Positions 1 to 32,000 of a DNA stretch of 32,000 nucleotides are shown piece after piece. Source of the DNA: Nanopusillaceae archaeon (GTDB lineage: Archaea > Nanobdellota > Nanobdellia > Nanobdellales > Nanobdellaceae); the NCBI GenBank assembly GCA_049974095.1, contig JBMFJD010000010.1, forward strand, positions 1 through 32,000, read 5' to 3'. The notes beneath the pieces are model-generated. The model was not told the DNA's origin. It searched no databases and was given only the letters and a program-made list of their open reading frames with translations. The position numbers and the translations under genes were made by a program. Numbering within the stretch: the stretch's first letter is position 1; every line of letters starts with the position of its first letter.

Positions 1-229
1 TAATGAAAAAATTTAAGGAAATCTTAGATGATTTAAACGATAATTCAAATAATGAAGATGACTCAACATTTATAATATTTAAAAACCATGATATTAAAAA
101 ATTAGAAGGTTATGGAGATAATTTTTATAGGCTAAGGATTGGGAAATAAGGATTATTTTTCAAATAGATTATGAAAATAAGATTATTAGAATAACAAAGA
201 TAAACTATAGAGGAAGAGTTTATAAGTAA
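1..229 (+). pseudogene. RelE/ParE-family toxin-like gene, disrupted by a 1-nt frameshift (5' end may lie outside the window)
   Basis: The frame starting at 3 reads MKKFKEILDDLNDNSNNEDDSTFIIFKNHDIKKLEGYGDNFYRLRIGK, then TAA at 147-149. The frame starting at 146 continues IRIIFQIDYENKIIRITKINYRGRVYK, with a stop at 227-229. Joined, YRLRIGKIRIIFQIDYENKIIRITKINYRGRVY matches the characteristic C-terminal half of RelE/ParE toxins. One extra A in the AAA run at 144-146 would restore the frame. The window starts with TAATG, the stop/start overlap style seen elsewhere here. Confidence 0.5.
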
Positions 230-250
230 TCTTTTATATTTTTGATTTTG

Positions 251-1615
251 TTAATTTAAATAAGATTTTTTATATAATTCAATTATTTTTAATGAATATT
301 CTTTTAATAGTTCCTGTCTTTCTTTATATTTTTCTTCATTAGAATTTAATAAATCTATTATATTTTCTAAATAATCTATATTATTTGCTTTAACGATTTT
401 TATAAGTTTTTCAAAATCTGGTTTACTGATTTCTATATATCTAAGTAGATCTTCAGGTATTAATTCTTTTAAATATTTGTCCAGTAGAGATGAATCATAA
501 TTATTTCTATTATCACATTCTATATATTCATTATTTTCTTTGCAATGATAATTTATTATTCTACTTTCACTAAAACTATAAATCAAATCTTTTAATGAAT
601 TTAAAATCAATCTTTTCATTTTTTTAACATTTGTTGGAATATAAAATGGAGATCCTATATCAATTAAAATTGATGTATTTTTTTCTTCATCTGGTACATA
701 TTGATAAAATAAAATATCAGAATATACTAATCCTGTATCTAATATATTTTTTAATATTAATTCAATAGAATTCTTTATTCTATATATAAATTCATCTTTT
801 TTAATACTAACAAATATTTTTTCTTCTTTATTAAATTCTTTTTTCCAATCTTTTATTCCTATAATATAAAATTCTGTTGTTGGTTTCTTTACAAAATCTG
901 TTAATACTAAAAAATTCATATAACTATCATTTAAAGCTAAAGGAACATAATAATCTCTATATCCATAAATTATGGAAAAGTTTACAGGAATATCTCTCAT
1001 ATTAAATGGTCTACTTACATATAGAATCTCTGGAAAATTATTTTTCATTATTTTTAATATTGGCAATAATAAAGAAGATGGTAAAACAAAATAATTTTCG
1101 TATTTTAATCTTTTATTTTCTCTTTCTAAAAATTCTTTATCAAATATTTCATCATAATATCTTGTATTTACTAATTTTTTTGAATATTCTTCATCTTTTT
1201 TTAATACTATAGCTTCTGGTAGCTTTGTTCTATTATTCACATAAAAATCATTTCTCCTACTTGCAACCCTTATTTCAAAATCATCTGAAGAATTATCTGG
1301 TTTTTTTAATGATATCATTATCTTTTTTATTTCTTCTCTTTCTTCATTAATATATAAAATATAATCTAATGTCTCTTCTCTTAGTTTTAAACCCATACTT
1401 TTAGCTAATTCTATATCTATTATATCAATGACAGAAGGGTAACCATATATTAGTGGGAAAAGATCTTTTTTCTCTATTGTAGAAGCTTCCCCATTTATAT
1501 TTATTGAAATATAAGAAGCAGAAACATAATCTTCATTTATTAATTTTCTTATATCTTCAAAACAATTTATTTCATCTATTTTATTATTCAATACTTGTAT
1601 ATCGCTAATATACAT
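251..1615 (-). CDS. hypothetical protein, 454 aa, no recognisable motif
   Basis: Long uninterrupted ORF with the K/E/I/N-rich composition typical of cytoplasmic proteins in this window. I recognise no family signature. Confidence 0.6.
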   Translation of the reverse strand: MYISDIQVLNNKIDEINCFEDIRKLINEDYVSASYISININGEASTIEKKDLFPLIYGYPSVIDIIDIELAKSMGLKLREETLDYILYINEEREEIKKIMISLKKPDNSSDDFEIRVASRRNDFYVNNRTKLPEAIVLKKDEEYSKKLVNTRYYDEIFDKEFLERENKRLKYENYFVLPSSLLLPILKIMKNNFPEILYVSRPFNMRDIPVNFSIIYGYRDYYVPLALNDSYMNFLVLTDFVKKPTTEFYIIGIKDWKKEFNKEEKIFVSIKKDEFIYRIKNSIELILKNILDTGLVYSDILFYQYVPDEEKNTSILIDIGSPFYIPTNVKKMKRLILNSLKDLIYSFSESRIINYHCKENNEYIECDNRNNYDSSLLDKYLKELIPEDLLRYIEISKPDFEKLIKIVKANNIDYLENIIDLLNSNEEKYKERQELLKEYSLKIIELYKKSYLN

Positions 1616-1667
1616 AAAATTTAAAATTAAAAGATAGTTCTATAAAATTTCCAATAAAAATATTTTA

Positions 1668-2870
1668 ATGCTAATTGGATTAACAGGTAAGCCAAATGTT
1701 GGAAAATCAACGATGTTTAAGGCAATAACATTACAAGATGTTGCAATAGCAAATTATCCATTTACTACAATTGAACCAAATAAAGGAGTTGGATATGTAA
1801 GGGTAGAAGATGTTGGACCAGAATTTGGAGTTCAATCTAATCCAAGGTATGGATATATTAAAGGAAAATATAGATTTGTACCGATTGAAATAATTGATAT
1901 TGCAGGATTGGTACCCGGAGCACATGAAGGGAGAGGTTTGGGAAATAAATTCTTAGATGATGTAAGACAAGCAGATGCATTAATTCATGTAGTAGATATT
2001 TCTGGATCTACAAATGAAGAAGGACAATATACAGGACCTGGAAATTATGATCCGATAAATGATATACAATGGTATGAAGATGAAATCAATTGGTGGTTTT
2101 TTAATATAATAAAGAAAAATCTGGAAAAAAATATAAATAAGATAAAGTTACAACATTTAGAATTGGATAAAGAATTAGCAAAATTAATTTCTGGATTAAA
2201 TGTAAAACAATATCATATAGAAAAAGCATTTAGAGAATTAAATATTTCTAATGAAGATTATGATATAATAAATGATGATAAGAAATTATTTGAATTATCA
2301 TCAAAAATAAGAAAAATATCAAAACCAATCGTTATTGCAGCTAATAGAGTTGATATAAATATTGATATTGCAAAGAAAAATTTGGAAAGATTAAAAGAAA
2401 AATTTCCTGATAAAATTATTATTCCAACATCAGGTTATGCAGAATTAATATTAAAAGAATTGGATAGACAAGGAAAAATATATTATATACCTGGGGAAGG
2501 AAGTTTTGAAATAAAAGGAGAATTAAATGAAAAAGAAAAGAAAGCATTAGAATTTATTGAAAATAATATATTTAAAGAATTTAAAACAACAGGAGTTCAA
2601 AATTTATTAGATATTACAGTATTTGATGTATTAAAATATGTTGCAGTATTTCCTGGAGGTATTGATTCTTTAGCAGATAAAGAAGGAAGAATATTACCTG
2701 ATTGTTTTCTATTACCTCCAGAAAGTACAGTAATTGATTTTGCAGCAAAAATACATACAGATCTTGCAAAAAATTTTGTAAAGGCAATTGATGTTAGAAC
2801 AAAGAAATTCTTAGGAAGAGATTATGTATTAAAACATAGAGATATAATACAAATAATTGCAAATGCATAA
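1668..2870 (+). CDS. ychF: Obg-like GTPase/ATPase of the YchF/OLA1 type with C-terminal TGS domain
   Basis: G1 motif GLTGKPNVGKST, ANYPFTTIEPNKG (YchF-type switch region), G3 DIAGLVPGAHEG, G4-like AANRVD. The C-terminus AAKIHTDLAKNFVKA...VLKHRDIIQI resembles a TGS domain. Confidence 0.75.
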   Translation: MLIGLTGKPNVGKSTMFKAITLQDVAIANYPFTTIEPNKGVGYVRVEDVGPEFGVQSNPRYGYIKGKYRFVPIEIIDIAGLVPGAHEGRGLGNKFLDDVRQADALIHVVDISGSTNEEGQYTGPGNYDPINDIQWYEDEINWWFFNIIKKNLEKNINKIKLQHLELDKELAKLISGLNVKQYHIEKAFRELNISNEDYDIINDDKKLFELSSKIRKISKPIVIAANRVDINIDIAKKNLERLKEKFPDKIIIPTSGYAELILKELDRQGKIYYIPGEGSFEIKGELNEKEKKALEFIENNIFKEFKTTGVQNLLDITVFDVLKYVAVFPGGIDSLADKEGRILPDCFLLPPESTVIDFAAKIHTDLAKNFVKAIDVRTKKFLGRDYVLKHRDIIQIIANA

Positions 2871-2901
2871 TTTATAAAAATAATTTATAAATATCATTAG
2901 A

Positions 2902-3099
2902 ATGATCGTACCAATTAGATGCTTTACATGTGGAAAACCAATTGGTCATTTATGGGAAAAATATATAGAATTATTAAATCAAGGTAAGTCACAAAAAGAA
3001 GCATTAGATGAATTAGGATTAGAGAGAGCATGTTGTAGGCAAGTATTTTTGGGACATGCACAACAAATAGAAATTATAGCCAAATTAAAGAAGTTTTAA
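2902..3099 (+). CDS. rpoN: DNA-directed RNA polymerase subunit N (Rpo10/RPB10 homologue)
   Basis: 65 aa: MIVPIRCFTCGKPIGHLWEKY...ALDELGLERACCRQVFLGH. It has the canonical PxRCFTCGK zinc motif and the CC-R motif of subunit N. Confidence 0.9.
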   Translation: MIVPIRCFTCGKPIGHLWEKYIELLNQGKSQKEALDELGLERACCRQVFLGHAQQIEIIAKLKKF

Positions 3100-3486
3100 T
3101 TTTTTAATTATTTTTCTTAAACTTAGAGAAAATAGAAAAATACCCCAGAATAATATTAGTGGATTTGGAAATATTCCATAATTTGATGCAACATTTCTTA
3201 CTGCAATATCAATTATATTATTTTGATATAATGTAAATCCGGAATATAAAATTAAGATTGATAAAACAAAAGAAATTATATATCCATATAAATTATCTTT
3301 ATTTATTAAATGTAAAGAAATAATGGAAAAAATAAGAATAATTGATAAAAATATTTCAGCTTCTAAATTTATATATTCTGGAAATATTGATGGATAAAAA
3401 ATAAAAGAAGCTAAATCTAATGATGTTTCTAAAGAAAATAATAATAATAAAATATAAACAGATTCCTTTGTTATATCAATATCCAT
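3085..3486 (-). CDS. small integral membrane protein (about 4 TM segments), function unknown
   Basis: 133-aa ORF made of hydrophobic stretches. It converges on and overlaps the rpoN 3' end by 15 nt. Confidence 0.45.
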   Translation of the reverse strand: MDIDITKESVYILLLLFSLETSLDLASFIFYPSIFPEYINLEAEIFLSIILIFSIISLHLINKDNLYGYIISFVLSILILYSGFTLYQNNIIDIAVRNVASNYGIFPNPLILFWGIFLFSLSLRKIIKKLKLL

Positions 3487-3516
3487 TTCTTTTATTTTTC
3501 AATAAATTTTTTAAAT

Positions 3517-4437
3517 TTAATTTAAATTTAATTGAATTTTTATTTCACAGGCTCTACATATATCTCTTGTAGTAGGATAACCACAAATTTTACATTTCTT
3601 TAATTTTACCTTATTTTTCATTTTATATTCTTCCTTTGCCTTTAATAAAATTGGTAAGAAATTATTAATAAAATTCTCATGGAATTTATTATATTTATTT
3701 TCTACTTCATATAATTTTGCCCTAACAATATCCCTAAATTGTCCTCTAATAAATGGACATTCTCCATATGGTGGTTCCAAATTATTTATAACAGAATATA
3801 ATAAATTTTCCTTTTCCCTATTAAAATAAAATGGTTTTATTCTAGGAATAAAATCTTCCTCAATTATTCCAACAAAAGGTCCTTCTTTTAATAAATCTTT
3901 TAAATTTCCTTCAAAGAAATTCATTAAAATTGTTTGTACTTCATCATTTATATTATGTGCAGTTGCAAATTTATCTAAATTTAAATCCTTTGCAGCTTTC
4001 CACATTAACCATCTTCTCCATACTCCACAAATTGTACATGCTCTATATTTTTTTGTTATTTTTACAGCATTATCTAATCTTATTTTAAAATAATCAGTAA
4101 ATTTATATATTTTAATATTCCAATTATATTTTTGAGCTAATTCTAATAATTTTTTTGTATCTTTATCTCTATATCCTGCAATTCCTTCATCAATATGTAT
4201 TCCATATACTTCTATATTAAAATAATCCTTGTATTTATTTAGAAAATATAACAATGCATTTGAATCTTTTCCTCCAGATACTCCAACTCCAATTCTTTCT
4301 CCAGGTTTAATTAATTTAAATCTTTCAATTGTATTAATTGCTTTTTCTTCAAAATATTTTATAAAATGTTCTTTACAATAATAATTTCCATCACTATCCT
4401 TATATATTGCATTATTATTACAAAAAGAGCATTTCAT
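3517..4437 (-). CDS. PP-loop ATPase, tRNA 2-thiolation enzyme of the TtuA/Ncs6(NcsA) family
   Basis: PP-loop GVGVSGGKDSNALL. N-terminal zinc ribbon CSFC...YYCKEH, C-terminal CKICGYPTTRDICRAC, and central Cys residues (CTICGVWRR, GECPF) as in Fe-S dependent TtuA/Ncs6 enzymes. Confidence 0.75.
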   Translation of the reverse strand: MKCSFCNNNAIYKDSDGNYYCKEHFIKYFEEKAINTIERFKLIKPGERIGVGVSGGKDSNALLYFLNKYKDYFNIEVYGIHIDEGIAGYRDKDTKKLLELAQKYNWNIKIYKFTDYFKIRLDNAVKITKKYRACTICGVWRRWLMWKAAKDLNLDKFATAHNINDEVQTILMNFFEGNLKDLLKEGPFVGIIEEDFIPRIKPFYFNREKENLLYSVINNLEPPYGECPFIRGQFRDIVRAKLYEVENKYNKFHENFINNFLPILLKAKEEYKMKNKVKLKKCKICGYPTTRDICRACEIKIQLNLN

Positions 4438-5450
4438 TTATTTATTTCTCTTATAAAGTAATCTCTTATTGCAGGTACAACATCATAAATAAATTTACTC
4501 TTAACCTTTGTTCTTACTAATAGTTTTGCTTCAACCATTCTTTTTAATATATTAGACAATGAATGTATTGTTGTATCAGAATATCTCTCTTTAAATAACT
4601 TTAATAATTCATTAACTCCTTTTGGTCCATATTTTGTTAATAATTCAATAATGTATCTTTGTTTTTCAGTTAATTTTAATATATCTGTAGGTGGTTTTTT
4701 ATTTTCATATATTTTTTCAATTATTTCTCTATCAATTATATTTTTTCTTTCTCTATATGCAATTAATAATGATTCATATGAATATTTTAATATTTCTCTT
4801 GGTAATCCTCCAGATAAATGATATATTTCTTCAATTGCATCATCTGTAAATAAACCAGGATTTCCTGCTAATTCTAATCTTTTCTTAATTAATAATTTTC
4901 CACTTTCAGGATCTAAAGATTTTAAATATATTTTTGTTAGAATTCTTTCATATAATGTTCTATGTTCTTTTATTAATTTTTCTTCAAATTCTGGTAATCC
5001 TGCTAAAATAAATGTACATTTTGTTTGATCAGATAATATTTTTATCCATTCAATTATATCATTATTAAAAAATGTTGCTTCATCAATAAAAATTATCATT
5101 TCTTTTTTATTTAGATAATCTAATAGATTAAATTGTTTAAATTTATATATTATTTTTTCAAAAAAAGAAAATCCAGCCTTTATATATTTTTCTAATTCTT
5201 CTTTTTCATTAAAAGGTCTATAAATATATATTTTATTCTTTTTATCTAAATTATTAAATGTCCATAATAATAATGTAGTTTTTCCAGCACCTGTAGGGCC
5301 AGAAACTAATATTATCTTTTCTTTATTATTTATTGCATTAATTAATTTTTCTCTTTCTAAATTATATCCTACAAATGTTTCTAAAATTACTTCTAATTTA
5401 AATGGGTTATTTTTTAGATTAAAGAATTTTAACATTTCTTCATTATTCAT
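4434..5450 (-). CDS. AAA-type ATPase (ExeA/AAA_22-like) with C-terminal winged-helix domain
   Basis: N-terminal FNLKNNPF, Walker A SGPTGAGKTTLL, Walker B MIIFIDEA, and FTDDAIEEIYHLSGGLPREI (ExeA-like signature). The C-terminal LTEKQRYIIELL...SNILKRMVEAKLLVR resembles a wHTH. ATGA overlap with the downstream PP-loop gene. Confidence 0.6.
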   Translation of the reverse strand: MNNEEMLKFFNLKNNPFKLEVILETFVGYNLEREKLINAINNKEKIILVSGPTGAGKTTLLLWTFNNLDKKNKIYIYRPFNEKEELEKYIKAGFSFFEKIIYKFKQFNLLDYLNKKEMIIFIDEATFFNNDIIEWIKILSDQTKCTFILAGLPEFEEKLIKEHRTLYERILTKIYLKSLDPESGKLLIKKRLELAGNPGLFTDDAIEEIYHLSGGLPREILKYSYESLLIAYRERKNIIDREIIEKIYENKKPPTDILKLTEKQRYIIELLTKYGPKGVNELLKLFKERYSDTTIHSLSNILKRMVEAKLLVRTKVKSKFIYDVVPAIRDYFIREINK

Positions 5451-5769
5451 CTTAATTTAATCATTGTAAAAAATATTATTAAATATTTTTAAATAAAAAA
5501 ATTCTCTTAATATAAATAAATAAAACAATTTAAAATTTAAATGGATATTGCTATTATATATAAAAAGACATATAAAGATTTTTTATGAAAAGAAAAGATA
5601 AATTAAAAGATATTAAATGAAGAAAAGAAAAATTATGTGAAATGTTGAAATGATATAAAGGTTTTTATATAGATTTTTAATTAAGATATAAATAAAATAT
5701 ACTCAAACTAATAGCTAAATAGTTTAAGATAAATTAATAAAATTTCTTAGAATAAAATATTTTATAAAT

Positions 5770-5842
5770 AGCCCCGTCGTCTAGTGGTCTAGGATGCAGG
5801 GTTTTGGTCCCTGTGACCGGGGTTCGAATCCCCGCGGGGCTA
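5770..5842 (+). tRNA. tRNA-Gln (anticodon UUG), no encoded CCA
   Basis: Manual cloverleaf: acceptor AGCCCCG/CGGGGCU, D arm GUCU-AGUGGUCU-AGGA, anticodon stem CAGGG/CCCUG with loop UUUUGGU (UUG), variable UGAC, T arm CGGGG-UUCGAAU-CCCCG, discriminator A. It is a GC-rich island in AT-rich DNA. Confidence 0.9.
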
Positions 5843-5874
5843 GTTTTATAAATAATCAAAATTTATATTTTGAT

Positions 5875-6495
5875 ATGATCGAATCATTATCTTTAATTTT
5901 ATCTCAAATATTCTCTTATGATTCATTAAAATTACTAGTAATTTTTGTTGTGATAATTATTATAGGATACTTTATTGGTAAATTGGTGGCATTTATATTA
6001 AAAATAATTCTAAATAAAATTTTGGGATTAGATAATTGGTTACATGAAAAAGGAGTATTACAAAATATCTCTCTTACACAAATTTTAATCAATATAATTA
6101 AATTCTTTATATATTTTTACTTTTTTGGTTATGCATTTTATATAATTCCATATTTATCATTCATAGGAAAAATAATATTCCAGATTTTGAATTATCTATT
6201 ATTAATAATTTTGTTAATGATTTTATCATTTGCAATGATGGAAATATTAATAAAATCTTCATTAGAACCTTTATTAGATAATTTAAAATATAAAGAATAT
6301 TTATTAGCATTTATTAAATTTATTGTTTTGTTCTTTGTATTAATTTTAATACTAAGTTATCTTAATTTATTATCTCCAGTACTATTATATCTTTTTGTTA
6401 TATTATTTGTAGGAATTGTAATATCAATATCAATAGCAGTTGGGGTAGCATTAAGTGAAATATTAAAGAAGAAATTTAGAGAAATATTCAAATGA
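5875..6495 (+). CDS. integral membrane protein, function unknown
   Basis: The ORF-track start (5794) lies inside the tRNA gene. The first ATG after the tRNA is at 5875 (MIESLSLILSQ...). The protein is highly hydrophobic with multiple predicted TM helices. Confidence 0.55.
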   Translation: MIESLSLILSQIFSYDSLKLLVIFVVIIIIGYFIGKLVAFILKIILNKILGLDNWLHEKGVLQNISLTQILINIIKFFIYFYFFGYAFYIIPYLSFIGKIIFQILNYLLLIILLMILSFAMMEILIKSSLEPLLDNLKYKEYLLAFIKFIVLFFVLILILSYLNLLSPVLLYLFVILFVGIVISISIAVGVALSEILKKKFREIFK

Positions 6496-7658
6496 ACTAT
6501 AAGGAAAAGATAATATTAATAGCAAATAACTTATTTGGAAGTTTCTTAAATAGTTTATATTTTATTTATCCATCATATTTTAATTTTCCTTCATCAATAT
6601 ATTTTTCTTTAGTTGCAATATCTTATATTTCTTCCCTAATTAGTTCTGTATTTTTTGGAAATTTGAAAATAAATGAAAAAAATTATTTAACTATTTCAAT
6701 GATTGGGGTAATTGGTCCTTTTTTATCAATATTTTTCCTATTAATTCCAAATCCAATTTTATTTATTCTTTCATATTTCTTATTTAATTTTACATATTAT
6801 TCAACATACTTTTCCTTTTTATTATATTATAAAGATGTTCAATTGAATTTTTACTTTAATATTTATTGGACTTTTGGATCAATAATTCTCCAATTTTCTT
6901 CATTAATTTTATCAATTTTTTATAATCTATATTTAGTTGCAATATTATTTTTAATTTCAATTATTATTATTCTTTCAAGGAATATTTATCTATTTTTATT
7001 TACAGAAAAATATGAAATAAATTTACTAGAAAAGATAGATAAATTATTTTCTATAGCAGAAGGTAATATTGAAAAATTTGGATCTTTACATCCATTTTAT
7101 GAAGGATTAATATTTCCAATAAATATAAAGAAAATAAAGATAGGATTTTTAGAATTATATAATTTATTTGTTTTAATAGGTTTTTCATTGATTTGGTCTT
7201 CATTAGTATATTCAGTTAATTTATTCTCTTTATCATTTATTTATCCATCCTTATTATTTATTAATGGTATTTATTCATCAATTTTATATAGAATATATAA
7301 AAGAAGTATTAGTTTCAAGAATATAAAAATTGGAATAATATCTAGGTTATTAATGGGAATTGTTTTATTTATTATAATGATTTTGTTATTATCAAATAAA
7401 ACAATAAGTGCTATAATATTAACATTATTATTTATTTTAGCAGCATTTTCATGGACAATGTTTCAATATTTCTTTGATAATTATATAATAAATTATTATC
7501 CACAAAAGTTTGGAAATATATATTTCTTTAGAAATATAGGAGGAGCAATTGGTTCTTTATTATTATATATTATTTCATTACAATATGGATTAATTATTTC
7601 ATTTTTAATTTTAAGTATTTCAATTTTCTTCTTAAATTATACTTTAAAGGTTAAATAG
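6492..7658 (+). CDS. polytopic membrane protein (possibly a transporter; family not assignable by eye)
   Basis: 388 aa, almost entirely hydrophobic segments (about 10 or more TM). ATGA overlap with the upstream membrane-protein gene. Confidence 0.55.
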   Translation: MNYKEKIILIANNLFGSFLNSLYFIYPSYFNFPSSIYFSLVAISYISSLISSVFFGNLKINEKNYLTISMIGVIGPFLSIFFLLIPNPILFILSYFLFNFTYYSTYFSFLLYYKDVQLNFYFNIYWTFGSIILQFSSLILSIFYNLYLVAILFLISIIIILSRNIYLFLFTEKYEINLLEKIDKLFSIAEGNIEKFGSLHPFYEGLIFPINIKKIKIGFLELYNLFVLIGFSLIWSSLVYSVNLFSLSFIYPSLLFINGIYSSILYRIYKRSISFKNIKIGIISRLLMGIVLFIIMILLLSNKTISAIILTLLFILAAFSWTMFQYFFDNYIINYYPQKFGNIYFFRNIGGAIGSLLLYIISLQYGLIISFLILSISIFFLNYTLKVK

Positions 7659-7670
7659 GAAATATTTTAT

Positions 7671-9113
7671 ATGGAAATAAAATTAAGAAAAATATCTGAA
7701 AATATATATGAAATACCAAAAGAAGATAATATGAATGTACCAGTAAGGATTTATGCTAGTGATAATTTAATAGAAAAAATGAAACAAGATAAAACATTAA
7801 TACAAGGAAGAAATGTAGCAACATTACCTGGAATACAAAAATATGCAGTTATAATGCCTGATGGACATGAAGGTTATGGATTTCCTGTAGGTGGTGTTGC
7901 AGCATTTGATATAAATGAAGGAATAATTTCTCCTGGTGGAATAGGATATGATATAAATTGTGGAGTTAGATTATTAAGAACAAATTTAAAATATGAAGAA
8001 ATTAAACCGAAGTTAAAGCAAATAGTTGATGAAATATTTAGAAATGTTCCTGCTGGTGTTGGAGAAACAGGAAAAATTTTATTATCACCTGGACAATTTA
8101 GAGAAGCTGTAGAGGAAGGATTGGATTGGAGTTATAGAGAAGGATATGCATGGAAAGAAGATTTAAATCATGTAGAATCTTATGGAAGATTAAAGGATGC
8201 ATCAATTGAATATGTATCAGATTTGGCAATAAGAAGAGGAATTGATCAATTGGGAACATTAGGATCTGGAAATCATTTTTTGGAAATACAAGTAGTAGAT
8301 AAAATATTTGATCCTGAAATTGCAAAAATAATGGGAATTGAGGAAGAAGGACAAGTTACAATATTAATACATACAGGATCTAGAGGATTTGGTCATCAAA
8401 TAGCATCAGATTATATTGATTTAGGAATGAAAAAATATAGGGATATAATAAATAAGTTACCAGATAGAGAATTAGTATATTTACCATTTCAATCTGAAGA
8501 TGGACAAAGATACTGGAAATCTATGAGTGCTGCAGCAAATTTTGCATGGAATAATAGACAAATAATAACATATTGGGTAAGAAAGTCATTTGAAAAAGTA
8601 TATAATCATCCTGCAGAAGATATTGGATTAAATGTTATATATGATGTTGCGCATAATATTGCAAAAATTGAGGAACATAAAATAGATGGAAAAAAGAAAA
8701 AAGTAATTGTACATAGAAAAGGTGCTACAAGAGCATTTCCTTCAGGATCTGAAGAATTGGTAGAAGAATATAGAAAAATAGGACAACCTGTATTAATTCC
8801 AGGTTCTATGGGTACTGCATCATATGTTTTATTAGGATTGGATGGATCAATGGAATTATCATTTGGATCTTCAGCACATGGAGCTGGAAGAAATTTATCT
8901 AGAGCTGCTGCTAGAAGACAATTTAATTATGGTAATATAATAAGAAATTTAGAAGAAAAAGGAATATTGGTAAAATCTACAACAAAAGAAGGAGTAGTTG
9001 AAGAAGTACCAGAAGCATATAAAAATGTTGATGAAGTTGCAAAAGTAACACAAGATCTTGGTATTTCAAAAATAATTGTAAGATTAAGACCAATTGCTGT
9101 AATAAAAGGATAG
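7671..9113 (+). CDS. rtcB: RNA-splicing ligase RtcB (3'-phosphate/5'-hydroxyl RNA ligase)
   Basis: PDGHEGYGFPVGGV, GYDINCGVR, GSGNHFLEIQ, HTGSRGFGHQ, SSAHGAGR. All hallmark RtcB metal/GTP/His motifs are present. 480 aa, a normal length with no intein. Confidence 0.95.
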   Translation: MEIKLRKISENIYEIPKEDNMNVPVRIYASDNLIEKMKQDKTLIQGRNVATLPGIQKYAVIMPDGHEGYGFPVGGVAAFDINEGIISPGGIGYDINCGVRLLRTNLKYEEIKPKLKQIVDEIFRNVPAGVGETGKILLSPGQFREAVEEGLDWSYREGYAWKEDLNHVESYGRLKDASIEYVSDLAIRRGIDQLGTLGSGNHFLEIQVVDKIFDPEIAKIMGIEEEGQVTILIHTGSRGFGHQIASDYIDLGMKKYRDIINKLPDRELVYLPFQSEDGQRYWKSMSAAANFAWNNRQIITYWVRKSFEKVYNHPAEDIGLNVIYDVAHNIAKIEEHKIDGKKKKVIVHRKGATRAFPSGSEELVEEYRKIGQPVLIPGSMGTASYVLLGLDGSMELSFGSSAHGAGRNLSRAAARRQFNYGNIIRNLEEKGILVKSTTKEGVVEEVPEAYKNVDEVAKVTQDLGISKIIVRLRPIAVIKG

Positions 9114-9143
9114 GTTTTAATTTATAAAATATAATTATTTTTT

Positions 9144-11555
9144 ATGAAAGTATTTGTTATAGATTTTGATCATGATAAAGAAAAAGTATATATTTATGGA
9201 AGAGATGAAAATGGAAAAAAGGTAAGAATTGAATATGATCAACCATATTATGTATATTTAATATTAAAAGATGAAAAATATTTAAATGAAATAGAAAATA
9301 AATTAAAAGAAGAAAAATATGTAAAGAAATATGAAATTGAAAAAAAGAATTTTATTGGAAAAGAATATACTGTAATTAAAGTATATTTAAACCAGGATGA
9401 TTATGATAAAATAAAACAATTTGCAGATAAATTAAAAGAAGAAGGTAAATTAGTTGGAAAAAAAGAAGGAGATATACTAATTATTAAAAAATTCCAGATA
9501 GATAATAATATATATCCATTAGATTGGTATGATTTAGATTTAGAATTAATAAAAAAAGGAGATATTGACTATTATAAATTTAAAAAAAATAATGGAAAAG
9601 TTGATGGAAAATATAATTTAAAAGTTGTTGCAATAGATATTGAAACTGTATCTGAACAAGCAATTCCTTCTCCAGATAAAGTACCAATTTATTTAGTTTC
9701 AATATATGATGGAAAAAATTATTATTCAATATATTGGAGTGGAAATGCAGAAATTGGGATAAAAGTAAATAATGAATTAGAATTATTAAAAAAGTTTAAT
9801 GATATAATAAAAGAAATAGATCCAGATGTAATTGTAGGATATAATTCAAATAATTTTGATTTTTATTTCTTATATGAAAGAGCAAAAAAATTAGGATTTA
9901 ATTTTAATTTTGGATGGGATGGAAAAGGAATTATATATACAAAGAAAAGAGAAGAAGATAAAAAATATAAAATTACTGGAATACAACATGTAGATTTATA
10001 TGATATTGTATCAATATTATTTGCTCCTCAATTAAATTCAGAAACTTATTCATTAGATGAAGTTGCAAAAGAAATATTGGGAGAAGGAAAAATGGATATG
10101 GATATTAATAAAATGACAGATATAATTTATAATACAAAAGATTTTAATTATTTAATAAAATATAATCAAAAAGATGTTGATTTAACTTTTAGATTATATA
10201 AATATTTTGAAAATATTTTAATTGAAATTTCAAGATTGGTTGGAATAACATTATATGAATTATCTGGAAGTACATATGGAATATTAGTAGAAAATTATTT
10301 AATTAAAAAGGCAAGGGAATTTAATGAAATAATACCAAATAGACCAAAACCTGAAGAAGTTGAAGAAAGGAGAAAAATAACATATGCTGGAGCAATTGTA
10401 TTAGAACCAAAACCTGGATTATATAAAAATATTGCAGTATATGATTTTAGGTCTCTATATCCATCAATAATTATTAGATATAATATTTCTCCAGATACAT
10501 TAAAATGTGAACATGAAGAATGTAAAAAGGATAAAATAATTGCTGAAACAAGTTTAGGAAAAATTGAAGTATGGTTTTGTAAAAAGAAAAAAGGATTTAT
10601 TTCTACAATATTAGAAAAAATATTTGAAGAAAGAGCTGAAATAAAGAAAAAAATGAAAAATATGGATAAAAATAGTGAAGAATATAAAATACTAGATAGT
10701 AGGCAAATTGCATTAAAATATATAATTAATTCTACATATGGATATTTAGGATTTCCAAATTCTAGATGGTATTGTTTGGAATGTGCATCGTCAGTTACTG
10801 CTTTAGGAAGGAAACATATAACAGAAGTAAAAGAATTTATTGAAAAGAAAGGATATAAAGTATTATATGGAGATACAGATTCAATTTTTGTAATTGTAAA
10901 TAATAAAGAAGATGCATTGAAATTATTAGAAGAAATAAATTCTATTTTACCAAAACCATTAGAAATGGAATTTGAAGATTATTATATATCTGGAATCTTT
11001 GTTGAAAAAAGATCTGGAGAAGGAGGTGCTAGAAAGAAATATGCGTTATTATCTGAAGATGAAAGTATAAAATTGAGAGGATTTGAAGTTGTAAGAAGAG
11101 ATTGGTCAGATATTGCTGGAGAAGTACAGGAAAATGTAATAAGATTAGCATTAGAAGGAAAAATAAATGAAATAAACCAATATCTTTCTGATGTAATAAA
11201 TAAAATAAAGAATCATGTATATCCAAAAGAAAAATTTATTTTAAGGGAACAATTAAGGAAAGAATTATCTGAATATGAAGTAACAGCTCCTCATGTAATT
11301 GCTGCAAAGAAATATAAAGAAAGAGGATATAATGTTGGAAAAGGATTTATTGTAGAATATATTATTGTAAGAGGAGGAGAAAAGATATCTGATAAAGTAA
11401 GATTAGTGGATGAAGTAAAAGATAATGAATATGATCCAGATTATTATATAAATAAACAAATAATACCTGCAGTAGAATCTATATTAAGGGCATTAAATAT
11501 ACATATAGAAAATATTGGAAAGGTACAAAAAAATATTTTATCATTCTTTAAATAA
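9144..11555 (+). CDS. polB: family B DNA polymerase, contiguous and intein-free
   Basis: Exo I VVAIDIET, Exo II YNSNNFDFYFL, Exo III YNQKDVDLTF. Pol motif A DFRSLYPSII, motif B KYIINSTYGYLG, motif C YGDTDS. 803 aa. Confidence 0.95.
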   Translation: MKVFVIDFDHDKEKVYIYGRDENGKKVRIEYDQPYYVYLILKDEKYLNEIENKLKEEKYVKKYEIEKKNFIGKEYTVIKVYLNQDDYDKIKQFADKLKEEGKLVGKKEGDILIIKKFQIDNNIYPLDWYDLDLELIKKGDIDYYKFKKNNGKVDGKYNLKVVAIDIETVSEQAIPSPDKVPIYLVSIYDGKNYYSIYWSGNAEIGIKVNNELELLKKFNDIIKEIDPDVIVGYNSNNFDFYFLYERAKKLGFNFNFGWDGKGIIYTKKREEDKKYKITGIQHVDLYDIVSILFAPQLNSETYSLDEVAKEILGEGKMDMDINKMTDIIYNTKDFNYLIKYNQKDVDLTFRLYKYFENILIEISRLVGITLYELSGSTYGILVENYLIKKAREFNEIIPNRPKPEEVEERRKITYAGAIVLEPKPGLYKNIAVYDFRSLYPSIIIRYNISPDTLKCEHEECKKDKIIAETSLGKIEVWFCKKKKGFISTILEKIFEERAEIKKKMKNMDKNSEEYKILDSRQIALKYIINSTYGYLGFPNSRWYCLECASSVTALGRKHITEVKEFIEKKGYKVLYGDTDSIFVIVNNKEDALKLLEEINSILPKPLEMEFEDYYISGIFVEKRSGEGGARKKYALLSEDESIKLRGFEVVRRDWSDIAGEVQENVIRLALEGKINEINQYLSDVINKIKNHVYPKEKFILREQLRKELSEYEVTAPHVIAAKKYKERGYNVGKGFIVEYIIVRGGEKISDKVRLVDEVKDNEYDPDYYINKQIIPAVESILRALNIHIENIGKVQKNILSFFK

Positions 11556-11878
11556 TGGATGAGATAGAGGAATATGAAAAAATATTAGATGAGTTAGAGA
11601 AAAAGATAAAAAATTTAAAAGAAGAATTAGAAAAAAATAAAAGATTAAATTTAGAATTAAAAGATAAGTATTTTAAATTAAAAATGCTTTTGGAAGATAA
11701 AAAGAAAGATTATAAAGAAATATTAGAAGAATTAAAGTACTTACTTCTTAATATAGATCAAAAACTGAATGATATTGAGGATATTAAAAAAAGAGTTTAT
11801 AACCTAGAACTTAGGGTAGATTTGTTATCAAAAAATATAGAAGAGATAAAGAAAGATATGATAAAAGAAAAGATATAA
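11555..11878 (+). CDS. small coiled-coil protein, function unknown
   Basis: 107 aa of K/E/L heptad-like sequence. The start codon overlaps the polB stop (TAATG). Confidence 0.5.
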   Translation: MDEIEEYEKILDELEKKIKNLKEELEKNKRLNLELKDKYFKLKMLLEDKKKDYKEILEELKYLLLNIDQKLNDIEDIKKRVYNLELRVDLLSKNIEEIKKDMIKEKI

Positions 11879-11910
11879 AATTAATAAAGATATAGGTTGA
11901 TAGTTTATAT

Positions 11911-13062
11911 ATGGATATAAAAGAAAATTTTAATATAATAGAGGAGTTCTATACCTATGTAAAAAAGTTTAATGATAAGCTAATAGAACTAAATAAGGCA
12001 TTAAATAAATATGTAGAAAAAACAGAATTTTATGATCAATTAGATGGATTAAGAGAAGAATTAGAAGAAGTTAAAAAATCATTAGATAATTATAAATCAT
12101 ATTTAAATGAAGATGTATTAGAAAAAATAAGATATATACAAGATATCAAATTAAAAGTAGATGTATTAGAAAATAATCAGAAAAATTTTGTTGATTATTC
12201 ATATTTAGTAGATATAAAATCTAAATTAAATAAATTGGAAGGAGAAATAAATGATTTATTAACAAAAGTATCAAATTCTGAAGAAAAAATTAAAGAATTC
12301 GAAGAAGAAAAAGAAAAAATATCACAAATAGATAATAAATTAGAAGAAATAAATAATAATTATGTAAATAAAGAAGAATTTGAAAAAATAAAACAAGAAA
12401 TAAATAAGGTTACTGAAGCTGTTTCAAAAACATTAGAAAAAATATCCTCAGATTTAATACAATATAATAAATTGTTAGAAGATGTATCAGAAATAAAAGA
12501 AAAGGAACTATTTCAAATAAACAATAAAATAGAAGAATTAGAAGAAAAATATAAGAAAATAGATAAAGATTTTGATAAAAAAATTGGAGAAATGAGTTAT
12601 TTATTAGAAATAAAAGAAGAAGATATAAAAAATATTAAAAATATAAAGATAGCAGAAGAATTGTATAATAAATATGTTAATTTTGAAAATAGATTAAATG
12701 GTATGTATACATTATTTGAAGATCTTCAAAATATTGTAAATGATATAAAAAATAAAACACAAGATATAGAAAAGGTAAAAGAATTTGAAAATAAAATGAA
12801 TGAATTAGAAAGTAAAATGGGAAATCTTAGAAATGAGCTAAATGATTTGAAATATGAAATATTGGATTCAAAAGATATTGTAGAAACAGTATTAGCAGAT
12901 TATGAAAAAATGGAAAATAGAATAAAAAGAATAGAAAATGTTTTACAATTAACGAACTTTGATTATATTGTTGGAGAAGTTGAAAAGATTAAAGAATTAG
13001 AGAATGATATAGAGAATATAAAAAGGGAATTATATGAAAGAAGAATAAGTACTAGATCTTAA
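11911..13062 (+). CDS. long coiled-coil protein, function unknown
   Basis: 383 aa, nearly continuous E/K/L/I/N heptad-like sequence with no enzymatic motif. Confidence 0.55.
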   Translation: MDIKENFNIIEEFYTYVKKFNDKLIELNKALNKYVEKTEFYDQLDGLREELEEVKKSLDNYKSYLNEDVLEKIRYIQDIKLKVDVLENNQKNFVDYSYLVDIKSKLNKLEGEINDLLTKVSNSEEKIKEFEEEKEKISQIDNKLEEINNNYVNKEEFEKIKQEINKVTEAVSKTLEKISSDLIQYNKLLEDVSEIKEKELFQINNKIEELEEKYKKIDKDFDKKIGEMSYLLEIKEEDIKNIKNIKIAEELYNKYVNFENRLNGMYTLFEDLQNIVNDIKNKTQDIEKVKEFENKMNELESKMGNLRNELNDLKYEILDSKDIVETVLADYEKMENRIKRIENVLQLTNFDYIVGEVEKIKELENDIENIKRELYERRISTRS

Positions 13063-13415
13063 TGAATATTCTTTAATTTTTCAATAATATTGATCATTTT
13101 ATCAATAATATTATATAATTTTAATATTTTTTCTTTTGGTATATCTTTTATATTTTCTTCATTTAATATATCTATAAAATCTAATAATTGATTTTGTTTT
13201 ATAATATATAATTCATCAAAGTATCCTTCTTCTTCTAATCTATATAACATAGAAATTAATTTTACAGCATCATTTGAATTACTCAAATCAACTTCTTTTT
13301 TTAATATAACATTTACTTTTCCCTTACTTTTTTCTCTAGCTTCTTTTATTTTTTTATCCAATTCTAATATTTTTCTTCTCTTGCTATATTCTGATGAAGG
13401 AATTATTAATGGCAT
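13059..13415 (-). CDS. hypothetical protein, 118 aa
   Basis: ORF with typical local composition. It converges with a 4-nt overlap on the coiled-coil gene and lies directly downstream of the C/D box sRNA on the same strand. Confidence 0.45.
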   Translation of the reverse strand: MPLIIPSSEYSKRRKILELDKKIKEAREKSKGKVNVILKKEVDLSNSNDAVKLISMLYRLEEEGYFDELYIIKQNQLLDFIDILNEENIKDIPKEKILKLYNIIDKMINIIEKLKNIH

Positions 13416-13443
13416 AATAAAATATGATTTTTAGAAATTTAAA

Positions 13444-13497
13444 AATCAGCAGCTACTCCAATCATCATTTTTCAGGGGGTGTCCACATCATCATAAT
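13444..13497 (-). ncRNA. C/D box sRNA (2'-O-methylation guide)
   Basis: Minus strand reads AUGAUGA (C, 13494-13488), UGUGGACACCCC (12 nt), CUGA (D', 13475-13472), AAA, AUGAUGA (C', 13468-13462), UUGGAGUAGCUG (12 nt), CUGA (D, 13449-13446), UUUUU. This is canonical archaeal geometry with 12-nt guides and a 3-nt D'-C' linker. It is the only relatively GC-rich patch in this spacer. Confidence 0.8.
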
Positions 13498-13528
13498 AGT
13501 TTATAAGAATTTATTTTTTTAACTTTAT

Positions 13529-14509
13529 ATGTATGAAATAATTCCAATGCTAATTGTCGATTCTATTATTTTAGGAATATCTTCTTATCAGGATATAAAA
13601 TATAAATCTGTTGATGATATCATTATTTATTCTTTATTTATTTTTAATATATTTTACTTTCTTTTTTTAATTTATTTAGGATATTATCCTCAAAATATTT
13701 TATTTTCTTATTTTATTCTTCTACTTTTTATAATTTTATATTCTCTAAGATTATTAGCAATTGGGGATCTATATGTATTTTTCTCTATTTTCTTATTATT
13801 ATCATATTTTTCTCTAAATAGTCTATTTTTATTCTTCTTTTATTTATTTCTTTTTGGATTTATATTTCATAATCTTGAAGGGGCAAAAATATTTTATAAG
13901 AATAATAATAAATATTTCTATTTATCTATTTTAGATATAATAATTATTTTGCTTTCTATTTACTTTATTTATAATTTCTTTTTCTCCTATTCAATTCTTT
14001 ATCTATTTATTTCTTTAATATTTTTATATATTTCATATTTTATCTTTAGAATATTTGAAAAAGAATTAAGGGAAAAATTAACATTTAGGAGAAAAGCAGA
14101 AGAGCTTGTTGAGGGGGATTGGATTGAAGATAATATTGAGTTAGAAAAAATAGAAGAAGAAGATATGAATTTATTATTAAAATATTTTGATGTAGAAAGA
14201 AAAGAAAAATATATTTTAAGATTTAAGAAGGAAAAAATATATAATAAAATTTTATTAATAATTATCTCTATTTTACCAATTATTTTTTATATAATCTCTC
14301 TTAAGTTCTTTATATTTTCAATTATAATAATACTATTATCTTTTCATATATTTCAAAATAAAATATTCAAAGGAAGGAAAGGTTTATCAAAAGAAGAAAT
14401 TGAAGTTTTAAAGAAGGTATCTAAATATAATAAAATAGAATTTAATGTATATGAAGGAGCTCCATTTGTTCCACCAATATTCTTTGCCTTAATATTATTA
14501 ATAATATGA
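13529..14509 (+). CDS. type IV prepilin/prearchaellin peptidase-like (A24 family, PibD/FlaK-type) with extended C-terminal region
   Basis: Polytopic membrane protein with Asp22 in SSYQDIKYKSVDD and Asp80 in LLAIGDLYVF. This is the same two-Asp spacing and G-x-G-D-like context as archaeal PibD/FlaK catalytic aspartates. A K/E-rich soluble insert and further TM segments follow. Confidence 0.65.
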   Translation: MYEIIPMLIVDSIILGISSYQDIKYKSVDDIIIYSLFIFNIFYFLFLIYLGYYPQNILFSYFILLLFIILYSLRLLAIGDLYVFFSIFLLLSYFSLNSLFLFFFYLFLFGFIFHNLEGAKIFYKNNNKYFYLSILDIIIILLSIYFIYNFFFSYSILYLFISLIFLYISYFIFRIFEKELREKLTFRRKAEELVEGDWIEDNIELEKIEEEDMNLLLKYFDVERKEKYILRFKKEKIYNKILLIIISILPIIFYIISLKFFIFSIIIILLSFHIFQNKIFKGRKGLSKEEIEVLKKVSKYNKIEFNVYEGAPFVPPIFFALILLII

Positions 14510-15516
14510 AATATAATATAATAGACAAAAAAACAATCAAAATTAATGCTGAACTAGATGAAGATTTAATATATTTGTATAAAATAATAAATCCTGGAGA
14601 TATAATTGAAGGGGAAGATTATAGGGTAATAAAATTTGAAAATGAAAAAGAGAAAATAAAAGTAAAGATAAAAATAGAAGTAGAAGATATAAAATTTTCT
14701 CAATATGGAAATTCATTAAGAGTATCTGGAAAAATATTGGAAGCAGATAAGGAAGTTGTTGGACATTATCATACATTTGATATAAAAGTTGGAAGCGAAT
14801 TTAAATTATATAAAAAAGATGGGATAAAAAGTTATGAATTAAAAATATTGGAAAAATCTAAAAAAAGAAAAAATCAAATTTTTGTTGTTTCTTTAGATAA
14901 TAATGAAATTGCAGTTGGAATAATTAATAATGGGGTAAAAATATTAAAGGAAGAAGAAATAAATATAAGTAAAGGAGATCCTGAAGAAGAATCTAAAAGA
15001 AAAAAGATATATTCTGAAATATTAAATATAATAAATGAATATAAATTAAAATATTTATGTATTATTGGCCCGGCATTCTATCCTGAAGAATTTTATGAAT
15101 ATATAAAGGAAAAAGCAAATGTAGAAAAAATATTGACATTTAAAGTATCAAATGGTGGTGTAAATGGAATTTATGAATTTATTAGAAGAAAGGAATATTA
15201 TGATACATTAAAAAATATTGAAATATTTGAATTAAATAAATTAATGGATGAAATATTATATTTAATCCAAAAAAATTTAATTGCGTTTGGATTTGAAGAA
15301 GTATATAAAAATGCATTATATGGGAATATAGAATATGTATTAATTACTGAAGAATTTTTTAAAAAAATGAAAGAAGAAAATATTAATAAATTATTAGAAT
15401 TATTTGAGATATTAGATAAAATAAATTCAGAAATCTATTTTGTAAATGAAAATATACAGAATTATGAATTAATAAATAAATTTGGTATTATAGGAAAGTT
15501 AAGATATAAAATATAA
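14506..15516 (+). CDS. pelA: Pelota (Dom34 homologue), mRNA surveillance/ribosome rescue factor
   Basis: 336 aa. The N-terminus MKYNIIDKKTIKINAELDEDLIYLYKIINPGDIIEGEDYR matches the Pelota N-domain pattern. Length and three-domain layout are consistent. Confidence 0.8.
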   Translation: MKYNIIDKKTIKINAELDEDLIYLYKIINPGDIIEGEDYRVIKFENEKEKIKVKIKIEVEDIKFSQYGNSLRVSGKILEADKEVVGHYHTFDIKVGSEFKLYKKDGIKSYELKILEKSKKRKNQIFVVSLDNNEIAVGIINNGVKILKEEEINISKGDPEEESKRKKIYSEILNIINEYKLKYLCIIGPAFYPEEFYEYIKEKANVEKILTFKVSNGGVNGIYEFIRRKEYYDTLKNIEIFELNKLMDEILYLIQKNLIAFGFEEVYKNALYGNIEYVLITEEFFKKMKEENINKLLELFEILDKINSEIYFVNENIQNYELINKFGIIGKLRYKI

Positions 15517-15541
15517 ATTTTCAGATATGTCTATATAATAT

Positions 15542-16591
15542 ATGAAAAGAAGATATCAAACAATGGCAGTAGGTTTATTTTTTGTACTATTAGGTCTTGC
15601 TTTATTAATATATTGGATTCTATTACCAGTTCCTTCTAAACAACAGCTCCTTCAAGAAATACTAAATCAAACAAATATTTCAATGCAAACAAGTCAAATA
15701 ACTACACAGATATCTCAACAATATCAATATGAAAATATTGAATTATCGACTTCTTCTATTTATTATTATATTGCTAATAATTATACTATAGGAAATTATA
15801 TTCCATCATATATAATTTATTTAGGAAATTCAAAATTTCAATCTAATATATTTTATGGTAAGATAAGTAAGGAATACTATTTTTATTTTTCTAATAATTC
15901 ATTGGGAGTTAATTTAACAGCAATTTTTTCATGCAGTAATGGATATTTTGACATATACATTAATGGTCAAGAAATCTATTCTGGATGTCAAAACGGACAA
16001 TTTAGTATATTTATTCCTTCTTCATATTTAATATATGGAGAGAATGGATTAAAAATAGAATTTGTACCAGATAGTATAATATTTAATGGATTTGGAGAAA
16101 TAAATAATTTAGAAATAACCTATTTACAACAAAATTCTTTATCTTTCTCTTATTATTATGTTTCTGGAAATGCATATATGTACTATGATTTTTGTCCATA
16201 TTATCCTCAAGATGTGGAATTAATAGTAAATAATTTATCCATACCTCTTTCTTCATGTTCTGGTTTATTTTATTTAACACCATATTTGAATATTGGGGAA
16301 AATAATATTGAATTAATATCTTCATATCCAGTTAATATTAATCAATTATATTTACAATCTAATCAACATTTATTTTTTATATTATTTCCAAATAATATAG
16401 AAAATAATTTGCTAGAAGTTATAGTAAGTAAAGGAGAAGGAACTATGATATTAAATAATAACTGTGTTTATTATGTAAATTCTGAGCAATCTGTATATGC
16501 AATCAATATTTCTAATTGCTTATTACCTGAAAATATTTTAGAAATAAGGCCAACAGGATATTTATATATTTCATATTTACAAATATCATAA
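15542..16591 (+). CDS. exported/membrane-anchored surface protein 1 of 4, N/S/Y/I-rich, Cys-containing
   Basis: N-terminal basic segment plus hydrophobic helix (MKRRYQTMAVGLFFVLLGLALLIYWILL). The body is very poor in K/E and rich in N, S, Y, Q, with several N-x-S/T sequons (NQT, NIS, NYT, NLT, NLS) and paired Cys. Confidence 0.6.
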   Translation: MKRRYQTMAVGLFFVLLGLALLIYWILLPVPSKQQLLQEILNQTNISMQTSQITTQISQQYQYENIELSTSSIYYYIANNYTIGNYIPSYIIYLGNSKFQSNIFYGKISKEYYFYFSNNSLGVNLTAIFSCSNGYFDIYINGQEIYSGCQNGQFSIFIPSSYLIYGENGLKIEFVPDSIIFNGFGEINNLEITYLQQNSLSFSYYYVSGNAYMYYDFCPYYPQDVELIVNNLSIPLSSCSGLFYLTPYLNIGENNIELISSYPVNINQLYLQSNQHLFFILFPNNIENNLLEVIVSKGEGTMILNNNCVYYVNSEQSVYAINISNCLLPENILEIRPTGYLYISYLQIS

Positions 16592-16592
16592 A

Positions 16593-17819
16593 ATGAGAAA
16601 AAAGAGTGGTGCTGGTGCTGTCTTTCTTCTATTTATATTGGTAGCTATTGGTATTCTCTTTTACTTTTATGGGGGAAGAATTATACAAGCAGTTGAAGTA
16701 TATATGTACAATCCAGGAAGTTCTAGTATTATTCAAGCTGGAGAAAATTTATTCAATGGATTTTACGGATCTTTGCAAGCAGTTTATAATATTCTATCAA
16801 ATCCTGAGCAATATGCAGAAAAACAATTAATGCAAACAGAACCTGCAAATCAACAGGTTTATTCTTATACCATAAATTTACAACCATTACAGTCTCTACC
16901 AGGTTTAATAGAAAAAGATGGAAATACTACCCAAACAGAAGTAGAATATGAATTTGAATATTCTTTACCTGCAAATGAAATACAAAATAATCAAGTAGAA
17001 TTTATATGTAATAGTAGTTATCCTTCATTACTTAATGGATGTTTTATAGATTTTCCAACTACTTCTAATGTTCAACCATCTTCAACATCAATATCTAGTC
17101 CTTTTCAAGTTCAAACAGTAGTATGTCAAATTCCATCATTTCAAATAAATACGTCTAATTGTAATTCTATTTTATCATTAGGCTTTACTATAGATAATAA
17201 TATTAAAGCTATTATAAATGATGTTATGAGTAGTACTAAATATAATTTCTTGGCAGTAAGTGCTACAATTGCTGCATATGCGAATGCTAATAATGAAAAT
17301 ATTTATACATACCTAAAAATAAATCCATCTGGATACGATGTTGGAATCTATAATGGAGTTTATAATTTACCATATATAGAAATTGGAAGAGCAGGAAAAG
17401 AAAGTGGATATCCTGTTTTATTAGAAAATAATCAAACTGCATATGATGTAATATTTATTAGTTTAGATTCTATTAATGGGATAAAAAAGATTAATTCATG
17501 GACCCTTTCATTTATTTATGATCCGTCACAAATTAATTTAGAATATTTAAATGGAAATCAATGTACTAATTCTTATTCTTTTGGAAATAATCGAGAATAT
17601 GAAATATCATGCAATAATAATAATTGTAATATATATGTAAATTCAGATTTTTTGAAAATATTACAAAATAATGGACAATTGTTAATTTTAGCAATACCTT
17701 TATGTATGCAACCAGGTTCCAGTTTCCAAGGATATACAACAGTAACAATTATTTCAAATATTAGTTATAATTATTTGCTGTCATCTTCTGCTACTATAAA
17801 TTATTATACATCTTCATAG
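16593..17819 (+). CDS. exported/membrane-anchored surface protein 2 of 4
   Basis: MRKKSGAGAVFLLFILVAIGILFYFYGG is a pilin-like N-terminal hydrophobic helix. The body is Q/N/S/T/Y-rich and K/E-poor with multiple Cys. The start is 1 nt after the preceding stop. Confidence 0.6.
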   Translation: MRKKSGAGAVFLLFILVAIGILFYFYGGRIIQAVEVYMYNPGSSSIIQAGENLFNGFYGSLQAVYNILSNPEQYAEKQLMQTEPANQQVYSYTINLQPLQSLPGLIEKDGNTTQTEVEYEFEYSLPANEIQNNQVEFICNSSYPSLLNGCFIDFPTTSNVQPSSTSISSPFQVQTVVCQIPSFQINTSNCNSILSLGFTIDNNIKAIINDVMSSTKYNFLAVSATIAAYANANNENIYTYLKINPSGYDVGIYNGVYNLPYIEIGRAGKESGYPVLLENNQTAYDVIFISLDSINGIKKINSWTLSFIYDPSQINLEYLNGNQCTNSYSFGNNREYEISCNNNNCNIYVNSDFLKILQNNGQLLILAIPLCMQPGSSFQGYTTVTIISNISYNYLLSSSATINYYTSS

Positions 17820-17854
17820 AAATGTTTATATTTTATTAAATAGAAAAATTAAAT

Positions 17855-18838
17855 ATGAAGACAAATAAAGTATTATCTATATTACCAATTTTTCTTTTAG
17901 GAACAACCCTATTTTATTTTTCTTCATGTCCAACAGTAAATATTAATACTGGAAGCGGAGGAAGTTCTGGAAGTACAGTTCAATTCACACAACCATCGTG
18001 GGCAATAAATCAGGCAGGAAATGTACAAATAACTATACAATCTCCATCTATGTTATTCTATAATCCAAATTTAGGATTATCATATACATTACCAATGTCA
18101 TATACAAATTCTATATATACTGAATCTAATAATCAATTAACAGTAACATATCAAATAGCTACCTATGGAAATATATCTCCATCTTCTGGTTCATTTACTC
18201 CTCAAACTCCTATATATAATCCATCATCAAAGTCTATTACTGTAATTACATATCCTTTACAAGCATTACAACTTAAATTACCTTCTGGATTACAAGCAGT
18301 TCCATCTTCTCTCCTAATTGAGATACAATATAATATAAGTAATGTACAAACAAATATAGAAATACCATTAATATTAAAAAATACAAATTCTGGAATAACT
18401 CTTACAGAACCAATTTATTATTCTTCTTCTCCAGTTATTCCAACTTCTAATAGTATTCAGATAACAGAAGGTGGTGGATATGCAACATTTTCTCTTTCTC
18501 TAGAAGATGCTTTAGGATGTTTTAGTGCAATGAATCCTTCATTAGGAGAAATTCCAGAGATAAATATAGATAATACAGTACTTCAACTAAATGCTGGAGG
18601 ACAATTAATTAATGTACAAAATGGTCAAAACGGATTTGATTGTGCACCAACAGGAACAATACCTTTGCAATCAGCAGCAATAGTATGTCAAATAAATATG
18701 AATCAATTAGCATCTTCCTATCCATCTATACAGAGCGCTTTAAGTTCTAATGTTGGTGTTATAGGAGGAGTATTAATTAATATAACATATAACTGTGAAG
18801 AACAAACTTCCTTTAGTATACCATTAAATGAAACATAG
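17855..18838 (+). CDS. putative lipobox-type surface lipoprotein 3 of 4
   Basis: Signal peptide MKTNKVLSILPIFLLGTTLFYFSSC followed by a flexible tether TGSGGSSGS. The body is S/T/N/Q/P-rich and K/E-poor, with Cys pairs. Confidence 0.6.
   Translation: MKTNKVLSILPIFLLGTTLFYFSSCPTVNINTGSGGSSGSTVQFTQPSWAINQAGNVQITIQSPSMLFYNPNLGLSYTLPMSYTNSIYTESNNQLTVTYQIATYGNISPSSGSFTPQTPIYNPSSKSITVITYPLQALQLKLPSGLQAVPSSLLIEIQYNISNVQTNIEIPLILKNTNSGITLTEPIYYSSSPVIPTSNSIQITEGGGYATFSLSLEDALGCFSAMNPSLGEIPEINIDNTVLQLNAGGQLINVQNGQNGFDCAPTGTIPLQSAAIVCQINMNQLASSYPSIQSALSSNVGVIGGVLINITYNCEEQTSFSIPLNET
17880..17925 (+). repeat. 46-nt exact direct repeat, copy 1 (signal-peptide cassette)
   Basis: tattaccaatttttcttttaggaacaaccctattttatttttcttc is identical to 18850-18895. 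The flanks 17876-17929 and 18846-18899 differ at only about 3 positions. Confidence 0.9.
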
Positions 18839-19706
18839 GATTTTTTCTGTATTACCAATTTTTCTTTTAGGAACAACCCTATTTTATTTTTCTTCTTGTA
18901 TTTCTCTTAGTAATCAATCTTCTACTACGCAGTCTTCTTCTACATATTCTAAAGCTAGTTTTTATTTTGATGTTTATACAGGTCCGGGTTTTTCTCCCTA
19001 TGTTTATCCAAATGTACCATTTCAGGTTCCAATAATTATTAGTACTTCTAATCCAAATTTTCAATGGACTATATGTTTAGCAAGTTTACCAAATGGATTT
19101 GCAATAAGTGGAAATACATGTTATTCTTCATCAAATATTGCATATAATAATTATAATCAGACTCAAATATATTTACCATATAATGGAAATATAACATTAA
19201 CTGATCCTTCTCTTTTATCTTCTAATAACATAAATCTAAATATATATGAATGTTATCAATATGAAAGTTCTTATTATATACAAGGTTGTTTTGAAAATCA
19301 GCAATGTTCATATACTTTCCAATCTTTTACACAAAATGATCCTATACAAATAAATAATATAAATGCAATACGTACATCAAATGGATATTTATTAAATATT
19401 TATGTTAGTATAAATAGAGGATCATCAGTATTTGATATTACTACAAATAATATTATAAATAAATGTAATCCAAATAATATTAATTTATTGAATTATTCTT
19501 TATATTATAATCTAACTTTGTTTATTAATGGAAATTCATACTATTATAATGGTTATTTAACATTTCCTTCCAATTCGAATAATTATGAAATCTCTATACC
19601 AATTAATTATCAAGGAACAAATGAATATATTTTTGGTAATTTGGCATTTTACTATTATATATTTGAAGAAAATACAATTGCAACATTAAATGTACAAACT
19701 TCATAA
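18828..19706 (+). CDS. putative lipobox-type surface lipoprotein 4 of 4
   Basis: Signal peptide MKHRIFSVLPIFLLGTTLFYFSSC is nearly identical to that of the preceding gene. A Ser/Thr-rich tether (SLSNQSSTTQSSSTYS) follows, then an N/Y/S-rich body with multiple Cys. 11-nt overlap with the upstream gene. Confidence 0.6.
   Translation: MKHRIFSVLPIFLLGTTLFYFSSCISLSNQSSTTQSSSTYSKASFYFDVYTGPGFSPYVYPNVPFQVPIIISTSNPNFQWTICLASLPNGFAISGNTCYSSSNIAYNNYNQTQIYLPYNGNITLTDPSLLSSNNINLNIYECYQYESSYYIQGCFENQQCSYTFQSFTQNDPIQINNINAIRTSNGYLLNIYVSINRGSSVFDITTNNIINKCNPNNINLLNYSLYYNLTLFINGNSYYYNGYLTFPSNSNNYEISIPINYQGTNEYIFGNLAFYYYIFEENTIATLNVQTS
18850..18895 (+). repeat. 46-nt exact direct repeat, copy 2 (signal-peptide cassette)
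   Basis: Identical to 17880-17925, offset 970 bp. The rest of the two genes shows no obvious nucleotide identity. Confidence 0.9.
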
Positions 19707-19730
19707 ATTATTTGTATATAAAAATATAAA

Positions 19731-20507
19731 ATGTATAAGAGAAAGGATTATCCAAAAGAAAATGATTATGTAATATGTACTGTAAAAGAAATATCAGATA
19801 TGGATGTAAAAGTAAGTTTAGATGAATTTGAGAATTTTAATGGAATAATCCCAATTGATGAATTATCTAATAGAAGGATAACAAATCCAAGAATAATTGT
19901 TAAGGAAGGTAAAAAAATAGTTTGTGTAGTATTAGATGTAGATATAAATAATAGATTAGCAACATTATCTTTGAGGAGAGTAGATAAAAATAAACAAAAG
20001 GCAAAGGTGCTAGAATATAAAAGAGAAATTGTTGCTTATAATGTATTAAAAATTATGGGTGAAAAAGAGAAAATTGATATGAAAGAAATAGAAGAAAAGA
20101 TTATATTTAAAATAGTACCTAAGGAAAAATTATATAATGTATTTTTGAATGCATATATAAATGGAAAAAAAGTATTAGAAGATTATGAAATAGATAAAAA
20201 ATTAATAGATAAATTACATAAATATATATTAGAATATTTGAATCCTCCAAAATATCAGTTTGCATACATTTTACAAGCATATAATATAGAAGGAGATGGA
20301 ATAAATAAGTTAAAGGAATTCTTAAAAGAAATAAAAGATATTGGGGTAAATATTACTTATTTAGGTTCTCCATCATATTTAATTAAATATATTACTATAG
20401 ATCCTTCAGATTTGCAAAAAAAGGAGAAGAAATTGATGGAAACAATTGAAGAAAGTGCTAAAAAATATAATATAATTTATGAAATAAATAAATATGAAAG
20501 AGATTAG
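19731..20507 (+). CDS. eif2a: translation initiation factor aIF2 alpha subunit
   Basis: N-terminal S1 domain (PKENDYVICTVKEISDMDVKVSLDEFENFNGIIPIDELS), then helical and alpha-beta C-terminal domains. 258 aa, a typical length. Confidence 0.9.
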   Translation: MYKRKDYPKENDYVICTVKEISDMDVKVSLDEFENFNGIIPIDELSNRRITNPRIIVKEGKKIVCVVLDVDINNRLATLSLRRVDKNKQKAKVLEYKREIVAYNVLKIMGEKEKIDMKEIEEKIIFKIVPKEKLYNVFLNAYINGKKVLEDYEIDKKLIDKLHKYILEYLNPPKYQFAYILQAYNIEGDGINKLKEFLKEIKDIGVNITYLGSPSYLIKYITIDPSDLQKKEKKLMETIEESAKKYNIIYEINKYERD

Positions 20508-20670
20508 AAAATGTCCAAATTGTAAAACATATACATTTAAAGAAATATGTCCAAAATGCGGGACAAAAACAGTTAGAGTTATCCCTCCAAAATTTTCTCC
20601 AGAAGATAAGTGGGGTGATTATAGAAGAAAAATGAAAAGGGAAATTTTATATAAAAAAGGATGGCTATAA
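20494..20670 (+). CDS. nop10: H/ACA RNP protein Nop10 (58 aa, below the ORF-track cutoff)
   Basis: Translation by hand: MKEIRKCPNCKTYTFKEICPKCGTKTVRVIPPKFSPEDKWGDYRRKMKREILYKKGWL. It has a CxxC...CxxC zinc ribbon followed by the conserved (R/K)FSPxDxxxxYR motif. It overlaps the aIF2-alpha 3' end by 14 nt. Confidence 0.85.
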   Translation: MKEIRKCPNCKTYTFKEICPKCGTKTVRVIPPKFSPEDKWGDYRRKMKREILYKKGWL

Positions 20671-20676
20671 TATTAT

Positions 20677-21477
20677 ATGGAATTTATATTAAATAAAAAA
20701 GAATTTGAAAATATAGAAAATGGTATATTTTTATATTCAATTGGAGGAGGATTTGGGAATATAGCAAGAGTAGTTGGTCAAAAAATAATAAAAACATTTA
20801 ATGGAAAAATAGTTGGTAGAATAATAACAGATTTTTTCCCAGATTTTGTTAGAATTGGAAAAAACGGATTGGTTTCTGATAATATTAGTTATAAATTATA
20901 TAAAGCAAGAGTTGGAAATTATGATTTTATTATTTTATATGGAGATTTTCAAATATCTATTTTAGAAGATCCTGGATTTTCGTTATATCTTAGATATAAG
21001 TTTATGAATAAACTATTTAGAAAAATGTATCCTTATAATATAAATGAATATATTATACTTGGTGGATTGGGAGTTGCAAATCAATTGGAATCTGAAGATC
21101 CGAAATACATGTTTGCTTTTAATAAATATTATGATCAAAATAAGATAAAGCAAAAATTGGGAGAAATAAATATATTTAAGTCAGAGAATATAATTGGGAT
21201 GAGTGGTTTGATATTATATTATTCTCAAATATTTAAGAAACCAGCTTTTCTTTTATTAGTAGAAACTTATTTATCTAACCAAATAAATGGATATTTTGCA
21301 TCTGCAAAAGCATTAGAAGTGTTGAGTAAAATATATGAATTTCAGATAGATGTATCAGATTTAAGAGAAAAAGGAAGCAAATTAAAAGCAGAGTTACAAA
21401 AAGATATTAATAAAATAAAAGAGTTAGAAGAAAAGAGAAAGAAAGAAGAAGAAAGAAGAGAATATTACTTTGGCTAG
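20677..21477 (+). CDS. PAC2-family protein (proteasome assembly chaperone-like, COG1938 type)
   Basis: The pattern GGGFGNIARVVGQKIIK...DFIILYGDFQ...YIILGGLG...IIGMSGLILYY...LLLVETY...ASAKALEVLSKIYEFQIDVSDL resembles the PAC2 fold signature. An aIF2alpha-nop10-PAC2 neighbourhood is common in archaea as far as I recall. Confidence 0.55.
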   Translation: MEFILNKKEFENIENGIFLYSIGGGFGNIARVVGQKIIKTFNGKIVGRIITDFFPDFVRIGKNGLVSDNISYKLYKARVGNYDFIILYGDFQISILEDPGFSLYLRYKFMNKLFRKMYPYNINEYIILGGLGVANQLESEDPKYMFAFNKYYDQNKIKQKLGEINIFKSENIIGMSGLILYYSQIFKKPAFLLLVETYLSNQINGYFASAKALEVLSKIYEFQIDVSDLREKGSKLKAELQKDINKIKELEEKRKKEEERREYYFG

Positions 21478-21956
21478 CTTTTTGGTATTTTTAAATCTGT
21501 AGGTGGTTTTTGTTGACCTTGTTGAGCTTGAGCATTTCTAGCTTGTACTAAATATGTATTTACTAATGCAGTAACTTTTGTAAATATTGCTTGAGATATT
21601 TGATTCAATAAAAGATTTATCTTTTCTTTATTAAACTTTATTTCTTCATCTTTTGTATATATTCTCATTTCTTTTATGTCCTCTATTTCAATTCTTGAAG
21701 GTGTATAAAATAATACAAAATCTATTAATGAATCGAAATCTTTGAAGTCTGCATATAATTCTAAATAGGAAGACCAACCTTTTAATGTCTTTCCATCAGG
21801 TGTTTTTATTTCTTTTTCAATTAGATCTGCAGTTTTCTTTTCTATTATTTGAAAATTCTTGAATTTAGATACATTGTCATATAATGTTTTATCTAATACT
21901 TCCATTAATTTATCTTTATCATTACTAAAAGCCTCAAAATATAGTCTAGCCTTCAT
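21474..21956 (-). CDS. hypothetical protein, 160 aa, Gln-rich C-terminal tail
   Basis: The ORF has an ATGA-type 4-nt overlap with rpl44e upstream. No recognised motif. The tail is ARNAQAQQGQQKPPTDLKIPKS. Confidence 0.45.
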   Translation of the reverse strand: MKARLYFEAFSNDKDKLMEVLDKTLYDNVSKFKNFQIIEKKTADLIEKEIKTPDGKTLKGWSSYLELYADFKDFDSLIDFVLFYTPSRIEIEDIKEMRIYTKDEEIKFNKEKINLLLNQISQAIFTKVTALVNTYLVQARNAQAQQGQQKPPTDLKIPKS

Positions 21957-22267
21957 TTTATTGCAGTACTAAATTCTACTTTCTTGTATCTTCCTTTTAT
22001 ATTCCATATACTTTGTTTTTTACATACTTGGCATTCAATTCTTATATCTAATCCTTTTGATGTTTTTATAATTCCTCTTTTTCTTTGTGAAAGTGGTCTT
22101 TTACTGTATTTTCCTTTATTTCCAATTCCCTTTTTTCCTTCTCTTGCTCTTCTAGCACCCCAAACTAAACCAGTTCTTGCTTTTACAGTTTTTATAATTA
22201 TTACTTTATGAGGTGTAACTTTTCTACAATATGGGCAATACTTATTTACAGTCTTTGGAATTTTCAT
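21953..22267 (-). CDS. rpl44e: 50S ribosomal protein L44e (eL42)
   Basis: MKIPKTVNKYCPYCRKVTPHKV...ECQVCKK has the N-terminal MK(I/M)PK, a four-Cys zinc ribbon and a basic composition, all characteristic of L44e. Confidence 0.9.
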   Translation of the reverse strand: MKIPKTVNKYCPYCRKVTPHKVIIIKTVKARTGLVWGARRAREGKKGIGNKGKYSKRPLSQRKRGIIKTSKGLDIRIECQVCKKQSIWNIKGRYKKVEFSTAIK

Positions 22268-22299
22268 TAGAAATAAATAGATAAATAATTTTATAAGTC

Positions 22300-22899
22300 T
22301 TAAGAAATTCTTTTTCCTATTTTTACATTTTCCATCTTTTCGGCTAAACTTTTTTCTAATATTAATATATCTCCAATCTTAAAAGGTCCATATATTTTTC
22401 CATTTGGTCCTACAATCTTAGGTAACTCATTCTCTATTATTAATATTTCTTTATCTATTTTATTTTGAGTTATAGTAACGTTTTTTCCAATATCTTCGTA
22501 GAATTTATTTATATTTGTTTCTTCTCCTTCAACAATTTTATTTTCTATATTTTCTTTAAAAGAATTCAATAAATTTTTAACTATTCTATAAAATATTTTT
22601 TCTTCTTCTTCTAAATTTTCTTCAGGTATAGCATTTAAATTTTCTCTAACTTCTAATAATGCCATATTAATTATTTTTTCAATTCTTAAGTTAATTAATT
22701 CATAAATTGCTTCTTTTATTTTATATATAGTAGAATTTAATTCTCTATATTCCTTACTATCTATTTTATATAATTCTAATTGTTTTTTATATTTCTTTAT
22801 CATTTCAGAAACTTTAATATAAAAATCTTTTTGTAATTTTTGAAGATTTTTTCTCTCTTTTTCTCTTTGTAATTGTGTAAATATATCAGAAATATCCAT
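22300..22899 (-). CDS. GINS subunit, Gins51 (GINS15)-like
   Basis: The N-terminus QREKERKNLQKLQKDFYIKVSEMIKKYKK...LINLRIEKIINMAL matches the GINS A-domain pattern (LQxLxxDFY...RxxKI). The C-terminal small domain LPKIVGPNGKIYGPFKIGDILILEKSLAEKM matches the B-domain (YGPFxxGD). 199 aa. Confidence 0.65.
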   Translation of the reverse strand: MDISDIFTQLQREKERKNLQKLQKDFYIKVSEMIKKYKKQLELYKIDSKEYRELNSTIYKIKEAIYELINLRIEKIINMALLEVRENLNAIPEENLEEEEKIFYRIVKNLLNSFKENIENKIVEGEETNINKFYEDIGKNVTITQNKIDKEILIIENELPKIVGPNGKIYGPFKIGDILILEKSLAEKMENVKIGKRIS

Positions 22900-22937
22900 A
22901 AAAATAATTTATAAATTAAATTTTAAAATTAAGAGAT

Positions 22938-24701
22938 ATGGAATTTGTTCCATTATATATTAAAAATTTATGCTTCAATTGTGGAGGAACCATATCATCT
23001 TATAGATTATCTAATGGTTTACCATGTAATGATGATTTAGATGATAATGATATAAAAGAATTATTAAATATAAAGGATGAAAATGAATTTATAGAAAAAT
23101 TATATGAAAAATTAAAACAAAAAGGAAAATTAAAGAACTTTGATGAAATATATAAATTATATAAAGAAACAAAAGAATTTAAAGAATTTTTTAATAAATT
23201 AATTAAAAATGATCCTTGGAGAATACAATTAATGTGGTTTAAAAGATTGTATAAAAATATAAGTTTCTCTATGATCACTCCAACAGGAATTGGAAAATCT
23301 ACATTTATTATAGTTTCTTCAATATATTTTGCTTATAAGTATAAAAAGAAGATAATAATTGTTTTGCCTACAAGGTTATTGGTAAAACAAGTATTGGATA
23401 CATTTAACAAATTTTTATCTGAATTACAAATTAATTTAGAAATAGCATATTATTATGGAAAAGAAAAGAAGGGACAAAAAGAAAAAATAAAAGAAGGAAA
23501 TTATAATATTTTGGTTATATCTAATCAATTTTTATCAAAAAATTTTGAATTATTAAAAGATAAAAAATTTGATATAGCGTTTATTGATGATGTAGATTCA
23601 TTTTTCAAAGGATCAAAGAATATAGAAAGAATATTTATTTTGTTAGGATATACTCAGGAAGAAATAGATATTGCTAAAAAGATAATTGATTTAAAATTAT
23701 CTGGAAAATTAAATTTTAATAGCGAATTGTATAAAAAATTTTTAGAAATTAAAAATAAAAAGGCAGGAATTATTATATTATCTTCTGCTACTGGAAGTTT
23801 AAGGGGTAAAAGAGTATTATTATATAGAGAATTGGCAAACTTTACTGCAGGAACTGGTACTTCTAAAATAAGAAATGTTATAGATGTATTTTATTATCCT
23901 AAAGATGATATAAAGAAAGAAGTATTAAAAATTGTAAATTTGCTAAAAGATGGGATATTAATTTTTGTTCCAAAAGATAAAGGTATAGAATTTGCAAAAG
24001 AATTATACGAATATTTAAAGAATAATAATGTAAATGCTGAATATGTATCAGCAGAAGTTAAAAATATCGATGAGATAATAAATAATTTTAAAGAAGGAAA
24101 GGTAAATGTATTAATTGGAATTTCAGATCCATATGGAATATTGGTTAGGGGTATAGATATACCAGAAAGGATTAAATATGCAATATTTGTTGGAATTCCT
24201 AAGATAAGGATTAATATCTCTAAATTAGAAAAAAATATAAATAATCTTTTAATATTAGCATCTTTAATAGCACCAGTATTACCAGAACTTGAAAAAATAG
24301 AATTATCAAGAAAAGTTGAAATAACTAGGAGAAATTTAAAAAGATTATCTTCAGAATCTTTAAAATTAATTAATGAATATTTATCTGGAAATAATGTAAA
24401 TCTAAAAGGATTTAACAAGAAAGTTGCAGATGATTTATTATTATTATATAATAGAGTAAATGAGTATTTAAAAAATAAAGAAATAATTGAAAAAATAAAG
24501 GAAAATCCTGAGGTGTCTACAGAAATAATAAATAATGATATTTATGTTAAAATTGCAGATCTAAAATCATATATTCAAGCATCTGGAAGAACTTCTAGAT
24601 TATATGCTGGAGGGATTACAAAAGGTCTTTCTATTATTTTAGTTGATGATGAAAAACTGTTAAAATCCTTAGATTTAAAGTTAAGATATTATCTGTTGTA
24701 G
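22938..24701 (+). CDS. rgy: reverse gyrase, N-terminal helicase-like half only (split gene)
   Basis: N-terminal zinc finger CFNCGGTISSYRLSNGLPC, WRIQLMWFKRL, Walker A ITPTGIGKST, DDVD box, SSATG, and YIQASGRTSRLYAGGITKGLSIILVDD. The ORF stops about 25 aa after this last motif, where the topoisomerase IA half normally begins. The next gene is tmcA. Confidence 0.85.
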   Translation: MEFVPLYIKNLCFNCGGTISSYRLSNGLPCNDDLDDNDIKELLNIKDENEFIEKLYEKLKQKGKLKNFDEIYKLYKETKEFKEFFNKLIKNDPWRIQLMWFKRLYKNISFSMITPTGIGKSTFIIVSSIYFAYKYKKKIIIVLPTRLLVKQVLDTFNKFLSELQINLEIAYYYGKEKKGQKEKIKEGNYNILVISNQFLSKNFELLKDKKFDIAFIDDVDSFFKGSKNIERIFILLGYTQEEIDIAKKIIDLKLSGKLNFNSELYKKFLEIKNKKAGIIILSSATGSLRGKRVLLYRELANFTAGTGTSKIRNVIDVFYYPKDDIKKEVLKIVNLLKDGILIFVPKDKGIEFAKELYEYLKNNNVNAEYVSAEVKNIDEIINNFKEGKVNVLIGISDPYGILVRGIDIPERIKYAIFVGIPKIRINISKLEKNINNLLILASLIAPVLPELEKIELSRKVEITRRNLKRLSSESLKLINEYLSGNNVNLKGFNKKVADDLLLLYNRVNEYLKNKEIIEKIKENPEVSTEIINNDIYVKIADLKSYIQASGRTSRLYAGGITKGLSIILVDDEKLLKSLDLKLRYYLL

Positions 24702-24890
24702 TAACATTAATTTAACAAAATATTAACTTATATATTTAACAATTTAACATATTTTAACATTTAATTAATTTTTATTTTTAACATATTAACGTCGCATAAT
24801 CTTTATTTTTCATTAATTTAACAAAATATTAACTTACTAATTTAACTCTTTAACACTACTTAACATATGTTTAACGAATTTTTAACATGT
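24701..24890 (+). repeat. TTAAC motif array (14 copies plus 1 GTAAC, all same strand) with internal 106-bp duplication
   Basis: TTAAC starts at 24712, 24723, 24736, 24744, 24754, 24778, 24786, 24818, 24829, 24842, 24850, 24860, 24871 and 24882. The 26-mer cattaatttaacaaaatattaactta is identical at 24705-24730 and 24811-24836. Confidence 0.85.
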
Positions 24891-24929
24891 ATAAAATAAA
24901 TTCTTAAATACTCTCTAGAATTCATAATT

Positions 24930-27242
24930 ATGGATCTAAAAAAAGATTATGATAAATTATTATGTAAAATAATAAAAAATAATCATAGAGGAATAATAGT
25001 AATATCTGGAAGTAATTATTTTGATATAATTTCAGATTTAATTAATAGGTATTATGAAATAATAAAGAATTTTAGACAAGACATAAATATATTATATGTT
25101 ACAGAGGATTATTATGGAGACTTTTTATATAGATTTGAAAAATTGGAAGAAAAGTTAAAAGATTTTAATATAACAAAAATAAAATATAAAGATTCTAGAA
25201 AAATATTAGGAAAGACATTTAATATAATAATTTTGGATATGTATAAATCTTTAACGCCAGATCATTTAGGAAGGATAATAGAAACATTATCTGGTTCAGG
25301 AATAGCATTTTTCTTAATAAAAGATTTTGAAAATTTTGAAAATATTACAACAACATTTCATGAGCATTTATTAACTCCTCCATATAAAATAGAAGATGTA
25401 AGAAAATATTTTGAATATAGATTTAAGCAAAAATTATTGCAATACGATAATATAATAATATATGATACAGAAAAAGGATTAATAAAGGGAATAAATGAAG
25501 AATGCAATGTAGAGGAAGCAGTTCCACCAGAAAGGAAAAAGTTAATATTAAATGAAAAGAAAATTTTTTCAGATAGAATATATAAATTATGTTTAACACA
25601 AGATCAAGCAAATGTATTAAGTATGTTAGAAGATTTGTTAAATAATGAAAAATCAATATTTTTAATAATTGCTGATAGAGGAAGAGGAAAAAGTGCATCT
25701 TTGGGATTAGCAATTGCAGGATTAGTAGAAATATTATTGGAAAAAAATAAAATATATGATATTGGGATAACTGCTCCAGAATTTGAAAATGTGGAAACAT
25801 TATTTGAATTTTTAAAAATAGGATTAAATGGAAATAATATAGAATATAAGGAGATTAAAAACAAGAAGATAATCATAAAAAATAAAATATATATAGAATA
25901 TAGAAAACCTTCAGATATATTAAGAAAAAAGTATGATATTTTATTTGTAGATGAAGCTGCAGGTATTGGTATATTATTTTTATATCAATTTGTAAATAAA
26001 TATAGAAAAGTAGTATTTTCTTCGACAATCCATGGATATGAAGGAGCTGGAAGATCTTTCTCTGTAAGATTTCTAAAATATTTGAATAGTCTAATTGGTA
26101 TAAAGATATATAAATATAATATGATTGAACCTATTAGATATGGAGAAGGAGATCCAATAGAAAAATGGCTATATGATACATTATTATTAGATTCGGAGCC
26201 TGATGAGATCAATGAGGAAGATAAAGAATTGATTAAAAATAAAGAAACAAGATTTTATAAAATACCATTAAAAGATTGGTTTTATAATGATGATCCTAAA
26301 TTAAAGAATTTTGTAGGAATTTATATTTTAGCTCATTATCAAAATAAACCAAATGATATTGCAATGCTTGCAGATGCGCCACATCATGATGCTTTTATAT
26401 TAGAATTAAAAAATGGAAAAATTGTTGATGGAATACAAGTTGCATATGAAGGAGGGATTGATGATGAAACAATAGAAAGAATGTTAATGGATTATAAACC
26501 AAAGGGAAATATAATACCAGATATAATTGTAAAACATTATAGATTAAAAGAATTTGCAAAATTAAAGGGATTGAGAGTTATAAGAATTGCAACAACACCA
26601 GAAATACAAGGTATGGGATTAGGATCTATTTCATTACAAGAATTAACTGAATGGGGAAAGAAGAATAATTATGATTGGTTAGGATCTAGTTTTGGTGTTA
26701 CACATGAATTATTAAATTTCTGGCAAAAGAATGGATTTGTTTTAGTTCATTTATCTCCTGAAAAAAATAAGGTATCCGGGGAATATTCAGGAATAGTATT
26801 AAAACCTTTAAATGAAGAAACAGAAAAAATTGTTAAAAAATTAAATTATGAATTTAGATGGAGATTAATAAATCAAATATCAGATGTATATTTTGATTTA
26901 GAACCAAAATTAATATTAAAAATGTTAGAAACTCCATATAAATTTAAACCACATTTTAAATTATTATTAACAGAAAATCAAATTGAAAGATTAGAGGGAT
27001 ACTTAAAATCTCCAATGACATATGAAGCTGCTGCAGATGTTGTTAAATTATTATATCTATACTATTTAGTATATACTGATAAAGATAAACCAAAGATTGA
27101 AGATGAAGAGATAATGGTTTCAAAATTTTTATTATCATGGAGCTTTAATAAATTATCAGAATATTTTAATTTAAAGAAATTTGAAGCAAGAAGAAAAATA
27201 AAGAAAAATGTAAAAATAATATATAAATGGTTATTTAAGTAA
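24930..27242 (+). CDS. tmcA: tRNA cytidine N4-acetyltransferase TmcA (Nat10/Kre33 homologue)
   Basis: Helicase-type ATPase motifs IADRGRGKSASLG and ILFVDEAAGI, then STIHGYEGAGRSFSVRF. GNAT domain RVIRIATTPEIQGMGLGS. 770 aa. Confidence 0.85.
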   Translation: MDLKKDYDKLLCKIIKNNHRGIIVISGSNYFDIISDLINRYYEIIKNFRQDINILYVTEDYYGDFLYRFEKLEEKLKDFNITKIKYKDSRKILGKTFNIIILDMYKSLTPDHLGRIIETLSGSGIAFFLIKDFENFENITTTFHEHLLTPPYKIEDVRKYFEYRFKQKLLQYDNIIIYDTEKGLIKGINEECNVEEAVPPERKKLILNEKKIFSDRIYKLCLTQDQANVLSMLEDLLNNEKSIFLIIADRGRGKSASLGLAIAGLVEILLEKNKIYDIGITAPEFENVETLFEFLKIGLNGNNIEYKEIKNKKIIIKNKIYIEYRKPSDILRKKYDILFVDEAAGIGILFLYQFVNKYRKVVFSSTIHGYEGAGRSFSVRFLKYLNSLIGIKIYKYNMIEPIRYGEGDPIEKWLYDTLLLDSEPDEINEEDKELIKNKETRFYKIPLKDWFYNDDPKLKNFVGIYILAHYQNKPNDIAMLADAPHHDAFILELKNGKIVDGIQVAYEGGIDDETIERMLMDYKPKGNIIPDIIVKHYRLKEFAKLKGLRVIRIATTPEIQGMGLGSISLQELTEWGKKNNYDWLGSSFGVTHELLNFWQKNGFVLVHLSPEKNKVSGEYSGIVLKPLNEETEKIVKKLNYEFRWRLINQISDVYFDLEPKLILKMLETPYKFKPHFKLLLTENQIERLEGYLKSPMTYEAAADVVKLLYLYYLVYTDKDKPKIEDEEIMVSKFLLSWSFNKLSEYFNLKKFEARRKIKKNVKIIYKWLFK

Positions 27243-28475
27243 TTTTTTTAATACTTCAAAGAAATAATCAATTTCTTCCTTTGTATTATAAATATATAAA
27301 CTTGCTCTAAATGTTCCTCCTAAATTAAATAAATTATTATTGAAGATCTTAATGTTTTTTAATAATGGATGCGCACAATGAAAACCAGATCTTACTTCAA
27401 TTCCTTCTAGATCTAATAATTTTGCAATTTGATGTGAATTATATTTTTTAGTATAGAAGGAAAATGTTGGAGTTCTATCTTTATAATCATTTGGTCCTAT
27501 TAAAACCAAATCTTTTAAATTATATTCATTATATTTTTCAATAAAATATTTTGTTAAGAATTTATTGTATTCTTCTATATTTTCTATACCAATTTCATTA
27601 ATATATTTTATTGTTTCTCCAAATACAATTCCTCCAGCTATATTTGGTGTACCTGATTCAAATTTCCATGGTAAATCATTCCAATATGCTTCATATAAAT
27701 CTACATCTTTTATCATATCTCCTCCCCTTAAAAATGGTTCTATTTTTTCTAATATTTCTTCTTTTCCATATAGTACTCCAATACCATCTGGTCCCATCAT
27801 TTTATGAGCACTAAATGCTAAAAAATCTATATCATACTTTTTAACATCAATCTTCATATGTGGAATACTTTGTGCTGCATCAATTAATACAATTGCTCCT
27901 CTTTCATGTGCAATTTTAATTATTTCTTCTATTGGATTTATCGTTCCCAATACATTTGAAGCATGAGTTATTGCAACAATTTTTGTTTTATCATCAATAA
28001 TTTTTTCTATATTATCTAATTTTAATCTATAATTATTATCAAAGTCTATATATTCTAATTTTGTACCTATCTTCTTCGATACAAATTGCCACGGTACTAA
28101 ATTTGCATGATGTTCCATTTTTGATATTACAATTTTATCTCCATGTTTTAAATTATTTAATCCATAAGAATATGCAACTAAATTAATTGATTCTGTAGTA
28201 TTTCTTGTAAATATTATTTCTCTCCAATCTTTTGCATTAATAAAATCTGCAACTAATTTATGTGCTTCTTCATATTTTTCAGATGCTTCTTGAGATAATG
28301 TATGTATTCCTCTATGAATATTTGCATAATAATTTGTATATACTTCTAAGAATTTATTTATTACACTAATTGGTTTTTGAGTTGTTGCTGCATTATCAAA
28401 ATATATTAAATTCTTTCCATTTACTTTTCTTTTTAATATAGGAAAATCTTCTCTAATTTTATATGGATCTATCAT
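27231..28475 (-). CDS. sufS: cysteine desulfurase, SufS/class V aminotransferase
   Basis: IYFDNAATTQKP, HRGIHTLS, SAHKMMGPDGIGVLYG (PLP lysine), RSGFHCAHPLL (catalytic Cys loop). 12-nt convergent overlap with tmcA. Confidence 0.85.
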   Translation of the reverse strand: MIDPYKIREDFPILKRKVNGKNLIYFDNAATTQKPISVINKFLEVYTNYYANIHRGIHTLSQEASEKYEEAHKLVADFINAKDWREIIFTRNTTESINLVAYSYGLNNLKHGDKIVISKMEHHANLVPWQFVSKKIGTKLEYIDFDNNYRLKLDNIEKIIDDKTKIVAITHASNVLGTINPIEEIIKIAHERGAIVLIDAAQSIPHMKIDVKKYDIDFLAFSAHKMMGPDGIGVLYGKEEILEKIEPFLRGGDMIKDVDLYEAYWNDLPWKFESGTPNIAGGIVFGETIKYINEIGIENIEEYNKFLTKYFIEKYNEYNLKDLVLIGPNDYKDRTPTFSFYTKKYNSHQIAKLLDLEGIEVRSGFHCAHPLLKNIKIFNNNLFNLGGTFRASLYIYNTKEEIDYFFEVLKKLLK

Positions 28476-29860
28476 TATCCAAATCCTCCTATTTCTTCTA
28501 ATTCTAGATCTATTAGCCTTTTAACTTCTAATTTATAAGATTCTGGGAAATTATATAATATATCATCTAAAAATCCCAATAAATACAATCTTTTTGCTTC
28601 TTTTTCTGATAATCCTAAAGATCTTAAATAAAATATTTTTTCATCATTTATTTTTTCCATTTTTGCTTCATGATTATAATATCCTTCTTTACTATATTTT
28701 TCAACCCTTGGTATAGAAATTGCTTCTCCATTTTCTTCAATTAAAGAATCACATTTTGATAATACTTCACCATTTTTATTTGTTTTTATATCAATTCTAT
28801 TTACAGATATAGCTTTATCTTTTTTTCCAATTGAAATTGATTTAGATATTATATATCCTTTAGAATTTTCTCCAATAGCAAATATTCTTCCCCCAGTATC
28901 AATTATTTGTCCATCTGTTGCAAACCCTATTGTATATATTTCTCCTCTTGCATTATCATCTAATATTAATCCTGGATATAGCATAGTAACTTTACTTCCC
29001 AATTCTAAAGATATCCATTTTACTTTTGAATTCTTTCCAACCTTTGCTCTTTTTGTTACTAAATTATATACATTCTTAGACCAATTTTGAATAGTTCCAT
29101 ATGTTACTTCACTATTTTCTTCAGCAAATACTTCTACAACTGCAGCATGTAATTGTTGAGAAGAATAAATTGGAGCAGTACATCCTTCAATATATGTTAC
29201 TTTTGAATTTTTTTCTGCAATAATTAATGTTCTTTCAAACTGTCCCAAATTATCTAAGTTAATTAAGAAATATGCATGTAACGGAAGATCCAATTTTACA
29301 TTTTCTGGTACATAAATAAATACTCCTCCACTCCAAACTGCAGTGTTTAATGCAGCAAATTTATTATCTCCTGGAGGAATGATTTTTCCAAAATATTTTT
29401 TAACAATTTCTGGATATTCTCTTACTCCTTCATCTAAAGATGTAAATATAACTCCTTCTTGATCTAAATATTTTTTTATTTCTTTATATATTGGTATAGA
29501 ATCATATTGTATATTTAATCCAGATAAGTATTCAAATTCTCTTTTTAATCCCAATTTTTCTATTGTTTCCTTCATATATTCAGGTAATTGTTCCCAATTA
29601 ATTGGTTTGGGGTATCTTAATATTGATCCATAATAAATAATATTATCAAAATTAATTTTTGATAAATCTGGTCCAAAATCTGGTAAAGGTAATTCTTTGA
29701 AATATTTATATCCTTCTAATCTTTTATTTAACATCCATTCAGGTTCTCCTTTTATTTCAGATATCTTCTTTATTTTTTCTTCATCTAATGGTCCCTTTAT
29801 TATTATATTGTATTTTATATTTTGTTTTTCTAAATTTATTTCCTTTTTTTCCATTTCCAT
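28475..29860 (-). CDS. sufB: Fe-S cluster assembly scaffold protein SufB
   Basis: FERTLIIAEKNSKVTYIEGCTAP, LVTKRAKVGKNSKVKW, HEAKMEKINDEKIFYLRSLGLSEKEA are typical SufB motifs. TAATG 1-nt overlap with sufS. Confidence 0.9.
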   Translation of the reverse strand: MEMEKKEINLEKQNIKYNIIIKGPLDEEKIKKISEIKGEPEWMLNKRLEGYKYFKELPLPDFGPDLSKINFDNIIYYGSILRYPKPINWEQLPEYMKETIEKLGLKREFEYLSGLNIQYDSIPIYKEIKKYLDQEGVIFTSLDEGVREYPEIVKKYFGKIIPPGDNKFAALNTAVWSGGVFIYVPENVKLDLPLHAYFLINLDNLGQFERTLIIAEKNSKVTYIEGCTAPIYSSQQLHAAVVEVFAEENSEVTYGTIQNWSKNVYNLVTKRAKVGKNSKVKWISLELGSKVTMLYPGLILDDNARGEIYTIGFATDGQIIDTGGRIFAIGENSKGYIISKSISIGKKDKAISVNRIDIKTNKNGEVLSKCDSLIEENGEAISIPRVEKYSKEGYYNHEAKMEKINDEKIFYLRSLGLSEKEAKRLYLLGFLDDILYNFPESYKLEVKRLIDLELEEIGGFG

Positions 29861-29909
29861 AATATAACATTGTTATCTCTTTTTAAAAATATATCTATAA
29901 TATAATAGT

Positions 29910-30149
29910 ATGTATAGAATATATGAACTATGTGGAAAGAGCGATTATAGTATAAGATTTGATAAAAAAATAGATGTTAAAAAGGTAAAGGAATATTTTA
30001 AAGATTATGAAATAATAGATGAAAATGAAGAAACAATAAGTTTAAGAAAAGAAGAAAAAAATGTTATAGGATTTTCATATGGAGAAGTAATTTTGGTTAA
30101 TTTTAATATTGAAGAAGTTGAAAAAATAGCTAAATATATAGATAGTTAA
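29910..30149 (+). CDS. small hypothetical protein, 79 aa
   Basis: ORF with typical local composition, preceded by an AT-rich TATA-like stretch. No recognised motif. Confidence 0.4.
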   Translation: MYRIYELCGKSDYSIRFDKKIDVKKVKEYFKDYEIIDENEETISLRKEEKNVIGFSYGEVILVNFNIEEVEKIAKYIDS

Positions 30150-30183
30150 ATTTTTTAAATTTAATTTATTTTAATCTTTAATA

Positions 30184-30258
30184 GCCCCCGTCGTCTAGTC
30201 AGGTCTAGGATACAGGGTTTTCGTCCCTGTGACCCGGGTTCAAATCCCGGCGGGGGCA
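30184..30258 (+). tRNA. tRNA-Glu (anticodon UUC), contiguous, no encoded CCA
   Basis: Manual cloverleaf: acceptor GCCCCCG/CGGGGGC, D arm GUCU-AGUCAGGUCU-AGGA, anticodon stem CAGGG/CCCUG with loop UUUUCGU (UUC), variable UGAC, T arm CCGGG-UUCAAAU-CCCGG, discriminator A. Confidence 0.9.
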
Positions 30259-30285
30259 TTAGTTAACGATATTGATTAACAAATC

Positions 30286-30293
30286 TATATAAA
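30286..30293 (+). promoter_or_regulatory. putative TATA box of the archaellin gene (leaderless or short-leader transcript)
   Basis: tatataaa ends 24 nt upstream of the ATG at 30317, the spacing expected for an archaeal TATA box driving a near-leaderless mRNA. Confidence 0.4.
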
Positions 30294-30316
30294 TTACGAG
30301 ATTGTTTATTTTTAAC

Positions 30317-30907
30317 ATGAAGGGCCAAGGTACAGGTTTTTCATCGATGGTATTATTTATAGCAGCAGCATTGACAGCAGCAATAGCAGCCTTTGTAATT
30401 ATTGGTGCAACAACAAGTGCACAAGGACATGCAGCAGCAGCAGCACAACAAACAGTACAAACATCAGGTACAACTGTAGAAATAGTTAGAGTAGAAGGAA
30501 TAAATGTAAATACAACAACACAAGCAGTACAAGAATTCTTAGTATATACAAGGTTAGCACCAGGATCACAACCAATATTATTAAATCAAACATCAGTAAT
30601 ATTATATGCACCAGCTGGAAGAGAAGTATTTGTATATGGAGGAGCTGTAGCAGATTCATCATTAGTAACCAGTTATACAGGATACTACTTTATTGATCAA
30701 CAGGATTCTGTAGATAATTCAGGATTGTTATTCAATGGTGTATTAGGTCCAAATGATCTAGCAGCATTATTAGTATATGCAAATGTAACATTAGGAACAT
30801 CACAAACATGGGAAATTTCAATTATACCACCAAATGGACAACCATATGATCTATCAGGAATAACACCGGCTGCAATGGTATATCCAACAGTAGTATTATA
30901 CGGCTAA
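30317..30907 (+). CDS. arlB: archaellin (archaeal flagellin) with class III signal peptide
   Basis: From the ATG at 30317: MKG/QGTGFSSMVLFIAAALTAAIAAFVIIGATTSAQG. This has K-G at -2/-1, Q at +1 and a long hydrophobic helix, as in the archaellin N-terminal domain. A T/V/Q/G-rich beta-type body with N-x-S/T sequons follows. The ORF-track start at 30302 is a TTG extension. Confidence 0.7.
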   Translation: MKGQGTGFSSMVLFIAAALTAAIAAFVIIGATTSAQGHAAAAAQQTVQTSGTTVEIVRVEGINVNTTTQAVQEFLVYTRLAPGSQPILLNQTSVILYAPAGREVFVYGGAVADSSLVTSYTGYYFIDQQDSVDNSGLLFNGVLGPNDLAALLVYANVTLGTSQTWEISIIPPNGQPYDLSGITPAAMVYPTVVLYG

Positions 30908-30908
30908 A

Positions 30909-31517
30909 ATGAAAGGGCAAGCTTTTCAAACCCTTTTTCTTTTTATATTTCTTGTTGCAATTGCAACAATAAGTAGTTATATATTAGTTGATGTTTATTT
31001 AAAAGGTGCTGGAGCAACATTAACAAAATTAGAAGTAAATCAACAACAATCTGCAGTACCTCAATTTGCAATTCATGATATTGAATATTCAGAATATGGT
31101 AGTACTGCAATAGTTACATTTACTTTATATAATTTAGGATCTACAAATATTCTACTGAGAGGATGGATGATTGATTTTACAGATCAAAATGGAAATATAA
31201 TATGTAGTACTCCAATTTTTGAAAGTACAGCAGATGCAGCAAATATTGGAGTATCAGAATCTGTATATGATGCTGCATATAATCAAACATTAACTTATGG
31301 AGAAGCAATACCTGCTCATTCAGTTGCAGAAGTTAATTTAACATTCATTGGAGGAAATTGTTTAAACACAACAATTGATTGGTCTACAACACATTTACAA
31401 ATGGGATTTAGAGTAGTAATTTCACCAACACAATATTTTGATATAATGCAATGTGCTGTAAATCCATATACAGGATATGCCTCTTGTAGTTCTTTAGGCT
31501 ATCAAGCTTATCAATAG
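30909..31517 (+). CDS. type IV pilin-like / archaellin-related protein (possibly ArlF/ArlG-like)
   Basis: MKG/QAFQTLFLFIFLVAIATISSYILV has the same MKGQ processing-site context as the upstream archaellin. The start is 1 nt after its stop. The body is beta-rich (TFTLYNLGSTNILLRGWMIDFTDQNG). Confidence 0.5.
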   Translation: MKGQAFQTLFLFIFLVAIATISSYILVDVYLKGAGATLTKLEVNQQQSAVPQFAIHDIEYSEYGSTAIVTFTLYNLGSTNILLRGWMIDFTDQNGNIICSTPIFESTADAANIGVSESVYDAAYNQTLTYGEAIPAHSVAEVNLTFIGGNCLNTTIDWSTTHLQMGFRVVISPTQYFDIMQCAVNPYTGYASCSSLGYQAYQ

Positions 31518-31523
31518 TTTTTT
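31518..31523 (+). terminator. T-run, possible archaeal terminator after the archaellin/pilin gene pair
   Basis: TTTTTT immediately follows the stop codon at 31515-31517. Confidence 0.3.
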
Positions 31524-31626
31524 GACTAATAATTTTTGTTAAATAAAATAATTTTGACATAATTATAATAAATATAGGTAAAAATATGCTAAATTTCAAT
31601 ATTGATTATCAATGATGGTTTAAAAT

Positions 31627-32000
31627 ATGGGAAATCAAACTCTTTTATTTATCAAAATTCCATATTTTTTCATGAGTATTAAATCTATTAAAAAATATAT
31701 TATAATATTATTAGCTTTAGGTTTATTAGTAAGTAATTCTATTCATGCACAAGTCGGAGCAGTTTTAATAGGAAGTAGTACAACAACTACAACTACATCT
31801 ATAACATTACCTTCTGCAAATAATTATTTTTGCGTTGCAGGAGCAAATGGAGGTACAATTACCATCCCTAGCATTACAGAACTTGTAAATAATGGTGGTT
31901 ATGCAGTTATTGGTAATTCTTCTACAAATAGTTGTTCTATCACTACTACTGCAACATCTTATGCTCTAGGAGGGATAAGTATAAATAATTATTCTGTATT
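31627..32000 (+). CDS. secreted Thr/Ser/Asn-rich protein, 3'-truncated by the window end
   Basis: Open frame from the ATG at 31627 (alternative ATG at 31672) to the window edge with no stop. MSIKSIKKYIIILLALGLLVSNSIHA/QVG looks like a Sec-type signal peptide, followed by GSSTTTTTTS and Cys-containing T/S/N/G-rich sequence. Confidence 0.5.
   Translation, partial: MGNQTLLFIKIPYFFMSIKSIKKYIIILLALGLLVSNSIHAQVGAVLIGSSTTTTTTSITLPSANNYFCVAGANGGTITIPSITELVNNGGYAVIGNSSTNSCSITTTATSYALGGISINNYSV

Follow-up and report, generated by a model that had tools for sequence, protein, structure and literature searches.

We describe a block of four genes, A to D, that very probably encodes an exported, membrane-tethered module of the nanoarchaeal cell envelope. 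Thermophilic Nanobdellota have passed the block on by vertical inheritance, and it occurs in the lineages of Nanobdella, Nanopusillus and YN1 and in their relatives. With moderate confidence, we favour a fuller explanation in which the tethered proteins of this inherited module would act as a glycan-binding scaffold.

Four tightly packed genes with hydrophobic N-termini

The genes lie on the + strand of the window, the 32,000-nucleotide stretch of DNA that we analysed, whose source organism is described as an acid-hot-spring nanoarchaeon. Gene A (15542-16591; ORF of 349 amino acids) encodes a predicted bitopic protein of the cell surface, whose N-terminal helix is of the pilin/archaellin type and whose ectodomains are predicted jelly rolls; gene B (16593-17819; 408 amino acids) encodes a bitopic protein with one transmembrane segment and an 8-Cys ectodomain. 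Genes C (17855-18838; 327 amino acids) and D (18828-19706; 292 amino acids) encode predicted lipoproteins, the former with two Ig-like β-sandwich domains and the latter with seven Cys. The spacing is 1 nt between A and B and 35 nt between B and C, and C and D overlap by 11 nt; the original prediction, made from the sequence alone, had these coordinates and distances exactly right. It had also correctly placed the block downstream of a prepilin-peptidase-like gene (13529-14509) and the Pelota gene (14506-15516), which lie directly upstream of A.

As anticipated, each of the four proteins starts with a basic segment and a single hydrophobic segment, with Kyte-Doolittle peaks at residues 10-28 (A), 7-25 (B), 6-24 (C) and 5-23 (D); the same analysis gave no further transmembrane segment in any of them. 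Searches of Pfam and NCBIfam with A-D returned no match at meaningful E-values. The four proteins belong to no curated family, in agreement with the original prediction, and we found no homology to solute-binding proteins or other ordinary characterised families. The accompanying claim that they lack any recognisable motif did not survive closer analysis: C and D have a lipobox Cys, and A has a degenerate archaellin/pilin-type N-terminus together with BcsB/GH2-type jelly-roll signatures.

Conservation of the block in nanoarchaea

The source had been suggested to be a nanoarchaeon, and relatives anchored on Pelota are indeed Nanopusillus, Nanobsidianus, Nanobdella and strain YN1; the window derives from a member of the Nanobdellota akin to YN1, Nanopusillus and Nanobdella. 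The full A-B-C-D set occurs in Nanobdella aerobiophila and in three metagenomic lineages. The order peptidase-Pelota-A-B-C-D-aIF2α-Nop10-PAC2 is kept in N. aerobiophila MJ1 (A/B/C/D of 349/408/328/284 amino acids) and in locus L020; in L021, A-B-C-D-aIF2α lies at the end of a contig, and L017 shares the gene order, with an extra lipoprotein. Nine Nanopusillus/Nanobsidianus loci carry A, a B of 90-124 amino acids and, where the contig extends that far, C. YN1 has A and a 168-amino-acid B and lacks C and D, and D is also absent from Nanopusillus. The block is always positioned between the A24 prepilin-peptidase/Pelota pair and aIF2α, and a distant A homologue (about 22% identity) still adjoins Pelota and PAC2. 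The module is present in single copy, its synteny is strict, and lengths and Cys positions are kept down to 22-32% identity. That it adjoins translation genes may be due to a gene order that became frozen, not to co-function.

In MJ1, gene C is MJ1_0467, and MJ1_0466, MJ1_0468 and MJ1_0469 are presumably the other block orthologues. Transcripts in co-culture cover 735 of the 736 CDSs of MJ1 (10.1101/2023.10.27.564410); the text of that study does not mention the block orthologues, and we did not find their tags in the literature searched.

Identity between window and MJ1 proteins was 68% for aIF2α, 57% for Pelota, 51% for A and about 46% for B, C and D, with conservation of A close to that of the A24 peptidase and somewhat below that of Pelota. 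At unsaturated dS (0.28-0.48), dN/dS was 0.20 for A, 0.27-0.39 for B, 0.22 for C and 0.25 for D, versus 0.06-0.11 for eight neighbours, indicating purifying selection that is relaxed 2-4 times. In the comparison for rapid evolution that had been proposed as a check, dN/dS is raised relative to the neighbours and there are lineage-specific losses; the genes remain under purifying selection (ω at most 0.39) in strict synteny. For A at least, such evolution speaks against an adhesin that changes fast and is specific to one host. Some lineages have lost C, D and the B ectodomain, so these parts may have accessory roles, possibly related to the host.

Low charge is confined to acidophilic lineages

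Residue counts bore out the expected contrast in composition with the cytoplasmic neighbours. K+E amounts to 7.2% in A, 7.4% in B, 4.9% in C and 3.4% in D, versus 18-32% in most flanking cytoplasmic ORFs (28.0% in Pelota, 25.6% in aIF2α); K+E+R+D to 5.8-10.5% versus 27-52%; and N+S+T+Q+Y to 42-52% versus about 20-26%. The only other ORFs in the window that are equally charge-poor encode multi-pass membrane proteins and two archaellins (30302-31517). The N-x-S/T sequons that had been pointed out are present, 21 in all, but are not enriched beyond what an N/S/T-rich composition gives: with 2000 shuffles per protein, observed/expected numbers were 7/5.3 (A), 5/7.6 (B), 4/6.6 (C) and 5/8.4 (D).

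We also disagree with the reading of this composition as that of a thermophile's extracellular glycoproteins. Charged residues make up 22-24% of the L017 and L020 orthologues and 7-11% of the ectodomains in the acidophile group, while cytoplasmic control proteins are 33-37% charged in all eight genomes. N. aerobiophila MJ1 is grown at pH 2.5, and YN1 was sampled at pH 2.7 (PMC11420986 for YN1). Since low charge is confined to acidophilic lineages, it points to acid adaptation of the ectodomains rather than a family trait, and the K/E-poor, N/S/T/Q/Y-rich make-up of A-D is best seen as an adaptation of acid-exposed ectodomains to about pH 2.5-3.

Gene A: a pilin-type helix and predicted jelly rolls

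A search of 1.84 billion representatives placed A in a family of 14 strong and 5 weak clusters. Its first 43 residues (15542-15670, + strand) comprise MKRR-Y-QT, a hydrophobic helix that is the single transmembrane segment, and an amphipathic helix after a kink at Pro29; the AF2 model has helices at residues 2-27 and 30-43. Throughout the family alignment, position -2 is K/R and +1 is Gln, with -1 variable. Distant members read KGQA, RAQA or RGQD at the class III site, MJ1 A carries the canonical KGQT, and the archaellins of the window begin MKGQ, like the KGQ of distant A members. By its sequence, the N-terminal helix of A appears to descend from an archaellin/pilin-type (class III) signal. 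The signal is degenerate in the window protein, with Tyr at -1 (L, S, N, T or H in other members), so A probably stays uncleaved.

Residues 85-349 (15794-16588, + strand) form a β-sandwich/jelly-roll region with a three-fold repeat, 'x-I-N-G ... C ... YL-x-x-G-x-N-x-I', and six Cys arranged as 131/149, 218/239 and 308/326. Secondary structure here is all-β; the AF2 pLDDT is about 80 from residue 85 to 198 and drops after that, and the whole model is of low confidence (pLDDT 60.5, pTM 0.37). Its Foldseek matches are the sugar-binding jelly rolls of GH2/GH35 and the carbohydrate-binding domains of BcsB (probability 1.0, E-values of 5e-5 to 1e-3), at low TM-scores (at most about 0.24). A distant family member, P0032, passes the Pfam BcsB threshold (31.4 bits, cut-off 21); it is the sole member behind this Pfam link and is itself tied to the A profile at E 9e-4. 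Four family members weakly match a galactose-binding-like model. In the ectodomain, the residues that are invariant or almost so are Cys, Asn, Pro, Gly, Leu and aromatics, including Asn331 (invariant) and N141, N168, N230, N254 and N305 (almost invariant), and the family alignment has no conserved acidic or His residue there. Given this lack of conserved catalytic-type residues, we take A to be a non-enzymatic protein with a predicted role in glycan binding or scaffolding.

Gene B: a single-pass protein with eight Cys

B is a single-pass protein with a putative four-disulfide ectodomain. Its transmembrane segment is at residues 7-25, and a conserved juxtamembrane helix carries an NP-x-x-Y motif. 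A word-indexed search with B returned only B itself; orthologues are found in MJ1 (about 45-46% identity), L020, L021 and L017 (hhalign probability 93%). The short forms of Nanopusillus/Nanobsidianus and YN1 have lost the 8-Cys ectodomain.

Genes C and D: predicted lipoproteins

The signal peptide of C ends in F-S-S-C25, with Cys25 invariant, and that of D in F-S-S-C24. D orthologues (L014, MJ1, L020, L021 and L017) share the invariant C24, C83, C142 and C213. The window lipobox is off the bacterial consensus at -3, and the MJ1 lipoboxes, F-A-V-C and F-S-I-C, have Val or Ile at -1. Genes at C's position in L017, L020 and L021 have LAGC, FAGC or AAGC lipoboxes, and canonical lipoboxes also occur at D's position in these loci; homology of C or D to the canonical-lipobox proteins of L017 was not detected, apart from a weak D match (E 0.001). 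The Cys count is odd in all 13 lipobox proteins (five in the window's C, seven in its D) and even in A (six) and long B (eight) at every locus. From these sequence features, we infer that C and D are lipoproteins with a lipid anchor predicted at the Cys that ends the signal peptide. Lipoproteins and the lipidation enzyme AliA have been reported in DPANN (PMC12462473).

The AF2 model of C (pLDDT 75.6, pTM 0.71) consists of tandem Ig-like sandwiches, with generic Ig-like Foldseek matches only. The signal-peptide coding stretches of C (17860-17929, + strand) and D (18830-18899, + strand) are copies of a direct repeat, 87% identical over 70 nt with an identical core of 47 nt.

A prepilin peptidase-like neighbour

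The gene at 13529-14509 (+ strand), which overlaps Pelota by 4 nt, is A24 (FlaK/PibD-type) prepilin peptidase-like, as judged from weak Pfam matches (Peptidase_A24, E 0.0016; Arc_PepC, E 0.0099; both below cut-offs), Asp conservation and synteny. Asp23 of 'SYQD' is kept in all five full-length homologues, the sixth, from L017, being short at the N-terminus, and Asp80 of 'AIGD' is invariant in all six. The gene holds the same position in YN1, Nanopusillus, Nanobdella, L017 and L020 and is a possible partner of the module.

Discussion

Among the closest known systems, A resembles BcsB, the periplasmic cellulose synthase subunit (PF03170), and the galactose-binding-like domains of GH2/GH35, since its ectodomain is predicted to be built from the same jelly-roll modules; P0032 matches the BcsB model over CBD1, and A is likewise predicted to be membrane-tethered, non-catalytic and extracytoplasmic. 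However, A has about 350 residues rather than about 700 or more, an N-terminal pilin-type anchor rather than a C-terminal transmembrane anchor, no flavodoxin-like domains, no adjacent BcsA-type synthase and, in the window, no Pfam match of its own. ArlF and ArlG, the S-layer-binding archaellum stator proteins, are monotopic, with an uncleaved archaellin-like helix and a β-sandwich ectodomain in the pseudo-periplasm, as predicted for A, but A is twice as large with another sandwich type, and the NCBIfam ArlG model did not match A-D. The genome of YN1 reportedly encodes FlaF itself (PMC11420986), so that an analogue would not be needed. Like the lipobox lipoproteins of archaea (haloarchaea and DPANN; AliA/AliB pathway), C and D start with a basic n-region and a hydrophobic region, and their signal closes with an invariant Cys; orthologous positions in relatives have L-A-G-C, unlike the motifs of the window and MJ1. 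The putative cell-surface proteins of N. aerobiophila (Kato et al., 10.1101/2023.10.27.564410) come from the same organism group and resemble A-D in kind, with N-glycosylation sequons, Ig-like/lectin-like folds and an N-terminal transmembrane segment.

We propose that the four proteins are exported, disulfide-bonded and tethered at the outer face of the cytoplasmic membrane. A, anchored by its uncleaved pilin-type helix, would display glycan-binding jelly rolls; A and the B stem would be the indispensable core, and the B ectodomain, C and D accessory parts. Jointly, perhaps as a complex, A-D would be a scaffold that binds glycans between membrane and S-layer and keeps the glycosylated envelope or contact zone in place or in order.

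The same proteins could instead serve host recognition and adhesion: with A as a lectin, they would bind the host archaeon's glycosylated S-layer and set host specificity. All cultured relatives are obligate ectosymbionts, the predicted fold of A is of lectin type, and host-surface glycans of N. acidilobi differ from the symbiont's own (PMC4935971). Raised dN/dS and lineage-specific loss fit host-interaction proteins, and gene content differs with the host: MJ1 (Metallosphaera) has A-D, Nanopusillus (Acidilobus) lacks D and the B ectodomain, and YN1 (Sulfurisphaera) lacks C, D and the B ectodomain. In Nanoarchaeota populations, 'hypothetical external' proteins have the top non-synonymous SNP densities (PMC6142677). 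Nevertheless, A is single copy, syntenic and conserved across lineages with unrelated hosts, its family reaches distant DPANN lineages, purifying selection acts on each of the four genes, whose lengths and Cys positions are conserved, and the paralogue expansion or hypervariable regions that usually mark host-specificity factors are absent. We consider this role unlikely, though it is the strongest competitor.

A role in type IV filaments is less probable still. A, perhaps with B, would be processed by the A24 peptidase into minor or tip pilins of a pilus or archaellum that display carbohydrate-binding domains, C and D being accessory envelope factors. Wherever a Nanobdellales locus covers the position, the A24 gene, complete with its two catalytic Asp, is found two genes upstream, and the kinked 43-residue helix of the A model is of the expected type, with a canonical site in MJ1 and distant members. 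Known prepilin peptidases, however, require Gly or Ala at -1, as mutagenesis of FlaK and PibD established, which the window A and the members with L, S, N, T or H there do not provide; none of the window's A-D fits a FlaFind-type pattern, and pilin N-terminal HMMs gave no match. There are precedents for modular pilins with lectin modules and for binding proteins with class III signals (PMC9934059, 10.64898/2026.04.22.720090), and S. sanguinis PilB and PilC and the sugar-binding proteins of the Sulfolobales bindosome carry, as predicted for A, a lectin or binding module on a pilin-type helix, with a prepilin peptidase gene near by. The A-D locus differs in having no filament assembly genes (no assembly ATPase or platform gene was found within the 32-kb window), and in that A's partners C and D have lipobox rather than class III signals and are predicted lipoproteins, not pilins. 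Least credible is solute capture from the host, with the lipoproteins and A binding substrates as the binding proteins of a bindosome or ABC transporter do. Archaea commonly have binding proteins anchored as lipoproteins or by class III signals (10.64898/2026.04.22.720090), and nanoarchaea rely on imported metabolites (PMC4935971), but no substrate-binding family in Pfam or NCBIfam was matched and no ABC permease or ATPase gene was found near any locus. The predicted all-β Ig-like fold of C, in place of a two-lobe α/β fold, and this gene context largely refute a substrate-binding role.

With the tethered glycan-binding scaffold as the preferred reading, A-D are testable candidates for the means by which these very small symbionts make their envelope or contact site.

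A conserved block of four surface-protein genes

The four-gene block at 15542-19706 is real and was rightly flagged by the original prediction. Its plus-strand ORFs lie in the close array described there and encode A (15542-16591; 349 aa, 6 Cys), B (16593-17819; 408 aa, 8 Cys), C (17855-18838; 327 aa, 5 Cys) and D (18828-19706; 292 aa, 7 Cys), spaced by a 1-nt gap, a 35-nt gap and an 11-nt overlap. Each product has a basic N-terminus with a single strongly hydrophobic segment close by. The unusual composition was also borne out: Lys and Glu make up 3.4-7.4% of A-D as against 18-32% of most cytoplasmic neighbours, all charged residues (K+E+R+D) 5.8-10.5% as against 27-52% in neighbouring ORFs, and N+S+T+Q+Y 42-52% as against about 20-26%. 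The N-x-S/T sequons are likewise real, 21 being present in A-D, but comparison with shuffled sequences showed that this count is not above the expectation from composition. As proposed, the proteins belong to no curated family, since no credible or meaningful Pfam or NCBIfam match was found for any of them. Rfam and tRNA scans detected no element within the block. With hhalign, A, B, C and D were mutually unrelated except for the signal peptides of C and D, and we therefore rejected the idea that they are four paralogous minor pilins. The GC content of the block (23-30%) is slightly higher than that of the window as a whole (about 22%); the amino-acid make-up of the proteins accounts for this, and synteny of the block extends across the order, so that we do not take it as evidence of horizontal acquisition.

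The local gene order, on one strand, is a FlaK/PibD-type prepilin peptidase-like gene of the A24 family (13529-14509), Pelota, A, B, C, D, aIF2-alpha, Nop10 and PAC2; up to Nop10, no gap between neighbours exceeds 35 nt, and the A24 peptidase and Pelota overlap by 4 nt. The A24 peptidase retains two catalytic-type Asp residues, in 'SYQD' and 'AIGD', which correspond to FlaK D18 and D79. The Nop10 gene (20494-20670) begins within aIF2-alpha, whose last 14 nt it shares; encoding 58 aa, it is too short for the 60-aa minimum of the ORF list. Three further genes separate DNA polymerase B from the A24 peptidase, encoding a 107-aa protein with 40% K+E (11555-11878), a coiled-coil protein of 383 aa that weakly matches FlaC_arch (11911-13062) and, on the opposite strand, a 118-aa protein (13059-13415). 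This three-gene arrangement recurs in the Nanobdellota strain YN1, and at least the last two genes are also found in N. acidilobi and MJ1.

The window belongs to a JGI metagenome contig. Pelota-anchored loci were recovered from Nanopusillus, Nanobsidianus and Nanopusillaceae genomes (66-68% identity), and the cultivated systems YN1 and Nanobdella aerobiophila MJ1 were also reached through protein look-ups. Between Pelota and aIF2-alpha, MJ1 has A-B-C-D (349, 408, 328 and 284 aa; 51%, 45-46%, 46-47% and 45-46% identical to the window proteins, respectively), as do the related loci L020 and L021, and L017 has A-B together with three lipoproteins. Nine Nanopusillus/Nanobsidianus loci have A, a 90-124-aa B consisting of a transmembrane segment and a short helical tail, C where the contig extends that far, and no D. 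YN1, which is closest to the window judged by Pelota and aIF2-alpha, has only A and a 168-aa B. The block has thus been inherited as a module, in versions that form a natural deletion series: A-B-C-D, A-b-C and A-b, where b is the short form of B.

A profile search of 1.84 billion representative proteins identified 14 strong full-length clusters and five weak clusters (389-423 aa) of the protein A family. One weak member lies beside Pelota and PAC2, and another upstream of PAC2 and Nop10; because these distant members keep such neighbours, the linkage of A with Pelota and PAC2 is old. At L015 9176-10366 and on the contig of the distant family member P0032 (distant DPANN), the A homologue and PAC2 flank a gene for an MJ0043_C-domain protein (Pfam PF27218); on the P0032 contig, a 325-aa gene separates the A homologue from the MJ0043_C protein.

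Protein A is predicted to combine a pilin-type anchor with carbohydrate-binding-type folds

The N-terminus of the A family is of the archaellin/pilin type, with K/R at -2 and Gln at +1 retained throughout. The window protein starts MKRR-Y|QT, so that the -1 residue is Tyr rather than the Gly or Ala of the class III [K/R]-[G/A] leader. Elsewhere this residue is L, S, N, T or H, and outside the distant members, which have KGQA, RAQA or RGQD, it is Gly only in MJ1. A FlaFind-type pattern is accordingly matched by MJ1 A (KGQT), by the distant members P0028, P0029, P0031 and P0032, and by the second archaellin-like protein of the window; B, C and D do not fit it. Pfam and NCBIfam models of pilin and archaellin N-termini matched none of A-D and none of P0028-P0032. 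A does have the helix of a class III protein (about 20 or more residues, continuing amphipathic), with a hydropathy peak at 10-28 and AlphaFold2 helices at 2-27 and 30-43. There is a remote possibility that the A24 peptidase, divergent and syntenic, tolerates other residues at -1 and would still cleave A ahead of the conserved Gln.

In the AlphaFold2 model of A, built with seven sequences (pLDDT 60.5 overall, about 80 at residues 85-198), this N-terminal helix is followed by a disordered Ser/Thr/Gln-rich linker and then by all-beta domains. Foldseek against the PDB matched the model to the jelly rolls with which GH2/GH35 enzymes bind sugars and to the BcsB carbohydrate-binding domains (probability 1.0, E 5e-5 to 1e-3), with low TM-scores, as expected with a multi-domain query. 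P0032, alone among 20 family members, exceeds the Pfam BcsB (PF03170) threshold, over CBD1 (31.4 bits, where the cut-off is 21); the window protein has no Pfam BcsB match, and other members match galactose-binding-like and GH2_N models weakly. Profile searches of PDB sequences returned nothing significant, whether run with A, B, C or P0032 or with the alignment of 20 A-family members. The sequence of A contains a three-fold 'I-N-G ... C ... YL-x-x-G-x-N-x-I' motif. We consider it secure that the predicted architecture of A joins jelly rolls of the CBM type to an anchor of the pilin type. The invariant or near-invariant ectodomain positions in the family alignment are Cys, Asn, Pro, Gly, Leu and aromatics; no Asp, Glu or His is conserved there, which fits a binding or structural protein rather than an enzyme. 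The likeness to BcsB has limits: BcsB is arranged CBD-FD-CBD-FD with a C-terminal transmembrane anchor and adjoins the BcsA synthase, whereas A is anchored at its N-terminus, its ectodomain (about 265 aa) is all-beta, and there is no adjacent glycosyltransferase in any locus examined.

B is a predicted bitopic protein with a dispensable ectodomain

B has a single transmembrane segment, a conserved helix with an NP-x-x-Y motif and an eight-Cys ectodomain in which six Cys are invariant. A word-indexed search with B returned only B itself, despite the 45%-identical orthologue in MJ1; its apparent orphan status is therefore an artefact of search sensitivity. The long form shares homology with a 449-aa L017 protein (93% probability in hhalign), and on this ground we regard it as ancestral. 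The short B of YN1 (L011 7046-7552) carries a Tyr/Asn-rich N-terminal extension (…YLYYYYLYYYYYYL…) ahead of the transmembrane segment, and its start may be miscalled. In one Nanopusillus MAG, some 300 nt of non-coding DNA come after the 124-aa B (L009 12058-12432) and may be what is left of the ectodomain.

C and D are predicted lipoproteins

The Cys at the end of the signal sequence is invariant, at C25 in C and C24 in D. In both window proteins it is preceded by F-S-S, of which positions -2 and -1 fit the lipobox [L/V/I]-[A/S/T/V/I]-[G/A/S]-C, and position -3 is Phe. Proteins at the same gene positions in L017, L020 and L021 have canonical LAGC, FAGC or AAGC lipoboxes. Moreover, the number of Cys is odd in all 13 lipobox proteins; every A of these loci has six, and every long B eight. 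The lipidation enzyme AliA and lipoproteins have been reported in DPANN, AliA 'with some gaps' (PMC12462473). Based on the invariant Cys, the canonical lipoboxes of relatives, the odd Cys counts and this report, we read C and D as predicted lipoproteins whose lipobox would have drifted to F-S-S-C in acidophilic lineages. With hhalign, no homology was detectable between window C or D and the L017 lipoproteins; hence, across the deepest split the lipoproteins are putative orthologues only.

The AlphaFold2 model of C has two Ig-like sandwiches (pLDDT 75.6, pTM 0.71). Foldseek against the PDB and viral models returned generic Ig-like sandwiches only (Cnm, FimC, RbmA and integrin domains), and with such generic matches and low TM-scores no specific function can be derived for C. 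The 5' ends of C and D encoding the signal peptides (17860-17929 and 18830-18899) form a 70-nt direct repeat that is 87% identical, with a core of 47 nt that is perfectly identical, synonymous sites included; outside the repeat, C and D have no relation to each other. Within the window genome, the two copies resemble one another more closely than orthologues do between that genome and its closest relative (L014), which suggests gene conversion.

Charge loss is confined to ectodomains, and all four genes are under purifying selection

Charged residues make up 33-37% of Pelota and aIF2-alpha in all eight genomes compared. In the ectodomains of A-D they make up 7-11% in the window, L014, YN1, Nanopusillus, MJ1 and L021, and 22-24% in L020 and L017. 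This lineage-dependent, ectodomain-restricted loss is indirect evidence that A-D face outside. MJ1 is cultured at pH 2.5, and the source spring of YN1 is at pH 2.7 (PMC11420986). We infer from these two pH values that the composition reflects acid adaptation of the ectodomains.

Between the window and its closest relative (contigs L014 and L022; dS 0.28-0.48), dN/dS was 0.20 for A, 0.39 and 0.27 for the N- and C-terminal parts of B, 0.22 for C and 0.25 for D, as compared with 0.06-0.11 for Pelota, aIF2-alpha, PAC2, an MJ0538-like gene, L44e, GINS and the helicase. Thus, A-D are functional genes under purifying selection, with 2-4 times less constraint than their housekeeping neighbours. Across deeper splits, A keeps pace with the A24 peptidase, modestly behind Pelota, and B, C and D diverge faster.

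Other genes in the window

The 587-aa ORF at 22938-24701 has a reverse-gyrase zinc finger, helicase domains and no topoisomerase domain, and is syntenic in YN1, MJ1 and Nanopusillus; its product resembles the helicase portion of a reverse gyrase divided between two genes, as found in Nanoarchaeum equitans. The mechanically assigned start of a multi-pass membrane ORF (5794-6495) falls within tRNA-Gln (5769-5843), and translation probably begins further downstream; neither this ORF nor that at 6492-7658 (388 aa, many transmembrane segments) has a Pfam match. Two adjacent archaellin-like genes, just downstream of tRNA-Glu (30184-30258), are as charge-depleted as A-D. The one at 30302-30907 matches Pfam Arch_flagellin (E 1.7e-19), with ATG 30317 as the likely true start, giving MKGQG; the other, at 30909-31517, has a weak match only and starts MKGQA.

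Possible functions of the module

We consider it secure that A-D are an order-wide syntenic set of predicted exported, membrane-tethered, Cys-paired ectoproteins. In the model that we propose, A and the stem of B, present in every locus of the order examined that covers them, would be the core, the B ectodomain, C and D would be accessory parts, and the assembly would bind or organise glycans in the space that separates membrane and S-layer. The pilin-like start of A and the adjacent A24 peptidase, with both Asp residues, could instead mean that A, with the module, serves a type IV filament. That reading is weakened by the non-canonical -1 residue of A, by the lipobox signals of C and D, and by the failure to find assembly genes nearby, there being no ATPase or platform gene within the 32-kb window. 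The idea that A is an analogue of ArlF/G was downgraded since YN1 is reported to encode FlaF (PMC11420986); the ArlG NCBIfam model matched none of A-D, and ArlF and ArlG structures were absent among the top 50 Foldseek matches of A. A role as solute-binding proteins of an ABC transporter was rejected: there is no family match, C is all-beta and Ig-like, and no transporter genes lie nearby.

Host adhesion is possible, mainly via the dispensable parts of the module; A itself, single copy, syntenic and conserved across lineages with unrelated hosts, would make a poor determinant of host specificity. Cryo-electron tomography of Nanobdella and YN1 has revealed a 'cone' at the host contact, made up of repetitive densities that lie externally on the symbiont membrane in place of the S-layer, and the authors state that the proteins of the cone and attachment organelle are unknown (PMC11104419, PMC11420986). 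Because those papers name no organelle proteins, it is an attractive idea, albeit a long shot, that A and the conserved membrane-proximal part of B build or anchor this extracellular cone of the Nanobdellota attachment organelle, with C, D and the B ectodomain as lineage-specific accessories. The text of a survey of Nanobdella surface proteins does not discuss the A-D orthologues (10.1101/2023.10.27.564410), and we found no mention of the locus tags of the MJ1 orthologues in the literature searched.

A-D are best described as new, uncharacterised proteins of known archaeal surface-protein kinds, namely a pilin-type-anchored CBM protein (A), a bitopic Cys-rich protein (B) and two predicted lipoproteins (C and D), that form a conserved module. 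On a smaller scale, they also contribute predicted Nanobdellota lipoproteins with a lipobox that has apparently drifted in acidophilic lineages, an anchor of the archaellin/pilin type whose cleavage site is degenerate, and a clean within-family case of probable acid adaptation confined to ectodomains. K/R-poor surface proteins tend to escape standard trypsin proteomics, as did the predicted S-layer protein of N. acidilobi for this reason (PMC4935971). Cultured nanoarchaea attach to their hosts via an elaborate organelle and depend on a glycosylated envelope, and the proteins of neither structure have been identified so far. The module provides four concrete, conserved, single-copy envelope candidates with orthologues in the cultivated N. 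aerobiophila MJ1 and YN1, and the series from A-B-C-D through A-b-C to A-b suggests which parts are core. A-D are thus testable candidates for the envelope and contact biology of nanoarchaea.

Follow-up and report, generated by a model that had tools for sequence, protein, structure and literature searches.

The window analysed here, by which we mean the whole 32-kb stretch of DNA, comes from a Nanopusillaceae archaeon and contains an array of TTAAC pentamers in the spacer between two co-directional genes, rgyN and tmcA. The neighbourhood consists of the genes GINS51, rgyN, tmcA, and sufS, and the following features are relevant to the array:

22938–24701, + strand: rgyN, the helicase-like half of a split reverse gyrase, matching positions 5–555 of the 1172 positions of the TIGR01054 rgy model, with zf_Rg, DEAD, and Helicase_C domains.
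24660–24684, + strand: two in-phase TTAA (24660, and 24681 as GTTAA) in the 3′ coding end of rgyN, displaced by +0.5 and +0.3 bp relative to the mean phase of the TTAAC sites.
24705–24730, + strand: first copy of an exactly repeated 26-mer, at the start of a 106-bp segmental duplication.
24712–24886, + strand: the array, a 10.6-bp lattice of 14 TTAAC and an in-phase TTAAT (24765).
24712–24758, + strand: first copy of a module defined by site spacing, five sites at 11-13-8-10, 42 bp or four turns.
24769–24810, + strand: the sole interruption of the lattice, with the T-runs TTTTTATTTTT (24769–24779) and CTTTATTTTTC (24800–24810).
24811–24836, + strand: second exact copy of the 26-mer, exactly 106 bp on.
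24818–24864, + strand: second copy of the module by site spacing, five sites at 11-13-8-10, then two further sites, each 11 bp on.
24891–24901, + strand: putative TATA/box A-like promoter element TATAAAATAAA of tmcA, 3 bp past the final TTAAC and 39 bp ahead of the start codon.
24930–27242, + strand: tmcA, RNA cytidine acetyltransferase, with its ATG at 24930.
30263–30280, + strand: a TTAAC-N8-TTAAC pair, 5 bp upstream of TATATAAA (30286–30293), ahead of an archaellin-type gene with its ATG at 30317.

The rgyN–tmcA spacer spans positions 24702–24929. A direct count of its + strand gives 14 TTAAC, which start at 24712, 24723, 24736, 24744, 24754, 24778, 24786, 24818, 24829, 24842, 24850, 24860, 24871, and 24882, with start-to-start spacings of 11, 13, 8, 10, 24, 8, 32, 11, 13, 8, 10, 11, and 11 bp. 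The − strand of the spacer contains none (read as GTTAA on the + strand). The GTAAC at 24701–24705 overlaps the TAG stop codon of rgyN (24699–24701) and constitutes a first, degenerate site. Over the whole window, TTAAC occurs 51 times on the + strand and 35 times on the − strand, the runner-up 190-bp windows contain three each, and the pentamer is not avoided outside the array (observed to expected ratio 1.08). Dinucleotide-shuffled versions of the spacer contained 1.7 copies on average and nine at most (n = 2000), compared with the 14 observed. The recount and the shuffles agree with the number of copies, the spacings, the site at the stop codon, and the enrichment reported in the initial annotation; the array is genuine and far above chance. 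The TATA-like sequence that had been noted at the end of the array is also present, 3 bp beyond the final TTAAC. The other spacers of the window contain zero or one TTAAC each, with the exception of the one between tRNA-Glu and the archaellin gene, and a role of TTAAC as a general promoter motif was ruled out on these grounds.

The consensus of the array sites is TTTAACA and their conserved core is TTAA(Y); beyond the pentamer, the copies share only weak preferences for T at −1 and A at +1. The array contains ten TTTAAC and no TTTAAA, whereas the other intergenic DNA of the window contains one and 24, respectively. Because the counts are inverted inside the array, the C at the fifth position is specified and is not a by-product of AT-richness.

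The 14 pentamers have a best common period of 10.6 bp with a resultant R of 0.81 (P < 0.001), a value that none of 5000 random placements reached, in agreement with the one-face phasing at about 10.6 bp proposed previously. Direct repeats in phase with the helix, a feature of iterons and parC-type centromeres, are thus present. Additional in-phase TTAA are located at 24660, 24681, 24765 (as TTAAT), and 24904, and the lattice seems to start within the 3′ coding end of rgyN (24660–24684). The 11-13-8-10 spacing pattern of the two modules displaces one site from the lattice by about 3 bp, and the pattern is conserved, including in L003, Nst1, and the L130–L139 consensus. Judged by their sequence, the T-runs TTTTTATTTTT and CTTTATTTTTC in the interruption are candidate oligo-T terminators for rgyN; an archaeal T-stretch terminator has been described for N. 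equitans (PMC3491384).

The segmental duplication of about 106 bp described in the initial annotation is evident from the exact 26-mer pair, but the accompanying proposal of selection on the 26-mer did not hold. The 26-mer is found only in the window and in the 99%-identical relative L001, that is, in one strain-level lineage, and in none of 213 other loci; it therefore marks a recent duplication rather than a conserved element. Tandem Repeats Finder (TRF) detected only short, weak arrays (units of 8, 10, and 17 bp; scores 37–56) covering positions 24730–24787. A simple tandem repeat or minisatellite was rejected, as the units are not alike over the full period, in contrast to true viral TTAAC tandem repeats with a unit identity of about 1.0.

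Orthologous spacers were identified in about 20 related Nanopusillaceae contigs, in which tmcA is 60–99% identical to that of the window. The syntenic array, for which a search in related nanoarchaeal genomes had been suggested, is present every time, with 6–24 sites and a period of 10.6–10.95 bp. The array end adjoins the tmcA promoter at comparable positions in the relatives. In five independent lineages the best TTAAC period is 10.6–10.7 bp (R 0.75–0.97), and long gaps of 24, 32, 33, 42, 43, and 74 bp stay on the same lattice. Phasing of the TTAA cores is significant (P ≤ 0.001) in all ten lineages tested, distant ones included, and the spacer is the top window for phased TTAA in each of the six syntenic loci scanned. 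The array periods differ among clades with non-overlapping bootstrap intervals. Among 11 alignable Nst1-like spacers, 50 of 52 TTAA-core columns are invariant, compared with 20 of 68 linker columns (Fisher p = 4e−15); the linker columns have a mean pairwise identity between orthologues of 0.71, and the fifth base of the motif switches solely between C and T. The TTAA cores are under purifying selection and are much more constrained than the linkers. The initial description of an array confined to one strand applies to the clade of the window (14 sites to none) and not to four relatives (L142, L006, L007, and L210), in which most sites are in opposite or mixed orientation; in the first three, the sites form two clusters of mutually inverted orientation.

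An array that arose by slippage or segmental duplication of a TTAAC unit might have no function. The recent 106-bp duplication and the 8-, 10-, and 17-bp TRF arrays are compatible with such an origin, as are the many ordinary TTAAC-bearing tandem repeats that pattern scans find in public genomes and viruses. However, ordinary tandem repeats retain the whole unit (identity about 1.0), whereas the array retains the motif only and its linkers differ. The array has also been kept across lineages with tmcA identities of 60–78%, its cores are invariant while the linkers drift, and the lattice is held over long gaps. A neutral by-product is already disfavoured, and we consider it highly improbable. 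A scan of 185k genomes for the 13-8 module returned, among the matches listed, Nst1 (the orthologous spacer) and unrelated bacterial tandem repeats with 8-, 13-, and 21-bp units, the latter explained by a selection effect of the search pattern. The 11-13-8 module had no matches in viruses; the 11-11-11 pattern had at least 120, and those listed were all perfect 11-bp tandem repeats, which were dismissed as unrelated.

UUAAC repeats in the 3′ untranslated region of rgyN could instead act at the RNA level, by binding a protein or by pairing with mRNA from the second half of the split reverse gyrase; all motifs of the window's clade are on the sense strand and the array begins at the stop codon. 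Phasing at the helical repeat is a property of duplex DNA and therefore does not point to RNA, for which a 10.6-bp period is meaningless, and the orientation is inverted in other clades. Furthermore, the transcript probably terminates at the T-runs within the array. The other half-gene, rgyC, was traced in the closely related complete genome AP031373.1, first through P0183 and then through P0235; its locus contains no TTAAC cluster or complementary array within ±10 kb, it has no upstream spacer, and its downstream spacer is 31 bp long. An array common to both reverse-gyrase halves, and RNA pairing between them, were rejected on the basis of this locus. Folding gave a minimum free energy of −9.4 kcal/mol, no better than that of shuffled sequences (z = +0.74), and Rfam yielded a single match, a chance hit within the coding end of rgyN (E = 0.19). 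A structured non-coding RNA was rejected on these two results, and we assign to an RNA element in general a next to negligible probability.

Based on the phasing, the conservation, and the position of the array, we propose with moderate confidence that the spacer is a docking array for many copies of one DNA-binding protein, predicted to form a cooperative platform on one face of the duplex. This reading is favoured because the motif and its 10.6–10.95-bp phasing persist in about 20 spacers whose linkers have diverged. A protein-binding platform was among the roles first suggested for the locus, and it is the cooperative, one-face form of it that the constrained cores and the termination of the array at the tmcA promoter support. 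TTAA(C) would be presented once per helical turn, on one face, all the way between the stop codon of rgyN and the BRE/TATA of tmcA. A small sequence-specific protein may bind in many copies on successive turns, with neighbouring copies touching along that face, and each 42 bp of the conserved 11-13-8-10 sub-pattern may accommodate four to five protomers as a unit. A nucleoprotein filament formed in this way would abut the tmcA core promoter, and we propose that it therefore sets the initiation of tmcA and shields the promoter from rgyN transcription. Sites upstream of or over the BRE are compatible with either recruitment or occlusion. Protein binding, cooperativity, and tmcA as the target are what we infer from this arrangement. 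The array is absent from tmcA genes that are not located downstream of rgyN (L009, L211, and L212); tmcA promoters thus do not generally require it. Besides this absence, two points weigh against a platform: the flip of orientation between clades, which is unusual for a directionally acting promoter-proximal element, and the length of the array, as 14–24 sites greatly exceed what has been described for regulators in archaea.

The same protein probably also acts beside the archaellin TATA box, at the TTAAC-N8-TTAAC pair. The pair recurs in L134 (6835–6852) and L006 (7952–7969), and a third TTAAC lies near the archaellin-type gene of the window at 30312–30316. In about 54 kb of related sequence, which is the extent on which the uniqueness of the array per genome rests, there are no close TTAAC pairs other than the array and the conserved pair at the archaellin TATA box.

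The invariant part of each site is the palindromic TTAA, present once per turn, and the orientation of the sites is free to flip among clades, which would also suit a structural element. The kinkable TpA steps of phased TTAA would confer anisotropic flexibility and position a histone multimer, an Alba-like protein, or another protein without base-specific reading; in variants of this reading, the element would be an insulator between the two genes or a sensor of twist or temperature. The period of 10.6–10.95 bp is close to the helical repeat of relaxed DNA at 65–85 °C, which we estimated from thermal untwisting, and the dependence of the period on the clade fits a structural role. Nevertheless, the fifth base is mostly C in a genome with 10% C and toggles only to T, and the preferences at −1 and +1 render the site asymmetric. 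The 11-13-8-10 pattern is conserved with one site off the lattice and therefore indicates a defined protein geometry. Left-handed wrapping around histones would give a period below 10.5 bp. Static curvature is not predicted either: in a wedge model calculated with Bolshoy parameters, the end-to-end to contour ratio of the array is 0.945–0.968, compared with a window median of 0.947 and a 5th percentile of 0.86. The suggestion that the array is intrinsically curved is therefore not supported, as the array is at the window median or straighter. Its motif belongs to the T(n)A(n) class, for which curvature is classically absent. We regard a structural element as unlikely.

The motif could also be read by the transcription machinery. 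In N. equitans, box A is TTTAAA at −26/−27 (PMC3491384), and TTTAAC differs from this nanoarchaeal box A by a single base. The ten TTTAAC hexamers of the array, none of them TTTAAA, might be weak or decoy sites for TBP or a TBP-fold protein and form its local reservoir or sink; only TATAAAAT at 24891 is correctly placed for tmcA. A conserved 79-residue open reading frame (29910–30149), 5 kb downstream of the array, has a confidently predicted structure (pLDDT 94.5) whose closest folds in the PDB are those of TBP and further TBP-domain proteins (query-normalised TM 0.5–0.59). Monopartite TBP-domain proteins of unassigned function are present in Thermococcales (PMC3597702). The Foldseek E-values of these matches are, however, weak (0.04–0.3) for a helix-grip fold that is widespread, the protein has no sequence similarity to TBP, profile search included, and it is tied to the array by proximity alone. 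Minor-groove binding of the kind seen with TBP is disfavoured when a TATA element includes a G:C pair, and an 80-degree bend at every successive turn appears sterically difficult. Weak sites for TBP or its relatives are therefore, in our view, very doubtful. A narrower version, in which the array is a string of "disabled" box A elements recognised by a homodimer of the conserved, single-TBP-domain-like 79-residue protein instead of by TBP, is a long shot; the protein would be a living "half-TBP", a sequence-specific architectural regulator. With one site per turn, its occupancy of the lattice would respond to DNA twist and, through twist, to temperature and reverse-gyrase activity.

The spacer is among the few long conserved non-coding ones of a very compact genome and lies 1.8 kb from GINS51, so that a chromosomal origin or an initiator-titrating site has to be weighed. 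TTAAC would then be the initiator repeat and the AT-rich interruption at 24787–24817 the unwinding element. The two repeat blocks, inverted in L142, L006, and L007, resemble origin recognition boxes (ORBs) around a DNA-unwinding element, and bacterial CtrA boxes, which occur in the Caulobacter origin, share TTAA-N7-TTAAC. However, Pfam and NCBIfam scans of the open reading frames of the 32-kb window revealed no recognisable orc1/cdc6 or whiP-like gene. The AAA+ gene at 4434–5450 was rejected as Orc1, as it matches thymidine kinase and TnsC-like ATPases. A 5–7-bp motif recurring every 8–13 bp leaves too little room for Orc1/Cdc6, which binds ORB or mini-ORB sites of at least 13 bp. All sites in the window's clade are direct, the flanking genes are co-directional, and no ORB-like dyad is present in the array. 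The cumulative GC skew over 32 kb, an analysis suggested earlier as a check for an origin, follows gene orientation and has no inflection at 24.8 kb. With regard to iterons or a parC-type centromere, no rep or par gene adjoins the array and no 10–22-bp unit is conserved between copies. Archaeal origins typically adjoin their initiator gene (PMC4010727). An origin or titration site is thus rather improbable; if it were one, it would reveal a new logic of archaeal initiator recognition.

Nanopusillaceae genomes are about 0.6–0.8 Mb in size and have almost no spare DNA. Nonetheless, a non-coding strip of 95–300 bp with one TTAA(C) per turn has been kept down to 60% tmcA identity, and its retention in minimal genomes would therefore mark an unrecognised protein–DNA assembly. 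To our knowledge, regulation, chromatin, and replication control are virtually unexplored in this lineage. Since the element is small and Nanobdella aerobiophila and Nanopusillus acidilobi grow in co-culture, the proposal is directly testable. Through its clade-specific period (10.6 versus 10.9 bp), the array provides an uncommon means of approaching the helical repeat of DNA in vivo in thermophiles that have reverse gyrase. If the protein bound to a docking array also regulates the archaellin promoter, RNA acetylation would be linked to the motile and attached life cycle described for N. aerobiophila (PMC11104419).

Our literature search on TTAAC or TTTAACA arrays in archaea and on origins of Nanoarchaeota returned nothing relevant, and, as far as we know, the site arrays of archaeal regulators are far smaller than 14–24 sites. 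The array nevertheless shares features with several known systems. Like ORBs and mini-ORBs, it consists of clustered repeats in a long AT-rich intergenic region, with inverted clusters in some lineages, but ORBs are at least 13 bp long, have a dyad core, and lie beside orc1/cdc6, whereas the array has a 5–7-bp motif, no initiator gene, and no change of skew. The ParR–parC system of plasmid R1 also has short direct repeats, about one per turn, to which a small protein binds cooperatively in many copies. The protein is of the ribbon-helix-helix type, and parC, which overlaps a promoter, also serves as the operator of that promoter. A further shared trait is the grouping into two clusters, described for parC of R1 as five repeats each (PMC2241845). 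The iterons of parC keep a whole 11-bp unit, whereas the array keeps 5–7 bp at spacings of 8, 10, 11, and 13 bp and is chromosomal and archaeal, with 14–24 sites and no adjoining parM- or parR-like genes.

The boxes of OmpR, PhoB, and CtrA are asymmetric half-sites arranged head-to-tail at 11 bp start-to-start on one face beside a promoter, and the CtrA consensus is literally TTAA-N7-TTAAC. The window array contains five TTAAC-N6-TTAAC, with half-sites 11 bp apart. These proteins are, however, bacterial winged-helix regulators, CtrA or pho boxes have 1–5 sites instead of 14–24, and no gene for a winged-helix response regulator was seen in the window; the sequence match to CtrA is most likely coincidental. 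The EarA sites of Methanococcus are 6-bp TACATA repeats, four copies of which lie upstream of the fla promoter. They resemble the array as a short repeated motif upstream of BRE/TATA in an archaeon, and here an archaellin promoter is a probable target as well, but the motif is another one, the copies are four instead of 14–24, and no strict helical lattice has been described. The ribbon-helix-helix repressor Omega of pSM19035 binds cooperatively to 7–10 asymmetric heptads upstream of promoters, in direct and inverted orientations that are both functional. The array shares with them a short asymmetric repeated motif in both orientations, whereas the heptads of this bacterial plasmid are contiguous, with a 7-bp period along which the protein spirals round the DNA, and the array has one site per turn on one face. 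Positioning sequences of the Widom 601 type likewise have a TTAA or TA step once per turn over about 150–250 bp. Their period is approximately 10.0–10.2 bp and they have no requirement for flanking bases or strand, whereas the array is distinguished by a period of 10.6–10.95 bp and a specified C.

A spacer of 228 bp separates rgyN from tmcA and contains fourteen TTAAC pentamers on the forward strand and none on the reverse strand.

Features of the rgyN–tmcA junction
22938–24701: ORF rgyN, helicase-like half of a split reverse gyrase (positions 5–555 of 1172 of model TIGR01054, and the reverse-gyrase zinc finger)
24712–24886, forward strand: TTAAC array
24930–27242: ORF tmcA (domains TmcA_N, NAT10/TmcA helicase, and GNAT)

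The positions and spacings of the pentamers in the spacer sequence are exactly those reported in the initial annotation, and the GTAAC that it placed over the rgyN stop codon (TAG) is also present. The 32-kb window, with a G+C content of 23%, contains 51 TTAAC on the forward strand and 35 on the reverse strand, and every other 190-bp stretch of it holds at most three. Dinucleotide-preserving shuffles of the spacer (n = 2000) had a mean of 1.7 TTAAC and a maximum of nine, which bears out the claimed excess over chance. The sites had also been proposed to lie on one face of the helix. When their positions were treated as angles and periods of 7–16 bp were scanned, the best period was 10.6 bp with a resultant length of 0.81, which was reached by none of 5000 random placements and thus confirms the phasing. 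Further in-phase TTAA are located at 24660 and 24681, within the last rgyN codons, at 24765 (TTAAT), and at 24904. Therefore, the lattice spans approximately 245 bp. The 26-mer CATTAATTTAACAAAATATTAACTTA is indeed present in two copies 106 bp apart, but the selection previously ascribed to it does not hold, since it occurs only in the window and its 99%-identical relative. Its distribution indicates a recent 106-bp duplication instead.

The gene neighbourhood includes GINS51, L44e, and a PAC2 protein on the upstream side and sufS, sufBD, tRNA-Glu, and archaellin-type genes on the downstream side. The closest tmcA proteins all belong to Nanopusillaceae: a JGI hot-spring contig (99% identity), Nanobdella aerobiophila and MAGs (75–78%), and Nanopusillus-like MAGs (64%). 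Elsewhere in the window, the family B DNA polymerase is a single 803-aa ORF (9144–11555); that of N. equitans is split. A mechanically called ORF (5794–6495) overlaps tRNA-Gln (5769–5843) by 50 bp, and its true start codon is therefore probably further downstream. The very AT-rich 318-bp spacer (5451–5768) from the AAA+ ATPase gene (4434–5450, reverse strand) to tRNA-Gln lacks TTAAC and any obvious repeats.

The orthologous junction was collected from about twenty contigs, and the array is conserved wherever tmcA comes directly after rgyN.

TTAAC sites at the junction in relatives
L003 (tmcA 78% identity): 12 TTAAC
L002 and ten metagenome contigs related to Ca. Nanobsidianus stetteri Nst1 (Nst1-like; tmcA 77–80%): 6–9 TTAAC
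Ca. Nanobsidianus stetteri Nst1: 9 TTAAC
N. aerobiophila: 7 TTAAC and 10 TTAAT

The counted sites of these relatives are all on the forward strand, with zero to two on the other. Dinucleotide shuffles of five spacers (window, L003, L002, Nst1, and L004) had means of about 0.9–1.7, and the observed count was never reached. The spacing string 11-13-8(-10) was found in the window (twice), L003, Nst1, and the Nst1-like consensus (twice). In a more distant clade (L142, L006, L007, and L210), the element is, if anything, stronger, despite TTAAC being rarer on the forward strand. In the 304-bp spacer of L142, the rgyN side carries four TTAAC, with the stop codon inside the first of them; then come sixteen GTTAA, the reverse complement of TTAAC, with the consensus WTGTTAAA and in most cases a spacing of exactly 11 bp. 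Site orientation is mixed in L006, L007, and L210. A direct repeat, AGTTATCC-N4-AGTTATCC, lies between the forward and reverse site clusters of L142 (2700–2735) and was seen in that lineage only. Genes for tmcA with another upstream neighbour (L009, L211, and L212; 50–59% identity) have no array. Therefore, the element belongs to the rgyN–tmcA junction and not to tmcA as such. An element common to both reverse-gyrase halves was rejected, because nothing array-like is present within 10 kb on either side of rgyC in the complete genome AP031373.1, the rgyN of which is 77% identical to that of the window. There, rgyC directly abuts the EF-1beta gene, the end of which overlaps the rgyC start, and this topoisomerase half (L213, 10001–11902) is part of a tight co-directional cluster of aS21, EF-1beta, rgyC, TRAM, and L7Ae. 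The regulatory settings of the two halves are thus very different.

The common denominator across lineages is one TTAA per helical turn. This palindromic core is significantly phased in every lineage tested (P ≤ 0.001 against random placement), and long gaps between sites are multiples of the period. The best period is 10.6–10.65 bp in the window and Nst1 clade and 10.8–10.95 bp in L006, L007, and L142.

Spacers compared for the clade period
L006: 3801–4003
L007: 3823–4003
L142: 2656–2967
Window: 24660–24904

Bootstrap intervals of the best-resolved spacers do not overlap (10.50–10.70 bp for L002, Nst1, and L138 versus 10.75–11.00 bp for L006, L007, and L142), and the window, L003, and L004 have intervals too wide to be assigned to either period. 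We speculate that the difference is tied to habitat temperature or to the helical repeat in vivo. In a sliding-window scan, the spacer was the top phased-TTAA window in six of six syntenic loci, and neither L009 nor a 22-kb stretch from elsewhere in a related genome contained a comparable window.

Eleven Nst1-like spacers are readily alignable. Their thirteen TTAA cores comprise 52 columns, 50 of them invariant (mean pairwise identity 0.987), whereas the 68 linker columns include only 20 invariant ones (identity 0.706; Fisher p = 4e-15), which indicates that selection acts on the cores. In this alignment, the fifth motif base is always either C or T. A T precedes 32 of 46 sites and an A follows 25 of 46, resulting in TTTAACA. 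Promoters of N. equitans contain a box A TTTAAA at -26/-27 (PMC3491384). The array has ten TTTAAC and no TTTAAA, whereas one TTTAAC and 24 TTTAAA were counted on both strands of the remaining intergenic DNA in the window. Therefore, the C is specified. TTAAC is not avoided outside the array (O/E 1.08). The palindrome GTTAAC occurs there twice on both strands versus 5.3 expected (O/E 0.38), small numbers that may be due to chance.

An RNA element was rejected, since helical phasing is a property of the duplex and site orientation flips between clades; the spacer has no match in Rfam and folds no better than its shuffles (z = +0.74). Intrinsic curvature, suggested in the initial annotation, did not emerge from a wedge model, in which the end-to-end/contour ratio of the array was 0.945–0.968, which equals or exceeds the window median of 0.947; these values are indicative only. 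The lack of predicted static curvature is in line with classical work, in which T(n)A(n) repeats showed no curvature. A simple tandem repeat was also rejected, since TRF detects weak fragments only. In genuine TTAAC tandem repeats of bacteria and viruses, among the matches listed, the whole unit is conserved. Long TTAAC-containing tandem repeats with 8-, 13-, or 21-bp units, which a pattern scan brought up, occur in diverse bacteria, especially Bacteroidota (among the matches listed, L014, L018, L049, L067, L080, and others), and seem to have no relation to the array of the nanoarchaea. The repeated sites could mark an ORB-type replication origin, but they are too short and too dense, GC skew has no inflection at the spacer, and no initiator gene was found in the window, where the AAA+ ATPase is not Orc1/Cdc6 according to Pfam, NCBIfam, and PDB sequence searches.

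The only other close TTAAC pair of the window, TTAAC-N8-TTAAC at 30263–30280, is followed, 5 bp further downstream, by the TATA box TATATAAA of an archaellin-type gene (ATG at 30317), and a third TTAAC (30312–30316) directly precedes the ATG. The N8 spacing equals the 13-bp step of the 42-bp array module (11-13-8-10). The pair is intact in L134 (6835–6852) and L006 (7952–7969) and degenerate in others. It may be a second target of the putative array binder. N. aerobiophila is reported to live both as free cells with archaella and as attached cells and to alternate between the two states (PMC11104419), so that a regulator at the archaellin promoter would be expected.

An unannotated, conserved 79-aa ORF (29910–30149, forward strand) is located between sufBD and tRNA-Glu. 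It is 43–59% identical in four relatives, matches only nine clusters among 1.84 billion representative proteins, and has no Pfam or NCBIfam match. The predicted fold is beta-beta-alpha-beta4-alpha (pLDDT 94.5). In a fold comparison with the PDB, TBP and other TBP-domain proteins scored best (query-normalised TM 0.5–0.59, probability up to 1.0, E-values only 0.04–0.3); no link to TBP was found at the sequence level. The protein is possibly a monopartite TBP-domain protein; single TBP-domain proteins of unknown function exist in Thermococcales (PMC3597702). It is a candidate array binder by proximity alone, which we do not count as evidence.

As far as can be judged from sequence, the data best fit a protein-docking strip. 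A short asymmetric site would be read on one helix face, with one protomer per turn, along a strip running from the rgyN end to the tmcA BRE/TATA. One site of the conserved 42-bp sub-unit is about 3 bp out of register, suggestive of a defined oligomer and not of a generic lattice. Such a filament would govern whether TBP/TFB can reach the tmcA promoter and would keep that promoter apart from rgyN transcription, for which T-runs at 24769–24810 are candidate terminators. Activation and repression are both compatible with the sequence. The flips in orientation and the loss of the array without synteny point against a simple promoter element; the same two observations keep alive an origin or titration role and a role in chromatin.

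We know of no archaeal element with 14–24 sites at one per turn, and literature searches returned none. The closest architectures include parC/ParR centromere-operators, direct repeats of the OmpR/PhoB/CtrA type, and omega heptad arrays. A striking match, although probably a coincidence, is that of the array to the CtrA consensus TTAA-N7-TTAAC. The array is a member of none of these systems, because it lacks whole-unit conservation, the cognate genes are missing, and the taxonomic setting differs. Set beside them, it is rated as a putative cooperative binding-site array, solidly real and conserved.
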